Shown here piece after piece: positions 1 through 64,000 of a stretch of DNA of 64,000 nt. Positions within the stretch are counted from its first letter, which is position 1. The number at the start of each line of letters is the position of its first letter. Made by a program: the position numbers and the translations under genes. Below the pieces are notes generated by a model. The model was not told where the DNA came from and did no database searches. It saw only the letters and a program-made list of their open reading frames with translations. The stretch comes from Biomphalaria glabrata. Lineage: Eukaryota. The stretch lies in NCBI RefSeq assembly GCF_947242115.1, contig NC_074722.1, positions 29,796,340 to 29,860,339 of the forward strand, given 5' to 3'.

Positions 1-440
1 TATTAACTATTAATACTAGTAATACTATACTAATACTAGTAGTAAAACTAGTAATACTTTAGTACTTTAGTCTGACTATTACTAGTCTACTGTCTTAGTG
101 TCTAAATCTAGTAGGTAGAATCTAGAGTTGAGAAGAGTAGACTCAGTAGATCATCTATGATCTAGACTGTCTAGAGTAAGTCTAGAGTTCTCTAGAGTAG
201 TAGAGTGACACTCAGAGTAGTACTAGTAGTACTAGTAGTAGAGTCAGTCTAGACCTAGTCTAGTTAGGCTAGTTTATAAATAGTAATACTCATACTGACA
301 ATACAGTTCATACACTCATCATACAGTTGATACAGACGATACACTATGATTCACTATCATACAGTCATTACAGTGAGTGATAGACTGATACTCACTCAAA
401 CTCAATCAATCCAATGACCAATGTCTTGTCATTGTGACTG
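1..440. repeat. Cryptic simple sequence, TAG/CTAG-rich (ACTAGT, TCTAGA, GTAGTA motifs grading into CATACAG/GATACAG motifs). Stop codons in all six frames. Lies in GPN1 intron 1.
   Basis: Direct reading. It is dense in tactag/tctagag/agtagt units with no ORF. It sits immediately downstream of the GPN1 exon-1 donor on the minus strand. Confidence 0.7.
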
Positions 441-488
441 TCAATGACTCAATTCTCTCAATTGAATAGATATCTGAAATGTCTTTAC

Positions 489-632
489 CTGAACGAAAGA
501 TGTTTTTCCAGAACCAGCCATTCCAAGCACAATAATGCATGTTGGTTTATTTACAATTGGAGAATGCGGTGCTGCTCCGTTATCAGTGTTTAAAGAACAT
601 TCAACATTTTCGTGTTTATTGGGCGCAGCCAT
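489..632 (-). CDS. GPN1: GPN-loop GTPase 1 (XAB1/GPN1-like), first coding exon: [48 protein letters not shown]. Donor GTAAAG at 487-488. Downstream exons lie beyond the window start.
   Basis: The ORF-track protein contains the P-loop/GPN-family N-terminal signature [17 protein letters not shown]. Compare human GPN1 [20 protein letters not shown]. A consensus donor (Q|GTAAAGA) follows the coding sequence. Confidence 0.8.
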
Positions 633-682
633 TTTAAAGCAACACTTATTTTTGTTTTGTCGAAAGTGCTAGCGACTTCCTG

Positions 683-693
683 TTTTTTTTATA
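683..693 (-). promoter_or_regulatory. TATA-like element (TATAAAAAAAA on the minus strand), about 50 bp upstream of the GPN1 ATG.
   Basis: The plus strand reads ttttttttata at 683-693. Position and orientation fit a GPN1 core promoter. There is no other support. Confidence 0.25.
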
Positions 694-779
694 GGCTAGT
701 GAGGAACTTGTCTATATATCCATGATATAACTAGCCTATAAAAATTCTCCCTTTCATATGTCAGTGCTAGACTATATTG

Positions 780-1260
780 TCACTATTTTACCTAAACTAA
801 AATGAAATCTTATTCTTAGAGTCTAGATATCTAGAATCTAATACCATAATACCTACTATATATCTATCTAGATCTAGAATAAGATATCTAGTAAGAGAGA
901 TCTAGAACTACTTCAAATAGATTTAGATCTAGACGTAGATTAGTGAAAATTAGTGATTATAATATTATATTCTAGAGATCTACAGTCTAGATCTAATTGT
1001 AATTCTAATTTTAAATCTAGATTTAGGCGCCGCATCTAGGACATATTCTTCTAGTCTAGGAATCTAAATAACTTAAATACTTAAAAATAACTAGATGATT
1101 GGAATAAATTGTGTAAGTCTAGAAACTGTAAAGTAATTTGTAATTGTAACACTAACAGAAATTTTACAAAGACAAAGAGAATTAGATCTAGTCAATCTAG
1201 ATATGATCTAGATTCTAGGTCTAAATTCTAAATGAATTACAGAAATGGGAATCAAATTGG
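780..1260. repeat. TCTAGA/AGATCT/ATCTAG-rich palindromic low-complexity tract.
   Basis: There are dozens of overlapping tctaga / agatct / gatatc hexamers. The same sequence type recurs at 2040-2230, 3425-3500, 59540-59830, 60790-60860 and 61440-61600. Confidence 0.7.
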
Positions 1261-1263
1261 AGC

Positions 1264-1965
1264 ATGTCTTTCCACTCCACCCAGAAAATGTCAGTTATTA
1301 AGAGTAACAAAAAATTAAAACAAATTAATTTCACTTACCTTAGTCATGGTAAACCAGTAACACAGACTAAAAATGCAAAATACCTAGGCGTTTTAATAAA
1401 TGAAAAATTATCATGGAATCCCCATATTGATGAAACTATCAAAAAATCAAACAAAGCACTAATCATTAGGGGTAATTAATATAAGAACATAAAACTAAAA
1501 TGTTATTTAACCTTGGTTAGGCCAATAATAGAATATGCATCCTCTGTTTGGGACCCCTCAACTCAAGAAAACATTAAGAAACTGGAACAGACACAAAATA
1601 GAGCAGTGAGATTCATAACAAATGAATGTTCACATTTAGTAAAATCACTAAATTTAGAAAGCCTTCAGGATAGAAGGCTTAAAAGTAAAGTAGCAATTAT
1701 ACATAAAACAATGAACCATAATCTTCAAATTTATACAAAAACAAAATTTAATAAAATACTCAGAAAGACACAAGGATAAAGGTACATTCCTCGTTCCATA
1801 TGCTAGGACAAATTTGTACAAATGCTCCTTCTTCCCTAGCGCTATTAAAGCATGGAATGGGTTTCCTGAGCTAGCCAGGAAAACCAATGATTTGGCAGAA
1901 TTTAGGTCATTGGTTAATATGCATGACTAAATGCATGATGCTTAGGACCTAATCATCTTTTTTGA
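1264..1965 (+). mobile_element. 5'-truncated non-LTR retrotransposon (LINE family A): RT C-terminal region plus 3' tail.
   Basis: The ORFs encode KYLGVLINEKLSWNPHI..., PIIEYASSVWDP... and LESLQDRRLKSKVAIIHK, typical of a LINE ORF2 C-terminus. Homologous 3' copies are at 33355-33885, 34215-34560 and 54005-54320. Confidence 0.75.
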
Positions 1966-2039
1966 AGTAACGTCTGTATTTTTATAGTAACACTCACTGG
2001 GCAACTTGTTATTGACTGGACATGATTTTAAAAAAATTC

Positions 2040-2230
2040 TAGATCTAGAGTCGATAGGGTAGGCAGAGTCAAATAATCTAGAATACTAGAAAGATATAAG
2101 TTAATATAACTAGATCTACATAGATCTACTCATTTAGATCTATATAGATTAGATCATAAATCTAGATCTAGCTAGATTCTCTTAATTAAATTTATATTTT
2201 TACTTTTACAGATATAGGTAGATTTAGATT
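2040..2230. repeat. TCTAGA/AGATCT-rich tract.
   Basis: Same motif class as 780-1260. Confidence 0.65.
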
Positions 2231-3424
2231 TCTAGATCTAATTGATTCCCAAAAAGTGGTCTAAAAATAGACCCCCAGAGTGACTTTAAATTTTATTTCC
2301 CATTAATGATTAAAAATGGAATTAACTCATACATGGCCAAAACAGTCATTAACAATATTTAGTAAACAGTACATTTTTTTTTTATTTGGCTTCTTTCCTT
2401 CCTGCTTTGTCGTATCTTTTATGCAACAAGGTTTTAAGTAAGAACTTAGAATTTTACAAGTTTCCGTCATTTAAAGTGTATGGTAATTTGTACATATTTG
2501 TGTATAGTAGCGGAGGGGATTTAAGAAAAAAAAAACAATGTATATACTTATTAAGTCTTTCTTTGTTGTTAGCATTTCTAGTTTGCATTTATGATTTTAA
2601 TTTATTATTTTCTGTATTACCTATGGACAAATTATAATTTATACACACTGTAAGAAGTTTTAAATTTTTAAAAAATACACATACGGGCAATATGAAGGCT
2701 ATAACTAGCTTTAGCTACTTTTCAAATTTGCTTTGCTGTCACCAAATCTGTAATATTAAGAGTTAATTTCATGACCTGTTTTATTTTTTCATCATTTTCA
2801 TGAATAAAATGCTTGCTCAGATCAGTATCTGACAGGCATAAGCAAGATTACAGTTCCAGAGCTCTACCAGTCATTGAGGGCTTAGTTTACTTTAGTTAAC
2901 GTTTTTTCAATTGATGATTTCCTAGACATGAATTGCTTCCTTAAATATCTCTTACCATCTGGTTTTTCCCAAGAGTGACTTAAGACAAATAATGTCTTTA
3001 TTAATGTTGAAATTATCTTCATTTTTTTCTAATAATGAAAAGCTTAAATTGTAATTGTGCAATATGCCACTTTAGGGGCATGCACCATAGGTTGGCCACC
3101 CCTGCCATAAAACCAGGGGACTTGATGGCAGATCGGTGAAGTGTTTGGCTTCAGAATATATATAATGACATTTTATTATCAAGCTGCCCACTAACAGGAA
3201 TTTATTTTTAGTTTACTGAATTGATGCAATGCATACAAAATTTTATTTTGCTTTGCTTTAATTTGAATTTCATTTATAAATGTATATAACTTAGAAATCA
3301 GTTGAAAAAAAAACACATTTTAAGTTTATGAATTTCCTAAAGAGCATAATTAACTATGCAGAGGGGGGTCTACCGAAAACTGAAAAACATGACAAGGAGT
3401 CTACGTGAATAAAACAAAGTTTGG

Positions 3425-3500
3425 CAAACACTGATCTAGATTATGTAGACTTTGATTTGATCTGAATTTAGACTATAAATCTAGAAATCTTCTAATCTAG
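3425..3500. repeat. TCTAGA/AGATCT-rich tract.
   Basis: Contains gatctagattatgtagactttgatttgatctgaatttagactataaatctagaaatcttctaatctagatctctagattt. Confidence 0.6.
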
Positions 3501-5904
3501 ATCTCTAGATTTATACTTTTAGCATTTTAACTTTTAATACCGTAGTTGGTAGCCATTCTACAGTAGATCTACTAGGGTGGTCCAGTCTATTCAGTAATGC
3601 ATTGATGTGTGAACCCCTAACTCAAACAAGCTCTATGCACTAGGTATCTGCAATGTTCATGTGAGCTTGAGAGTTTGTATAATAATCTTTGTCGTATCCA
3701 GGTATGAAAAAAATAAATTGTTAAAACATTTCACACACAAAATTGGTACCTGTATACATTGTTTGAGGTATATGAAAAAGTAAGAATGGCCACTGGTTTA
3801 TTTCAGTAACTAAAAATTCTTAAGGCTGTTAGCCCATTTGATGCCGAAGTCTTCATGTCTTAGTAATGAGAGACATTTGCTTTCTGTTAAGCATTCTACT
3901 GGTTTCTTTTTGTCTGCGCTAATTTCAGAACATAGCTGAGATAGTGCGGAATTATGATAAAGTCACATGATACACCTGATAAAGTCATGCTAAAAGCATG
4001 CTCAGTGGGCATTTTTTTAAGGTCCAATTTTTTTTGTGGAAATTTGTGGGTGAGGGGGTATCTGGTAAGAACCTGGGACCATTGAGATTATCGAGCAACA
4101 GTCCAGAGTGCATTGTTCTGAGTGTGTTTATACTGTCCTGCCTTGAAGATTACCTTTTAATTAGTCAGTTACTCTTACTACTTTCAACACATTATGCAGA
4201 AACTTTATTCATACCTTATAACACCAGCCATCTTTGAGGTTTTCTAACTGCTTTGTTGAAAATGATAAGCTTTGTTATAGAGGCTTTTGTATTGTACGCT
4301 AAGTCTATTTTAAAGTATGGTGTTAAGGTTTTTGTTTTCCAACAAACAATATTGTGAGCACAGCTGTTGAGGGACTAAAATAAATTGTGTGTGCATTTCG
4401 TAGCATGTGTCCAAAGTAGACCCTACCAGCATCTTAATTTACGTTAGGCTGACACCATTGTTGCTATTTGTCTCTTGTTTGTTTTTGTGTTTATCTGTTA
4501 CTGTCTATTAGCAACACTCCAAAAGTAAACAATATTTACTTATAAAGCTGTTAAAGAAAATATGTATGTAACCTAGAAGTCAACATAAATGTGATCAATG
4601 TGTTTCTAAGCTGGCTCTGGATTATGTGATTTCAAAGACAGATAACTTGTCAAATATCCTTTATGACAAATAACAAAACTAACCAAGTTATGTTTTCTTT
4701 TTTTTTTCAGGTTCACTTTATTCATTTGAATGCCAATAGAAGCTATTCTTTCTTATTCCATAAACATGAGAATTAAAAAAACTACATGGACTACATGTGA
4801 GACAGACATATATTACTAGAAGGTAAGTTACAGCTTAAAAAATATCTACAGTATTATTCAAATAACAACTATTTTAACTATTATAAATCCAGAGTCAAAT
4901 ATTTTTCTTTTAAGCTTTATGGCACAATTTGATCAGTCTATTCAGTGTAGTCAACTTGCCCAACCTCTGATTCCAGTCAAATTTGGTTTAGGGTTTATAT
5001 ATTCCAAGTTCAATATAAAAATGGTATGACAGTATTTTAATCAATCAATTCTTTTTTAATTTTAGCCTTTTAATGACAGGCTCCACTGGAGACATACAAT
5101 ATAAAGATTCTTATGATACCTTCCTAACTTATGGTCATTTAAGATCTTATATAACTTTACCAAAGTGTTCAAAACTTCAAATTGAAACATTAATTTAGAG
5201 ACAGTATTATACATTTTTCTGAACACTACAAATTTGGATATTTTATTCTCAACTTTAGGAACACAATAGTTCTTATAGCCAAAGTTTTCTCTTGGGGTTG
5301 TCTTTAATAACTTCCACATATTAAGATATTCATGGTAATTTTTTCTTTCTGAAAATGTGTTACTAGTCTTTATTTAAAAAAAACAGGATGTTACTTTGTT
5401 GTTCTGTTCAATGATTGCATGAGTGGATGGAATGCTGAAGAAATCAGAAACTTATTACTGTCAAATTTGAAAAGTTTTCAGGTTATATATGTGTGCCAGG
5501 GGTCCTTTACTAAACAAAAAGATAATTATGGAATTGTCAAATTGATAAAATAATTTAACAAGAAAAATATAAAAAAATCCTTTTAAAAAAAACAAAGCTT
5601 CTTATCTAAAGTGGGAAGAAGTCCACCCTGAAAACTATATATTTATTAATAATGTTCAAGCTATTTCCTTATTCAATATCAAACAAAATAATTAATTACC
5701 AAATAATTAATTGACTAATTGGGCATTTCTAAAAATGAATTCATGTTTTGTTAGGTGCCATAAATAATTTTTCAAAGTATAAATTTGATTGGAGAATGAA
5801 AGCATGAAAGAGAAATAGCTTTAACAATTTATTAAGAGGACTAAACCCAACTAATCTAGCCGTATCTGTGAATACTGAAGGATTTTGTTTCCCTTGTTGG
5901 TATT

Positions 5905-6025
5905 AAACAAAAAAAAAAAATTACCATCAATTAATTGACTAATTGGTTAGAAATAACATGTACATACTTTTTACCAGACAGACAGAGTGAGTTGATATAC
6001 AGCCTTGTAACAATTATACAAGAAT
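5905..6025 (-). repeat. Dispersed repeat family X (CTGT-microsatellite-headed, SINE/MITE-like), minus-orientation copy. A partial second copy lies at 5685-5715.
   Basis: The reverse complement matches caactcactctgtctgtctggta...ccaattagtcaattaatt, which is also found at 22660-23095, 35585-35700 (minus) and 45945-46095. Confidence 0.55.
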
Positions 6026-7150
6026 TTGGGATTTTTAAGCAGACATTTGTAGAAATCAACAATTCTGTATATAATAAGCTGCAAAAGAGCTCACAGCTCA
6101 GCAGCAATAAAGCTGGCTAGAAGAAGAAGTATTTAATAAGAAGGACTGTAGTAAACTGGAATTATCAATTTGTTTTTGGTAATATTTTAGATTGTATTCT
6201 TTTAAGGGGGGATTAGTCAGAATTTACAACAAAAATATGATTTGATATAACGTTTTAGACTTCATGCAACTGATTGATAATGATTAGAAATGTATCTAAC
6301 CTTGGAAATATTTCATGCTAGTTGTTTATGTGTGCGTATGTCAACTATAGAATCTTAAAAAAGCAGAATTGAATTTAGCTGCTAGTAGGATGGTCACCTG
6401 GTCCCGTGGTATGCCCTTCGGACTGTCTTCATGATAGTCGTGCAGGCGTCAGTGGCGTAACTAAAGGGGGGGGGGGATGGGGGGGGGAGAATTTTAAAAT
6501 CCCCCCGGGCCCCCCGACCTAGGGGGGGCCCCCAAATGGGTGTTCGAAATTTATTTGTAAATACATAAATTAATATATTTGATTGACAAATAATGTCAAC
6601 GGGTGTCTTTTTTTAATCAACATTTATGGATTAAATTTATCACAAAGACTAAACCTAGATATTTTAAAAATATTTTTGCCGCAGAGATCAGTTTTTAAAT
6701 ATTGTAGAATTTTTCTATTTTAAACTTTGTTGCCACAAATAAAACTGCATGATATACAGCGAATTCCAGGTATCTTGTTACCTTTACTAATAATAGATCT
6801 AAATGGCGAGTATTATATGGCTACACTAATTAACCTTGAAGCAAAATTTACAGAATCGAGATTAACTAAAAGTTATTCTTAACAATGCTAAAATTGTCCA
6901 TTATTCGGGTTTGGCGTCTATAATTTCAGAATTAAACTTCACACTCGAGTTATTACCCCTTTATTCATCTTTCCTCAATTCAATGGAAACTCTCTCTTTT
7001 TATTTACATCTAATGATCTAATCCTTTTGCTTTCGCACAAAACATAAACAAAAAATAATGACGTAATATCATATAATATTAATACATCCTTCCTATTGAA
7101 ATTATTATCACATCCTTCCTTTTAAAGTTCTTAATAGTGATATCTACTAG

Positions 7151-7564
7151 CAGGGCCGGCCCTAGCATTTGCTGGGCCCTATGCGAAACGGATCGCGCGG
7201 GGCCTAGTCTGGGTAGGGATAAGCATAATGTCAAAATTATTATTTTTTGAATTAGAAAATAGGCCTACTTTCGTCTTTGCAATAAATTTTTATCAAATGA
7301 AAGCTCGCAATGCCACTTTTTATTTATTGGCACCCCAAAACGTCAATTTCGTCGAATCTTCAGGAGATTTGAATAAATTCAAAAAAAGTTCAGGGCTTTA
7401 TCGTATATTTTGCCTTTTCATGAAATTTCCTGGAGGCCCTGAAAAATCAGGAGGTCCCGAAAACCCTGTTATTTTATATACGTTATAATTGTTTAATTTA
7501 ATAATATACACTTGGAATTAGCGCGGGGCCTATGAAAGCGCGGCGCCCACTGCGACCGGCACTG
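7151..7564. mobile_element. hAT-like MITE (414 bp) with TIR CAGGGCCGGCCCTAG / CAGTGCCGGTCGCAG (11/15) and a perfect 8-bp TSD TCTACTAG.
   Basis: TCTACTAG occurs at 7143-7150 and 7565-7572. The termini resemble the CAGTGGCG hAT family found elsewhere in the window. Confidence 0.65.
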
Positions 7565-8650
7565 TCTACTAGGAACTTTAACAATTCGTCCACTTCTGGT
7601 TGTCTTGACTGAACAAGTTCTCTAGACGTTGGTCTATAACTGTCTGCTTCGTTTGTAGCAACAGTTTGCAGTTCATTGTCTTCATCGGTATCATAGTACC
7701 CAGAGAAGCATCCACACAATCCTGATGCAGTCCCAGCTGCGATGGGCAGGTCACGTCTACAGAATGGAAGACCACCGCATCCCTAAACAACTCTTGTATG
7801 GCCAACTAAGCGAAGGAAAGCGCTCGCAAGGTGGGCAAAGAAAGCGCTTCAGGGACACCCTCAAAGCTTCTCTGAAGGCGTTCAGCATAGACCCTGGCAC
7901 CTGGGAGACAGAGGCACATGACAGAGCATCATGGCGTCGCGCTGTGAAAACTAGCGCACAGGTTGCTGAGGAAAAAAGAACAACGCAGGCAGAAGAAAAA
8001 CGCCAGAAAAGAAAAGCAAGACAATTGACACTAGCTCCAGCTGGAATAACCTGCCCAGTGTGCGGCCGAACATTCCGGGCTCACATAGGTCTCACCAGCC
8101 ACATGAGGAGGCATAAAACCCCATTGCATAGCCCTCAGCCCCCTGGATGACAAAGTGGTCATCATCGAACCACGATGGACGAACTATATATCATAGTACC
8201 CAGAGATGTCTTCATCGAAACTCTTATTTAAAAAGCGTTGATTTCTTCTGTATGTTATTCCATTGTTTGTCTTTATGATGTAAGATCTGGCTGCTGAATT
8301 TTTTTTTATGACAACTGCTTTCTGCCATGTTTGACCTAGACGAATAATCTTTAGGTAGTCTTGCTTTTGCATCGTATTTCACTTAGCTTTTCATCTGTCG
8401 TTCGTTGAGTAATGTCTCTGCATTTTCAGCTACCAATGGTTTCAATAGTTTGTCATCAGTTGGAATGATTCCCTGAGTCTTCTACTCGTCAGCAGTTGTG
8501 ATGGTGATTTCATATACGGCAGTCCACTTATCGGAGTATTTCTATACTCGAGCATAACGAGATATGGATCTTTCCCACTTTTGTATACTCTGAATCCTTT
8601 TGCTTTCGCACAAAACATAAACAACCAACAATGACGTAATGCCATATAAT
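7565..8650 (-). mobile_element. Ty3/gypsy-type integrase C-terminal remnant (LEYRNTPISGLPY..SPSQLLTSRRLR ... YIIKTNNGITYRRNQRFL). It is interrupted by the LINE at 7707-8188.
   Basis: Minus-strand ORFs 8442-8645, 8184-8372 and 7498-7719 join into a continuous integrase-tail reading frame once the LINE insert is removed. Confidence 0.6.
7707..8188 (+). mobile_element. 5'-truncated L2/CR1-type LINE 3' end (482 bp) with an 18-bp TSD TATCATAGTACCCAGAGA.
   Basis: The ORF encodes RWAGHVYRMEDHRIPKQLLYGQL...GRP...WR... plus a C-terminal zinc finger CPVCGRTFRAHIGLTSHMRRH. The TSD copies lie at 7689-7706 and 8189-8206. Confidence 0.8.
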
Positions 8651-9436
8651 ATTAGCACAGAATCTCCTTCATGCAGTGGAAAATTACGAATTTTTTGCCT
8701 ATCTTGAATTCTGGTCAAAGCTCCTGTGCCCAATTAATATAGTTCGAAAGAAACTACAAAAGTCTGGACTGCATATACGGGAATCTGCTAAAGAAATTAG
8801 TACCCTTTCATGCTTTCTGCAAAATGATGAGAAACTGACAAAAACCCAATCCATCGAAAAAGCAAAAGAAGGTAGTGAATACTATGGATTCCTTGTAATC
8901 AAAACAACCATATGAAAGAAAAGACTTGATGGGAAGTTGAGTTCTAATGTAGGACTGTCAATACAACTGCAATTCAAACGTGTTGCGACAGAAGTGCTGG
9001 ACAGATTTCATATGGAGATGAAGGGCAGATTCCAAAGGCTGGAAAGAAAATGGATACCTTTGGGTTTCTTCTTGAACCAAGACACCTGTTAGAAGACACG
9101 CTTGTGACAAACTGTGCTACTTTTCCTGTTTGTATGATGAAATAAATGGAAAATCGCTTTTTCAATGATGTCATTGATGCACGAGCACTTTTCATCAACA
9201 AACAGTAATACAATTACAATAAAAGAGTCTTGATGATTACTTTTTGTTAAGTTTACTGATATACTGAACCAATTTGATTTGGGGCTTATATATTTTTGCT
9301 TACATTATCTCATGTCATATGTCGAATGTCAAAATGCAAGGGGCCCCCAAAGAGGTCAATCCCCCCGGGCCCCCAAATCCCTAGTTACGCCCCTGGCAGG
9401 CGTCCATCCCCAACCATCCTGTAGGATAAAAGAAGG

Positions 9437-9672
9437 AAAAGTAATGTACTCCTTTCAGACCTTGTGGTCTGTAGGGCAGATGATGTAAAGGTCATCTGTT
9501 TCTGTGGCCTACAGTTTACGAGGTTGTAATGTGACCAGCACAACGACTCATTAGAGCTGGGTGGACTCAGAGGCTCCCAAAGATCCTGAAATTAAAAAAT
9601 CCCAGGATTTGAACCTGGGACCTCCAATTCGGAAGACAAGCGCTTTACCGCTCAGCCACCGCGCTTCGCCTG
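9437..9672 (-). mobile_element. tRNA-derived SINE (family 1).
   Basis: The reverse complement begins GGCGAAGCGCGGTGGCTGAGCGGTAAAGCGC...GGTTCAAATCCTGG, which carries A and B boxes, and continues into the conserved body ..tctgtttctgtggcc.. shared with the other family-1 copies. Confidence 0.75.
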
Positions 9673-11229
9673 TAGGATAATAACAAGAATAATCTTCATT
9701 TCTGAGGAAACATCCTAAACTTATCAAAAACAACCAACAATTGACAATTATATAAAAAAAATATATTAACAGATTCTAAGTAGTAAGACTAAGACTGCTT
9801 TATTGATCCTTATGGAAATTTGTTGTGATTACAAGGACTCTTTTCTCATATGCAGACAACACAACAGAAACATACACATAAGTAGAACAGACACAACATA
9901 AAGAGTTCATTCATCGACTACACACAGGCATCTTGGTCCTTTTCATGTTTTCTGATCGAAGGGTGGCGTTGATATAGTCTGACCGAGTAAGGAACGAACG
10001 AGTTTTTGTACCGCTCTGTACTTTCTTACATAATCATAGTACATACCGGCTACGCCTGTTGATTTGTTCCCAGGCTTTATATTGTTTCTTATAGCGTTCA
10101 CTCTCTGGAACCCCCATTCTGCTTTTTTTTTTTTTTAACTTGCGCATCGTATTTCTCGGACATTGACTTTTTACTTGATTTAAAAGACCCGCTTCATAAT
10201 GCGCCCCTGACACATACACGATCTCATATTTTGGGCCTGTTAATTTCAGTAACCCTTTGACTTATCCGCTTCACCCCCACCCCACCCCACCCCCGGCCAA
10301 AATTATTTTTAATGCTATTAGGATTGTGTTTTTTTTATAGGCGTCTAAAAAGAAGCGGAAATGACGCAAGACATTAAAAATAAGTAAACTTAGGAAAAAC
10401 GAAAAAAAATGCTATAAAAATACGAAATTTGTGAGACATTTTTTAATGCTTTATGTATAGACTGCGGTCTTTTTTTGGGGGGAAATACCGAAAATAAAAT
10501 ACAAAAGAGTTTTTGAAAAGCTCGCTGTTTTTCGCGAATAGCAGACGTCAGATTTGCGAATCTGTCATAATCGGTTCTTATTGAACGTCCTGGGGGTAAA
10601 AAGAAACTGCCTACGAAATTTCATGCGTATCCGTACTTTAAACTTAAAGATCGCAAGGTCTGAAAGAGGAACTTTGCCTGAATCTAGGTTTAATTATTAT
10701 CCAAGTACATTTAAAATAGCCCCAATGTTTCAAAAAGTACACTATTTTAAGTAAGGGACATTGTTTTGTCTTCTTCCGTTTAAGGGAGAGTCGTCTGCGA
10801 CAATATGAACTGGAAGAAAACACTTCGAAACGTCTCCGCTAACGTGATTCTTCTCGATCTACTTGTTTCAGAATCCTGGAAATTCTTCTGTCTGTAGTAA
10901 GACGTTATGCTAACAGCTTGTGTGTGACAAGCGCATACATCAGCGACAAGACGAAGCTGATCTTACGAATCAGGCTCATTACAGGCGTACGTGTGTTATA
11001 TACACCTTAAATGCCCTTCGCATCATAGCATTAGTCAGTGCTGCCTCTATCTTTATTAGACTAATTTGACCTGCAACAACCAGGATACGAGACTAAAATA
11101 ACCTAGACAGACAGACATATCTGGATAAGACATTTCTGAGTTATGAGTGCAAGAAAACATTTCAATATCGGTCCGTTCCTCCTTTTTTTAAAATTATATA
11201 TATATATAATTGACATGCGTCAAGAACAC

Positions 11230-11811
11230 ATATTAAATAGCTTCTACTTACGCTGCCTGCGGCGCATAATGTGCATATCCTGGAAGGATCATGTCTCCAA
11301 CCAGGAGGTTCTGAAACGGGCCAATATTCACAACATGTATGCTCTTCTTACACAGAGAAGACTACGCTGGCTCGGTCATGTCACTCGCATGCCAGATGGA
11401 AGAATACTTAAAGACATACTATACGCTGAGCTTGCAAATGGAGTCAGACCCAAGGGCCGCCCAAGACTAACCTACAGAGATGTCTGTGAGCGAGACATGA
11501 GAACCACGGGCATCGAACAAAGTATGTGGGAGGAGATATCCCAAGACCGGACAGCATGGAGACAGACTGTACGTGCTGGTACGAACTTCGCCGAGTGCAA
11601 AAGTAACGAAGCTGCATCAGTCAAGAGAAAGAAGAAGAAAGCTGCCTGTCAACTAGCCCTAAGTCAGATGCATATACATGCACGAACTGTGGCAAACTCT
11701 GCCGCTCCAGAATTGGCTTGATCAGTCACACCAGATTCTGCCCCGTCTCAAGACCAATCCAAAGCCAATGACTCACCTGGGCCCATCCATTGTCTTCCGA
11801 GACACAAGGAG

Positions 11812-11812
<1 letters not shown>
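11230..11812 (+). mobile_element. L2/CR1-type LINE 3' end (ORF2 C-terminus plus zinc finger [21 protein letters not shown]), terminating in a (TA)n tail.
   Basis: ORF 11143-11721 reads LRRIMCISWKDHVSNQEVL...RWLGHVTRMPDGRILKDILY...GRPRLTYRD...DRTAWRQ. Confidence 0.75.

Positions 11813-11900
<88 letters not shown>
11813..11900. repeat. (TA)n microsatellite (about 44 units), the LINE 3' tail.
   Basis: Perfect tatata run. Confidence 0.95.
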
Positions 11901-11903
<3 letters not shown>

Positions 11904-13649
11904 ATAAAAATACGTTGTCGCTAGAAAAAGAATTTCGAAAGCTCAGAACGCTGGAAAACTGATGCCGTTGGGGCCCCGCCCTGGACAGCGCTTCGGAAGC
12001 TTTCAGCGCTCGAAAGACCCCCTTTTGCTAGATGGAGGGAAAACCTGCTGCCTCCGCAAAACATTCTCCATAAAAACCTTTTCTTGTATACAAAACTACT
12101 TTAAAGTTATCTACGACAAAAGAACTAAATGGAGTAGAGCTTTAATGATATTAAATCACCAAATTCTAAGTCCAAACATATTGTACTTATATATATGAAA
12201 AAAAAAAAGAAAATTGTTTTCTAATAATAGATTCTTTTCTTTTTAGCTATATTCTTTAAAACTTCCCAAACTCCATTGTGGGAGCCTACAGAGCTCCCCA
12301 GGCTGGCTAAGAAGAGTCGTCACTGGTAATAAATTGAGAAACACTGCATCGACACATCGAGGCTCCATTACTTTGTCCCGTCAAATAGTCTTCACTTGGT
12401 TTTTCTTGTTTTTTTGTTTTTGAAGTGGATACTTCAAGGCTTTAAGTTTTGGTTATTTCACCGACATAATGAAAGGTTAAACAACTGAACTTGACAGGCT
12501 ACAGGACACAAACTTAGGTCTACTAAGCTTATCTTTGAAACAGGAGCATAAGACGAGCAAAACATAGAACCAAAACTTCTTTTCAATTGAAAGACAATAT
12601 TTTGCTATGAATCTCTTAAAGTTTTTATTTCCTCATAGTTCCAGTCTATATTTTCGGTCAAATCAGAGATTTGTTGCAATGATAGCCCTTTATTTTATTT
12701 TTGTATTCTCTCTCTGTATAAATATTAGGCCGAATTATAAAGACATGGTCGGTGTCAGCTAAGCGTGACCTCGTGTCAAGTTATTTAGATCCCCTTCGGC
12801 GGTGACAGAAGTTCAACACGCAGGCTAGTAAAAGTAGCCCATGTTCTACGATCCTCGCCAAGTTCGGTCGGTTGGCAGAAGTCGCTGACTCGTGACCGCT
12901 TATTCTGATAGGCCAACTACACGTCGATTTAAAGTGTCCCAGTTTAACCTGAACTTGACACTCTTGTTTCTTTTATACATATATACCTATATGTGCGTGT
13001 TTATTTCTCACACCATAATGTGTTTTTAAAAATGTATTATTTCCCACGTATGACGTAGTGACTTTCTTGAGCCAAAACTGCGTGGGGGTTTCTAAGGATT
13101 ACATAATGTTACTTCTAGATCGAGTTCCTGTTCTGTAATTTGTTTTACTTGTAGACGAACTTCGCTACTAGAACGAACAATGGACGAGTTTCAGATTATT
13201 TCTCATAGGTTTGTATCTTACTGACTTACTTTGATCCTCCAGCGCATTAGGGGCGGCAAGCCCTAGGTAGATATTATAATGTATGATGGTATAGTAAAAA
13301 CAAACATTTTTTTAGGTGGGAGAGTGGGGTGCAGGCTGAGCATGTAAGAGTATTTAAACTTCTTACCTTTTTTTTTTTTTTTTCAATTTGAAACTTAGCT
13401 ACAAGCTACAAAAATTCATTATCAAAATATTTTAGGACAACGTTGGAAAAAAAAAACTTTTGAAATTGTTTAGTTTCATTCGCTGAAAGTTCTGGTGTCA
13501 ATTACATTTTAAATAACCTGTTACTGTTGGTGGGTAGACTTCCATTGACTTCTGGGTCGTATTTAGTTGTTTTTTGTTGTTGTTGTTTTGTTTTTTTTTG
13601 ACATCCCTTACACTGTAATTTGTTTAGTTATCTTTAATAAAATGTTTGT

Positions 13650-13835
13650 TGTAAAATGTTTTACATGTTTCGGATGTTCCTTCAGAGTTGAAGATAGTTT
13701 ACTTCCTAGTCCAAACCTCCCGCAGGACGATGGGGGATGGGAGCGGGCAGGGTTTGAACCCGGGACCATCGATACATCCAAACGACAGTCCAGCGCACAA
13801 ACCGCACGACCAGGCAGCCATCCAATACATTTGCT
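13650..13835 (-). mobile_element. tRNA-derived SINE (family 2).
   Basis: The reverse complement contains GGCTGCCTGGTCGTGCGGT...GGTTCAAACCCTGCCC. Copies also lie at 47545-47720 and 55880-56045. Confidence 0.7.
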
Positions 13836-15471
13836 TATTAATTAATGAATTAATCTAATCACTTTAGTTTTTCCTTAAATACAAACCTTTTCTCTTTCTT
13901 TTTTGCCTCAGTGTAGCTGGGTATTACACTTGTTCAGTATTCACCAGCTGTTAGGTTAGTTGGTGAGGCCCTCTCCAAACTGTCTATACTGTCATAGTTT
14001 TGTGTCTGCAGTGTCGCCACAGATTCTCTGTACAACGAATATTTTCTTCGTCATTGCTAATGTGTTTGTCCCCCTTATATCTTTTGTACTGGTTTTGTTT
14101 CTCCACAATGTACCGACATAGTTCCCCCAATCTTTTTTTTTTTTTTGGCTTGTCCAAAAGTCCCTTGCAGTATATTAGAACTTACAGTTAGACTAACGCT
14201 GATTTGGAGTTGTATGTATTATTGCTACTTATCATAATAGTCGTTTTGTGTGCCTTTCTGCTACTCGTTCGATATTTATAAAACATCCGCCAGGTTCACC
14301 TTGAACAATATCTTCATAACAATCATTTCATTGAATACATATGAATATTAACAATGTAATAATATTTCTAGCATTATATATGCGGTAACACTTTCGCTAT
14401 ACACACGTCTATTTTGTGTGGACTGACGATGGGCTGTAGTTATTGATAGTTTGTGTTAATGATTTCTGATATTACTGTTGAAAATATTGAAACCTGCCCT
14501 GGGACGTTACTGAGTTTGTGTTTCCACACGAACTCTCTTTGTAATCCTGTTATACAGTACTAATAATCCGCGAAAAGCACGCCGCTGTTCTTGAAATGTA
14601 ATTACTGTTGAGCAGTTGGATATTTTACATGGGCAAAGACTTTTTTTTTTAAACCCCCGCCGCCGAACATTGACCGAGATCTCGCTTTTCAACCTGTGAC
14701 CATGTTCGGCTCATCCTATCAAACAGTTTCCACCCGTTGAGCTAACGTTGAGACCTCCTCCCCATCGCCAGCTCATTGTGATACTTGTATGTTTGAATGT
14801 ATAGATTTCCACCTGCTGCGTGTCTTAAACTTCAGCGTTATACCGGTATCTCATTTGCTTATGTGATCTTTTTGTATTTCAATTGAGCATCATTAATTGT
14901 GTTTTAACTTCGGACAAAAAACAAAGGGCGGGGAGGGGGAGATGCGGTATAAACTATTATTTTGTTTGACTGCCTTTGCCTTTGACTACATCAATAATTC
15001 TCATGTGCTCTTGGTCTGTCTTTGTACTGGGCTTTACGAATCGCCAGTGAAGACGGAACGAGGACAGAAGACGTGGAAAGTAATGGGATTAGTTTCAACA
15101 GAGCGGGATCAGATGGTAATGGAAAATTGAGCCCACTTTGAATGCACGTGTTCATACCCACACACCCTGCAGACAATAGTCCATCTTTGATTTAAGATAA
15201 GCTTCGTATTGTTGTTTAGTGGGCTTCAGTCCCACTGACACCTCTCCCTTTCTTTGCGTACGTGTTCTGTTCCGAAGTGCTGTCTAGCCCTTTTTTTTTC
15301 CCCCTTGATTTGCCGAAGCCTTTGCTACATTCCTGTTTCCCCCTCCCCTCTCACCCCCCCAAAAAAAACTTGAGCAGTTTTGTAGGTGTTCAAAGTTAAA
15401 ATATTATAAGTATTAGAAAATATATTTAGCATGTTAAAATATTTCTTTTTTTTTTCTAATTACTTATATCA

Positions 15472-15655
15472 GGGAGCAAGGTGGCTGCATGTTTAAGCGC
15501 TTGCCATGGTTTCTGAACCTGGGCTCCTAGGTTCGAATCTCGTTGAAGACTTGTATTTTGCATTTCGGGGATTTTTAGGGCGCCTAATGGGTGCCTGACA
15601 TTAGTTGAGGAAAAGTAAAGGTGGTTGGTCGTGATGTTGGTTTTGAGAAACATCG
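15472..15655 (+). mobile_element. SINE family 1 copy.
   Basis: The sequence ggtggctgcatgtttaagcgcttgccatggtttctgaacctgggctcctaggttcgaatctcg carries A and B boxes. Confidence 0.7.
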
Positions 15656-16024
15656 TACATGTATTATATTTTTACTTATTATTAGCAAGTGTTTGGTATG
15701 TATAGCTGGAGATACCATACAGTCATTAAATAAACCAATGTTATTGTAAACAAATAATTGGATCAATTTTTAGTCTATCATCGTTTCATTTTGTTTTTAA
15801 TTTTAGAATAATATCTTAAAAAACTTTTTTGAAAATAAAAGTGTGCCTCTAAATAAACACACATACACAAGCCAAAATGTTTATTAAAGAAAATGATGTG
15901 AAAAACAAAACACACATTTACATTTAGTACGTGAAAAATATGTCTTAACACAAACACTCATGCAAAACATAGATATGAATAATTCTTTTAAAAGAAATAA
16001 TACAATAAACGTACATAATGTATT

Positions 16025-16095
16025 TCGCGCCAAAACGTCCCGTCGCCAAAACGACCTTCGCGCCAAAACGGCGGGGCCAAAACGGCGGCGCCAAA
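16025..16095. repeat. Short tandem repeat of a roughly 13-bp unit (CGCCAAAACGNCN), about 5 units.
   Basis: Reads cgcgccaaaacgtcccgtcgccaaaacgaccttcgcgccaaaacggcggggccaaaacggcggcgccaaacc. Confidence 0.7.
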
Positions 16096-16559
16096 CCGTC
16101 CTGCTTCGCACTGCAAGATCTACACTATTGTGATATCAATATCTAGTTTCTGTGATCTAAATGGGACGGACGGACCACACAAAACTAACAACAGCTTTTC
16201 CCCTTCCGGCTTCTAAAATCAAACGAACGCGATTCTATGCAGTTGTTTTTTTTAATCTTTTTGTACTTTCTGTCTACTTGGTCTTTACCATTGATGTGTT
16301 TGGTGTTTTATTGAGTCTTGTTTATGTCTTGTTCTATGTCCAAGTTAATCCTAAATCAATTAACAGTGTTTAATGTCAGATCGAGTGTTAAAGATTTTAT
16401 TTACGAGTTGCGGTCTGTTAATCCGTCTGACAGGTAAACAAAGGAGGAGTGAGCTTGTAAAGGTAAATACATTGTACTGTAATCACTGACCATAATGAAT
16501 TGTCCTAAGTTTAAACAACCTGCTGGTTTACCAGATGACTTATTATTCTTCGTTCTCAT

Positions 16560-16760
16560 TTTACATGTCGGGGGTTCAGATCAGTAATCATGTATCTGAG
16601 ATGAACCACGCAGTGGTTTCCAGATCAAGCAGTACTCCGTATAGTTTTTCTTCTATAGGAGGGCTGTGGGCCTCTTGATATAGCTTTGAAAGACATGGTC
16701 AGCATTCTCTGGTGATGCTCCACAAGGGCAGGTTTCACTAGTCCCGACTTTTAGCTTCTG
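16560..16760. repeat. Dispersed repeat. A second copy lies at 18130-18350, immediately upstream of GLT1D1 exon 2.
   Basis: Both copies share ggttcagatcagtaatc...agacatggtcagcattctctgRtKatgctccacaagggca. Confidence 0.6.
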
Positions 16761-17059
16761 GAACATATGTTGTCTCATTCCGGTGTGTACGGTTCTGAGT
16801 CGAAAAACTATGCGTTGGTCATGTCGAGATAGCTTATAATAGGGGTATCCTTTTTCTTGTAATTGGGAATGTGAGCTGGTCCAAATCTCATTTATTCTAA
16901 ACTCTATTTATTTCATCATTTCTTCTGAGCTACTTCCCCTCTTTTTTTTTTTTTTTGCGCTTATGCCTTTTTTTTTGGGGGGGGGGGGGGGGCGCTTCAT
17001 GTTGTTGTGTTTTTTTTTTCTGTTATTCTGGCCTCATACCGTTTTGTTTATTTGGACAC

Positions 17060-17300
17060 CTACCGCTGATATTGTTTTCCCGGGTTCAAACCCTAGTGAA
17101 GACTGGGATTTTTATATTCGGGATCTTTGGGCGGCTCTCAATCCACCCAGCTCTAATCAGTACCTGACATTAGTTGGGTAAAAGTAAAGGTGGTTGGTTA
17201 TTGTGCTGGCCCCATGACACCGTCGTTAACCGTGGACCACAGAAACAGATTACCTTTACGTCATCTGCCTATAGATTGCAAGGTGTGAAAGGAAAACTTC
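17060..17300 (+). mobile_element. SINE family 1 copy, 5'-truncated and preceded by a G15 run.
   Basis: Contains ggttcaaaccctagtgaagactgggatttttat...acctgacattagttgggtaaaagtaaaggtggttgg...tttacgtcatctgcctatagattgcaagg. Confidence 0.7.
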
Positions 17301-17585
17301 ATCAGTATGAGGGAGATCGAAGTCTTTCTCCCACAAATTCTATAAATGCAAAGGTAGCCCCTATATGGTAGTTTCCCAAGTTCTGATGGCCAAAAGTAGC
17401 TCATGAATCAATTTCTGACCATGGTGTGCAATGAAAGTTGTGATTGGACTGTGAGAGGCAGATTAAAATTTGCTGAAAACTGACCAGGTTTAAAAAAAAA
17501 TAGTTTAACATTCAAACAGAAAGTATTTGTGTTTGTGTCACTGCAAACTAACCATGACATTTTTCTGTCCAGATTTCCAAGAGGA

Positions 17586-17659
17586 ATGCCTCACACATTG
17601 ATTTTGTTGTCTCCCCTTGCCAAGAGGGGAGGGAACTATTGTACAATCAAAAGAATAAG
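17586..17659 (+). CDS. GLT1D1: GLT1D1 orthologue exon 1 (MPHTLILLSPLAKRGGNYCTIKRI, phase 2 at the end). Donor AAG|GTAAAAG.
   Basis: Aligns with the vertebrate GLT1D1 N-terminus ([23 protein letters not shown]). The phase-2 overhang AG plus the A of exon 2 makes Arg, joining in frame. Confidence 0.6.
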
Positions 17660-18410
17660 GTAAAAGAAGTACAGGTAACATTTGTAACTGTAAATTAAGT
17701 ATTTTAGCTAAATAAAGATAATTGATAGAATGAAATTGATTGCCTGAGTGGAAAGAGCAAATAATTTTAAAAGAATTTCTGATTAAAAAAAAAATTCATA
17801 AAAATTTTAATAGAGCTTGTTTTATTCTTTCAACAACAAAAAAAAAAAACAGAAAAAAAAAATTAAAATTTAATATATACATCGCGTCTCCTACAACTCC
17901 ATGCATATGTACACATTGTCAACTCAGTTTTCACACAACATATCATTATCTTATTATTTCTTTCATGTGAAAAATACATTTCTGGGCCAATTTTTCTTTT
18001 ATGAACTATAGAAATTTTTGGGTGTGAAGGTTTTTGCTTTGTTTTGCTTTTTGTAACAAGTCTCTCTAATTATGAACATAGCTGTCTGGGAGATTTGTTT
18101 AATTTATTGCGTCTTCTTCTTCATTTTTATGTTAGAGGGTTCAGATGAGTACTCCTATATCTGCGATTAACTGTGCTGTGGTTTCCAGATCTGGCGGCTC
18201 TCCATATAGTTTTTGTTCTGTAGGGGGATTTTTGGGTCAGGTGTCTTCTTCAGACCTCTCGATAGAGTATGCAGCTTTTAAAGACATGGTCAGCATTCTC
18301 TGATTATGCTCCACAAGGGCAAAACTCACTCATCGTTATTTTTAGCTTGCAAGCTTGTGTTCTTATTCTGTTTCCTTGTGTCTGATTTGTTTCTTCCCTT
18401 GTGTCTATAG

Positions 18411-18559
18411 AAATCATCTCAAGTCTATTGGCTACAAGTGCCATCTGGAGGACCCTAAACTGTTTCAGAACCATGATGAGTTTGTTCGCATGGTGGATGA
18501 AGATAATATTGGAATACTGATCGGAATACATGCTCTTAGAACTGGAGCTTTTATGAAAG
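18411..18559 (+). CDS. GLT1D1: GLT1D1 exon 2 (..NHLKSIGYKCHLEDPKLFQNHDEFVRMVDEDNIGILIGIHALRTGAFMK).
   Basis: Acceptor ttcccttgtgtctatag, donor AAAG|GTGAGT. Matches human [49 protein letters not shown]. Confidence 0.8.
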
Positions 18560-18779
18560 GTGAGTGGTTGATCAGCTGTCAATTGGGTTAGACTGTTAGA
18601 CAATGATATATTGCTAGTATATTGACATAATTAGTAGAATCTTGTAAATTAGAAACAAAATCATTCAAGAAAAATAAAAAGCAAAGTAACAATCTTTTAA
18701 TAATAAGATTGAAATAAACTTACAAATACAGAAATAAGACCTATGAAATAATTTCCTATTTCAATGGTAAGTAGATCCT

Positions 18780-18945
18780 CAGAAAAGCACCAGAAAAGAA
18801 AATCAAGGCTATTGACACAGGCTCCAGCTGGAATAGCCTATCCAGTGGGCAGGCTAACAATCACATAGATCTCACCAGCCAACGAAGTGCAAAGCCCTTA
18901 GCCTCCTAGATGACCAAAGTGGTCATAATCATATCATGAATGATG
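18780..18945 (+). mobile_element. Degraded fragment of the same L2-type LINE 3' end as 7707-8188.
   Basis: Aligns with 8010-8188 (..gctccagctggaata.cct..ccagtg..ctcaccagcca..gatgac.aaagtggtcat.atc..). Confidence 0.6.
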
Positions 18946-19438
18946 GATGAACTCTATTTTTGTACAAATGCCAATCAATTGAATAGTAAATAGCATTTTG
19001 TAATATACCACCAAAAACTGCTCAGATCTTCATTGTATACTTCCTAAGCTCTGTCTTCTTGAAGTGAGATTCTGCATGTAAAAAAAAAACACCTTCTATC
19101 TACTCAAACCATTTCAACTGACTATTATCAGATATTGGCAATAGGTAGATTGCATAACTACAATTAGACCTTGATCCTAAAACATCTTTTTTTTATAGAG
19201 CAGGTCAAATAATCGCAAATAGATCTTGCTCCTAAAATGCACTATCATTGATTAGCCATCTTTATTTTTTTTTTTTCATATTTCTCTGGCGGACTTCGAC
19301 CATAAGTTGTCCACTTATGGCCCATATTTTTTTATTATTCCATCCCTATTTCCTTCTTTGTGAAACTGAGTCATGTAAGTTGTGGCTACTTTTATTAGCA
19401 CATTTTTGGGCTGGAATTAATCATGTGATCCTTTCCAG

Positions 19439-19544
19439 AGAGTAACCTGCCTTACATCGTCATCCTTGGCGGCACAGACATCAATGAGTTCAGCAAAGAC
19501 TCCCACTCCCTTGACATCATGACTGAGGTGATCACAAAAGCCAA
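19439..19544 (+). CDS. GLT1D1: GLT1D1 exon 3 (ESNLPYIVILGGTDINEFSKDSHSLDIMTEVITKA..).
   Basis: Matches human [31 protein letters not shown]. Acceptor ctttccag, donor CAA|GTGAGA. Confidence 0.85.
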
Positions 19545-19744
19545 GTGAGAATAGTGGATTGTTTGTTGTAGAAAATTGTAGATGTCCATGTGGTCAGTTG
19601 GTTGTACATTGTTGCAGTGCATAGCTGCATTATGTCCAATGCTGGCTGGTTGTGAGGCTAGCAGTTTAGAAAGCTGTTGATTGTGTTAAGATCAGTTCCT
19701 ATATCTCTGTAGGAATTATGGGATATTGTATGCAATAAACATTG

Positions 19745-19925
19745 CATTAGCTAGGGTTAGGGGAGGGGAGGTCCAAATTTGAAATTCCCCAAGACCCCCC
19801 ACTGGAGAAGGGCCCCCAAATGAGTGTCCGAAATTTGTTTTTACATTAAATATAATGCCATTATCTCATGTCATGATGATGAATGTCAAAATGCAGGGGT
19901 CATTAAAGAGGTCAAGCCCCCCAGG
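19745..19925. mobile_element. Internal fragment of the CAGTGGCG-family MITE, lacking both termini, in GLT1D1 intron 3.
   Basis: Contains gggcccccaaatgagtgtccgaaatttgtttttacattaaat...gtcaaaatgcaggggtc...aagaggtcaagcccc, homologous to the body of the element at 42112-42312. Confidence 0.65.
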
Positions 19926-20104
19926 CTGTAATTTTATTTATTAAAGGATATACAACATTTGCTTGAAAAAAATATCAGATATTTTTAAAACTGGAAAATA
20001 GTTGATGTTCTATTACAAAATAGATTCAGAACTTCATTGAATTTTTTTTTATATCATGTTTGTTTCTTAACTCAATGTTACAATATTTTATTCTTTAACT
20101 AAAG

Positions 20105-20196
20105 GTTTGTGGTGTGTTTTAGTTCAACTATACGAGACAAGGCTCTAGCGCTATGGCCAAATATCTCACTGTCCAAACTTGCCCTCATTCCACAAG
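20105..20196 (+). CDS. GLT1D1: GLT1D1 exon 4 (KFVVCFSSTIRDKALALWPNISLSKLALIPQ).
   Basis: Matches human [30 protein letters not shown]. Donor CAAG|GTGAGT. Confidence 0.8.
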
Positions 20197-20957
20197 GTGA
20201 GTGTGACAGACTTATGACTCAACGTGTTAACAGCATTCTTTCTGTTGAGCTGGCTTTGTTGTGTCTCAAATCTTGTTTTCTACTTTCTTTGCTTCACTTT
20301 TAGTAGACATCTGGATGTTATTATAAAAACACTTCATTCTTTAGTTTCTTAACTGTGTTAGATGTTAACTAATCTTGCTGCATATGAAAGCAACTAATAG
20401 ATAAAAGTGTTGAACTTATTTTTTTTTCATGTTATTTTATTAGCTTTTCTTATGATCGTATGTTAGCTGGATGGCTTAACTGGTCATGTGATTAGCTCTG
20501 AGACTGCCATCATCATCTTTCCTTTGAGTTCCTAATGCAACATAGGGCCTCAGTAAAAACATGCCACTCTCCACAGTCTCTTGCTAGTTTTTTAATGGCT
20601 TCCCGCCAGAGTGCTATAACAGTGGTTTAGTTTGTGACTCCTACCAACCACAGAGTTTGAATAATGTTTTTCATAAAAACACTTCCAAGGAAAGAAAGAA
20701 TCACATTTAAAATTTATAGTGATCTCCCTTACTTTATAACACACACACACATTTTCAATCTTTAGCTTTCATTTCATTGTCTTAAACAGTGAGTTTTGTC
20801 TTATCTTAATTATTGACTTACACTGGAACATTGACACGTTTTTCAAACATTAAAATCACATTTTAGTGGTGATTACTTTTACTTTATTTTACTTTGAAGG
20901 CTTTATTTTTAGAGATAATCCAAAAAAAACCTATATTTTGTTGTTGTTGCTGTACAG

Positions 20958-21122
20958 CTGTCCATACCTGTGTGTCTAGTTTCAACTTGATGAGTTACTT
21001 GTTCAGTCAACCAGAAGTCAATAGTCTGATGACCTCTTCCTTTCAAAAACCTGTAGTCTTCTCATTGATTGGAGGAATTAGGCCAGTGAAGAACTCAACT
21101 TACCTAATTCCTACTTTTCAAG
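20958..21122 (+). CDS. GLT1D1: GLT1D1 exon 5 (AVHTCVSSFNLMSYLFSQPEVNSLMTSSFQKPVVFSLIGGIRPVKNSTYLIPTFQ).
   Basis: Matches human [50 protein letters not shown]. Acceptor ttgttgttgctgtacag, donor CAAG|GTAAAG. Confidence 0.8.
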
Positions 21123-21184
21123 GTAAAGTATGAGGCTGACTTGTTGGGGATTCCTGAGGGTAAAATACTATTTTTCCCTCATAA

Positions 21185-21460
21185 AGAAAAGTAAAGTTAA
21201 CCCTTTCAAACCTTGTGATCTATAGGGCAAATGACGTAAAGGTCATCTGTTTCTGTGGCCCATTGTTAATCAGGGTGTTATGTGCCCAACACGAGGACCA
21301 ACCGCCAAGACTTTTCTCCACCTAATATCAGGTACCCATTAGAGCTGGGTAGACTCAGAGGTCCCCAAAGATCCGGAAATTAAAAATCCCAGTCTTTACA
21401 AGGATTCGAACCCAGGTTTGGAAACCAAGCACTTTACCACTCAGCCACCACACCTCCTTT
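21185..21460 (-). mobile_element. SINE family 1 copy in GLT1D1 intron 5.
   Basis: Contains the conserved body aaaggtcatctgtttctgtggcc...gggtagactcagaggtccccaaagatccggaaattaaaaatccca...ggattcgaacccagg. Confidence 0.75.
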
Positions 21461-21464
21461 TGTA

Positions 21465-21720
21465 GTAAAGTTCCCCTTTCAGACCATAGGGTTGATGATG
21501 TTAAGGGCATCTGTTTCTTTGTCAAACCTTTAACGATCAGGCTGTCATGTGGCCAGCATAACGAACAACCGCCTTTACTTTCCCCAACTAAAGTCAGAGA
21601 CCATCAGAGTTGGGTGGACTCAAGCGCCCTAAAAATCTAGAAATTCAAAATCCCAGTCTTCACCGAAATTAGAACCCAGGACCTCGAGGTTTGGAAGACA
21701 AGCGCTTAACCACTCATCCA
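21465..21720 (-). mobile_element. SINE family 1 copy, in tandem with the previous one.
   Basis: Same architecture as the neighbouring copy. The tRNA-like head lies at 21650-21715. Confidence 0.75.
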
Positions 21721-22269
21721 CTGTGCCCCCCCAATTTCTCCATCATGCATAGTCTCTAGTGTTATTTTAGGTAGCAAGCAAAGTCCTTGGATTGAAATTA
21801 TGCACAGTCTTTAACACTCAACAATTACATACTTATTTTTTCTTTCAGTCTTTATACTATTTTTTCTGCAAACACTATCTATTTGTTAACTCCCTTATTG
21901 GAGCTTGACTTTTTATTTAATGCTGAATTATCTTATAAGTTACAGATGTTCCTTCAAATTAAAAGATATCCATGTTAATATACACCATAACTACATCTGA
22001 TATTACTAATTGTTGCGAGCAAATGAGACTCTTACTCATACACCAAGCAGACTCATCTATAGTAGATTATGAGGACTTTAATCTTGATTCAACAAATAAT
22101 AATATGTCAATAATAACCTCGTTTACATTACTCCATATTTGGATCCTTCTCTTCCAATACGCATTCGCTCCATTCCACATTCCCACTATGCTGCGCACGT
22201 AAAAGTCATATCTATACTATATTCTTTGTTTTATTTAAACCCATAAACATTTTGTTTATCACCTTACAG

Positions 22270-22319
22270 AATGGCATGCAAGAGATAAAAGAATTTTGTT
22301 GCTGATTGTGGGACCAAAG
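22270..22319 (+). CDS. GLT1D1: GLT1D1 exon 6 (EWHARDKRILLLIVGPK).
   Basis: Matches human EWHQEEPNVHLVIVGPE. Acceptor accttacag, donor AAAG|GTTTGT. Confidence 0.85.
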
Positions 22320-22568
22320 GTTTGTCAAACTGTGGAACATCATATTTACATTGCTCCTTGTCATACAAGACTATGTATTCTCCTAGACTATTTGCTGGAG
22401 TTAGTTAACTAATTCTTTATAAAATCATGATCTATTAGTACTTGTGATCTTGTCAAATAGTGCTGTTGTTGATGTTGTTTTGTAATTTCATTTTGAAAAT
22501 ATTTTATAGAAAACTTTATGTACATTTCAAAGGTAAATCCACACTAAATAAGACTATTACTTTTTCAG

Positions 22569-22615
22569 TTAGATGAACACTACTGTTCTACTGTGTTTGA
22601 ACCAGCTGTAAACAA
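22569..22615 (+). CDS. GLT1D1: GLT1D1 exon 7 (LDEHYCSTVFEPAVN..).
   Basis: Corresponds to human VDPVFTREVKAKVKR. Acceptor ctttttcag, donor CAA|GTAAGT. Confidence 0.7.
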
Positions 22616-22659
22616 GTAAGTATTAGTTTTACAATTCATAGTTCAGCAATTTTTACAAA

Positions 22660-23095
22660 GCCTAAATCAACTATCTCTGTCTGTCTGTCTGTCTGTCTGG
22701 TATAAAGTGTGTACACATTATTTCTCCCACAACCATTCTGGAATCAAGTTGAAACTTTGATCAATTAATCATTGGCATAGACAAGACATGAATCAATAAA
22801 ATAAAAAGTAACCAATTAGTCAATTAATTACTGGTAATTAATTATATTTGTACTAACAAGGGAAACTAATCTTTCAGTATTCAGATATGACTAAATTAGT
22901 GTTTTGTCCCCTTAAAATAATTAAGGCTATTTCTCCCTCACCCATTCTCCAATCAAGTTGATACTTTAAACACTTATTTATTGTACCTAAAAAAACATGA
23001 ATCAATAAGAAAGAAAAACACCCTATTAGTCAATTAATTATTGATAATTATTTATTTTGATTGATACCAAATAAGGGAAATAACTTGTACATTAT
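22660..23095 (+). repeat. Two tandem copies of dispersed repeat family X, in GLT1D1 intron 7.
   Basis: Both copies read (ctgt)n ggtat...cacccattctS.aatcaagttgaWact...aaccaattagtcaattaatt. Confidence 0.6.
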
Positions 23096-23467
23096 TGATA
23101 GATATAGTTTTCAATGCAGACTTCTTCCTCCTTTAAATGTGCTTTGTTTTTTAAAAAAGGATTTTTTGATATTTTTCTTTGTTAGTTTTTTTTTTTTGTG
23201 AAAATTCATGATGTACATCTCCAAGAGCAACATGTATATTTTGTAAAACTCCATTCCTCAAATTTCCAAAAAACTTAGATGTAGTTTTTTGGAATTTCTC
23301 TTACATTTCAAGCTGGATTAATTTTTTACATTTTCCCATAAACACTTATTACGCTTTTTTTGTGTTTATATATAAATATAGAGTTGAGGTATAGCTGTTT
23401 ATCATTTACTTTTATATAAGTAATCCTTATCACTCTATATTTAACCTGTGTCACTGTTGCCTCACAG

Positions 23468-23588
23468 GAGACCAGGAGTTGTGTACATTCCAGGACTTCC
23501 AATGGAAGACACCCATGCCATCATGTCACAGTCATTTGCTGTAGTCAATAGCTCAGATAGTGAAGGGATGTGTCTAGCCATACTTGAG
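23468..23588 (+). CDS. GLT1D1: GLT1D1 exon 8 (KRPGVVYIPGLPMEDTHAIMSQSFAVVNSSDSEGMCLAILE).
   Basis: Matches human [41 protein letters not shown]. Confidence 0.9.
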
Positions 23589-23614
23589 GTGATTTTTTTT
23601 CATTCAACATTGTT

Positions 23615-23760
23615 ATAAGTAAAGTGTTATAAGCATATTGGCTTAGTGGTAAAAGTGTTATAAGTATATTGGCTTAGTGGTAAAAGTGTTATAAGTATAT
23701 TGGCTTAGTGGTAAAAGTGTTATAAGTATATTGGCTTAGTGGTAAAAAGCGCTTGGCTTC
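23615..23760. repeat. 31-bp minisatellite, about 4.5 units (aagtgttataagtatattggcttagtggtaa), ending in a tRNA-like gcttagtggtaaaaagcgcttggcttc motif.
   Basis: Direct tandem repetition seen in the sequence. Confidence 0.85.
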
Positions 23761-24044
23761 TGAAAAACATTTGTTCAGTGGGTCAATTTAATTAATTCAT
23801 TTATTGGGTATGTTGCAGTCAATTTATTTCTTTTTAGTAGACTGTCCATTTATATTGGCCTAATATATAATTTAATTTTTTTTTGTATCAATTACAATTT
23901 TTATCAGTTAAATTTTGAAATTAGAAATATCTTTTAATCAAATTTATTTCAAGTATTTCACTTTTCAGTATAATGATCAGTACTGTATATTCCATTCATT
24001 AATATAACATGTATTTTATATATTATATTCTTTTGGGATTTTAG

Positions 24045-24143
24045 GCTATGCACATTGGTGTACCAGTCCTTGCAAGAAATATACCAGGCAATAAAGCAAT
24101 AGTACAGGATGGTGTCACAGGTCTTTTGTATGATTCACCTCAG
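24045..24143 (+). CDS. GLT1D1: GLT1D1 exon 9 ([33 protein letters not shown]).
   Basis: Matches human [33 protein letters not shown]. Confidence 0.9.
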
Positions 24144-24269
24144 GTACCAGGATCTAAATTTCATAAAAGTTAATTTTGTATAAATAGATCTTACAACAAA
24201 AAAATGTAATGAATTAGCTTAAGCATTTTTCATTATTTTGCTGCATAAGTTACATAAAGCATTGATATA

Positions 24270-24500
24270 TATTAATACATGGAGGCAGGTGCTAGTTTTC
24301 CAAACCAAGGTTTGAATCTTGGTGAAGACTGGAATTTTGAAATTTTAAGGCCCCCCCCCCTCCCCCCCCCCCCAAGTCCACCTACCTCTAATGAGAACTT
24401 AACATTTGGACAGGTGGTCAGTTATTGTGCTTTTCCTTGATGCCATTGTCGACCCATCTTTACATCATCAGCCCTATAGATTGCAGGGTATATTACTTTT
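24270..24500 (+). mobile_element. SINE family 1 copy in the last GLT1D1 intron. It contains a C/G homopolymer interruption.
   Basis: Contains ggtttgaatcttggtgaagactgg...cctctaatgagaacttaacatttggacaggtggtcag...tttacatcatcagccctatagattgcaggg. Confidence 0.7.
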
Positions 24501-24600
24501 ATTTGTATAGAATTACCTATACAGGCATTAACAGATGTTCTTATTTATTGAATCTTTTAACGTTTGTTGAACATTTTTCTTTTTCTTTGCCGATGTTTAG

Positions 24601-24813
24601 GAATTCATAGAGAAGGCCGAATCTCTGACACAGTGTCCAGATGCTTATGTCACTCTGACGAAAAATGCTAAGGAGTATGTGCACACTTACCACAACCTGG
24701 AAGACGAGAGAAAAAAATATGTCTCTCTGGTGGAGTGTTGTATAAAAGATATCCTGGCCAGCATCTCAAGTGTTGCCAAGTCTGTCCCTGTACATGGTGA
24801 TATAACTGCATGA
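24601..24813 (+). CDS. GLT1D1: GLT1D1 terminal exon (EFIEKAESLTQCPDAYVTLTKNAKEYVHTYHNLEDERKKYVSLVECCIKDILASISSVAKSVPVHGDITA*).
   Basis: Matches human [48 protein letters not shown]. Stop TGA at 24811-24813. Confidence 0.85.
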   Translation, partial: EFIEKAESLTQCPDAYVTLTKNAKEYVHTYHNLEDERKKYVSLVECCIKDILASISSVAKSVPVHGDITA

Positions 24814-25487
24814 CGACATAGCTAGGATCTTTAATGGTTACAGCTACTGACAAAACTTGACCCAGAATGTAGATTGCACAGAATATACATTGTATTTGTT
24901 AACAGCAGACTAAATTGTTACATCTGGAACTTTCAGATATTACATAATGCCAAAAATCACACTTTTTAACCTTCATCCCCGTTCTTACAAATTGTAATAA
25001 AACTCAATTTCCACAACAAGAAAATTCTAATTTTACTAAAGATTTATTTATTAATTATCATTTTCCCAAATTACATTTTTCAACATGGTATTAATAGAAG
25101 CTTTTGATAATGATATATCCACCAATTAGCATCTGGAAAGTTTGGCGTTGATGTATTCAGTGTGTTTTCCCATACACTGTACACATACATCAGATGGTGC
25201 CAGAAAAGTCGGGAGTACCGTATTCATAAAAACCACAGAGTATTTTTTCCATTATTTTTTTTTAAACCTATAGAATAGCCTTTACATGAGGGTTGGATCT
25301 GCAAACGTCAAGGGACTATTGTACTTGTTGGTTTTTTTTTTGGAATAATTTTTGTTCTGTTATATAACAAATTTTCAGACCCCCCAACTTCCCTCCTATT
25401 AACAAATCACAACAAATTTCTTTACCCCTCTCTCCCCTTAGTTATGTAATGTCTGAAAGTTCTCATAACTAAATGTAAAAAAAAAAT

Positions 25488-25512
25488 TATACCCCCCCCC
25501 CCCCCCCCCCCG
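25488..25512. repeat. Poly-C homopolymer of about 25 nt.
   Basis: Direct reading. Similar G/C runs lie at 6464-6490, 16975-16995, 24350-24378, 38195-38208, 48008-48030, 54863-54880, 55948-55962 and 57043-57058. Confidence 0.9.
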
Positions 25513-27244
25513 AGTCATTACATACCTGAGTCACTACATAATTAGCTAAAACATTATTCATTTTAAATATAGTATCTAAGGACATTTAGGAATTGAAAAT
25601 AGGCCAATCAAATTTTAATATTTATTACAGTTTCTGGCAATAAAAAAAAAGGAGAAAATGGCTAGCTACTAAAAAAGAAAAATCTTTTGAACTATATTTA
25701 ACTTCTCCTTTAAAAACGGGAGGGTTTTTCTGTGCAAGTCAGTGCTGTCAGTTGACATCTGGTGATATTAATTTATAAATGACAGCTCCACACAATCATG
25801 ACATTCTACTCCTGAAAAAAAATGAATGAAGGCTTTTGCCCCCCATTATTCTTTATTCACTGTTTCTCTCTACATGTTTTTTTGTTCATGTAAATATTGA
25901 TTTACAGTTACATTTTTATTTATTTTGTTTGTACATATGATTTTCCTAACTACTAAATTATATTTTTTGTACACCTTCCAATTATGAAAGAGAAAAAAAG
26001 ATTTTCAGATGGCACAAACATATTTGAGAGATTATTGTAATACAACTCTTTTTAGCCATTTAGATATAAAGTTATATTAAATTTTAATGCATTTTTTAAA
26101 TTAAACAACATGATAGAAAGCTTGTATTCATGTTTAGGTCTGTATCCTAATATAGTAAAAATAGAATGTTCACTTTATTAATCAAAAATAATATATCAAA
26201 AGAAAGTGCTTGGCATAAATTCTTTAGAATGTAACCAAAAAAAAATTTTATTATCTATTTCTTGTAGTAATTATAAGTATAAATTTACTTATGAAGAACA
26301 ATTGATATATTTGTTATTTAGTACAACATTAACATGGTTGAACAATATCAAACATTAAGAAATAGAAATGAATGCAGCAGTGAGGACAGTAATGCAGCTT
26401 GACTTGTTTGGTCAATGTATGCTCTTTGACATTGTTTTTTTTTTCTGCTGCAGAAACCTGCTAGATGTTTCCAAATCACCCATGAGTTTTAAGTATATTT
26501 TTATTCTATTAATGTCAACATCTTTAAAATATGTGTTAAATAGCTGTAGAAATTTTAGAATTTTTCATTGTATAATGTTGAAGGATTGTGGGTTTTTTTG
26601 TTTTTGCTCTGTCTTTTAATCAAAGCCAAATATTTGTATTTATAACTAGTCAATGGGAAGATTTCAGTGTGATAAATTTATATTATATATATTTCATATA
26701 AAAAATACCAATTTTTTTTTTTTATTATATAATGAGTTACATTTGTAGAAATTTATTTGATTGTATGTGTTATTGTAGCGCTATACTGATTTTTATTTCA
26801 ACTCTTTTTTTTCTAAATTAGCTTTTATATTCTTATTTACAAATAAATATTTTTATCAAATTGCAATACATTCTTTATAGCAATTAAAATTTTAAAAAGT
26901 TTTAACAATAAAATAAAGTAGTTTCTAGGCATAACTGTCATGTGTGATGCCATGAATTTCTAACTGAATAGTTTCAGTATTGTTCCCCCTGACTGAAGCA
27001 GTACATTTGTTCTTCAACCATCTGATAAGTGTCAGGCTAATTAAATAGCAAACAAATCTTGATTTCAAATTGTTCTAAAAAATTATCAATTCTTCTTTTT
27101 ACTCCCAATTTGTTTAAATTTGTATGCTGCTTTTTTATAATTTTCTGCTGAGTTTGTTTGTTTTGTACATAGTTAACTCTAATTTAGAAATAATGGCCTT
27201 TGTTAATATGTTTTGAGTGATTGGATTTATCATTGGCCTCCTTC

Positions 27245-27672
27245 AGTCGTGAAACGACTATGGTTCATCTCGAACACTTTTGCATAAGGCTGTGGAGCCC
27301 TATTTTAGAGAGACACTCCCGTCCACATATATTGCATGTCAAGGTGGAGTTCGCTATGTGGTAGAGGAGCTGGCCATTTATCTTGTGGCACGCTTTTAAA
27401 GAATTGAGGCCCATGTTTTCTCGCTGTCTATAGCTTTCATGGTCACCGTCTCTCCAACTAGTGTGGTCTAAAGCTATGTCTTCCCAATGGTCAGTATCAA
27501 TGTTTACTGATTTTAAATCCCTTTTTATCACATCAACATAATGGAGGTGGGGGCGACCAGTTTTTCTTGAACCAGACGCAAGTTGCCTGTACAGAATGAT
27601 TCTCGGGATGCGATTGTCCCCCATCTGGCAAACATGTCCGAGCCAGCGCAGGTGGCGTTGCTTGATTGGATT
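27245..27672 (-). mobile_element. 5'-truncated L2/CR1-type LINE 3' end (ORF2 C-terminus with zinc finger CNICGRECLSKIGLHSLMQKC) plus a 3' stem-loop.
   Basis: Minus ORF 27265-27624 reads ...RHLRWLGHVCQMGDNRIPRIILYRQLASGSRKTGRPHLHYVDV...DHTSWRD. Confidence 0.75.
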
Positions 27673-28597
27673 TATAAAATTTCATTTAGAATCTTTTTTT
27701 TCATCTCTAAAAGAAAAATGTTTTTTTATTAAATTGTAAATTAATATTCTTTAGCAGTAGTGCCACACACAGATAAAAACTAGTCATGCAATAAAGAAAA
27801 TTTAAATTCCGCACGTTTTTCTCAGAAAGCTTATAAATTTTTGTCATTTTAGTTCAGCATAAATCAGATGTCTTTTTTTCATAGGCCCATTTTGTTGATA
27901 ATTATAATATACTGTGTTATTTAAAAGAGTTTATGTTGAATTAATAATTCGCAAAATAATCTTTTTTTTTTTCAGGCAGCGTCTCTATTGGTGTGTATAT
28001 ACAAAGAATTATTTCAATAAAATAAGTAAAAATGTAAACAAAAATGTGTAACACCATGACCATATTTTTTTTTTCATTGTAGTAGCACAAATATTAACTA
28101 TTTTTATTGCATGGTGATTATGTTAGAAACAGTACATAACAACTGTATATTTAAAGGAATGACCATATGTTAAATTTTGTTTTCTTTGGAGTACATTGTT
28201 AGTTAAATATTTATATCTATTTGACATGTGCAGTAAACAATGTTTTGAGTGTTTTGCTAAATGTTATTGTTTACAAGCTTACAAGCTTTGGATCTGATTA
28301 GATCTCTGTCGTGTTGACTTGTATCAGTCCATTTATAGATCTTGACTTCCAGTAAGGAACAAATTATTAAGCTGCTTTGTTTTTTTCTATACTGGTCTAC
28401 AAAAGTAACATTCTTATCTGTCTTACATGTATTCATAATATACAATCAGGTAAAACTGCTTACTCTATGCTTATATATTTATTATGTTATCCCAAAATAA
28501 TTGTATTTGTTCAGGCTTAAGACTAGTATGATAACAAAGAATATCGTTTTTGTGGTAAAATAAATCAATGCCTCATTTCTCTCAATGTATCTTTTTA

Positions 28598-28870
28598 AAG
28601 GAGGCACGGCGGCTGAGTGGTTGAGTGTTTGTCTTCTGAACTGAGGGGTTCCAGGTTTGAAGACTGGGATTTTTTATATTTATAAGGAGTGTCTGAGTCA
28701 ATCCAGCTCTAATGGGTACTTGACATTAGTTTTGGAAAAATAAAGGATGTTCTTTGTGCTGGCCACATGACACCCTTGTTAACCATGGAGTATAGTAACA
28801 GATGACCTTTACATCATCTGCCCCTTAGATTGCAAAGTCTGAAAGAGGAACTTTACTTAGTTATATAAGA
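28598..28870 (+). mobile_element. SINE family 1, full-length copy.
   Basis: Reads GGAGGCACGGCGGCTGAGTGGTTGAGTG...GGTTTGAAGACTGGG with A and B boxes, then the conserved body and tail ...gattgcaaagtctgaaagaggaactt. Confidence 0.8.
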
Positions 28871-29368
28871 ACTAGGTTGTAAACATATCAATGAAATTAA
28901 TTTTTCGTTCTTAATTTAATAAATATGTATAATGATCATACAGGTAAAACCAGATTTGTCCATGTTTTGAAAACATCATGTACTTGTCTTTATTTTCTGA
29001 CATTATTCACATTATTTTAGTTAAAATAGAAATATTGACCCTTACGTTATAAAATAGTCTTTTAAGGGGAATACAAAATAAATTAAATCAAATCTTTTAT
29101 CTTCAAAACAATTTAAAATCATTAACAGAATCCCCACTGCTTACAAAAATATACATAGTAGCTAAATGGTAATAATATTATGCGTAATATTATGCATGAG
29201 TCTTATGCTTTAATACGTTTAATATAGACATTAAAAGTATTATTATAAGAATAGACACTACTAAATGTGGTTACATGCGAGATATGTATATATTCTCACA
29301 TGTATTTGTAAAAACATTTAGTAAACATTTAAGTTAATGTATATATATATTCCCATTTTAAAAGAAGC

Positions 29369-29414
29369 AATCAAATATCATATACATATATATATGTGAT
29401 ATTTGATTGCTTTA
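29369..29414. repeat. Near-perfect 46-bp palindrome around a (TA)n core.
   Basis: Reads gcaatcaaatatcatatacatatatatatgtgatatttgattgc. Confidence 0.7.
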
Positions 29415-30899
29415 AAAATGTGAATATATATATATATATACAATTACTTAAATGGCAAAAGAATGTACACCAAAGAATATGGTGCCTCCCTTCCCTTGGC
29501 TTACAGCTCAGTCAATCCTTACAATCATCATCTAAAAGTTTCATGAACTTATCACAATATAGACCAGTACCCAGCAAGATCACTGTCTGTACATTGTAAA
29601 AAAAAAAAAATACATTAATTGTTGCAATGTTTGTGTACAAAACAATATTCGTGTGATCAAATTATTGAAACAATTGTTGTGGGATATAGCCAATTTATCC
29701 ATGTGTAATTTTTAATGTTAGAAAAATCTACTTTATTATTATTTTTGTTATTATTGATTTATACTGAGTTCTCAGATGAACATTTAAATAAATTTTTTTT
29801 TTGGGCTATTGTTATTACTGAGATAATCTCAAAACTTGTTGGTATTTATTCAAAAGTCTACAAATTTGTTGGTGTTTTTTTCGGCTCTAAATATTTTATT
29901 TCTACAGTAATCTTTGATTTGATTTTAACTGGTAAAACAACATTGGTAGTACATGTCGTAAACGTATTACATTAATGTAGGTATTCTACTAAAGACCAGA
30001 CATAACCAGGGTCATTATGAGGCACATAATGCTTGTCTCAGTGAAACATCAATAGTGCAAATAGAATTTTTCTTGTGCCTCCACCTTCTTTCACCCTACA
30101 CACATTTTTTGTTTACATTTGCTAAGAGAAACAGGGAAAATAGAAAAAGAGACTGCTGTATTTTTTTATGATGAGAGTAACTTTCCTTGTTTGTTTATGT
30201 TGAAACAATTATAGATATTACACAATTTTATTGCTGGTTAATATGAATTGAAATTTTAAAGATACTGTTAAGGTATAATATCTGCACTGTATCATTTTGG
30301 TTTATGCATATTTATTATAATAAATTGAAATATAAATTGAAATATAAATGAATTGAAATTTACTTTGGCTTTAAAATGAAATGTTAAAAGTGTTTCAAGA
30401 GTGAAAATACAGTGAACAGCTTTGGTTGTCGTTCGAGGATTTCTTTCCCTGAAAGGGTGTTTTTTTTTATTCAACAATATAGGTCTATTTATTCTAGACT
30501 AATTAAATAACACTCTTGTCTGTCTATCTTGCTATTGGCTTCCTTCCTCGGACAGAAGTTTTCTTGAATCTCTTACCACTTCGTTCAGGTCTTGAAAGGT
30601 CATTTAGTTTGACTGCAAAAACAAAATTGGAATGTTAATTGTTAATTTTATTAAATTATTCTTTCACTGCTCATTATTTTGCTTGGCAATAATCTTATTT
30701 TCATTACAGAAAGTGTTCACATAACAAAAATTGTCCAGTCCATTACTCATTAAATTGATAATGAAACTATCAAAAACAAAATAATAATAATTTTATTTAT
30801 AAAGTGCTGTCAACAAACAAAATGTAGGCGCAAAGCGCTGTGATAACATTACAAACACAAACACGAGAGCTAAAACGACAAACTAATCTAAAAAGATTT

Positions 30900-32700
30900 T
30901 AAACAGGTAGGTCTTAATGTTCTTCTTGAAAGAAGTGAGCATGTTGTCTGTCTGAAATCAATGGCGAGTGAGTTCCAAACCTTTGGGCCGTAGCTTTTGA
31001 GGGAGAAACGTGGCACCACTAGAAGCGATGAGTCCTTTGGGCGTAGGGCTCTCTGAGGGACATGAAGTGATTAGTTCGCTAAGGTACAAGGGCATCTCAT
31101 TGTTATATATACACTGATGACAAAGTATGGCCACCTTGTAATCGATTCTTGCTTTCACGGGAAGCCAATGGAGCGTGCGCAAGAGCGTAGTAGCAGAATC
31201 TCGTCTTGTTTTTCTAAGGACTATTGTTATTCTATTTTGTCATCGGGTATACCTGCTAGCACGGCGTTGCAGTAGTCAAGGCGGAAGAGTATGAATGCCA
31301 CAGCTAGCTTTTTTGTTGACTCCGTTGTTAAATATGGTCGGATCTGGCCTAATTTGCGCAGCTGCAGATAAAGACCCTTGCAGAGCTGACTTATGTGAGG
31401 GTTGGTTAAAGGATAGTGTTGAGTCGAAGAAAACACCAATATTCCGCACTACATGGACAAAAGGAACCTGGCAGTTCGTGATAAAAAGAGAATCTGTGCT
31501 CTCGACTTTTGAGACGTTGTTCCGAGTGTCAATCTTAATTATTTCTGTCTTGTCTTCGTTCATCTTGAGTTTATTCTCAACCATTCAATCGCTCACCCTT
31601 GCAACGGTACCACTGATTTTCTCTGCCAGTTGCGACACCTCTGAGGGTACTGAGTAATCGTATAACTGTGAGTCATCGGCAAAGAAGTGGTATAAGATGC
31701 CGATTGGCCGTATGACACCGCTAAGTGGCTATGTATACATAGTGATCAGTACTGGGCCTAGAACTGATCATTGGGGTACTTCGTACTTCAAGAGTAAGCT
31801 TGTTGATTATTGATTAACAACGACACTTTGGGTGCGTTCAGTCAGGTAGGATATAAGCCACGTTAGAAGTAGAACTATTCCTGCTAAACCAAATGGGCAG
31901 AGAATCTGGCCATCATAATTTCGTGGCCTAGCGTATCAAAGTCTGCGGACAAGTCCAGCATTGAAAGAATTGAGATGTGGCCTATGTCGGAATTGTGAAG
32001 TAAGTCGTTTAGTACTCTGACCACTGCTGTCTCTGTGCTGCGGCACTTCCTATATGCAGATTGAAATTCTTCCAAGAGACAGTACTGTTCAAGATGAGAA
32101 AGAATTTGTGCTAACACGATGTAATCCAGACACTTTGACAGGAAGGGGAGATTTGATACCGGGCGATAGTTTTTTTTTAGACATTCCGGGTCAAGACTGG
32201 ATTTCTTTAATAAGGGCCTGACAAGTGCATGCTTAAACTGATGTGGTACAATGCCTGAAGTCAGTGAAGAGTTCACAATGTTAGAATTGTGGATACAAGC
32301 TCATCTAAACATTCAAGGATCAAGGAAGTTGGAATGGGATCAATGTCACATGACTTATTTGCCATCTTTAAAAATAATACTTTTGACATAATCTTCAGAG
32401 ACACGCTGAAACTCGCAAAAAGGAGAATTTTGAAAGATTGGAGAGTGGTCAAGCTGTGATGAGAGGGATGGCATGTCATTTGTAATCAGTTTAATCTTGC
32501 CAATGAAGAATCTATTGAAGGAATCAGGGAGTTCAGATGCTGGGATAGATGACGGCAAACGTTCGTTATTAGCTTCCCCTAACATTTCAGCGGTGATCCT
32601 AAACAGCTCCTTTGAAGAATCACAAGTTTCGATTTTGTGTCGAATATGACTAGCTTTTGCGTCTCTAATCATGCGGTTCACCTAGTTATTTTCTAGGATG
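30900..32700 (-). mobile_element. Degenerate L2-clade LINE. It carries RT domains including FADD and the C-terminal LHWLPVKARIDYKV...YLSELI tail.
   Basis: Minus ORFs read [16 protein letters not shown]...[10 protein letters not shown], then LYHFFADDSQLY, LNEDKTEII, RLDYCNAVLAGIP and LHWLPVKARIDYKVAILCHQCIYN. Frameshifts and stops are present. Confidence 0.75.
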
Positions 32701-33354
32701 TAGATTTGTCGATGTATCGTCAGACCTGTCTTTTGAAATGTACGTTCGGCACGTCGGCGAATAAGTTTGGGCAATCTTTACGTCTTCCGTCATTCAGGGT
32801 GCAGATGGCCTAACTGAGACTGTACGAGTGACAAAAGGTGCATGGCTATCCAGCAACTTTTCCAAGCAAGAATTGTAATTGCTGAGAACGTCTGTATTGC
32901 TCTGTTACAACAGCAAAGAGGTCACGTCCATTTTGAAGGAGGCAATGTCTATGGCTTTAAGTTTACGGGAAGTCACGTTTTTCCTTGGCCTTTTTGTTTT
33001 TGATAGGCGCATTTCAATGTGTACAAGAAAATGACCTGACAAGCCGCGGTCTAAGACATTGAGTTTTTCAGTAACACCGTTTACGTCTCATTTTCACGGT
33101 CGAAATGCAAGTTCACATCGTCTATGACAAATAGATCTTTTGTTGCTATGTGACTGTCAAGAAGATCTTGAAATTCTTAGATGAAATCTTTTCTCTTGCT
33201 TGGTGGTGGGCGGTACAAGACAATAAAAGTCAGTGTTCTACTGTGGTTGGAGAGGCGAAACTCGCACATCTCAAAGGTAGTGTACGGTGAGCTGTCAGGT
33301 CTTATTGTTACATATTTGGCTAGACTAAGCAAAGCATTATGGTTTATTAAAAGA

Positions 33355-33885
33355 AGTTTCTATAAATCAAATAAGAACATAAAACTAAAATATTATTTAA
33401 CTTTGGTTATGCCAATAATAGAATATGCATCCTCAACTCAAGAAAACATTAAGAAACTGGAACAGACACAAAATGGAGCAGTGTGATTCATAACAAACGA
33501 ATATTCACATTTGACTAGAGTAACACCTTTAGTAAAATCACTAAATTAGGAAAACCTTCAGGATAGAAGACATAAAAGTAAAGTTTACAATTATATATAA
33601 AATACTGAACCATAATCTTCAAATACAAAAACAAAACCTAATAAAATACTCAGAAAGACTCAAAGATAAAGGCACATTCAAACAAATTTGTACAAATGCT
33701 CCTTCTTCTCTAGTGCTATTAGTGCATGGAATGAGTCGCCTGATCCAGCCAGAAAAAATAGTTACTTTAGAGAATTTTGGTCATCGGTTAACATGCATGA
33801 CTAGAAGCATGACACGTAGGATGCAATCATCTTCTTTTTTTTTTTTTTGAAGTAACATCTGTATTATATAAGATAAGAAGATAAA
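33355..33885 (+). mobile_element. LINE family A 3' fragment.
   Basis: Homologous to 1440-1965. Confidence 0.7.
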
Positions 33886-34214
33886 ACTGCTGACACATCA
33901 TTACCACTCTTCATGCCCAGAAACAAATTATTATCAGCATTTTTTCTCCCATACTGAGCTGTGGCAACAAACAATGAAACTAATCATATATGGATCTCAA
34001 GAGTTACTTTGGCATCTGTCTTGCCATCACTGCACTCATTGGCTGATGCTTGAGTTTACTTAATACAGGCCTAAGAAAAATTGACCTGTTCTGATGGAGT
34101 ACTTTTAGTTAACAAATCAAGGGTAAGATTGTTTTTAGAAAATTAATTTCCCCTTTTTACACTTAGAGGTCCAACAGAAAGTTAAGTAGCCAGCATAATG
34201 CCTGCCTTTCATTT

Positions 34215-34560
34215 TTGTATTTCAGGACAGAAGACTCAAAAGTAAAGTAGCAATTATACATAAAACACTGAACCATAATCTTTAAATACAAAAACAAAAT
34301 TTAATAAAATACTCTGAAAGACACAAAGATAAAGGCACATTCCTCGTCCCATATGCTAGGACAAATTTGTACAAATACTCTTTCTTCCCTAGTGTTATTA
34401 GGGCATGGAATGGGTTGCCTGAGCTAGCCAGGAAAACCAGTGACTTGACAGAATTTAAGTCATTGGTTAATACGCATGACTAAATGCATGACGCGTAGGA
34501 CGTAATCATCTTCTTTTTTGAAGAAACGTCTGTATTATATAAGATAAGATAAGATAAATA
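34215..34560 (+). mobile_element. LINE family A 3' fragment ending in a (GATAA)n tail.
   Basis: Homologous to 1680-1965, with tail ataagataagataagataaa. Confidence 0.7.
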
Positions 34561-34807
34561 TCAAGTAGACCTAACCATTTTCATCTGGATGATTTAGGTG
34601 GCCACCTTAAAATCCTTGATTAAAATGTGCATGTGATTCACACAACACTCAACTCCACAGACCAAAACTTTGCCATCGAGCACCATAGATATCACTTTGA
34701 TAAAAAAGATTTCATGGCATTCCAGATCTAACTTTACATGATGACTCTTTTATCTCATAATATATGTAATATAATAATCCACCTTCACAGTGTGCCTAAT
34801 CACTTAC

Positions 34808-34882
34808 CAAGTAAATCTGGGTTGATCTTGTCTAAATGATTTAGTAAAGAAATATATCGGTTTGGTCCATTTTCACCTTCCT
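34808..34882 (-). CDS. Unassigned coding exon (K EGENGPNRYISLLNHLDKINPDLL.) of an unidentified minus-strand gene.
   Basis: Acceptor ttgtatgataaactttcag, donor CTTG|GTAAGTG. Its phase is consistent with the upstream exon at 35363-35479. Confidence 0.35.
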
Positions 34883-35362
34883 CTGAAAGTTTATCATACA
34901 AATAATTATACACAATGGTACACATACCCCCACACCCATTCAGTAGGTATAATACTGTAACAACACATGAACTTTATGGTTAAATGTAACATCAATACAG
35001 ATTTATATATTTAATCCTGTGCAGTCTTAGATATTAATTTAGATTTTATTATATTCTACTTTCAAATTCAAACAAATTATAATTGTTCTTGATGCCAGAG
35101 ATTAGGATTATTTCTTGTGCGCATGTATGTATTTACCCACTCACATATGGAAAATATGTTCATATTTTCACACAAACACACACATTTGCAATAGAATAAA
35201 ATTAGTCTTTTAAAATATTGCCTGTGTTATCTTTCCTATCACATTTACCTCCCCTTTCATTTGCTGCCTTCCTTTTTTAAAAAAAATTCACTACAATGAA
35301 AAGTGTCTTTCGTAATTCAGTCAACAAAAAAGTTTGAATCAGTAAAACGAAACAAAACTTAC

Positions 35363-35479
35363 TTTCCACTCGTATGACAACGTAAGTCTCTCTTCCGGTG
35401 ACGTAATCTGATGCATAATCTTCTGAAGACATTGGCAAGTTTTTTATTTGTCCGTCAAGATCAACCAAATCAAGTACCA
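35363..35479 (-). CDS. Unassigned coding exon (.VLDLVDLDGQIKNLPMSSEDYASDYVTGRETYVVIRVE.).
   Basis: Acceptor tttttttgtttaag, donor GAAA|GTAAGT. An open frame runs through 38 codons in AT-rich DNA. Homology unresolved. Confidence 0.4.
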
Positions 35480-36187
35480 CTTAAACAAAAAAAGTGAAAT
35501 GAAAATAATTAATTAGCAATAGTTCATTAACTAATTGGTTATTTTGTTTTATTATTGATTCTTTTTTTTGTCAGTTACAAGGATGTATTACTTGTCCCTG
35601 TAGTACAAAATTTCAACTTGATCTGCGATTGGGTGCGGGAGAAATAACGTGTAGATTACAGGCAGAGTGAGTTGATATAAGCTTTGTAAAAAAAAAAAAA
35701 AGGAGGGGAGGGAGGTAAAGCACATATTTAAAGTGTGGCTATTTTACTACTTTATAGAATTTCTCATTGCCAAGTTATGATTTTGAAAAGCGATAACTTG
35801 ATAAAAAGATATTCTTGATATTAGTATCACAAAGATAAGATAGATAAGATATTTGTTTATTGGTCCAATCAGATGGAGATTCATTTTGACTACAATTTCA
35901 TCACCTCAGCTTGCTTGTTTTCTAAGCAAGAATTTTCAATTGTAAATTTTGGTGAATTTATCTTTCCAGGTTTAGACATGCCTGTTGAATACTTCAACAA
36001 AAAATAAAATAGCAGACTTGAATGTCATTGAAATACAGTGGGTTTTTTTCTCTTTATGACAACACACGACCATTACTATAAGCAACAAGTCTGCTTACAA
36101 TGTAATTATTTAAAGATCTATAATAATCTAGGCTATCATGAATGTGCCACTATTCAAATTCCAATACGTCTTAAAACAAACTCTTAC

Positions 36188-36274
36188 TGTCATTGTCACA
36201 ATCACAGATTCTTCTGATGCATTGAACAAACGTCTGTGTCGGACACCTGGGGTTGAGTAGAGCTTCTTTATCGT
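36188..36274 (-). CDS. Unassigned coding exon (..DKEALLNPRCPTQTFVQCIRRICDCDND.). It joins the exon at 35479 to give ...CDCDND-M-VLDLVDL...
   Basis: Acceptor tgtgttgcag, donor ACA|GTAAGAG. Its phase (1 nt overhang) matches the downstream exon, which starts with 2 nt. Confidence 0.3.
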
Positions 36275-37019
36275 CTGCAACACAAAAACATATATATTTA
36301 TATATATATAACCTTTGCGTTTTTATTTTATATTCTCAAACAGATGTCCCTTTAAGTTTTTTTCGGCATTTATTTGTGGAGTGAGGTAGGATATTTCTTG
36401 ATCGTTTCCCCTAAATGTGTACGCACTTAAAAGGCAAAACCAACGTGGACACTGTCCACTCTGCCGGCATCACTTGTCCCTGCAGTCCCTGGACTATCTT
36501 TATTTTTAGAAAACCAGCATGTAAATTAATTCATTTATTGAATTGCGAACATGTACTAGACAAATAGGCCTTATATCGAATGTTAACTGTTCATCTTGTA
36601 AATGTATTTTTTCAACCACAGTGTAGGTACGGGATTTTAAGAACCAGTGTGTAGATCTGCTCTATTTAATTGCTTTGATATTTTATGGCAAGGAGACGAG
36701 CGAAACGTTTAAAACAATGTTTGTTTGTTTTATGTAGAACAACTAATTGATTTTTTAGAAAAAGTGCTTTATCATTAATTTAGATAAGGTTTCTGATGTT
36801 CCATATCTTATGTTCTTATAAAAGAACACTGGTTGACACTATAACATTTATTTATTTATTTTTTTAGATCTAGTATTTAGACTTTGATGTTGTATGTACA
36901 TCTTGGCCTAGCCATTTAGGCTTATACCGAGTTATACTCATATGTAATTTGAGACTATATGTTACTGCATGTTTGTTTGCCATGTCTTTAGTGTGCAATA
37001 AATAAATCTAAATCGGCCT

Positions 37020-38110
37020 ACGAGTTGTTTTTGTCCGTCATTTATTCTTCTGTGCCAAACCCACCACATGCTGTGGAAGTCTTGTCTATGGGCATCGCTA
37101 AGTCAGCTAGTTATTCTTCTGCACCCGCTAAACCATTTATGTCCTCCACGAAGCGCAAGTTAGTAATTCTTCTTCTTCCAATGCTTACAGTACCTTCGTA
37201 GCCTTCGAGAGCATTTTCCATTATCCCTTCAAATATTGAAAAGAGTAGGTGAAAGTAGGCAGCCTTGTCTCATTCCAACTGTGGTTTTAAACCAGTCCCC
37301 AATGTTATTGTTGAAGTAGTAGCACTAGTAGCCTGATTGTTCTGGATTACTTGGATTCTGGACAACATGCTATACCACTTTTAAGAAGAACATTAAGACC
37401 TACTTGTTTAAAACTTTTTTAGATTAACTGTTATTCTAGCAATTGTGTTTATGTTTGTAATGTTGTTACAGCGCCTTGAGCCTACATTTTGTTTGTTAAC
37501 AGCGCTTTATAAATAAAATTATTATTATTATTATTATTTATTACTTTTATTATGTTTTATTTACATCGTCGCCCATATATATGCTATATTCTGTCATAAA
37601 CATTCTTGAAATCAATAAAGACTTTAAAAAGATTCTGTTGGTGTTAAAGGTATTTCTCGCTGAGAATACTGAGGTTTAGGATTTATTCTGTTTTGCTGCG
37701 ACCTTGTCTAAAACGGCTTGTTCTTCTAATAAACTTTGTCTGCCATCCGTTTTTAGTTGGTTTAGTATAGTTTTTAACGTGACTTTGGGACTGATGGTGC
37801 AGTAGTACTGACAGAGTTGTAAATTGCCTCTTTTTACAAGAGTGATGATGGGTGATTGGGTCCATGACTTGCGTCATCTCCTGGCTGCCAGATCTTGTTG
37901 AAAATCTTAAAAAAGTGCGTTCATCATGGTTTCTCCTCAAGTGTAAAGAAACTCACCAAGAATGTTGTCAACTCCGGCTGATTTTCCCTTTTTATTTTCA
38001 GGACTTTCACCGCTGATGCTACTTCAGAGCAAAGAATACGATATTCTTCGATGCTGGATACTTGCGGGACGTTTAGTAGCTTCATGATTTAAGGTGATTT
38101 ATTTCGCAAA
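37020..38110 (-). mobile_element. RTE/L2-like LINE RT fragment, degenerate.
   Basis: The minus strand reads K.GKSAGVDNILGEFL at the RT N-terminus, then CKKRQFTTLSVLL, then QGCLLSPLLFNIFLKGIMENALEGYEGTVSIGRRRITNLRFVEDINGLAGAEE around RT motifs 4-5. Confidence 0.7.
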
Positions 38111-38329
38111 GAGAGAGTTCTGTTTTTAGCGGCCCCAGAAAGGGGAAAAGACGCTATTAGTTTTGTGTGGCCTGTCTGCACTGGCGGATCCAGGGGGGGG
38201 GGCGGACGAATTTTAGTATAGAATTCACACAATTTGTATACAAATTTATAACTTATGTTAAAAATATATACTAATTATTTATATTTCAACCTATTTTTTT
38301 ATTATTTCGCCCCCTCCTCTAGTATGTTG

Positions 38330-38830
38330 ACCGATTTGGTGGGGTCGGGAGGGGGCAATGGTATCAATCTCGCCCCCCCCCCATATACTTTCGAGTGGGG
38401 GGGGGCGGTCCAATTTATTTGTAGAAATCACAGCTTGCTAACAGAATCAATTAAATATCTATATGATTAAAACTTGTTATTGATATTTTAACCCATCTTT
38501 ATATTATGTCGTTCCCTGTTTACCGTTTGGGGGGGGGGCGAATACCTCTACTGCCCTTCCCACCTAAACCATTTGAGTGGGGGGGGGCGGTCCTACTTTT
38601 ATGGAGAAATCATAGTTTGTGAACAAAATTAGTTGAATTAATCTATAAATTTTATATTATGTCGCTCCCTTTCTGGTATCTTGGTCGATTCGGTGGGGTT
38701 GGGGGAGGGTGATTGCATGTACTGCCCTTTCCACTCTAGCACTCTGAGTGGGGGGGGGGCGGTCCTATTTTTATGGAGAATCATAGTTTGTGAACAAAAT
38801 TAGTTGAATATCTATATAATATAAACTACG
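38330..38830. repeat. Roughly 185-bp tandem repeat, about 3.5 units, inside the TIR element. Units derive from the subterminal G-run region.
   Basis: The repeated unit reads gagtggggggggggcggtcctatttttatggagaaatcatagtttgtgaacaaaattagttgaat...ggtggggtYggg.agggg. Confidence 0.8.
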
Positions 38831-39589
38831 TATTGATATGTGAACCCATTGTATATTATGTCGTACCATACTCTAATCTCAAATTTTATCATTAGTAAAT
38901 TTAAATGAAAAAGGGTTGTACCAGGTGGGAAGGGCGATATATGCAATTGCATTTCCCCCATCGGACAAACCAATACTTTTTCTTTTAGTATTATAGTTTA
39001 GAAATTACAAAATGTAAAAAATCTGCCACTACTATAATTTATATATACTATAAATTAAATTCTTATATCGAGTCGCCCTACTTTTTTTTTTTTATTCTTT
39101 AATGCCAAATGCAATCTTTAGCAGAAATTATTAAAGGAGCGAGGATTAATCGTTTTCATTCTACCGCCCCTCCCATTTCCAGAGTTTATGTAATTTCACA
39201 TGAATTTATCATAATTATTTTAAGAAAGACTTTGCATTGGAAAAGTTAGAATTCAAACGAAATTTTTCAGTATAAGAGTCATGATTGAGATGAGTTCTAA
39301 ACTCAAATAATATTTACATAGTCGCCTTTTCCCAACCTTTACTCAATCTGATATTTTTCTAGCTAATTAAATTTGGGACTATAACTCACAATTTATACTA
39401 GAGTTTTCTTGAATACTATTTATCGAATAAGTTTTTTTTCGGCGGCGATCCTCAAAGCCAAAATCTAAATATGTGGGGTATCTTATTTTTTCAAGGAACA
39501 AATCGGTTTTATTTGCAATGTATTAAGGGCCTATAAATTCATATTAGAATATCTTTCAAGGTCCTTTTTTTTTAATAGTATGAATAATG

Positions 39590-40440
39590 AGGTTTAGGTC
39601 AGGAGAATGCGTTTCTGCAGTGAAGAATGCAAGAAAACGCTTTTGTCCTTTCGGGCTTCGCACCTAACTCCATTGATGAATAATGAGCTGTAGATGTCAA
39701 GAAAATGCGTTTCTGCAGTGAAAAATGCAAGAAAACGCTTTTAGCGTCGGGGCTTCGCCTTGAACTTCATTGATGAATAATAAGCTGTAGATGTCAGGAG
39801 AATGCGTTTCTGTAGTGAAGAATGCAAGAAAACGCTTTTAGCGTCGGGGCTTCGCCTTGAACTTCATTGATGAATGATGAGCTGTAGATGTCAGGAGAAT
39901 GCGTTTCTGCAGTGAAGAATACAAGAAAACGCTTTTGGCGTCGGGGCTACGCCCCGAACTCCATTAATGAATAGTAAGCTTTAGATGTCAGGAGAATGCG
40001 TTTCTGCAGTGAAGAATGCAAAAAAACGGTTTTGTCGTCGGGGTTTCGCCCCGAACTCCATTGATGAATAATAAGCTTTAGATGTCAGGAGAATGCGTTT
40101 CTGCAGTGTAGAATACAAGAAAATGCTTTTGTCGTCGGGGCTTCGCCCCGAACTTCATTGATGTATGATGAGCTATAGATGTCAGGAGAATGCGTTTCTT
40201 CAGTGAAAAATGCAAGAAAATGCTTTTGTCGTCGGGGCTTCGCCCCGAACTTTATTGATGAATGATGAGCTTTAGATGTCAGGAGAATGCGTTTCTGCAG
40301 TGAAGAATGCAAGATAACGCTTTTGTCGTCGGGGCTTCGCCCCGAATTCCATTGATGAATAATAAGCTTTTAATGTCAAGAGAATGCGTTTCTGCACTGA
40401 AGAATGCAAGAAATTGCTTTTGTCGTCGGGGCTTTGCCCC
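39590..40440. repeat. Roughly 120-bp satellite, about 7 units, inside the TIR element.
   Basis: Unit aggagaatgcgtttctgcagtgaagaatgcaagaaaacgcttttgtcgtcggggcttcgccccgaactccattgatgaataataagctttagatgtc, with internal dyad symmetries (gcgtttct/agaaaacgc and ggggcttcgcccc). Confidence 0.9.
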
Positions 40441-40513
40441 AAACCCCACTAGGGAACCTTATCGCGTTGCCCCACTTTTTCGCCGAAGGTTGAGAAATGC
40501 TGCTTTTTAAAAT

Positions 40514-40708
<195 letters not shown>

Positions 40709-40727
40709 TTCTGTACACACGTTTATG

Positions 40728-40777
40728 CATAGGGTTAGGGTTTACTGGGCGTTAGGGTTAGGGTTTGAAAAAAAATC
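40728..40777. repeat. Short interstitial telomere-like block, 4 TTAGGG units in two pairs, next to the right TIR.
   Basis: Reads catagggttagggtttactgggcgttagggttagggtttg. Confidence 0.7.
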
Positions 40778-42111
40778 GCCCCCCCCCCCACTCCAAAGTT
40801 CTGGATCCGCCAGTGCCTGTCTGTCCGTCGTCCATCCGACCCGTTTAGATCTCGTAAACTAGAAAAGATAGTGAAAATCCGACATAATATACTTTATGCC
40901 ATTCAAAGATCTGATGCAACGGCTACTATTTTCTATTTTGAAAGCGAAAAATCTAATTTTTTAAATCACTTATGCAAGCAATTTTTTCATAAAAATACAC
41001 CACTTTTACAACTATTCATTATTAATAGTAACAAACACTTGAGGCTTATTTTTAACACATTTAAATAGACAGTTGTAGATTTTTTGTCAATTGTTTTTAC
41101 TTCTAGGCTTATTGTTAAGTTATGTAAGTTCTGTTATACTAAGTACTATATTTATACACACACAAAAAATATTATTTTTTAAAGAGAAAAAATCTATTTA
41201 GTATGGGTACAAGTCAGACATAATATAAAACAACAATTAATAAGTATTTTTTCATAATATAGCGTGAACTGTATTGGGTGACATTCAGGATAGTATAAAA
41301 CACCTAACCAAAGAAAAAACAATTTTTTTATTTTTTTTTTACGGAAATGTTTTATTCATGAGGAATACGAGATTGGCCCTTAACAAAACAATTAGACCAA
41401 TTAGATATTCATTATAATACATCAGTTAGGCCAAGTTCACATCTAACTTCACATTCACTTTCAGCTATCCTTTGGTCTGCTGGACCGCTGAGGCACCACA
41501 CGAGATCTGTTAATCTTTTTTTCTCCATTATTTTCTGTCATTTGTCTTTGAAAGAATTTCATTCTGATAAAATTGAAACCTGCCTTTTTACCTGCCTGGG
41601 TGGACCATTCCAGGGTCGATTTTCAGTTTGTGTTTCCACACAAACTGTCTTTGTAACCTTATTTTTCTTTTCATAAACAAATTTCTCTGGCAACACGGTG
41701 GTATTTTGGTCATCGGATATTGTTCTGAAAATACTAGGACGTAGGCTATTACTAATCCCCACTATTCCAACCAACTTGATAGCTACCAAAAAGATACGTA
41801 CAAGACCAATTTGTATCAGCATGTAAATCCATGACCATCGTCTCGGCAGTCAATGGCTCTACCACCGTAACCTTATACCTGCTTCATGGTAAGTATTTCA
41901 AACTTACCTCCGTACTTGATAACAACAAAACTTGGATTCTGGGATGTGTTCATATGATCTCTGTTCATTGTTCAGGTTTAACAAGTAGACCCTACCGCAC
42001 ACAAGTTTGAAACCATGCAACGCCAACTAACACTTGTGTACGCCAAGTCAAGACAAAGCTAAAACCAACAAAACAAAATAATTGTTAGTCCTACCCTTGG
42101 AAAGTATTTGG

Positions 42112-42312
42112 CAGTGGCGTAGCCAGGGTGGGGAAGAGGGGGAGAATTTGAAAATTCCCGGGGCCCTATTTGAAAGGGTTCCCCAAATGAGTGTTCGAAA
42201 TTGTTTTGTTTTTTACATTAAATTTTAAATATTACGCAAAATGCTGAGGGACCCCAAAGAGGCCAAGCCCCTCGGGCCCCCAAATGATGGCAAATTCCTA
42301 GCTACACCACTG
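42112..42312. mobile_element. 201-bp hAT-family MITE, reference copy. It has TIR CAGTGGCGTAGC(C/T)AGG and a perfect 8-bp TSD GTATTTGG.
   Basis: GTATTTGG occurs at 42104-42111 and at 42313-42320. The termini are cagtggcgtagccagg ... cctagctacaccactg. The element has an internal palindromic G/C-run core. Confidence 0.85.
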
Positions 42313-42429
42313 GTATTTGGCATTTTAAAAAAGTGGGCACTACTCCACGTCTTTCTTAAAAATGTATTTTATAAACTTTATTTCAGCCTGCCAATTTAGT
42401 TGTTCTCTTCTCTCTTGTTTAGATTACAA

Positions 42430-42540
42430 TTTTAGCCTACATACCAACATAAATAACAAACATAAAGAGGGGGAAACATAACAGCCTACATACCAACATA
42501 AATAACAAACATAAAGAGAGGGAACATAACAGTCTACATA
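42430..42540. repeat. Tandem duplication of a roughly 55-bp unit.
   Basis: The unit cctacataccaacataaataacaaacataaagagggg.aacataacag appears twice. Confidence 0.8.
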
Positions 42541-45416
42541 GTAGACAGCTCTATACACCTGAATTACATGTAATAAAAGCAAAGTTGCATGGAGAGGGGT
42601 GGGGGGGGGTGCTGCTTGTACGTATGCGATAATAAATCTTTTCATTGGAACAGACGTCAATCCTGGAAAGTGGAGTTACTTCTCTTCCAAAGGGAAATAA
42701 TTTGGAAGAATAATGTTTTGTTTTGTTGTTTGCTTGTTTTTAACGGTGAACGTCTATTGTAAACAGGGAATGTGTTGGCCTAAAGTAAACAATAGAGACA
42801 ACAAAATAGTTCTTTTTAAAACAGGCACTGCACACAAAAAAATTGTCACGTCTTATTATTAAATGAGTTTATTTAGTAATGTAAAATTTTATAAAGGAAA
42901 AGAAGCCTACATATCCTGATGGCTATGACTCCATTAAAATCCAACTGAATCGTTGCACTTCGCAATGGCAGTATAGAAAGAATAAAGTCTAAGACCACAG
43001 CACATCACACTTTTTTTTTTTTAAATATCCAAACTGTAGTTGAAAACTGTTTGATTTAACCGTGCCTAGACAATAACTATCTTACATACATATAAAAACA
43101 AAACTAAATCTTCAGTTCCCAAGTGTGTAGCATACACTGTACTCCGCTACATGTCCTATATAGTCATACACACAGTCACACAGACACTAGATCTAATCAA
43201 AACAGAGAATTAAATCTTAAGCTTTGTGGGTAACCCAGTATTTATGTTCGCTATTGACACAGCTAGCCTTACAGTATCAATAAATTACACCGCTTTTGCC
43301 CCTCCTAAGCTGATACTAGTGAAGCCCCGATCAAGTATTCTATTCAAGCGTTCCATTCGATACATGCGATGCCCTGAATTAAAATAAAAAAAAATTACTT
43401 GCCAACAAAATTCCACTTCCAAAGCATATACATATACGAACGAAATACAACATATGCTAATGAAAAAAAACTATGTATGTAGATGATTTATGCCTGTGTT
43501 TTTTTTTTTATTATTTTAATATATACAGTTCAAACTCTATACAAATCGTTACGAGTTTTTTTCCCAGGCTATAGATAGCACTGCCGCTGTCAAAAAAAAT
43601 TGTTTGTCTTTGTAAGTCGTCTGCTTGAGTTTGACACGTAAGTTTGTTGTGGTGGCCAAGATTGTCTCCCTTATGCTTTTGACAAATTTTATTCTTTCAA
43701 TAGAGATTATAAGTTCCGACTTTCAGGGGTAAGCAATCAGCGTTGCAGTTGATTAAATTTTAACAGACTACTAGCTCAATTGATCTTGTTCATAAGGGTA
43801 TACACTATCGTATGAAAGAAACAAACGTGTCGACAAAATAAAATCTATTCACATGAATGATAAAGGCACGGGGATATACAAATATGCACAGAGTTTAAAA
43901 ATAAAGAATATAATTCGTTTCGTTTTATTAATACTATAAACAGCACGACACCCGTTCTAATATATAAGTTTACCTTTATGAACAAATAAATAACGACAAA
44001 ATTCTTCTTTTATTCATATGAAACAAAACTTGACAGAGCCTTTTGCCAGGCCACAGATGTGACCAACAGGCAATACCTGGCAAGTTGAGGATTAATTTAT
44101 TTATTTACATTGAAATTTATGCCAAAAAAAAAAAAAGCTCACATATAATCACATAGCCTTTCCAGAGATTTCTGATACAGTTCGTTCGTTGTTTTTTTTT
44201 TTTGTTTTTTTTAATAAATTAAGAACTCTTCCACACTCATTGGTCGTCACTGAGAAGTACATTGAATTCATAAAGCGCTGGTTGTGAGTGTGTATGTGTT
44301 TCGTGTGTGAATGTTGTTCGTATTCGCATCTATATCGTTATTGTTACAGTAGTTACGCTGAGGTGGTCAATTGTAGTCAAACTGAATTTCTATTTGATTG
44401 GACCACTACAAATTATCTTTATCTTATTTCGGTGCTTCAGTACAACTAATAAAACGCTAACACTGATTTCAATTGTTACCTTATACACTCACATTTTCAC
44501 AAGGTTTTCAATTCTCCAAGGTGCTTGATTCTATAGTCTTAACGACACAGAAAATTACAGGGTTTTGTTATTTCTAGTAATGCCTGTGTTTTGTATTTAC
44601 GTTGATTGGCTACTGAGTCGTATATCTTGATTTCAAATTTACCGATAACAAACGAAAACTGATCAATATTTAAGAAATTAGGGTTCATAGCCTATTGATT
44701 TTTTGTCTACGATACGTGCGTTAAAATTTTTGATTAGAATTATCTGTTAGTATTTGATAAAGATTATTTTAAGCAGTGTTTACATAACTTTGAAATGCCT
44801 ATGATATTAACTGCAATGTGGGGATTGGAAGTGTTAGAAAATGCATCAATGCATATACTAGGCTCTACACATTAGCGCCCGAAGGGGGGTGCAAGGTGGT
44901 GAATACGGTTTCCGAGTGGCAAAATTCTAACCATTTTTTTTTTTTTTGCGACAAAGGGAAATTTGAGACTTTTAATTACAGTGGGGTCCAGGCGCCGTGC
45001 CTTGAGGTCTCGCTACTCCCCACCCGGCACCTTTTTTTTTCACCCTCCTCCAAAGCACAAGCAATTTTTTTTTCAATGATACATAGAAATTAAAGTCTCT
45101 ACTATAATATCTTTGATCATATCTTGATCTATGTGTTCGTGTAATTAGCATTCCGAGGGTCAGATTTACGGAGACACCTCGCTGTATTGAACTTAATTGA
45201 ACCGCTATGAATTGTTCGATAGGGTTGCAGTTTTATATACTTTTCACGTAGGGAGACTCCCAGTAAAACTAGTCAAGGGAAAGACAACTTGGAGAAGAAG
45301 AATGTAACGAATCGATCGTCCTGAACTCTACTAAGACTCTAAGACTAATCGATCGACGGATTTCGGATAAGATAATAAAAAAGAAGAAAATACAACGATG
45401 TAGACTTTTTAAAGCC

Positions 45417-45848
45417 GATTTTCTGTATTACAAGTTATAACTTGATTTTCTGTATAACAAGGTATAATTTGATTTTCTGTATTACAAAGTATAATTAATT
45501 TTCTGTATTACAAGATATAACTTGATTTTCTGTATAACAAGGTATAATTTGATTTTCTGTATTACAAAGTATAATTAATTTTCTGTATTACAAGATATAA
45601 CTTGATTTTCTGTATTACAAGGTATAACTTGATTTTCTGTATTACAAGGTATAATTTGATTTTCTGTATTACAAGGTATAACTTGATTTTCTGTATTAAA
45701 AGGTATAACTTGATTTTCTGTATTACAAGGTATAACTTGATTTTCTGTATTAAAAGGTATAACTTGATTTTCTGTATTAAAAGGTATAACTTGATTTTCT
45801 GTATTAAAAGGTATAACTTGATTTTCTGTATTAAAAGGTATAACTTAT
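45417..45848. repeat. 27-bp minisatellite, about 16 units (attttctgtattacaaggtataacttg), with a 3-unit higher-order repeat at the 5' side.
   Basis: Direct reading. The 124-aa and 84-aa ORFs across it are repeat artefacts. Confidence 0.95.
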
Positions 45849-45944
45849 TTACGTGAATGTCCAAACCACTAACGGAAATAATTTTATATTGAAGCACAAT
45901 TTGATAATTGGCTATTAAATCGCAATATAGCATCAAACTTTTTA

Positions 45945-46095
45945 CAAAGCATACATCAACTCACTCTGTCTGTCTGTCTGGTATTCTGCCACACCCATTC
46001 TCATATAAAGTTGAAACTTCGCACAATTATTCATTGACATAGACAACACATGAACCAATTTGTTAGAGAGTAACCAATTAGTATGCTTAGTAATA
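45945..46095 (+). repeat. Dispersed repeat family X copy.
   Basis: Reads catcaactcactctgtctgtctgtctggtat...cacccattctcatataaagttgaaact...gtaaccaattagta. Confidence 0.55.
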
Positions 46096-46619
46096 AAATT
46101 GTCCTTCCTATATCAGATTTTACGAGTGTCATTTTTTTCTCAATAATCGACTGAAAGGATTTAAAGGAACGTGACAGACGTATGTGATGGGGGGGGGGAA
46201 TTGGGGGGGGGTTAGTGATAAACACGTAGAAAAATAGAGAGAGGGGGGAGAGAGAGAGGGGGAGAGAAAATGAATGTAATATCGTACAGGTCGGACCTGT
46301 TAAGATATCAGACGAAATGCTTTATGAGCTGATAATGTCATATATATTTCACCTGGTCATAATCAATATCTGCTCCCGTCTTTTACATTGTCTAGATCGT
46401 AGATGCACTATCTGAAGTCCATTAGTTAATTTGAAAAATTGTTATAGACATGCACAGACTTTATTTACTGTTGCAATAAAGTGTTAAGTATTTTGTATGA
46501 AGCTTTTTTTTTAAAGCATAATTAGAATATTTACAAAGGCCAAGTTATTGGCGCCCCTAAAAAAAAAATCGTTACGCTCAAGGCGCATTCAGGTTTTAAT
46601 CTAGTGAATGTTAATTAGG

Positions 46620-46990
46620 GAGTTAAACTCTACCAAGTCGTTGGTTTTCATGTATGATTCAGGCAACCAGTACCATGGTCTAATAGCACTAAGAAAGAAG
46701 GAGCACGTATACGAGTTTGTCCTAGCATATGGAATTAGAAATGTGCCTTTATTTTTATTTCTGAGTATCTTACTAGATTGAATCGTAGAGAGGATGTGGA
46801 GATGGATTGGTCACACCCTTAGAAAAGATACCAACAACAGAGCTAGGTAGGCCTTAGAGTGGAACCCTCAATGACCCTAGACATAGAGGAAGACCTAAAA
46901 GAACGTGGCGACGCAGTATACTAGATGAAGCCGAGAGGACAGGAAAGAGCTGGGAAGCCATTAAAAAACTAGCAAGAGACTGTGGAGAGT
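46620..46990. mobile_element. Mosaic LINE debris. It combines an inverted LINE family A tail fragment (46620-46765) with a plus-strand RTE/L2-type ORF2 tail (..RWIGHTLRK...GRPKRTWRRSILDEAERTGKSWEAIKKLARDCGEWR).
   Basis: The reverse complement of 46650-46760 matches 1783-1880. The LINE tail motif GRPK..W.R....DR..WR lies at 46880-46990. Confidence 0.6.
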
Positions 46991-47232
46991 GGCGTTTTGT
47001 TTTTTTTTAACTTAGGCCTTATGTTCCACGAGGAAAGCAAAAGAAAGATGATGATGATCTTACTAGGTTATATAATATGTTTTTGTATTTATAAAGTTGT
47101 AGTGTTTCAACTAGTTTCAAGTATTAATCCTTTAAAACTCGTACCTACATTTTATAGTAGAATTTTGAAAATCAAAGATTTGATGCACTATATAGTAGTC
47201 TATATATATTCAGACGTTAAAAAAACTATTAT

Positions 47233-47256
47233 ATATATATATATATATATATAACC
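47233..47256. repeat. (TA)12 microsatellite.
   Basis: Direct reading. Confidence 0.9.
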
Positions 47257-47544
47257 AGGATTTGTTTCGTAGGTATGAGGGAATTAGGGTGCGGTAAACA
47301 TATTCCATTTTGTTGAGCTCTATAGCTTTATAACGATTAAAACTCAATATTATTTTTAAAAAATTAGTAAACAAAGCACATATACATTTTATATAAGATT
47401 GATAAGCGTTGAGACGAAACAACTTTTGGTTTCTAAGACGTTTTAAATAGGCCTAGTAATATAGCACTGGCTTTCATAAAAAATATTTCCATACAGACTA
47501 GATGAGGCTAGATAACATATTGCAAGGATGCCTGTCTAATGTTT

Positions 47545-47720
47545 GACTTGTTTTGGACGTCCCTTCAGAGTTGAAGGTAATTTACTTCCTAGTCCAAGCC
47601 TCCCGCGGGACGACGGGGGATGGCAGCGGGCAGGGTATGAACCTGGGACCATCGAAACAACCGAAAGACAGTCCAGCGCGCATACCGCACGACCAGGCAG
47701 CATTCCATTACATCCCAAAC
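47545..47720 (-). mobile_element. SINE family 2 copy.
   Basis: About 85% identical to 13650-13835. Confidence 0.7.
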
Positions 47721-48142
47721 AAAGTGATAAAAACAGAAACGAATAAAAAAGATTAAGGGACATAACTAATAAATCTACTATCGTGTGTATGATGGCCCAT
47801 TACCTCCCACAAATGCCCACAATACATTTTAAATTGAGGTGTCAACAAAGTGGTTTCCGGACAACTTTTGTGTCTACAAAGACAGGCAGGGCAACTAGTA
47901 AACAATCGCTCTTTGTGAAGCTACTGCAATATCACAGATCCATAGAGTTCTATACACCAAAGCAGTGGCGTAGCTAGAGTATATGATGCCTGGTGCGGTA
48001 CCTCATCTTGATGCCCCCCTCCCCCCCCCCCCAAAAAAAAAATTATTAGTAACATTGCAAAACCTTACTTTTTTGTTCAAAATAATATGTATTCATTAAT
48101 CAAATATTGTTAATTCAAAAAAATCACTTTTACATAAACATA

Positions 48143-49200
48143 CTATAAATAAATTTTACGCGCTTTCTTGCTGGCAAAAGTATCAATAATTTTATCAAAA
48201 TCAATTTTTTCCACCAGCTCTTGTTCAATGGACAAAATGGCCAAATTAGTGAGTCGTAAATTTGTCATCGTTGATCGCAAGTAATTCTTAATAAGTTTAA
48301 GTTTGGAAAAACTTCTCTCGCATGTAGCGACGCTTACTGCAATAGTCAAAAATAGGCGAATCATGATGACGATATTCGGGACTGAATCATCTAGCTGATA
48401 TTTTGTTATAAATTTCAAGAGCTCAAAAGGTCCTTGTTTTGGAAGTTAGGAGGCTTCTGATGAAACTGTGACAAACTGTTGAAGCCTCTTTCATTCCAGC
48501 AGAAATTCGTTTTTATCAATGTCGCTAGGAGTACTATCGAGATTGATTTCGACCTGAGGATTTAATAGCTGGGAAGGCGACAAAAATTCATATCTATCTG
48601 CTACACCATGAAGTTGCTCGAATCGGGAGATTATTTCTTGAACAATCCTGTCCAAGGTAGAATAAATTTCCCTTCGTAGCTCTTCTTTGTGTGTAAGTAC
48701 AGAGTCGTCACTTTTCTCACCAGGCATCTTTTTCTTATGGCCGATACGTTTTTGAGGTTCTGTACTGATTCTCAGATCTGAACACACGCTTTCGGCAAAG
48801 GTAATGCTGGCTTCAGCGATGTCCTCTCGATTAATACTTTAAAATGTCTCTAGTTTTTAGTTTGAGTGAACAGTCTTGAATAGACAATCCTTGTTTTTGA
48901 AGGTAGAATTGCGCATCATTAATTTCAGTTAATACAGGAGCCCAAAATCCAAGATAGGTGAGAAAATTAAAAGACTGAATAACAACCAATAATCCACCTG
49001 CTTCAGATCTAGTCGATGAATATTCATCTCTGCTAGTTAATGTCTCCAGAGTTTCTATAATTTTAGAAAATGTATCCCTAACGATCTTGACGGCTTCTCC
49101 TCTGGCGCTCCAGTGGGTCTCAACTAGACGTTTAAGGTTAGTTCAGGTTATTTTGATGAGGATATCCCAGCGGTGTGTTGAAGTTGAGAAAAAGGAGTGT
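48143..49200 (-). pseudogene. hAT transposase C-terminal half, frameshifted remnant. It contains the hATC dimerisation domain (ATCERSFSKLKLIKNYLRSTMTNLRLTNLAILSIE) and a T(R/H)WSARGEAV region.
   Basis: ORFs 48143-48418 and 48491-48787 plus broken frames up to about 49200. The ..THWSARGEAVKIVRDTFSKIIETLE motif is typical of hAT transposases. Confidence 0.75.
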
Positions 49201-49739
49201 GAACGGTCCAGTGTACCAAAAAATGACAAGGCCTAAAGTTTAATAACATTCTTTTCTTTGGTGGGAAAGGTTGAGATGAAGTTATGCTCTTAGGTTTATT
49301 TGATTCATTGTTGATACCTACATTACAATACTCTGATGAATTACGAGTTATCTGTATTCAGTGCTTTATGTTTTTGCATTTTATGATTTTACATTGCAAA
49401 TTTTGAAATGTTTTAGTATATTTTATTCTTTTTGACTGTTGTTTAATTATTACTGTATTGTGTACACTGTGCTGATGGTTCAGCTTCTTCAGTAGGAATG
49501 TTTGAGGAGTGTACTAGAAACATGCTTGTGTGCTGGCTGTCCTTTAGTCTCTAGAACCTGCGGTATTGAAGTAGTTTCTTCTTTTTCATCATTCAGGATG
49601 TCGGCCTCATCATTTTTTTTCTGGATTCAATGATAACCGTCTCATCTTGCTTTGTTGCTTTTAATTGTTCAGTTAATTCATACCCAATAACAGCTCGCCT
49701 ATAGTCGGTGGACTCTGGCAATGATGTGACTTGAAATTG

Positions 49740-50850
49740 TCTCGATACTTCTTTAGACTTAAGAAATTTAAGAAACGCACCTCACTGCGGTCAAAGAAAC
49801 TGCTTTATGCGGATGACATTGCCCTCTGGTCAACCGGGAAGAAAGCCGACTAAATGCATGCGGCTTTACAAGCAGACCTCCAAACCATCTCCTCGTATTG
49901 CGACAAATGACAGATTCAGATAAACGTTACCAAAACGACCTGGTCCCTGTTCAGCCTAGGGATCGACATTCTTAAGGCTCTATTCGAGCTTCAACTCGGT
50001 GGGCTGAGACTCCAACGTGAAAACATGCCAAAATATCTAGGGGTGACCCTGGATAGAAAACTGACAATGCTCCAGCACGTCCAGGAAGTTGAAAGAAAAG
50101 CCTCGGAGAAGTTAGCGTTACTAAGAAAGCTGGCCAGCACAAAGTGGGGTGTCAAAGCTAACATGCTACGCACAGTGTACTTAGGGGCAGTCAGATCACA
50201 AATTGAGTACAGCTATACAGTTCAAGTATATGCTAGTAAAACTGCCCTCGAATCACTCGACTGAGTACAATTACAGGCACTAAGGTTCATTTGTGGCACC
50301 TTTCTGACAAGCCCAACAAACGCTGCTGAAATCTTAACAAACATGGCCCCTTTACATTTAAGGAGGGAGAGGGCGGTACTTACGGCCTACGAGCGCTACA
50401 AAAGGGGCGACTCTAGGCTACCCACCACAATCTTAGTGCAACAATGGAGAGAGAGGAACCGCATTAAAATGCGATCGTTCCTCCACATTGCGACCAATTT
50501 GTCAAAATCAGCTGGGCTCTCCACTGATAGAATTCCTACTAGGAGAATTAGTACTTGCCCTGCGTGGAGGAGATTGCCGGCCCCACAAACAAACATGTCC
50601 CTTATAGGGCAAGAGGGAGCCACCAAGAGGCGATTAACATCTGCCATACTCCAAAACTTGGCATCAGCTACACTAAAGTCCTACCCATCAGATACCATTT
50701 TCTACTATACCGATGGGTCGGTAATGAGGGACCCCGATAGATCTGGGTATGGGGCCCTTATAGTCTACCCAGACCGGAAAGAACCAGAGATGCCGATTTC
50801 TCCATCTGAGCTTAAAAGGGCTTTGAGGCGCCAGCCAGACTAGTCAGTCT
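49740..50850 (+). mobile_element. I/R1-like non-LTR retrotransposon fragment (RT motif YADD, then RNase H IFYTDGS) nested inside the hAT element.
   Basis: Reads LLYADDIALWSTGKKAD, then MPKYLGVTLDRKLTMLQHV...WGVKANMLRTVYLGAVRSQIEYS, then ..TIFYYTDGSVMRDPDRSGYGALIV. Contains stops and frameshifts. Confidence 0.7.
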
Positions 50851-51552
50851 TGAGCACTGTTCATCATTTTGTTTTACGTTACAGTATTACAATTAACTAC
50901 TTAGTTTAAAAAATAAAACTCGTAGAAAACAAAGGTTAGCTTATTTAAAAATATTGACATTACAATAGAATTATTTCCAAAATTAAACTTTAAAGAATCA
51001 TAAAGAAATGAATAAACTAAGACAATTATTTAGAGCTAGAGTTTAGAAATATATTTGTAAACTCTATATCTAGATTAAACCAATGGACTAAACAATGAAG
51101 TAAAAAAAGGTTGGCCTATCTTCTTCTTCTTCTTTATATTACAGAGCATTGATCAGTGTAGTAACAACATGTACCGTGTGTCCGAAATAAATCTAGTAAA
51201 TTAGATACAAACTGTTCTATAGCTTACATTGTATGGAAGAAATAGTCAAGGAGATGAAACAAAATAGCAACATGACTAGTTTATAAATCGTTAATTCATG
51301 TTTAAAATACAGTAGTTTGTTCGTGTCCATACAGTTAGTTGTTTTTACTGAAAAGCTCATGGAAATAGAAAATTAATACACACTGTGTGAATTTTGGTGC
51401 CCCTCTCCACTTGGTGCCCTGTGCGGCCCGCACCACCCGCACATTGGTAGCTACGCCACTGCACCAAAGAGTGAAGTATTACCCTCCCTTCTTTAGAGTA
51501 GGCCTAAACTACACTAATATTTCTGAAATAGAAGATTTCCCTCACCCCTTTT

Positions 51553-51558
51553 TTTATT
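51553..51558 (-). other. Candidate AATAAA polyadenylation signal for the intronless minus-strand gene, about 255 nt downstream of its stop.
   Basis: The plus strand reads tttatt at 51553-51558. Confidence 0.25.
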
Positions 51559-51811
51559 CCATAAATTTACATATAATAAAAGAAGACATATATATAACAG
51601 CAAGGGTAGGGAAAATGTATTAACCGGAGATTACTTTCATATTCTTTTTTATAATCTTAAAACAGCTCTGTCTCATTTGTAAACACACACACATATTTAC
51701 ACGTATAAATAAATCACACGCGCGCTATGCATAAAATAACTGCACTACTAAATGTGATTGTCTCCACATAAGTGTTTTGTTTTATAAACGACTTAAATTA
51801 CTAATGTTCCT

Positions 51812-53245
51812 TCAAGCCCATCCTTTAAAAACAATTTTTCCATCACTGTTGAATGTGCTGTAGAGATCATGAGATTCATGGGAACTATTCATTACTATCG
51901 AATTGAAATACTTCATGGCGAGATTCTTGTTGTAAAGTGAATCCCGTGGTAGCTCTTTAATGTACTTCCGGTTCCACTCTGACCTGGTGGCATTGTGGGA
52001 TGTGTACAGAGCTGTTACAGTTCGGCCAACGTTTATCACCAGGTGGCCCAGCGTTCTAGAACGCGCTATCAAAAACGGAACCAGGGCGTCGTCGTCGATG
52101 ATTAAAGGTGGAACGTCTGACATGTCTTGCTTGGTAAACACGAAATACACGAAAGCAGCCTGAGGGTTTTCCCACTCGTAGCTCCCTCTGGTGTAGGCCA
52201 GCAGGTTGAGCTCGTACAAGTCCGCAGCGCTACTGAGCTTTTGGTAATGCATGGCTTCCCCGTACATCGCGATAGGCTTCGAGGTGGGAAATCGGTTAGA
52301 TTTAGATTTTTCGTTCTGCGAGGACTTGACTAGGATCTCTTTGACGCCTAAGAGTGACTCTAGAAAGGACGCGTCGAATACACTTGTGGCCTTGACGTAG
52401 CCGTAAAACGTAGCGCTAAACTTTTCCATCACAACCTTGGCCATATTTTGAAAAATGGGAAGGCCTCCAGAACTGTAACCCGGCACCGGAAGACAGGTGA
52501 AGTTCATGGCGTTGGCGTTAGCCATAGTCATCCTGCTGTCCGTAAAGATGATGGTTTCGACGAATGGTCGAACCCGCTTGCAGTTTTCCAGTAGCAGCTT
52601 TCTGCTGAACTTGTCCACGTCCACCAAGTAGTCAGGCCACCAAGTGAATAGAAGCAGTAAATACGGCTCAGCCTTTATTGTGATGTCTTCAAAGAGTTTG
52701 AGTAAACGCGGACAGAAGTTTGCGTCGACTGTCCTTTTCACTAGTTGTCGAGTTCTGGAAACGTTGTAGCACAGGTGTTTACGTAAATACCCAGGATTCA
52801 CCGAAGAAACTATTTTCGTAATATTGGAAACGGGTGGAAGAACCTTATAGTTGGCAGTTATATTTCCTGAAATCGACACGTTGCTCTCGGGGATAGACAA
52901 CCCCATGCCTTGCGCAATGTCTATGTTGTATTGAACATCCGTGCAAATGACGTCCAGTTTTGACTTCAAGCAGTGGTCTTTCAGCTTGGGCCCTCTTTCC
53001 CGCTGAGCCCAAACGATTTCAATGTCGTTTTGGAACTGTTTCAGCACGAGCTCCCTGGAAACGTGGCTCCTTTCCAGTTCATTGTAGGGCACCAACGGCG
53101 TTTTAAGTCGAAAGGCCCAAAGCTTGTTCCTTACAAAACTAATAATAAAAGACCCGCTCAGAAGTAGAAATACAAAAAGAATCGGTAGTGAAAATCTCAG
53201 TAATCGAAGCAGTACTCGCTGGATAGACATCTTCTGAAAATTCAA
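51812..53245 (-). CDS. Intronless 477-aa type-II membrane protein (N-terminal signal anchor, luminal domain with about 9 N-glycosylation sequons). Glycosyltransferase-like with a DxD-type motif (PPLIIDDDALV). Family not assigned.
   Basis: The ORF track gives a continuous 1434-nt ORF, far above chance in about 35% GC DNA. The TM segment FSLPILFVFLLLSGSFIISFV follows a short basic cytoplasmic tail. Sequons NVS, NIT, NFT, NAT and NSS are present. A FTWWPDY motif is present. No canonical sulfotransferase PAPS-binding motifs were found. Confidence 0.6.
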   Translation of the reverse strand: MNFQKMSIQRVLLRLLRFSLPILFVFLLLSGSFIISFVRNKLWAFRLKTPLVPYNELERSHVSRELVLKQFQNDIEIVWAQRERGPKLKDHCLKSKLDVICTDVQYNIDIAQGMGLSIPESNVSISGNITANYKVLPPVSNITKIVSSVNPGYLRKHLCYNVSRTRQLVKRTVDANFCPRLLKLFEDITIKAEPYLLLLFTWWPDYLVDVDKFSRKLLLENCKRVRPFVETIIFTDSRMTMANANAMNFTCLPVPGYSSGGLPIFQNMAKVVMEKFSATFYGYVKATSVFDASFLESLLGVKEILVKSSQNEKSKSNRFPTSKPIAMYGEAMHYQKLSSAADLYELNLLAYTRGSYEWENPQAAFVYFVFTKQDMSDVPPLIIDDDALVPFLIARSRTLGHLVINVGRTVTALYTSHNATRSEWNRKYIKELPRDSLYNKNLAMKYFNSIVMNSSHESHDLYSTFNSDGKIVFKGWA

Positions 53246-53434
53246 TTAGGAACAGATTACAACCAAAGAAAAAAAGCGTAGGCTTAATTAGTGGTGGGTG
53301 GGTAGGGGATGACTATAAATGTAGTTACCATACAAAAACCAAGCCTATCCGATCACCATATTTATACCATTTTCTCGAGGATACGAAGACTTATCAAGAT
53401 GGTAATAAAACAATATTTCTAAATACTGTAAGTA

Positions 53435-53665
53435 AAAAGTTCCCCTTTCAGACCTTGTGGTCTGTTTTTTGTGGCCTACGGTTAACAAGGGTGTCATGTG
53501 GCCAGCACAACAGCAACCAACCGCCTTTACTTTTTCCCAATTAATGTCAGGTACCCCTTAGAGCTGGGTAGACGCGAAGATCCCGAAATTAAAAATCCCA
53601 GTCTTGACCAGGATTCGAACACCGGTCCCCGGTTCGGAGGCCAAGCGCTTTACAGCTCAGAAACC
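53435..53665 (-). mobile_element. SINE family 1 copy.
   Basis: Contains ..ccttgtggtctg..tgtggcctacggttaacaagggtgtcatgtggccagcacaac...gggtagacgcgaagatcccgaaattaaaaatcccagtcttgaccaggattcgaac... Confidence 0.75.
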
Positions 53666-54004
53666 GCGCCTCATTTTAATTACTGATTCTAAGCTATTAT
53701 CTCCAGAGCTTTGTATTAAGGTTGTTTCCAACAGTTTAAATAGGCATAAAGTACTGACATGGTTGGGGAGGGAGCTCTAAAGCTTTTTTTTCACGTTTCT
53801 CTTACCTAATGTTGCACTTTCGACATGAATATCTGAACGTACTTGATTTGATAGCCATATTATGGCCCATATTATATTTAGGTGACTCGCGAAAAAAAAA
53901 ATTTCTTAAGAATATGTAAGCAATTTTTTTTCTAGAATACATTAATTATAGCAAGAAAATCTATTCGAAATAATCTCCAGTTCCTAAGGGCGCGTTAGCT
54001 GACT

Positions 54005-54320
54005 AGTGATGGTTGAGACTCAAAAGTAAAGTAGCAATTATACATAAAACACTGAACCATAATCTTCAAATACAAAAACAAATACATCGAATAAAATACA
54101 ACACAAAGATAGGGGAATATTCCTCGTTCCATATGCTAGGACAAATTTGTACAAATGCTCCTTCTTCCCTAGTGCTATTAGAGCATGGAATGGGTTGCCT
54201 GAGCCAGCCAGGAAAACCAGTGACTTGGCAGAATTTAAGTCATTGGTTAAGATGTATGACGCGTAGGATGTAATCATCTTCTTTTTTGAAGTGACGTCTG
54301 TATTAGCTAAGATAAGAACT
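54005..54320 (+). mobile_element. LINE family A 3' fragment.
   Basis: Homologous to 1680-1965 (RLKSKVAIIHKTLNHNLQI..., tail tgaagtgacgtctgtattagctaagataag). Confidence 0.7.
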
Positions 54321-54480
54321 AAAGTGTCTCGGGATCGAATCCCGGTGAGGAATTAAAAAAAAAATGTTTTGTATTTTTTAGGACGCCCTCGAGTCCACCC
54401 AATGCAAACGGATACCTGATATTGATTGGGTAGGCCATAGAAACAGACGACCCACACATCATCTACCTATAGATCGCATC
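54315..54480 (+). mobile_element. SINE family 1 partial copy.
   Basis: B-box GGATCGAATCCCGG followed by the conserved tail ...atcatctacctatagatcgcatcg. Confidence 0.6.
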
Positions 54481-54959
54481 GATTGGTACTTTACTTTCTA
54501 TTTCTGCAACAAATATTTAAATACTATTCTATCTCTTATCGCAGTATTTTATTATTAGGAACAGAATAATTCAACAACTTACCATCAATGATTTCTGCGA
54601 ACTAAAGTCTGAACCTATGTCTAATTAAGCATATCACGGTAATGTTCATCCAGACCTATATTGTCTATCTAAATATATCATAACAGTAAATAGGCTTCGT
54701 GAACACAGGCCTACACTTGTCACTAATGGGACAAATATCCGCCATGTATGAAAATCTACAACAGCAACCTGCTCAATGTGCTCATCTCCCTTGGCGAGTG
54801 TTGGGTCACGTGACGTGCCATTAAAATCTGAACTTGGTGAGCGATTAATTTTAAACGATTAAGTGGGGGGGGGGGGGGAGAGAGGGTAAGATTATAGGCA
54901 ACATGAAAGGGTAAAACTTTTTTAAAAGAAAACCAATTACAATTGATTGGGACAAATTA

Positions 54960-55110
54960 TGTTTGAAATTTTAAAATGGAATTAATTGAAAGAGGTTCTT
55001 TCCAAGGCAAACGACAGAGAGGAATGGAAAAAGACGGTCCACAGATCTTATGTGGTGCCCCAACGATCTAACAGACTAAGGGATAGATAAAGGGGAAGGT
55101 GAGGTCAAAG
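54960..55110 (+). mobile_element. LINE ORF2 C-terminal fragment (..KANDREEWKKTVHRS..).
   Basis: Carries the A.DR.EW+K.V motif typical of L2/CR1/RTE ORF2 tails. Confidence 0.4.
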
Positions 55111-55879
55111 AAATAGTGTTGATGAATGAATGAATGGAAGAAAAGGCCAACATATTCACGTGCATTAGGTTGAATATTAATTCTATTGAAGCCACTAAGC
55201 CAATACAAGAAAGTGTGTTGCACTGCTAGAAGGTTTCCTTAATATATTTAATATGATATATATCTTTCTCTGTCACGAAGACTTCTAGATTGGTCACTAT
55301 AGCCATCTTAAAGGTCTCATCCAGTGTGAATCTCACCCATAGTGTCCCATTTGAGTTTTTGTTTCTACTTTCTTCCTTGTTTAGTTAAAGCCACGCCACT
55401 GTTTTTTTTTATAATTTTTTTTTGACATGAGTCCAAAAGGACATGAAGCCTGATAGCCTTTTCTAAATTTATTGATTTGCCCTATAGCTGTTACTGGTCG
55501 TTGACTTGTAGCACCAAACTGATGGTAGACAACTAAACCGTTGTAGGCGTAATATAACTAGTAGGCTAAACGTGAAAAAAAACACTTCAATAACTTTCTT
55601 TTGTGAACAAAACTAAATAAAACTTTATAATATAGACAAAACCAACTTGTGATAAATTAAATAAATGTAGCAGACTTTAGTAATAATATCTTTTAGCAAA
55701 ATCTAACACACTACAATAACACAACCTTTCAGTCTCATGTTCTGGAGTCGTCTTCTCAACTCAGACCAAATGACGACATTGCCACCTATGTTGCATCATT
55801 CACAACCAATCGCTAACCTCTTCAACCGTCACCATAGAAACACACACACACACACACTCCATAACACCCATGCATACTT

Positions 55880-56045
55880 TTTCCGATGTTCCTTCAGTAT
55901 TGAAGATAATTACACACTGGTCCACACCTCCCGCAGAACGGCTGAGGAAGGGGGGGGGGGGTAACGAGCAGGGTTCAAATCCGGGACCATTGAGACGGAA
56001 GTAAGAGGTGCATACCACACGTGTAGGCAGCCATCGCTATGAAAC
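55880..56045 (-). mobile_element. SINE family 2 copy. A (CA)8 run lies upstream.
   Basis: Homologous to 13650-13835 and 47545-47720. Confidence 0.65.
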
Positions 56046-56527
56046 ATACATGTGGTTCAACAATAAAGTAGTGCTGGGTGTGTTTTAACATCGATCTTTC
56101 GTTGTAATGAGTGTTCATCTATCGATTAACATTGTCGCCTTCATCTCATACATGTGTTGAGACCTACTTTTTGGGGGTGAGAAAAAAAAAAAGGAATGTT
56201 TAATTTTCGCATCGCGATGTTTTATAAGTTTCTAAAAAAAAAAAGACGTTTCCCTTGTAAGCTTATTTGTTATGAATATTTAAATATGTATACACGATGG
56301 CTTACATAGTACAACACTAGGGCGTAAGTCTCCCAAAGAAACGTTATTCAACATAATTACTAGGATACGAAATGTTATACATTTTTATTTAGTTTCTAAA
56401 TGCTATTATTTCATCATCATCATCATCATCTGTTCATTGTGCTCCTCTTGGAACCTAGGGCCTCAGTAAAAAATACACCACTCACCACCTTCTCTTGCTT
56501 CCCAGCTCTTTCCGGACCTCTAGGTTC

Positions 56528-56760
56528 CACGACAATTCGTTCACTGACAAATCGTTCACGACTTTTCGTTCACGCGACTATTCGTTCACCAGACATTTCG
56601 TTCACCCGACTATTCGTTCACGCGACTATTCGTTCACCCGACATATCGCTCACCGACAACTTGCTCACAGACAACTTGTTCACGACAATTCGTTCACACG
56701 ACAAATCGTTCACTGACAATTCGTTCACAGACTAATTGTTCACAGACAAATCGTTCACTG
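56528..56760. repeat. Tandem array of about 20-bp units containing CGTTCAC, about 12 units (array A).
   Basis: Unit ...attcgttcac(n10-12). ORFs 56400-56735 and 56495-56716 are artefacts. Confidence 0.9.
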
Positions 56761-56910
56761 GATAGTAGCATATTGTTAATAATATATTCTAGTCGCGTGT
56801 TTAATTTGTTTGCATTTAAACTTTTGTAGCTATTATTTCCAAAGAGATCGGGCCTAATCTGAGTTTCTTTGTTGTTGTTGTTGTTTTTTTTTTTTGTTAA
56901 TTCTTTATTC

Positions 56911-57040
56911 ACCGGGTGAACGAATAAACGCGTGAACGAATTGTAGGGTGAACGAATTGTCTGGTGAACGAAAAGTAGCGTGAACGAAAAGTCGTGAACG
57001 ATTTGTCGGTGAACGAAATGTCAGTGAACGAATTGTCGTG
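56911..57040. repeat. Inverted copy (array B, GTGAACGAA units) of the first roughly 120 bp of array A. Together they form a foldback-like inverted repeat with a spacer of about 265 bp.
   Basis: The reverse complement of 56911-57040 aligns at about 85-90% identity with 56528-56645. Confidence 0.8.
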
Positions 57041-57049
57041 TCCCTCCCC

Positions 57050-58260
57050 CCCCCCCAGCTTCATCTGCTACACTGCGTCGCCATGTTCTTTTTTTATCTT
57101 CCTCTGCGTCTTGTGCTGGGAGGTTCCAATCTGAGGCCTTTCTAACTGTGTTGTCGACATCTTTTCTTAGGTTGTCACCAACTCATCTCCACTTTCTTTC
57201 TAAGAGCTACACCTCTATATTTCTCCCTGTCCACCATTTCCAGAAGTTCAGTGTTTTCTACATTGTCATACATTGTATTTTAAAGATGTTTCTCAAACAT
57301 ATGTTGATGACGGTTTGTACTTTTTTTTTTGCTTCAATAGTTCACCATGTTTTACGTTTCAAACCCATACAGAAGGACACGCCTTTATATTAGAGATTAA
57401 GATTTTTATTTTAGTCTTTTAAGAAATGTAGGAAGATTTCTAGATTGGTTTTAGGTGGGTAAATGTCTGACCGAGTCAGATTTATTCGACGTTTAATGTC
57501 GTCTTCTATTCCACCTGACACATTGACTACACTCCCAAGGTACCCGGTATCTAAAACTATCTACTTACCAAGGTCTTTCTATGGTCTGAGAATTCATTGC
57601 TATATCTACATTGTGCTGGTTGTTAGTTTCAAGTAGCCTACTTTTGTTTTCTGATGATTGAGACCTACTTTGTTTCCTGCTTCACTTAAAGCTGCGGACT
57701 TTTCTTGTATATTTTGTAGTTTAAGGCTACGCGTCTGTGAATTGCAAGTCCTCCAGCTTTTGTGTAGGAGTTCATTGAATTCTTTTACCTGAATTAGAGT
57801 AAGCTTTTTTTTTGTGACCCAATCCAATACTAAAAGGAACAGGAGTGGTAAAAAAAATCAATGTTTGACTCCTATTGTGACTGGAAATTCCTCTGACAGT
57901 TTGTCACTGTGGGCACTCGACACGTGAAACCATCATAAAGTTTTAATGATTGTTATTATTTTACTTGGAATCCCGTAATATTTTTAAAAATATCAAAGAC
58001 AGTTTCAAAGTCAACACATGTTGCATAAAGTGGAGATTGCCATTCGGCACTTTGTTCTACAATTATTTTGAGTGTTGCTATTTGGTCGTCACAAGATGTT
58101 TCCTTTCTGAATCAGGCCTGTTCTTCCCGTTGGTGTTCATCACATGCATTGCGTATTTCTTCGTTGTTCTTCCATCTATATGTTTATGTTTAGTGTTATT
58201 TCTACGTCTAGACCCGTTGGATTTAGTCGTTTTGGTCTGTTGAGCAATTTTTACGAAGCT
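57050..58260 (-). mobile_element. Degenerate LINE (RT region and ORF2 C-terminus) on the minus strand.
   Basis: The minus strand reads IATLKIIVEQSAEWQSPLYATCVDFETVFD (RT motif region), LGVVNVSGGIEDDIKRRINLTRSDIY, and ..YRGVALRKKVEMSW... Confidence 0.6.
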
Positions 58261-58929
58261 TATATCAACTTACTGTCTGTATGGTAAAAAGTTTGAACAT
58301 AAGTCCCCCAAACGATCAATACATCTTTTATGGGTATTTAACCTCCTATACTTTGCAGTTGATCTTAAAATATATTTTTATCAATATCATTTGCAAGGTT
58401 GGTGGAAGCATAACGCATTATGATGTGGACATTTTAAAAATCGGATAAAAATGTGGCTTTAGTTATTCTTTCTGCAGCTGGTTTCCATTCAAAAAAGACT
58501 TTTAAATGCTTCCTTGTTTAGTAAAAGTGATACACCATTTTCAATTAAATCTTCTTTTTCCTTTTTCAGAGAAGAAAATGATTTCTCGTGATGGCAATCT
58601 TGTTTGACCAGTCCCCACTTATGAAGTTAGTAGTTAGCTATTCCCTTAGCAACTTGTGGAAATCTACCTGGTTCGAGCAATGTCACGTATGGACATTCCA
58701 CTGTCATTATTAAGTTGTGGAAAATCCAGAAGAGTATGTGACATGAGTTTCCAAGCTAAATAAAATAAGTATTCTTCGCTGGTGGTAACAGTGCCCATAT
58801 ATGGTTGTAAAAGTTGAATACTGAGGCTGAAAGAAGGCATAAAGCCTTTGTGAGTAAAGGCTAAATCTGCGAGGTATTAGATTTAAGGATAAGAAAACAA
58901 ATGCGTTTGTACAACTAAGTCTGGCTAAA

Positions 58930-59190
58930 ATGAGGAACTCTTCATTACCGATACTGTGAAGTGACGAAAGCTGAGCTATTTCGATCATATTGTAAGACAT
59001 GACTCCCAAATGTCATCCTTCAAGGAGCACGAAGAAGGAGTCTTCTAAAGAAAGCTGACTGGGCAACGTGAAAGAATAGACCGCTCTCTCTCTCTCTCTC
59101 TTGATATTCTGCTAAGAACAGCTGCTGACCGGAAAGAGTGGAGGGATTAGGTTATGCGAACTGTCACAGCACCCCTACGACGAAAATTAA
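58930..59190 (+). mobile_element. LINE 3' end fragment (..ILQGARRR...AADRKEWRD.VMRTV..), followed by a (CT)8 run.
   Basis: Carries the GRPRKRW / AQDR..WR-type tail motifs. Confidence 0.45.
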
Positions 59191-59539
59191 TAGGCCTATG
59201 GGACAGATGAGATGATAGTATCATGAGAGATGACCCGGTCTTGTATGCCTCCTCCCTTTCTATTTTGACAGTTTCGCACAAAGGCTTGCGATAGCCAATA
59301 TCAATGAAAGTAGTCTAGATCTGTTTTGTTTGTTTTAGAAGATTAGCACATCCTACTATGATCCTACCCAAACCTCTCTCGCATGACTGAGATGGGTGGC
59401 GAAGGTCATTTTTTTTTTACAGATGTTTCTTGATTTCTTTTCTATTAAATAAAGGGAGCTAATTTGATTCTATTCCAAATGTCTGTGTATATATAGGTTT
59501 GTGCAACAAGATATAATGTATATATAATATATATAGGTC

Positions 59540-59830
59540 TGAGACCTATGCTTATTCCTCATCCCTGTGCTCTAGACTCTATCCCTGTGGCTTCAATCTC
59601 TTACGTTTTAGATCTAGAGATTTTCTGAGTTTTTTCTTTAGGCATTGTCAAGATCTAGACTATATAGATCTATAGATTCTTAAACTATTTTTCTTCAGTA
59701 TCACCATTTTCCGTATGCTTTAATTAGTCCAAGTAATAAATATGAAGTAAAGGAACCTGTTGTAGTAGTGCGTAATACGTATAAATAGTAGATTCTAGAT
59801 CTCTACCTGCACTGGTTGTTTTAGACAATT
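59540..59830. repeat. TCTAGA/AGATCT-rich palindromic tract immediately upstream of the PX-like gene start.
   Basis: Reads ttagatctagagatttt...caagatctagactatatagatctatagattc...ttctagatctctacc. Confidence 0.65.
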
Positions 59831-59877
59831 TCAAAAGCTAGTCTCGGAACAACGTCTTATAAACAAAAACATTAAAT

Positions 59878-60073
59878 ATGGCAGATATGATAAGAAGACC
59901 TGATCCGATGCAATCTTCTCCGCGATCTAGTCCTAGAGATCGTGGTTCTAGATCGCCGGCATATCCACGACAAGATTCTTCAGGAACTTTAAAAACTACA
60001 ATAAGCCTTGCACCTGGCAAGACCCCAGCAGTTATTCATACTGGATCATTTTATTTAGTGAAAGACATTCCGG
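59878..60073 (+). CDS. First coding exon of an unidentified gene (MADMIRRPDPMQSSPRSSPRDRGSRSPAYPRQDSSGTLKTTISLAPGKTPAVIHTGSFYLVKDIP.). Donor G|GTAAAAATG. Exon end is uncertain by 1 nt.
   Basis: The ATG has a good Kozak context (aaatATGg). TATAAA lies at 59851-59856. Phase 1 at the donor joins in frame to the exon at 62090. The ORF track gives a continuous frame through the donor; my nucleotide reading near 60060 would put a stop at 60076-78 (see findings). Confidence 0.45.
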
Positions 60074-60789
60074 GTAAAAATGTTTTCTTTTACTTAATTA
60101 TACTCAATACTTATACTGTAACTGTAACTTTTAACTTTACTCAGACACCGAGACAGTCATAGTCATAGATTATGATAGATGTAGATCTATAAAGTAAAAG
60201 TTTACTTATTATAACTTAAAGTTTAATTTGAACTGAAGCCTAGAGACTAGAGTAGACTAGAGGCTAGTTGAAGTTAACTTCATAAAAGTTGTTTTTATTT
60301 TTTTTATTATTATTATTATTAATTTATTATTATAACAAAAATGTCAAGATTTGTTAAATTTTAAAATTTCAGTCTCGAGTAGTATAGATTCTACACTTTT
60401 ACAATCGTAACAATGAGTTTTAATTTTTGTAAGTTGATTCCTATTTGTGACCTATATTAGATCTAAGTGTTGATTTTTAAATCATTTCAAAACAAATATA
60501 AAAGATTTAAAATGTGCTTGAGAAAAAATGAAAACAAACACTGACACAGTAATGAAATGAAAATAAATTAATGTTCATTATATTGGTGATTATTCAAACC
60601 ATTTACTTTACTGACGAACATTACATTGTATTTATTTATAAAATTATAAAACTATTTCAAAATAGGGCACGTCTGAAAAAAACAACAACTAAATCTGCAG
60701 TTTAGCATTTAAAGGATTTATTATTTTATAATTTTATATTCACAAGATATGAATTTTACAAATGCATTTTCATGCACTTTTTGCTTTTA

Positions 60790-60860
60790 ACACAAAAGTA
60801 AATTCACATAGATCTAGTAAGGATAAAGCATTCTATAGATCTAGATCTAAAGTAGGTACT
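60790..60860. repeat. TCTAGA/AGATCT-rich tract, intronic.
   Basis: Reads catagatctagtaaggataaagcattctatagatctagatctaaagtagg. Confidence 0.6.
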
Positions 60861-61439
60861 CTCACAGGCGGCCATATTGGATCTAAAAACACATTTGACA
60901 TCAAAACAATTTCCTGTTCAGGTTTTACAAAACTGAAATTAAGCATGTCATAAGAAAAGACATCACTTTATAACTGAGTGTTTTTATGACATTTTCTTGG
61001 GTTTATTCTAAAGATAAGAGGTTCCTCTAATGGCCAGTGGGAAATTTTTATTTTTTTTCTCTTACTATGTCCAAAATATTTTAATCTGAAAAATTTGAAA
61101 TTTTCAAATAACAAGGAAAAAATATAGGTCTCCGTACATCTTTAGTTTTAACCCATACACTTAGAAAATTCATTCAGCTTTCCAATGATACCAAATTTAT
61201 TATGATTAAACGAGTCAACGATATTTTAAAACTTAGCACACTTTTTTCAGGTACTAGAATTTCACTAAGGCCGGGATGACCTTTTATCATTAATATCCGT
61301 TTTTTACATAACAAAAATAAAATTAGTGTACACTAAAACATGTCAAATTGAAGAATCACTTCTTTATACCTATATCATTGCTTATTAACATAAAATATAA
61401 TAAATACCTGTATTCTTGGGAGTTCTTTTGGTCAGTCGA

Positions 61440-61600
61440 TGTCGAAGCTAAAATCTGTAAATCTAGGTATCTAAAATATTCTTTCAAATAAATATACTTA
61501 AATAGATCTAAATCTTAAATCTAAAGATTCTTTTTCTAATCTACACTATTGTTTTATAACTAGATAGATCTAGATCAATTTAGAAGCTTATTGTGTTGAA
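61440..61600. repeat. TCTAGA/AGATCT-rich tract, intronic.
   Basis: Reads ctaggtatctaaaat...aatagatctaaatcttaaatctaaagattc...actagatagatctagatcaatttagaag. Confidence 0.6.
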
Positions 61601-62089
61601 AACTTGACAACCAGGAGCATTTTTCTTTTTATAGACTATTTTAAGAAAATTAGAAAAAATTGTATTTTTTCGTAATTTACTAATGATGTTTTAACATTTT
61701 AATTTCATTTTGATTTGCCAGTTATAAATTAAAATTCCTCCTTTAAAACTGTACAATTTGATAATATACTTTTGTATATGTATTCACAATAGTTTTTGAA
61801 ATATTCACATTAAAAAAAAATTGCTTCACTTTTTTTTATATTTCTCTATATAAAGACCATAGGATGTCAGGACGCCTCGGACATAATAATAGCATAGCAT
61901 AATAAATTTGGTGTTGTTGGAAAGCATTTTTCATCCTCTTTCATTCTATTACACATTTGTTGGTATAGGATTAATTTAAATTTTTTGGTGCAACTACCTA
62001 ATCTAAAGTAAATTATCTACTATAGACTTTACTCCTTACTAAAATTTTCTTTTATATGTATCAGTATATAATATTTCTCAATATTTCAG

Positions 62090-62246
62090 ATGAAGCAGAA
62101 ATAACTGGCAGTACCAACTTATTGAACTACTACAATTTGGAACATTCATACAACAGATTTTTAAATAAAAAAGTGAAAGAAGAACTCAGCGCTTTTCTTC
62201 CGCATCTTCCTGGTAATATAGACTCACCTGGAATACAGGATAACAG
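62090..62246 (+). CDS. PX-domain-like coding exon (DEAEITGSTNLLNYYNLEHSYNRFLNKKVKEELSAFLPHLPGNIDSPGIQDN.).
   Basis: Acceptor tttctcaatatttcag, donor AACAG|GTTTGT. The sequence resembles the PX consensus (V-RRYSDF--L---L-----P-LPGK), here HSYNRFLNKKVKEELSAFLPHLPGN. Confidence 0.45.
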
Positions 62247-63267
62247 GTTTGTCTGAATAACCACTTTTAATTTTTAAGACTTGTAATTAACAATATAAAT
62301 AGGTTTTATGTTTTGTTGTTGTGATCATGATTCATAGCCAAACGGCCAATTAGATGTTATAAAGTTTCTTACCTCTATTTATAACTAATGTTTTATAAAG
62401 GTCTCATGTAGCTTGCATTGCATCTACAGCCTCTACTTTCCACAAATGTCAGATAACTATTAGCACTAGATGAACTTGGGTTACCTTAAGACTTCAAAGT
62501 AAGAAGTCCCAACCTTCACTAAGATTTAAATTTATGACTCTTCTTTCATATTGTATGCAAATGGCTTTACAAATGGGATTCACATCCTATTATCCTCCTT
62601 TATTATGTTTGTTGTTTGTCCATCATGATCACTGAAGACAGCTACTTTTATCTAAGAGGACTGACGGCTAAGCACTGCATTTCTATGCCTCCAAATATGA
62701 TTGGTGATAAGCCTATTGGAACCAGGAATGTTTATCTACAAAGTGAGCATGCTTTGTAACTGGTCCCAATATGCATAGCCATTTCTTTCAGCTTTGTCAC
62801 TTTTTTTCTTCTACATTTTAATAATGCGAATGTAATTGTTGTTAACAATGTTTTTTCCATTAAAAGTAAACCTTTTGGTATTTTGTTTATAGCTCTTTAA
62901 AATGACTTATTAAATATTCTAGATTTTTTTTTTTCCAGTGATAACTATTGAACATAGACATTTTTCTTAAATATATGTACCAGGGCTGTGTAATAATACA
63001 AACTAAAGTTTCAACTAGCTTGTGAGATATAAGAACTGTAAATATTATATTTTTATTTTCTAAATTTACCTAAGCTACCAAATTACTTTTTTATTTTGTG
63101 TCCATAATAATAAATATTTATTCTGTTAAGTTCAGGAAAACCATTCCATGTTACAAGTATTGAATTTTCATGGAGGAAAGAGCATCTGCTTATTGTACGT
63201 TTTGCATTAGATAAAATATTTTATTTTTTTTTAATTGTGTAAAAAAAATTTTCATTCTTTTTACTAG

Positions 63268-63367
63268 TTCTTTAAGATCACTTATAGAAAAAACACCAAT
63301 CACTGGAAAAGAGTTGACTCAACTCTCAGGCTCAGCACTGTCAGGATTTAGATTACATCCTGGTCCT
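63268..63367 (+). CDS. Candidate downstream exon (.SLRSLIEKTPITGKELTQLSGSALSGFRLHPGP), phase-consistent with the PX exon.
   Basis: Acceptor ttctttttactag, donor CCT|GTAAGT. It starts with 1 nt, then 33 codons, and ends in phase 0. Confidence 0.3.
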
Positions 63368-63707
63368 GTAAGTTGCTGTTTTTTAATATGATACAAAATA
63401 TATATGAAGTTGATTTTAGAATTATTTTAAATTTAAAACCTCCTTGAGAAAAACAAGAATGGTAAAAAAAAATAAAAAAATTGAAAACTGAAACTTAAAG
63501 TAGAGGAAAAAAATTATGTCAAAGTAATATTACTAAGTATACAGCTGTTTAATTTTTTCTCCCAAAAATGATTAAAATTCTATTGAGTGTTAAAAATTAG
63601 ACATGAGTAAGCCGGGTAACTGGCATTAATTTGTGATTCCACCTGTTATTTATCAGTATTTCTGAAATATGAAAAACTTATGTATTTAAATATTACTTAA
63701 CATATAG

Positions 63708-63813
63708 CTTCCAGAACAGTATCAACTTATGAATCAAATGACACAGAAGAAGAAAAGGCACAAAAAGAAAATTAAAGATTCAGAAAAAGGAAGCACTTTA
63801 CAGTTATCTCAGA
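63708..63813 (+). CDS. Candidate downstream exon (LPEQYQLMNQMTQKKKRHKKKIKDSEKGSTLQLSQ.), phase 0 start.
   Basis: Acceptor aacatatag, donor AGA|GTAAGT. Open for 35 codons. Confidence 0.3.
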
Positions 63814-64000
63814 GTAAGTAATTTTTTGTTTGAATTTTTTTTTTTTTTATTTAAAAAAAAATATATAACACCATTGAATTTGTCTTACTATGCTCAAGTG
63901 TTATGTTAATAAAAACAAACAACTAATGTAACATTATTTGAGTTGTTTGTAGACTGTCCCATTTTTTGTTTAGATAGCATCATGTATAAAACTGTAAAAT

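Follow-up and report, generated by a model that had tools for sequence, protein, structure and literature searches.

A rearranged hAT transposon derivative in Biomphalaria glabrata with probable retrotransposon filler DNA and two nested insertions

A segment of about 2.9 kb in the genome of Biomphalaria glabrata has the ends of a hAT-type element and holds pieces of several other transposable elements, which raises the question of how such a composite was assembled. The segment lies within a stretch of 64,000 nucleotides (contig NC_074722.1, positions 29,796,340 to 29,860,339), referred to here as the window, and all coordinates are positions in the window. It had been described in an earlier note as one MITE, integrated once and holding about 2.7 kb of extra material, acquired either by capture of foreign sequence before transposition or by three successive insertions. 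The coordinates given there for the outer 8-bp target site duplication (TSD), the inner MITE and the LINE tail with its 18-bp TSD were all reproduced.

Results

Ends of the outer element

The two ends and the copy used as a reference were delimited as follows.

6442 to 6449: left outer TSD copy, 8 bp, GCAGGCGT, identical to 9396-9403 and directly adjoining the terminal inverted repeat (TIR).
6450 to 6562, plus strand: left terminal region of a hAT element, with the TIR CAGTGGCGTAACTA and G/C-rich subterminal motifs; aligns to 42112-42209 and 19760-19846.
9303 to 9395, plus strand: right terminal region of the hAT element, with the TIR at its end; aligns to 19859-19926 and 42237-42312.
9396 to 9403: right outer TSD copy, GCAGGCGT, identical to 6442-6449.
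42112 to 42312, plus strand: 201-bp MITE of the same family (reference copy), with the TSD GTATTTGG at 42104-42111 and 42313-42320.

The TIRs, CAGTGGCGTAACTA at 6450 and CAGGGGCGTAACTA (the reverse complement of 9382-9395), were identical at 13 of 14 positions, and the TIR pattern CAGKGGCGTARC was enriched within the window (7 matches, 0.24 expected). The family termini are of the CAGTGGCGTAAC type. Both ends aligned to the 201-bp MITE, 6450-6558 to its left part and 9330-9395 to its right part, and a degraded copy at 19760-19926 matched the same element ends. An 8-bp TSD, as in hAT elements, is present on both sides of 6450-9395 and in the family copies (GTATTTGG and CACCAAAG), and the TIRs of 6450-9395 fall within the short range of hAT elements (about 10-25 bp).

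Two independent MITE copies, truncated on opposite sides and lying 2.9 kb apart with a coincidental 8-mer match, would be possible in principle, which is all that can be said for them. The chance of an exact 8/8 match adjoining both TIRs is about 1.5e-5, which makes a single integration secure. The two halves are also complementary and correctly oriented, and the hAT transposase remnant that they enclose has the expected orientation; the two-copy reading is effectively refuted and has next to no probability. The segment 6450-9395 is thus a single non-autonomous hAT transposon of 2,946 bp, integrated once with the TSD GCAGGCGT; the single integration had been proposed in the earlier note from the identical 8-mers at both ends.

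Transposase remnant

8655 to 9205, plus strand: pseudogenised piece of the element's own hAT transposase, from the region between the DUF4371 and dimerisation domains.

The translation of this piece gave 16 matches with phmmer, the longer of which carry DUF4371 and Dimer_Tnp_hAT. Identity to proteins with both domains was 30-62% over the inter-domain region, and residues 186-238 of one homolog (P0134) aligned to 9062-9193 (E 3.6e-4). At the DNA level, relatives were found with 82-85% (L001) and 67% (L003) identity. By the Pfam labels on its relatives, the transposase belongs to a ZBED5/FAM200-like group, and a neighbouring ORF of one relative carries DUF4371 and a weak match to FAM200-ZBED5_RNase-like. 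Unlike those transposases, 8655-9205 is pseudogenised: its reading frame is broken by one stop and one frameshift, and neither the catalytic nor the dimerisation domain is present. Since DUF4371 and the hAT dimerisation domain are both absent from it, its assignment rests on homology to the hAT inter-domain region; the dimerisation domain is present in a second element with the same TIR (see below). Pfam searches of the conceptual translations gave no match for the transposase remnant or for the integrase tail described in the next section, so the homology of both is that shown by the database searches. No TIRs were found around a full-length relative (L006) on its short contig.

The upstream edge of the remnant is sharp: the alignments of six protein homologs and two DNA relatives start at 8654/8655. 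Upstream of this breakpoint L001 is still transposase coding (VDTRSS; compare VDTRNK/VDTRSK in P0133 and P0132), as is L003, which matches residues 243-445 of P0145. A JGI metagenome match (L002) to the 20-mer that spans 8654/8655 shares nothing past the 20-mer and was set aside as chance. What the element has kept are its termini, of about 110 and 95 bp, and some 550 bp of the transposase gene; the 5′ three-quarters of the gene and the dimerisation domain were lost. Judged from these features, 6450-9395 appears to descend, by internal rearrangement, from an autonomous hAT with a transposase of the DUF4371/Dimer_Tnp_hAT type.

MITEs are shorter than about 800 bp and have no coding remnant. The 201-bp copy at 42112 and the 414-bp element at 7151-7564 are of this kind; 6450-9395, at 2,946 bp and with a transposase pseudogene, is not, and what had been counted as extra material in a MITE includes, at 8655-9205, the element's own gene. 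Given this pseudogene, the 201-bp MITE is the derived form and the long element stands closer to the ancestor. The short copies at 42112-42312 and 19760-19926 arose in the same hAT family by further deletion, with internal breakpoints that are not the same in the two.

A second derivative, at 47963-51461 (TSD CACCAAAG), has the same 14-bp TIR and the C-terminal half of the transposase, with an internal LINE fragment in place of the 5′ half. Retroelement pieces thus replace the transposase 5′ half in both (2/2) of the long hAT derivatives in the window, which hints at a recurrent process.

Retrotransposon integrase fragment and the D1 repeat

The interior to the left of the transposase breakpoint consists of the following parts, interrupted by the two insertions described in the next section.

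6563 to 7019: AT-rich internal stretch, found once in the window, lacking protein homology and any long ORF.
7020 to 7086, minus strand: D1-left, direct repeat copy, holding the stop codon of the integrase-tail ORF (7079-7081) and the next ~60 nt; the ORF ends ...GRMY and the stop.
7087 to 7150, minus strand: last part of the integrase C-terminal tail ORF, left of the MITE; removal of the MITE with one TSD copy joins it in frame to 7573-7706 (...LKFLVD/ITIKNFKRK...GRMY and the stop).
7573 to 7706, minus strand: middle part of the integrase C-terminal tail ORF, between MITE and LINE, the frame being continuous on both sides once the inserts are excised.
8207 to 8592, minus strand: Ty3/gypsy-like integrase fragment, from ...KSGKDPYLVMLEYRNTP... 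towards the C-terminus, with four in-frame stops and rve/Integrase_H2C2 homologs.
8593 to 8654, minus strand: D1-right, 62-bp direct repeat copy, exactly between the integrase and transposase breakpoints.

The minus strand of 8190-8591 matched rve-type integrases; the homologs, among them a K02A2.6-like protein, carry PF00665 and PF17921 (E 4e-13 to 2e-21; 32% identity and E 2e-21 for the K02A2.6-like protein). Excision of the LINE and the MITE, each with one TSD copy, gave one integrase-tail ORF of 124 codons, an open frame whose chance was estimated from base composition at about 1e-4; restoration of the frame by excision had been put forward in the earlier note as a check. The integrase C-terminal region, its stop codon and the downstream sequence lie antisense, in place of the lost transposase 5′ part.

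The two copies of D1 (7020-7086 and 8593-8659) bracket the integrase fragment and are 90% identical over 67 nt, or 92% over 62 nt. D1 was considered as a part of the integrase and rejected, as all integrase alignments stop at its inner edge: 5/5 begin at 8573-8591, although the segment just upstream is conserved among the homologs. It was likewise rejected as native hAT sequence at this position, where L001 and L003 have transposase coding sequence. Junction microhomology was weak (about 3 nt).

No recognisable LTR and no TSD (4-6 bp in Ty3/gypsy elements) were found for the gypsy piece; its only long direct repeat is the 62-67-bp D1, and no LTR-like copy was detected in the window. Only the C-terminal part of the integrase is present of the retrotransposon, and it starts abruptly. 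The lack of a recognisable LTR or TSD, this abrupt start and the second, 62-bp copy at the transposase junction disfavour arrival by integrase, and we infer that the fragment did not arrive in that way.

Read on the minus strand, 6563-7019 follows the integrase ORF and the 67-bp repeat, with purine-rich tracts about 75 and 100 nt after the ORF stop and no clear LTR start behind them. This stretch may derive from the 3′ UTR/LTR of the retrotransposon or be native 5′ sequence of the hAT. It bears on an unlikely alternative, that a complete Ty3/gypsy element was inserted by its own integrase into the resident hAT transposase gene and that a later large deletion took its 5′ LTR, gag, PR-RT-RH and most of the integrase together with the adjacent hAT 5′ portion, the junction being patched by the 62-bp templated copy. 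Such a deletion would explain both breakpoints at once, and the passage of the minus-strand fragment through the pol stop into 450+ bp of non-coding DNA (7019 to 6563), which could be 3′ UTR, PPT and LTR, would suit it, as would the purine-rich tracts. Against it stand the lack of a recognisable LTR start (TG right after the PPT), of an LTR copy in the window and of a retrotransposon TSD, and the three steps that it needs (insertion, large deletion, templated patching) where one repair event would do. Moreover, the LINE fragment in the second hAT derivative cannot be a simple insertion with a one-sided deletion.

An old 201-bp MITE that took three successive ordinary insertions (gypsy, then hAT MITE, then LINE) would account for the match of the termini to the 201-bp MITE and for two inner elements with clean TSDs, and is nevertheless highly improbable. 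A hAT transposase piece some 100 bp from the right terminal region is not expected in a MITE, and no separate TIR and TSD surround it. The differing internal breakpoints of the short copies are those expected of derivatives of a longer element. The gypsy piece, for its part, is an internal pol fragment without recognisable LTR or TSD, with abrupt breakpoints and a templated 62-bp duplication, so that the three successive insertions offered in the earlier note as one alternative are not supported.

Nested MITE and LINE tail

7151 to 7564: 414-bp non-coding hAT-like MITE inside the integrase tail, with a perfect 8-bp TSD, TCTACTAG, at 7143-7150 and 7565-7572 adjoining both termini.
7707 to 8188, plus strand: 482-bp 5′-truncated LINE 3′ end, with a perfect 18-bp TSD, TATCATAGTACCCAGAGA, at 7689-7706 and 8189-8206.

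Both are true nested insertions, each with its own TSD, as had been reported before. The MITE has the termini CAGGGCCGG and CAGTGCCGG and subterminal GCGCGGGGCCTA motifs, and is a canonical later insertion into the retrotransposon-derived segment.

The LINE tail encodes an ORF2 C-terminal domain with a C2H2 finger in an intact ORF of 141 codons (7725-8150), followed by a short 3′ UTR without poly-A. Its translation gave a sub-threshold zf-C2H2 match with Pfam (E 4e-5) and was 91% identical to a protein of Biomphalaria glabrata over an alignment whose first position is exactly 7707. Having the 3′ end, the 5′ truncation and the TSD left by target-primed reverse transcription, 7707-8188 is a canonical later insertion, a 5′-truncated copy made by that process. 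The same 3′ end occurs again in the window at 18781-18957; the two copies share a small hairpin in the 3′ UTR, whose fold is no more stable than that of shuffled sequence.

In its 5′ truncation, TSD, lack of poly-A, small 3′ hairpin and C-terminal domain with the motif ...LRWAGHV.RM..., which we take to be of the CR1/L2 group, the tail resembles 5′-truncated insertions of stringent-type LINEs (CR1/L2 group). It differs from CR1/L2 insertions in the 18-bp TSD, which seems long for them, and clade assignment needs the RT domain, which is absent from 7707-8188 and from the other LINE tails in the window. Literature searches on clade placement gave nothing decisive.

Searches for further copies

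Self-BLAST of the window gave no other copy of the composite. An exact look-up of 10 ORFs in a protein collection gave no match, and for the B. glabrata protein P0012 no gene was on record. The repeat to the right of the element begins 30 bp past the TSD and offered no empty-site comparison; a search of this repeat for a tRNA-derived SINE gave no tRNA (ARAGORN).

Discussion

Taken together, the structure of 6450-9395 is probably best explained as a hAT derivative that received retrotransposon filler DNA during an interrupted repair and was later entered by a MITE and a LINE. The termini are kept, there are two breakpoints (8654/8655 and 8592/8593), and a 62-bp templated copy lies between them, as in filler DNA from abortive gap repair. 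From the anatomy of the junctions alone, we infer a repair with a template switch. Most likely, hAT excision would have been followed by double-strand-break or gap repair that was interrupted; with an ectopic retrotransposon as its new template, the repair strand would have copied 62 nt and then, after slipping back by some 590 nt, have passed over this stretch a second time, which would make D1-right a templated junction insertion and the retrotransposon sequence filler DNA. Such repair could take place at the donor site, so that the TIRs and TSD would be kept without later transposition. The MITE (8-bp TSD) and the LINE (18-bp TSD) would have entered the retrotransposon-derived segment afterwards; they could also have been in the donor retrotransposon already, prior to copying. 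With both its ORF and its TSD intact, the LINE is probably the most recent of these events. As neither insertion is nested in the other, the relative order of MITE and LINE is not recoverable, contrary to the earlier note, in which the insertion order was held to be reconstructible.

Capture, the other alternative of the earlier note, comes closer to the sequence than successive insertions. Transposition after capture, which was part of that proposal, is not required if gap repair captured the fragment in situ at the donor site, and the absence of paralogous composites is for the same reason not decisive as a refutation. It is doubtful that the composite is a mobile "cargo" hAT that gained the retrotransposon fragment (perhaps with the MITE and LINE), then transposed to GCAGGCGT and exists in further copies; were this so, hAT elements of the snail would routinely transduplicate and spread coding fragments of retroelements.

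For annotation, the preferred reading, a repair-derived hAT, means that the segment is one non-autonomous hAT with a transposase pseudogene, retrotransposon filler, a nested hAT MITE and a nested LINE tail; annotation as a MITE with three insertions is inappropriate. A further outcome is a link between the CAGTGGCGTA-type MITE family and hAT transposases of the DUF4371 type in the Biomphalaria genome. Not mentioned in the earlier note were the transposase remnant, the D1 repeat and the fact that the gypsy piece has neither a recognisable LTR nor a TSD. The structure is ordinary transposon decay, known biology that opens no new biological question, and the 62-bp templated junction copy is a clean breakpoint example of the kind used to infer a repair-mediated origin of non-autonomous elements.

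Two known systems are close. The Ds-like elements of maize (Ds-del, Ds-l3 and Ds-l4 of the Ac/Ds hAT group) are likewise non-autonomous hAT derivatives with 8-bp TSDs and conserved TIRs, and contain sequences from LTR retrotransposons and other transposable elements (Du et al., 2011; PMC3260210). The element at 6450-9395 differs from them in coming from a snail, in its DUF4371-type transposase and in its TIR (CAGTGGCGTA...), and is known here from sequence alone. The non-autonomous hobo/hAT elements of Anolis carolinensis are animal hATs that incorporated extraneous DNA, often transposable elements of other classes, as filler, interrupted gap repair giving rise to internally deleted copies (Novick et al., 2010; PMC3014272); unlike them, the composite described here is a single copy in the window, with no sign of amplification.

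Results

The window is 65% A+T and interspersed repeats are abundant in it, which marks it as eukaryotic DNA. The features used in the analysis are listed below.

Features of the long element (6450-9395, 2,946 bp) and related sequences, in window positions
6442-6449 and 9396-9403: outer 8-bp TSD GCAGGCGT, identical copies at both sides
7151-7564: inner MITE, termini CAGGGCCGG and CAGTGCCGG, perfect TSD TCTACTAG
7707-8188: LINE piece, perfect 18-bp duplication at both sides
8592 to 8190, minus strand: integrase fragment, matching rve/Integrase_H2C2 proteins
8655-9205, plus strand: hAT transposase remnant, decayed coding sequence
42112-42312: 201-bp family copy with its own 8-bp TSD GTATTTGG
47963-51461 (47955-51469 with flanks): second non-autonomous hAT element, perfect 14-bp TIR CAGTGGCGTAGCTA at both ends, TSD CACCAAAG
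21183-21456, 21464-21726, 28601-28858 (minus), 17103-17293 (minus) and 53436-53672: copies of a ~270-bp interspersed repeat

Integration of 6450-9395 as one element, once, is secure, since the exact 8-mer GCAGGCGT is expected at both ends by chance with a probability of ~1.5e-5. The TIRs (CAGTGGCGTAACTA at 6450 and an inverted match, 13/14, ending at 9395) each lie directly next to a copy of this 8-mer; the terminal pattern CAGKGGCGTARC was matched 7 times in the window (0.24 expected). Both ends of the long element (~110 bp on the left, ~95 bp on the right) match the respective halves of the 201-bp element at 42112-42312, as well as a degraded copy at 19760-19926. The single integration with MITE-family ends described in the earlier note is thus upheld, and its coordinates for the composite were all exact. 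The internal left/right join differs between the two short copies, of which only that at 19760 contains 9303-9340 of the long element, as would be expected if each had arisen by its own deletion from a longer ancestral element.

In full, the degraded copy (the third of the CAGTGGCG MITE family) spans 19735-19926, with the left TIR mutated to CATTGCATTAGC and the right end truncated. A solitary TIR-like match, CAGTGGCGTGGC at 55390-55401 (minus strand), is without obvious partner and may be a truncated hAT end. One copy of the ~270-bp repeat (9433-9667) starts 30 bp right of the outer TSD and the pair at 21183-21726 is arranged in tandem; a tRNA-like part was looked for in this family and not found. 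Spurious ORFs on both strands at 45562-45936 stem from a short, tandemly repeated unit (~27 bp, as implied by the translated unit KIKLYLLIQ).

The transposase remnant was most similar to an ORF of 109 aa from a metagenome contig, at 75% identity in aa and 82-85% in nt. An exhaustive phmmer search yielded 16 relatives, the longer of which carry DUF4371 and a hAT dimerisation domain; the match of the remnant falls between both. By tBLASTN the remnant continues in a shifted frame to ~9193-9205, and the dimerisation domain is gone from 6450-9395. On one contig with a relative (L005), the ORF upstream of it carries DUF4371 and a weak match to FAM200-ZBED5_RNase-like. The 2.9-kb element is therefore a decayed hAT still holding part of its own gene, rather than a MITE packed with foreign sequence; the earlier note had overlooked the remnant. 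The ENA contigs with close transposase relatives are labelled metagenome assemblies (L001, ERZ27287745; L003 and L005, ERZ27297344), and probably include DNA from some other animal host, such as a snail related to this one; identity to the remnant was 82-85% (L001) and 67% (L003) at the nt level, and ~60% aa for the L005 ORF P0132.

The second hAT element retains the C-terminal half of a transposase at 48146-49232 (minus strand), including Dimer_Tnp_hAT (Pfam E 6e-12); in place of the 5' half is an internal LINE fragment (~49760-50843, plus strand) spanning the RT 'ADD' box to the RNase H 'YTDGS'. Its transposase remnant is only 31-36% identical to that at 8655, so that the element represents a different family that shares the TIR; it provides an independent link between TIRs of this type and hAT transposases of the DUF4371 type. 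Directly to its right lies an uninterrupted 477-codon ORF (51812-53245, minus strand) whose N-terminal segment is hydrophobic and which matches nothing in Pfam; it may be an intronless host gene.

Transposase alignments begin at 8654/8655 in six protein homologs and two DNA relatives, and upstream of this point the relatives carry on as transposase coding sequence (L001 reads VDTRSS, vs VDTRNK in the homolog P0133 and VDTRSK in P0132; L003 matches residues 243-445 of the homolog P0145). The window has instead, at 8593-8654, a 62-bp sequence 92% identical to 7020-7081; the two form the direct repeat D1. The integrase fragment (for example, 32% identity to a Ciona 'K02A2.6-like' protein, E 2e-21) begins abruptly inside the integrase, since 5/5 alignments start at 8573-8591 and homologs carry a conserved ...ERxxQTLK..LKKA... 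segment directly upstream. The breakpoints at this junction had been overlooked. The minus-strand order is hAT, D1-right, integrase C-terminal fragment, D1-left, 457 bp of AT-rich DNA and hAT left terminus; D1-left is the natural stop codon of the integrase ORF with downstream sequence, and D1-right a copy of that stop codon plus ~60 nt. No LTR or 4-6-bp TSD was recognisable for the retrotransposon fragment by direct repeats, window self-comparison or sequence inspection. In the main rival explanation, which was considered unlikely, an ordinary gypsy element inserted first, and a large deletion whose junction received a templated patch then left this arrangement.

The inner MITE has GC-rich subterminal motifs (GCGCGGGGCCTA) and no further copy within the 64-kb window. 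The segment 7707-8188 is a 5'-truncated LINE copy made via target-primed reverse transcription. Its 141-codon ORF is uninterrupted, contains a C2H2 finger and shares 91% identity with a Biomphalaria glabrata protein, the alignment starting exactly at 7707; relatives from corals, fishes and other gastropods are weaker. These matches point to Biomphalaria, or a planorbid close to it, as the probable source of the window. The same 3' end occurs again at 18781-18957. Further 5'-truncated LINE tails at 11143-11721 (plus), 27265-27660 (minus) and 18776-18957 (plus) share the C-terminal domain (…LRW.GHV.RM…) and terminal C2H2 finger and, at 33-46% aa identity, represent several diverged families; the RT domain is absent from 7707-8188 and from these tails. 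Removal of 7707-8206 and 7151-7572 restored one open minus-strand integrase frame of 124 codons (MQKQDYL...RFLNKSFDEDISGYYD / TDEDNE...LKFLVD / ITIKNF...GRMY-stop), a check that the earlier note had proposed for the LINE; the chance of such a frame is estimated at ~1e-4 at window base composition. Successive insertion thus fits the MITE and LINE, canonical and with their own TSDs, but is not supported for the gypsy piece, with its abrupt start and no recognisable LTR or TSD.

Discussion

The retrotransposon-derived part of 6450-9395 is most likely filler DNA, copied in from ectopic sequence during abortive gap repair. The simplest reading is copying, dissociation and re-invasion by repair synthesis: synthesis on the hAT template would have stopped at 8655 and switched to an ectopic retrotransposon, of which 62 nt were copied; the repair strand would have dissociated and re-invaded the retrotransposon template ~590 nt upstream; and a second pass would have run through the integrase tail and duplicated those 62 nt. 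Because repair of this kind takes place where the donor element sits, TIRs and TSD are kept, and the choice offered in the earlier note, between capture before transposition and successive insertions, omits this most likely option; its observed features hold, and its interpretation is supported in part.

The rearrangement is old, since the D1 copies differ at 5/62 positions (6-7/67) and four in-frame stops have accumulated in the integrase fragment. Both MITE and LINE lie within the retrotransposon-derived part and neither is inside the other, so their relative order is not readable from structure. The intact ORF and perfect 18-bp TSD of the LINE suggest that it is the youngest event; either insert may already have been in the donor retrotransposon when this was copied. 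No further copies of the composite were found by window self-comparison, exact ORF look-ups or a metagenome junction scan.

With its repair-type chimeric interior, the locus is a nested, decayed transposon of a typical kind, and as such known biology. That non-autonomous hAT elements can originate by abortive gap repair is well known. In maize, Ds elements hold fragments of other TEs, LTR retrotransposons among them (PMC3260210). In Anolis, the filler DNA of hobo/hAT elements includes other TEs, and internally deleted copies are the outcome when gap repair is interrupted (PMC3014272). The element at 6450-9395 resembles both in carrying sequence of other TEs inside a non-autonomous hAT.

Follow-up and report, generated by a model that had tools for sequence, protein, structure and literature searches.

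The structure at positions 47963–51461 of the window (the 64,000-nucleotide stretch of Biomphalaria glabrata DNA analyzed here) is very probably, as a whole, a defective, non-autonomous hAT copy of 3,499 bp, putatively of the Tip100 group (DUF4371-type). It arrived downstream of the gene LOC106051547 by a hAT-type cut-and-paste insertion, in which a staggered 8-bp cut at the target duplicated CACCAAAG. The 14-bp repeats at its two ends are intact, as are short subterminal motifs. No working enzyme is encoded, since all that survives of the transposase gene is the C-terminal ~62%, as a pseudogene. The interior is a mosaic of this transposase remnant, a 1.03-kbp LINE piece in the opposite orientation, and ~1.2 kbp of DNA without assignment. 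Any movement of such a copy would depend on a related transposase acting in trans; mobilization of Tip100 in trans requires just ~100 bp of each end (PMC12511174). The observation itself is confirmed as real and correctly recognized in the preliminary description: this is an ordinary, broken hAT copy. Its importance is low: it is a textbook non-autonomous copy in a genome rich in transposable elements. For annotation, its value is that one Tip100-type family of B. glabrata now has defined ends, namely a terminal inverted repeat (TIR) and subterminal motifs.

Element boundaries and host locus

The boundaries, perfect 14-bp TIR, and perfect 8-bp target-site duplication (TSD) given in the preliminary description were all confirmed by direct reading of the window sequence. 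The left TIR (CAGTGGCGTAGCTA; 47963–47976, plus strand), which adjoins the 3′ end of the transposase gene, is complementary at 14 of 14 positions to 51448–51461, where the right TIR (minus strand; TAGCTACGCCACTG as read on the plus strand) is its exact reverse complement. Outside them, two unstranded copies of CACCAAAG (47955–47962 and 51462–51469) match at 8/8 positions. The element thus has two hallmarks of hAT transposons, the 8-bp TSD and a short TIR starting with CAG or TAG; hAT TIRs are ~5–27 bp long (PMC3517528). The left subterminal non-coding region (47977–48145, no strand assigned) has GGTGCGG at 47992–47998 and, at about 48014–48041, a stretch rich in C that gives way to an A(10) tract. 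Toward the other end, the internal and right subterminal DNA (50811–51447, no strand assigned) gave no coding match and has no other copy in the window; it carries GGTGCC, GTGCGG, and GCACCA motifs at 51396–51443, and presumably represents the original element's non-coding 5′ end. Within the outermost 150 bp on the two sides, TGGTGC/GCACCA and GTGCGG/CCGCAC occur four times each; neither occurs in the 3.2-kbp interior. GGTGCGG lies in inverted orientation at 28–30 bp from each element end.

Repeats are generally abundant in the window, and this is the sole support for the idea that an inverted and a direct repeat came to surround unrelated transposon debris by chance. That explanation is vanishingly improbable and effectively refuted: chance should produce only ~2e-4 cases per window of 14-bp inverted repeats that lie within 10 kbp and are bordered by an 8-bp direct repeat, and the TIR is a Tip100-type sequence. 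Moreover, 183 bp separate the left TIR from the transposase 3′ end, a distance similar to the 224 bp of a mite relative, and the window has two further elements with near-identical TIRs, each with a perfect 8-bp TSD. The TIR pattern (allowing ≤2 mismatches) was found at seven places in the window, compared to 0.13 expected.

The neighboring open reading frame (ORF) corresponds to B. glabrata LOC106051547 over 473/473 residues, and the element starts 343 bp downstream of its stop codon; an exact-protein look-up of this host ORF found no record. The reconstructed empty site (CTATACACCAAAGAGTGAAG) has no paralogue anywhere in the window. At the orthologous locus of Bulinus truncatus (L002), the alignment (67%) is confined to the coding exon, and the locus is therefore unusable as an empty-site test. 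LINEs make up 12% of the B. glabrata genome (PMC5440852). Transposable elements altogether account for ~45% of its DNA.

A truncated transposase pseudogene

The hAT transposase pseudogene occupies 48146–49232 on the minus strand (Pfam, tblastn, and profile HMM evidence) and has four in-frame stops and one frameshift near 48850. Based on tblastn and the profile HMM, it represents positions 228–591 of a 593-position DUF4371-type hAT transposase profile. The C-terminal dimerization domain typical of hAT (hATC), which the preliminary description had placed on the minus strand, is present within it at ~48218–48460 (minus strand; Dimer_Tnp_hAT, PF05699: E 1.3e-12, 47.8 bits, cut-off 21.4), and so is its T(R/H)WSARGEAV motif, in the form ETHWSARGEAV (49089–49121, minus strand). 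The check it had proposed, a search of the minus strand against hAT transposases for Dimer_Tnp_hAT and DUF4371, returned matches with tblastn, profile HMM, and Pfam; the first domain was found, but DUF4371 is wholly absent. A total of 587 homologues were identified at E ≤ 1e-5, and PF05699 occurs in nearly all of the 120 listed. The best of them is 51% identical to the remnant (E 2e-105), the closest full-length relatives are ~46–51% identical, and among the 120 matches listed from the protein collection none exceeds ~68% identity and none is from B. glabrata. One relative, in L001, has a C-terminal part 68% identical to the remnant, while it has no DNA similarity to the element and no clear terminus could be seen close to its gene. 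No identical record turned up in exact-protein look-ups of four element ORFs, a phmmer search against PDB gave no match, and a profile search gave a weak, marginal link to the Hermes transposase (E 0.03).

The loss of N-terminal sequence had been put at half of the transposase; the loss stands, and its extent is ~38%, including the entire DUF4371 domain and the CxxH motif. In the full-length homologue P0010, DUF4371 spans residues 15–214 and a CSNHSLNL motif lies just upstream of residue 252, where the remnant begins. The profile HMM found profile positions 1–227 nowhere in the element. Because these positions are absent and the remainder contains four stops and a frameshift, the copy is non-autonomous: it has neither the complete RNase-H-like DDE core nor the intact ORF of an autonomous element, and the part of the catalytic core coded by the ~227 missing positions is lost, as the absence of the DUF4371 region and CxxH motif indicates. 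Non-autonomy leaves membership of the hAT superfamily unaffected. Other superfamilies with 8-bp TSDs (e.g., P elements) were rejected, as the hATC domain and a TIR of the Tip100 type speak against them.

Placement within the hAT superfamily

Judging from TIR likeness and the domain make-up of homologues rather than from a phylogeny, the element probably belongs to the Tip100 group (DUF4371-type). Its terminus (CAGTGGCGTAG) is identical at 9/11 positions to CAGGGGCGGAG, the TIR of Tip100 from morning glory (Ipomoea purpurea; PMC12511174). Full-length homologues of the remnant carry DUF4371 and hATC, like the transposase of the Tip-group element BuT2 (PMC3942097). Similar ends were also found in other relatives, with CAGTGGCGTG as the terminus of the mite relative and CAGTGGCGGCGCGA as the TIR of a metagenomic relative; the TIR core CAGTGGCG is present in the relatives L003 and L004. 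This core, common to several phyla, is a clade-wide signature. Searching the literature for the TIR sequence gave no match, and the available portion of the supplements to the B. glabrata genome paper (PMC5440852) contained no list of hAT families. The Buster group has the TSD consensus nnnTAnnn (PMC3517528), and a central TA is missing from all three window TSDs (CACCAAAG, GCAGGCGT, and GTATTTGG), with the small number of sites (n = 3) limiting this comparison. As evidence against the Tip placement, one homologue has a Pfam domain named for the Buster-derived FAM200/ZBED5 proteins.

The LINE fragment and the origin of the mosaic interior

An internal fragment of an I-superfamily LINE ORF2 lies at 49779–50810 on the plus strand (3′ limit 50790–50845; RVT_1, BLASTP, and tblastn evidence) and contains three in-frame stops. 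The piece is ~1.03 kbp long (tblastn limits 49779–50807) and comprises the C-terminus of the reverse transcriptase (RT) from the YADD motif onward, a linker, and RNase H up to about its residue 38, that is, the order of RT followed by RNase H that is expected of I-superfamily ORF2. The match to the C-terminal part of RVT_1 (E 2e-6, 28.1 bits) is slightly below the 29.6 cut-off; P0132 ties the same YADD region to PF00078. The piece is collinear with residues 1–247 of the B. glabrata protein LOC129925234 (P0121; RNase_H 210–342, zf-RVT 398–439), with 88% identity in BLASTP and 86% in tblastn. Exact-protein look-ups of P0121 and P0135 found no record. The preliminary description of a nested I/R1-like RT/RNaseH fragment therefore holds for its I-superfamily affiliation, RNase H content, and opposite orientation, but the piece does not abut the transposase remnant: they are separated by a 546-bp spacer (49233–49778, no strand assigned), which matches neither hAT profiles nor LINE proteins and is not repeated elsewhere in the window.

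The LINE piece is truncated at both ends. It stops inside RNase H at ~50810, without most of that domain, the zf-RVT knuckle, or a poly(A) tail, and no flanking duplication was seen, in contrast to the tail and TSD of a 3′ end produced by target-primed reverse transcription. The LINE sequence is thus a fragment, not a discrete insertion, and since its 5′ and 3′ ends are both missing it is not a simple nested retrotransposition. Internally deleted derivatives of the Ds type, from Ac and from other hAT or P elements, can carry filler DNA from abortive gap repair. We slightly favor a similar origin here, in which the LINE piece would be filler copied into a deleted element as its gap was repaired, prior to the last transposition; the LINE could instead have inserted and been trimmed afterwards by deletions.

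The latter origin is part of a broader account, decay in place, in which an autonomous hAT element inserted and became a mosaic only afterwards: its 5′ half received a LINE by retrotransposition, and the N-terminal coding region and both LINE ends were lost in deletions. Nested LINE insertions are common where LINEs constitute 12% of the DNA (PMC5440852), and the ~6–8% decay of the coding remnants (see below) is statistically compatible with the bound set by the intact TIR and TSD. With decay at its point estimates, however, the 22 paired terminal positions would be free of mismatches with a probability of only 0.03–0.07. The fragment also lacks its 3′ end, RNase H and zinc-knuckle regions, and poly(A), and shows no TSD of its own. 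To our knowledge, target-primed reverse transcription always keeps the 3′ regions and poly(A) of a LINE, and decay in place therefore needs at least two further deletions. Taken together, we regard decay in place as a serious but somewhat doubtful alternative to insertion of an already defective copy. The inserted copy probably has no host function; that its antisense LINE piece feeds small-RNA silencing of I-superfamily LINEs is an unlikely possibility.

Relationship to the MITEs, age, and activity

The 3.5-kbp copy had been proposed as the source family of several MITEs in the window, which was not borne out by the alignments. A 201-bp MITE (42112–42312) and a decayed copy near 19740–19940 align to both subterminal regions of another element at 6450–9395, whereas blastn with the two 300-bp ends of the 3.5-kbp copy hit neither the MITE nor the 6450–9395 element. 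The copy has just the 14-bp TIR in common with the MITEs and the 6450–9395 family, and the transposase remnants of the two larger elements are 29% identical. By an 80-80-80 style comparison, in which similarity has to extend past the TIR into subterminal or internal sequence, the 3.5-kbp copy and the MITEs fall into separate families, and the MITEs derive from that of the 6450–9395 element. The near-universal terminus CAGKGGCG is insufficient alone for sorting elements into families.

The same results bear on the earlier reading of a recently active hAT family, parent of the MITEs, with a very recent insertion. The perfect TIR and TSD speak for it, as do the perfect 8-bp TSDs of the two other window elements with near-identical TIRs. 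Nonetheless, a full match over the 22 paired TIR and TSD positions limits post-insertion divergence only to below ~6.4%, a bound that overlaps the decay of the two coding remnants (~6–8%; 95% CI ~1–20%), and neither recent activity nor a young age is established by it. Further arguments against this reading are the different affiliation of the MITEs, the 29% identity of the transposase remnants, the distribution of the TIR core over several phyla, the 14–30% divergence among copies of the MITE family, and the lack of a close intact transposase among the listed protein-collection matches. The B. glabrata genome paper likewise reports that intact transposases are lacking and that DNA transposons have not invaded recently (PMC5440852). 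We therefore consider this reading improbable, and it is still more unlikely that the family of the 3.5-kbp element remains mobile in B. glabrata. Only in that case would the element be of wider interest: strains would differ in the presence of this insertion, which lies just downstream of LOC106051547 or within its 3′ UTR, a chromosome-level assembly would contain an intact Tip100-type transposase, the published view of the snail genome would be contradicted, and an endogenous, possibly usable hAT system or marker would exist in a schistosomiasis vector.

Comparison with known systems

Within hAT, SPIN falls on the Buster/Charlie side. The SPIN-like hAT of B. glabrata (PMC5440852) shares the superfamily and the host genome with the present element, which differs in its Tip100-type TIR and in TSDs without a central TA. 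Parallels also exist with Tip100, which has the same TIR type, and with the Tip group (BuT2, AeTip100-2, and hAT-4_BM): all have 8-bp TSDs, the transposase lineage of the Tip group likewise combines DUF4371 with a hATC dimerization domain, and non-autonomous deletion derivatives and MITEs mobilized in trans are known there as well (PMC12511174, PMC3942097). Compared to the Tip group, the snail copy is without the N-terminal ~38% of its transposase, the rest is a pseudogene, and its nearest full-length relatives are only ~46–51% identical. I-superfamily LINEs of B. glabrata (Nimbus/BgI, Ingi-type; PMC5440852, PMC11203168) have the same ORF2 order of RT, RNase H, and zinc knuckle, of which just an internal 1.03-kbp piece, ~86–88% identical to P0121, is found here. 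Finally, the copy resembles Ds-type derivatives in its intact ends, in an interior partly replaced by unrelated sequence, and in its need for transposase in trans, and differs from them in that the putative filler consists of a 1-kbp LINE coding fragment and ~1.2 kbp of other DNA, possibly captured before transposition.

Structure and coding capacity of the 3.5-kb copy

The 3.5-kb copy (47963-51461; 3,499 bp) is a real, correctly delimited and ordinary non-autonomous hAT element of the Tip100 type that contains a LINE fragment. Read directly from the sequence, its left terminal inverted repeat (TIR) is CAGTGGCGTAGCTA (47963-47976, plus strand), its right TIR is the exact reverse complement (51448-51461), and both are bordered by the target-site duplication (TSD) CACCAAAG (47955-47962 and 51462-51469), as the preliminary description had it. 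From window base composition, an inverted repeat of 14 bp bordered by a direct repeat of 8 bp, both free of mismatches and lying within 10 kb, would arise ~2e-4 times by chance, and the TIR pattern (≤2 mismatches) occurs seven times in the window vs. 0.13 expected. A hAT-type insertion of the whole unit generated the TSD, a step that we regard as demonstrated. TGGTGC and GTGCGG each have four occurrences across the outermost 150 bp of the two ends and none in the 3.2-kb interior, and GGTGCGG lies 28–30 bp from either end in inverted orientation; the TGGTGC/GTGCGG subterminal motifs look like candidate transposase-binding motifs.

A hAT transposase remnant (48146-49232, minus strand) was identified by a Pfam match, tblastn (five homologous proteins as queries) and a profile HMM of 16 full-length homologues. 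Its reconstructed translation matches Dimer_Tnp_hAT (E = 1.3e-12; 47.8 bits, cut-off 21.4), and searching with it gave 587 homologues at E ≤ 1e-5, of which the top listed entries are 46–51% identical and are named 'zinc finger MYM-type protein 1-like' or '52 kDa repressor of the inhibitor of the protein kinase-like'. Full-length homologues among the matches listed carry DUF4371 and hATC domains, and ETHWSARGEAV (49089-49121) is the counterpart of their ETRWSARxxAV. Both the minus-strand dimerisation domain and the T(R/H)WSARGEAV motif noticed earlier are thus borne out by homology. The remnant has four in-frame stops and one frameshift near 48850, and spans profile positions 228–591 of 593; positions 1–227 had no match in the copy or the whole window, even at E = 10. 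An N-terminal loss had therefore been recognized correctly, and 'half' overstates it. In P0010, a full-length mite homologue, DUF4371 occupies residues 15–214 and a CSNHSLNL motif immediately precedes residue 252, at which the remnant starts. By this layout, the N-terminal portion of the catalytic core is missing from the copy, and no active enzyme could be encoded there even if the stops were removed. The 3.5-kb unit is thus incapable of making a transposase for itself. To move, hAT elements require their TIRs, about 100 bp at either end, and transposase acting in trans. Tip100 is an example of this end requirement and of trans-acting transposase (PMC12511174).

The LINE ORF2 piece (49779-~50810, plus strand) is collinear with LINE ORF2 fragments, matching RVT_1 positions 143–205 (E = 2e-6) and residues 1–247 of P0121, the LINE ORF2 fragment protein of B. 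glabrata LOC129925234 (88% identity by BLASTP, 86% by tblastn). Given the P0121 domain positions (RNase_H, residues 210–342; zf-RVT knuckle, 398–439), the match limits indicate that the piece comprises the last part of the RT domain, then the linker, then no more than the first ~38 residues of RNase H. The reported I/R1-like RT/RNaseH fragment opposite to the transposase therefore exists, with little of its RNase H and 546 bases away from the remnant. Those bases (49233-49778) and the 640 bases from the piece to the right TIR matched nothing tested. The piece contains three in-frame stops and lacks a 3′ end and poly(A) tail. Since it is truncated on both sides, we infer that simple nested retrotransposition does not account for it. 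The reading we favor, as somewhat more probable, is that an element with an internal deletion acquired it as filler in the course of repair, ahead of the last jump. Less likely is that the LINE inserted in place and was afterwards trimmed by at least two deletions.

The 22 paired TIR and TSD positions show no mismatches, bounding post-insertion divergence per copy below ~6.4% (95%). Stop-codon load suggests neutral decay of ~7.7% for the hAT remnant and ~6.0% for the LINE remnant (95% intervals roughly 1–20%). Together, these estimates slightly favor decay before the last transposition over decay in place but are too broad to tell one from the other, and the young insertion that had been read from the intact TSD is not shown by them. 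Recent activity is likewise unsupported: no close intact transposase was present among the protein-collection matches listed, and according to the genome paper, no intact transposase was detected and the DNA transposons did not invade recently (PMC5440852).

Other elements and the host gene

Another hAT-type element (6450-9395; 2,946 bp) has TIRs CAGTGGCGTAACTA and CAGGGGCGTAACTA and a perfect 8-bp TSD (GCAGGCGT). Apart from a short transposase remnant (8655-9065, plus strand; profile positions 305–441), which shares only 29% identity with its counterpart in the 3.5-kb copy, the element is a mosaic. Inside it, ORF 7725-8150 has a C2H2 finger and resembles a retroelement tail by eye, and 8184-8645 (minus strand) is integrase-like without a Pfam match. 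Two MITE copies, one of 201 bp carrying the TIR and a perfect 8-bp TSD, GTATTTGG (42112-42312), the other decayed and recognized by alignment (~19740-19940), both align to both subterminal regions of 6450-9395 (70–86% identity). The ends of the 3.5-kb copy have nothing in common with 6450-9395 or either MITE beyond 14 bp. On these alignments, both MITEs arose by deletion from members of the 6450-9395 family, and the 3.5-kb copy does not represent their source family, as had been proposed. A solitary TIR-like end, CAGTGGCGTGGCTT (55388-55401, minus strand), for which no partner was found, could belong to a truncated element or have arisen by chance.

The 3.5-kb copy ends 343 bp downstream of the stop codon of LOC106051547, whose single-exon coding region (51812-53245, minus strand; 477-codon ORF) matches at 473/473 residues, confirming that the window is B. 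glabrata. On the strand of the gene, an AATAAA precedes the insertion site by ~80 bp. The predicted protein, 474 aa long with a hydrophobic segment at its N-terminus, has no domain in a Pfam search and has orthologues in Bulinus (56%) and Lymnaea (43%); outside the exon, the Bulinus locus is too diverged to use in comparison. Elsewhere in the window, tandem arrays have units of 97 bp (39556-40534), 27 bp (45361-45898), 31 bp (23590-23775), and 16 bp (56503-56760 with 56913-57029), the last (CGACTATTCGTTCAC-like) having an inverted partner 272 bp away with 90% complementarity. A short interspersed repeat (21368-21456, 21632-21729, 53577-53672, 9628-9667) with tRNA-like motifs (GGATTCGAACC..., ...GCGCTTTACCGCTCAGCCACCGCGC) is probably a tRNA-derived SINE; ARAGORN found no tRNA genes in the window. 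Retroelement debris (31884-32276, minus; 11143-11721, plus; 27265-27624, minus) includes one RT fragment (RVT_1, E = 3e-8); the other two pieces are ORFs like LINE ORF2 C-terminal tails (RLRWLGHV...R.PK motif, by eye only).

Placement among hAT groups

The TIR of the 3.5-kb copy is identical at 9/11 positions to the 11-bp Tip100 TIR, CAGGGGCGGAG (PMC12511174), and BuT2, a Tip-group member, has the DUF4371 and hATC domains (PMC3942097) of the remnant's homologues. Among relatives, the P0010 locus (L003, Galendromus mite) has the terminus CAGTGGCGTG 224 bp after the stop codon, and in L004, a distant eukaryotic relative from a JGI metagenome, a 621-aa transposase is flanked on both sides by a perfect 14-bp TIR (CAGTGGCGGCGCGA). 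The core CAGTGGCG marks the ends of both DUF4371-type elements (L003 2084-2093, minus strand; L004 2758-2771 and 6365-6378). Because of these termini, the TIR likeness, the domains, and TSDs without a central TA, we file the copy, on sequence criteria, in the Tip100 group. The terminus is conserved across phyla, from plants to snails, so that shared termini here mark the same hAT group and not the same family. The Buster TSD consensus has a central TA (PMC3517528), which none of the three window TSDs (CACCAAAG, GCAGGCGT, GTATTTGG) shares. The TIR of Tip100 from morning glory resembles the terminal core of the snail, mite, and metagenomic elements.

Follow-up and report, generated by a model that had tools for sequence, protein, structure and literature searches.

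The window analysed here is a 64-kb stretch of Biomphalaria glabrata DNA. Its longest open reading frame (ORF) lies on the reverse strand (51812..53245, -) and comprises 477 codons when counted from an in-frame TTG, or 472 aa when counted from the first ATG at 53230, which bears out what the first-pass annotation had reported for it. The runner-up in the window is 192 aa long, and the chance expectation for ORFs as long as the 477-codon one, in 64 kb of the same composition, is ~7e-11. From MSIQ onwards the ORF product is 100% identical to RefSeq protein XP_013062190.2, encoded by B. glabrata gene LOC106051547. The gene itself was already known, and is annotated as "uncharacterized".

LOC106051547 is a functional gene of two exons, and its entire reading frame is on the second. 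The whole functional CDS is the coding part of exon 2 (51812..53235, -); it begins with AAG, contains the ATG at 53230 and 472 codons, and its translation ends at the stop codon at 51812-51814 (-). A non-coding 5′ exon, of which the 3′ part only was delineated (54583..54858, -), is assigned on the basis of two annotation models and splice consensus, and is separated from exon 2 by a 1,347-nt intron (53236..54582, -) that starts with GTAAGT and ends with a polypyrimidine tract and ttttcag. The donor of exon 1 (...tcattgATG/GTAAGT at 54583/54582) conforms to the consensus, the acceptor reads ttttcag/AAGATG, and the acceptor context is also kept in B. pfeifferi. The ttttcag motif 5′ of the ATG, which had been suspected to be an acceptor, is therefore a real one, as it ends this intron. 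The description of the gene as intronless applies to the CDS, which is on one exon, but not to the gene, whose intron is located two codons 5′ of the main ATG. The final three bases of the 5′ exon (54585-54583) are ATG, the start codon of the RefSeq model; the RefSeq protein starts with MK-MSIQ because the 5′ intron splits its coding, so that this start is not contiguously encodable. The 5′ exon was located via the M-line gene model P0280, whose N-terminal extension maps to 54583..54858 and contains stop codons there in the window. When a conserved non-coding 5′ exon was sought by comparing Biomphalaria with Bulinus or Lymnaea, only the first exon of Med19 was recovered. Rfam and tRNA scans over the gene region gave no matches. 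A tRNA-derived SINE-like repeat is present inside the 5′ intron, around positions 53460-53700. At the other end of the gene, a candidate poly(A) signal AATAAA (51553..51558, -), proposed from the sequence alone, is located 254 nt past the stop codon and 92 nt ahead of a hAT insertion.

This insertion is a decayed hAT transposon that lies outside the gene (47963..51461, -). It has perfect TIRs of 14 nt (CAGTGGCGTAGCTA), is flanked by a perfect 8-bp target-site duplication (CACCAAAG; 47955-47962 and 51462-51469), and contains a hAT domain, found in a decayed transposase ORF (48143-48418, -) that matches PF05699 with an E value of 6e-12. The stop codon of LOC106051547 at 51812 is 351 bp away from the TIR end at 51461, in agreement with the earlier estimate of ~350 bp. 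At the orthologous site of B. pfeifferi there is no hAT element and a single copy of the 8-mer. Since the element is absent from this site, the adjacency of gene and transposon is a recent accident, with no support for any further meaning; the adjoining transposon is unrelated to the gene.

The coding sequence is under clear constraint. Comparison with B. pfeifferi yielded a dS of 0.057, a dN of 0.0115 and an omega of 0.20 (Fisher p ~1e-5), and the identity between the two species is 97.9% in the CDS versus 87-93% in the flanks. Synonymous sites are saturated in comparisons with Bulinus and Lymnaea (pS 0.69-0.79), and pN is just 0.27-0.39. No disruption of the ORF is seen in B. pfeifferi or in any of three B. 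glabrata strains. The dN/dS of 0.20 excludes that the gene is a pseudogene. Orthologues were found in heterobranch gastropods, with one hit per species; the eight cluster representatives obtained at E<1e-30 all come from different heterobranch species, which gives no support to the lineage-specific expansion that had been considered (expansion is seen in bivalves instead, see below). The heterobranch orthologues share 42 invariant positions, many of them charged, at a mean identity of 34%. LOC106051547 is a real, conserved, single-copy protein-coding gene under purifying selection.

The first-pass annotation had raised the possibility that LOC106051547, being single-exon, is a retrogene. According to this explanation the gene would be a retrogene or a recent intronless copy that possibly moved with or by the adjacent transposon and is possibly decaying. 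The presence of its CDS on one exon and the proximity of the transposon end to the stop codon would fit such an origin, as would the contrast with the neighbouring gene Med19 (59866-63815, +), which is multi-exon with small exons, as had been noted for the other host genes. However, Med19 is located divergently upstream of the gene in four species, i.e. in this window and in B. pfeifferi, Bulinus and Lymnaea. In addition, the gene carries its own 5′ intron, the hAT element is missing from the B. pfeifferi site, the omega value is low, and no multi-exon parent is present among 211 homologues. The CDS is on a single exon in the window gene and in those of Bulinus, Lymnaea, Physella, B. pfeifferi, Gigantopelta and Mizuhopecten. 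Because it is seen in the Physella, Gigantopelta and Mizuhopecten family members, which include a distant scallop and a deep-sea snail, the one-exon architecture, which is the rule in this family, is ancient. The Aplysia gene departs from it, with two true introns in its coding region (after aa 43 and 311, i.e. at 43/44 and 311/312), but represents an orthologue rather than a parent. Recent retroposition is refuted by the kept Med19 position, the 5′ intron and the absence of a parent among the homologues, and a retrogene in the broader sense is highly improbable.

The protein has the layout of a type II membrane protein, as had been proposed. The sole segment with a Kyte-Doolittle hydropathy above 1.6 is a signal-anchor transmembrane helix of 21 aa (aa 13-33, FSLPILFVFLLLSGSFIISFV; 53132..53194, -), which has R12 and R34 on either side and follows a short, Arg-rich cytosolic tail of 12 aa; in the AlphaFold model this anchor is covered by a helix spanning residues 2-41. 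The hydrophobic N-terminal anchor was examined in the window protein and in its heterobranch orthologues, and the latter keep the type II (N-in signal-anchor) topology. The anchor is also present in the Lymnaea ORF, upstream of the annotated Met. It is followed by a luminal stem (aa 34-185; 52676..53131, -) that is mostly helical and contains the conserved cysteines Cys154 and Cys173. This stem is largely heterobranch-specific: most of its residues correspond to gapped or insert columns when aligned with the wider family described below. The remainder consists of a domain (aa 186-470; 51821..52675, -) with a predicted GT-A (nucleotide-diphospho-sugar-transferase-like) fold. We counted seven N-x-S/T sequons in the protein, rather than the nine given previously, and four of the seven are in the stem. 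LOC106051547 is therefore predicted to encode a secretory-pathway membrane protein of type II that is N-glycosylated and has a cytosolic tail of 12 aa, a 21-aa anchor, a helical stem of ~150 aa and a luminal GT-A domain of ~285 aa. Its topology would be consistent with localisation in the Golgi.

The fold of the luminal domain was predicted with AlphaFold using a 57-sequence family alignment. In the resulting model the domain forms a single Rossmann-like alpha/beta/alpha unit with GT-A strand order, according to which it is a GT-A glycosyltransferase (GT) fold. This agrees with the earlier guess that the protein is GT-like, and the statement that it cannot be assigned by sequence to a known GT family also stands. 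A Pfam search with the window protein gave no hits even at E<=10. Searches of Pfam, NCBIfam and the PDB sequences with the protein and 57 family members at E<=10 produced scattered chance matches only; no GT model recurred across the 57 members, and no Pfam GT2 model matched at any threshold. Likewise, a profile search against the PDB sequences gave nothing at E<=10, and an hhalign comparison of the canonical-family profile with the E. coli GT2 enzymes WcaA and WcaE was not significant (probability <1%). This non-significant run placed, in its local alignment, NSD/NGD of the family on NSGD of WcaE, a match that we do not regard as evidence. A literature search for LOC106051547, A0A2C9LL74 or the family descriptors returned nothing relevant. 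An origin by horizontal transfer, suggested by the intronless, lineage-restricted nature of the gene and its bacterial-looking fold, received no support: no confirmed relative emerged when 185,579 prokaryotic genomes and IMG/VR were scanned by motif, an approach that required an exact match and hence had limited sensitivity.

Sequence relatives were found within molluscs. A family profile built from three sequences gave 211 hits at E<1e-3, with alignments covering profile positions ~140-465; most of the family members were drawn from ENA or Logan assemblies. Among canonical relatives, the closest comes from Gigantopelta, a gastropod (E 3.6e-18). The family is greatly expanded in bivalves, where it reaches hundreds of copies (e.g. 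Sinanodonta locus tags 010631-010656), and some members bear the UniRef name 'Nucleotide-diphospho-sugar transferase'. These homologies place the window protein in an undescribed, orphan and apparently mollusc-restricted GT-A family, of which LOC106051547, judged by sequence comparison, is a single-copy heterobranch member on a very divergent branch. The canonical members, among which are Gigantopelta aegis LOC121367948, Mizuhopecten yessoensis LOC110448187 and a Littorina saxatilis 'Nucleotide-diphospho-sugar transferase domain-containing protein', show significant homology to the window protein and the same domain order, and those of Gigantopelta and Mizuhopecten resemble the window gene in having a single-exon CDS. 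Structural residues F195, P258, Y276, G324, Y362 and N434 are common to canonical members and the window protein. On the other hand, the stem of the window protein is ~100 aa longer, and the window gene is single-copy whereas the canonical members form large tandem families.

A further difference concerns the signature residues, for which we compared 268 canonical with nine heterobranch sequences. The canonical motif set is NGD / RTN / AED / GRxAYDNW / VHQ. Neither the window protein nor its heterobranch orthologues retain any of the nine near-invariant polar signature residues in these motifs (N280, D282, R326, N328, D358, R380, D384, N385 and H409). For this reason we consider the window protein to represent a divergent sister or derived branch and not a canonical member. 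The family N-x-D position reads K280-A281-T282 in the window protein (52385..52393, -) and is located directly after beta-4 (residues 273-279 in the AlphaFold model). N280 is present in 261/268 and D282 in 264/268 canonical sequences; none of the nine heterobranch sequences has D, or any other acid, at position 282. Its place after beta-4 in the predicted model suggests that N-x-D is the equivalent of DxD, and an acidic metal-binding motif after beta-4 (DxD or equivalent) is absent in the window protein. The DDD triplet that had been taken as DxD-like does exist (D379-D380-D381; 52088..52096, -), but lies elsewhere than the DxD position: its counterpart in the family is the G-R of V-I-G-R-x-A-Y-D-N-W. 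[DE]379 and D380 are invariant in 9/9 heterobranch orthologues and D381 is variable. The loss of every signature residue, as seen in these alignments, argues against ordinary transferase activity. Since some true GT-A enzymes work without DxD, the missing motif lowers the probability of activity without excluding it.

The reading that we prefer, and in which we have high confidence, is that LOC106051547 is a real, constrained and syntenic gene of this family, with the GT-A fold and the motif replacement described, whose product is luminal, derives from a GT-A protein and has a remodelled pocket. The wider family would consist of Golgi glycosyltransferases in which N-x-D after beta-4 may serve as metal/diphosphate site and an acidic base may be provided at the helix start in ...G-R-x-A-Y-D-N-W. 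The heterobranch branch would have been remodelled ahead of the heterobranch radiation, losing the nine signature residues and fixing a set of its own: D231, R233, D286, [DE]379-D380, R390, R421 and R429. If the pocket was remodelled in this way, it would therefore still bind a ligand, though its chemistry would differ. Two sub-readings, a metal-independent or re-wired sugar transferase and a non-catalytic GT-derived partner protein, carry roughly equal weight.

One serious candidate, although we place it somewhat below an even chance, is a glycosyltransferase that has remained active by means of a relocated or metal-independent site and still transfers sugar from a nucleotide sugar. The acid roles would be taken over by D286, which follows the lost D282 by four residues, and by [DE]379-D380, which precede the lost D384 by four to five; alternatively, the newly fixed arginines would bind the diphosphate, as in GT14 core-2 GlcNAc-transferase. 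Consistent with activity, the clade-specific invariant charges are found in post-beta-strand loops or at helix starts, beside lost family residues, and D231 at the end of beta-2, the position of the nucleotide-base binder in GT-A enzymes, is kept and is invariant in heterobranchs (canonical members have N or D). Strong purifying selection and the existence of GT-A families that work without DxD point in the same direction, but a joint change of nine signature polar residues would be unusual for an enzyme that keeps the same reaction. That the DxD equivalent and the other signature residues are gone in every heterobranch orthologue, yet constraint persists, can also be explained by a pseudo-glycosyltransferase, which would have kept fold and pocket to bind a partner enzyme or a glycan in the ER/Golgi as a chaperone, cofactor, scaffold or lectin, comparable to Cosmc, which assists T-synthase, or to ChPF, which assists chondroitin synthase. 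We advance this possibility tentatively. The added conserved stem of ~100-150 aa with its conserved cysteines could mediate protein contacts, and the presence of one orthologue per species resembles the situation of other dedicated partner proteins. However, a limited check identified no canonical member in heterobranchs that might be the client, and conservation of charged residues at the pocket edge is equally compatible with catalysis. A more specific proposal seems rather unlikely as it stands: the GT-A protein of the heterobranch orthogroup would have no catalytic activity and, since its recruitment more than 200 million years ago, would act in the ER/Golgi as a dedicated partner protein (lectin, cofactor or chaperone); its parental, unclassified GT family would make mollusc-specific glycans. 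It is improbable that the protein is another enzyme with a nucleotide-diphospho-sugar fold, such as a nucleotidyl-/cytidylyltransferase-like protein or a luminal phospho-sugar transferase.

The closest known proteins are GT2-type GT-A enzymes, namely E. coli K4 chondroitin polymerase (2z86), a Leptospira GT (6p61), AvpGT (9jma) and B. subtilis SpsA (1h7l). Sequence identity with these enzymes is ~10%, and the window protein differs from them in having K-A-T at the place of DxD and in being eukaryotic, with type II membrane topology and a long stem. Two other systems offer parallels. Cosmc (C1GALT1C1) is a GT31-derived chaperone with a known client, T-synthase. Like the snail protein it is a conserved, GT-A-derived type II protein of the secretory pathway that lacks DxD and is encoded by a single-copy gene with a single coding exon, but there is no sequence relationship between the two, and inactivity of the snail protein is a possibility. 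The core-2/I-branching GlcNAc-transferases of GT14 are metal-independent GT-A enzymes of Golgi type II topology that have no DxD and use basic residues in the metal's stead; the arginines newly fixed in the snail clade (R233, R390, R421 and R429) are reminiscent of these.

The locus points to a Golgi-type GT-A family that neither Pfam nor searches against the sequences of solved structures pick up, and its hundreds of bivalve copies make it a candidate new glycosyltransferase family. To our knowledge, many of the unusual modifications of mollusc glycans have no known enzymes. The snail branch constitutes a natural experiment in which every signature residue was exchanged and the gene is still single-copy and constrained, a pattern expected of a re-invented active site or of a pseudo-enzyme. 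Snail glycans are implicated in the compatibility between Biomphalaria and Schistosoma. If the product of LOC106051547 were a dead partner protein, it could be a factor that shapes the glycans taking part in molecular mimicry between parasite and host in Biomphalaria, a schistosome vector.

The uninterrupted ORF at positions 51812..53245 of the minus strand comprises 477 codons if an in-frame TTG is taken as the start; from the first ATG (53230) it encodes 472 aa. It is by a wide margin the longest ORF of the 64-kb window; the runner-up (192 aa) and the other long ORFs have, judged by eye, the appearance of retroelement fragments, and the number of ORFs this long expected by chance in a sequence of the window's composition is ~7e-11. 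Its product is 100% identical to XP_013062190.2 ("uncharacterized protein LOC106051547", Biomphalaria glabrata). This gene already carries an annotation, as uncharacterized, and we found no paper mentioning LOC106051547; the novelty lies in assigning it to an undescribed GT-A family and in the wholesale exchange of that family's conserved residues. The protein has a single hydrophobic segment of 21 residues (aa 13-33), with arginines on both sides and preceded by an Arg-rich 12-aa tail, which bears out the type II topology proposed in the first-pass annotation. It contains six cysteines and seven N-x-S/T sequons. Apart from the sequon count, given there as nine, and a 5′ intron, the earlier description of the ORF was accurate.

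The gene had been regarded as intronless, which holds for the CDS only. The RefSeq protein starts with MK-MSIQ, and the genomic codons preceding AAG ATG are stop-L-N-F-Q; therefore, the initial ATG must come from an upstream exon. In an independent gene model of strain M-line an N-terminal extension maps to positions 54858-54583 (-), and the stop codons present in this stretch of the window indicate that it constitutes 5′ UTR. The 5′ exon ends in ...TCA TTG ATG and is followed by the consensus donor GTAAGT. The acceptor, a polypyrimidine tract plus ttttcag directly ahead of AAG ATG at 53235, had already been noted as a possible splice site and is preserved in B. pfeifferi. Together, the mapping of the M-line model, the donor and the acceptor show that the gene contains a 1,347-nt intron (53236-54582, minus strand) and that exon 2 carries effectively all of the CDS. 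This intron harbours a SINE-like repeat of tRNA origin (53460-53700, minus strand) that includes a B-box-like GTTCGAATCC, and a second copy is present at ~21387-21412 (-); neither ARAGORN nor Rfam called a tRNA in this repeat.

The 472-aa protein is also annotated in strains BS90 and M-line, with four substitutions in each, and the B. pfeifferi version differs by 12 substitutions. At the nucleotide level the CDS shows 30 differences from the B. pfeifferi locus (97.9% identity), and identity is only 87-93% in most of the non-coding flanks. The comparison with B. pfeifferi yielded a dS of 0.057, a dN of 0.0115 and an omega of 0.20 (Fisher p ~1e-5); against Bulinus and Lymnaea, pS was 0.69-0.79, meaning that synonymous sites are saturated, and pN was 0.27-0.39. 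The low omega, and a pN well under the saturated pS, demonstrate that the gene is under purifying selection, which rules out that it is a pseudogene.

The orthologues of Bulinus truncatus, Lymnaea stagnalis and B. pfeifferi have a single coding exon each and are divergent neighbours of Med19, whose exons in the window (59866-60078, 62041-62253, 63287-63373 and 63708-63815, plus strand) show 79-99% protein identity to Bulinus. In addition, at ~41.9 kb the window matches an exon of the gene that lies downstream in Bulinus. A single-exon CDS is also found in the Physella orthologue and in distant family members of the vent snail Gigantopelta and the scallop Mizuhopecten, and is thus an old family trait. 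This, together with the conserved Med19 synteny, excludes a recent retrocopy; a retrogene had been considered in the first-pass annotation. The exception is Aplysia, whose orthologue model has three coding exons; the intron located in the domain is bounded by GT..AG and contains in-frame stops. The introns within the Aplysia CDS are true GT..AG introns, and one of them is located at the equivalent of P248/V249 of the window protein. On KB941525.1, a myosin heavy-chain gene model of the same strand encloses the Aplysia californica orthologue. The annotated orthologue of Lymnaea stagnalis (422 aa) lacks its N-terminal part: in the region 9779-10000 of locus L002 the ORF extends further, as far as an upstream ATG (MSPRKALERRWLRW...), and encodes the signal anchor that the annotation omits. 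The first exons of the GT-like gene and of Med19, which encodes a Mediator subunit and is transcribed divergently, are at most ~5 kb apart, so that a bidirectional promoter region may be common to both.

The stop codon is separated by 351 bp from a decayed but genuine hAT element (47963-51461), which has perfect 14-nt TIRs (CAGTGGCGTAGCTA), a perfect 8-bp target duplication (CACCAAAG) and the remains of an ORF with a match to PF05699, the hAT dimerisation domain (E 6e-12). The alignment with B. pfeifferi skips from window position 51462 directly to 47967, and the empty site of that species (~11746-11757 of its locus, L005) retains the 8-bp target once (CTTTGGTG, in gene orientation). Therefore, the element entered the B. 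glabrata lineage after the two species had diverged. A candidate AATAAA signal precedes the insertion by ~90 nt. The nearness of the element to the gene, which the first-pass annotation had pointed out, is incidental. Within the element, a nested retroelement fragment is suggested by ORFs at 50025-50843 (+) that include a YTDGS stretch resembling RNase H; a Pfam search of these ORFs gave no match.

In agreement with the first-pass annotation, which could not place the protein in a CAZy family, neither it nor its relatives gave a sequence match in Pfam, NCBIfam or the PDB. An exhaustive profile search identified 211 relatives, eight of which had E<1e-30. These eight come from one heterobranch gastropod species each (Bulinus, Lymnaea, Physella, Candidula, two Elysia species, Aplysia and Plakobranchus), which lends no support to the suggested membership in a lineage-specific expansion. 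A score gap from E 1e-70 to 1e-18 separates the heterobranch set from a large family of 300-450-aa proteins, the named members of which are all from molluscs (Gigantopelta, Batillaria, Littorina and many bivalves) and are throughout annotated as "uncharacterized" or, in UniRef, "Nucleotide-diphospho-sugar transferase...". The family is strongly expanded in bivalves, as in Sinanodonta, where locus tags are consecutive in a run. Motif scanning of prokaryotic genomes and viral contigs detected no relatives. Three distant members (P0011-P0013, ENA/Logan, 719-921 aa) have double the length, with two to three stretches that match the profile. Weak NCBIfam matches to geranylgeranyl reductase (E 2e-4) were seen in five family members.

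One HMM was used to align 268 canonical members with the 9 heterobranch orthologues. The near-invariant polar residues of the canonical family are found in N280-x-D282, directly after beta-4, in R326-T-N328, E357-D358, D400 and H409-Q410, and in G379-R380-x-A-Y383-D384-N385-W386, where a helix starts. Judged by the strand order of the predicted model, N280-x-D282 would occupy the DxD place of GT-A enzymes. The window protein has K-A-T at N280-x-D282, A-M-H at R326-T-N328, Q-A at E357-D358, D-D-D-A-L-V-P-F at G379..W386, N at D400 and Y-T at H409-Q410. Replacement of N280, D282, R326, N328, D358, R380, D384, N385 and H409 was observed in all nine heterobranch proteins; position 400 is acidic in seven of them. 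The DDD at aa 379-381, previously read as a DxD-like motif, aligns with the G-R of the canonical family and is therefore not the DxD; within the heterobranch clade its conservation is limited to [DE]379-D380. The clade in turn keeps 42 positions invariant at a mean identity of 34%, among them D231, R233, D286, D380, R390, R421 and R429, with D286 four residues past the lost D282 and D380 four residues ahead of the lost D384. At the sequence level, this pattern is consistent with a pocket that was conserved while its chemistry changed, and not with decay.

Sequence membership in each of the described families tested failed for the window protein. It is homologous to the orphan mollusc family but lacks its signature residues, and we therefore call it a divergent branch and not a canonical member. 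Its predicted fold and mode of working would liken it to Golgi GT-A glycosyltransferases, except that it has no DxD equivalent. It may be a re-wired or metal-independent transferase or, with similar weight, a GT-derived, non-catalytic partner protein comparable to Cosmc. Of the interpretation in the first-pass annotation, the GT-like fold, the topology and the lack of a known family stand; the DDD as DxD, the intronless or retrogene status and the membership in an expansion find no support, and neither does any relevance of the hAT neighbour.

Other repeats are present in the window. A 27-bp minisatellite (GATTTTCTGTATTACAAGGTATAACTT) at 45417-45850 has 16 copies (92% match), and the orthologous stretch in B. 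pfeifferi (13864-13955 of its locus) is only ~92 bp, so the array expanded in B. glabrata. At 42112-42312 a pair of inverted termini (CAGTGGCGTAGC... / CAGTGGTGTAGC...), ~200 bp apart and resembling the hAT TIR, is probably a hAT-derived MITE; a further solo match lies at 6450-6465. Finally, ORFs at 7725-8150, 11143-11721 and 31884-32276 look like reverse-transcriptase or C-terminal fragments of non-LTR retrotransposons (LINEs), which fits a repeat-rich intergenic landscape.
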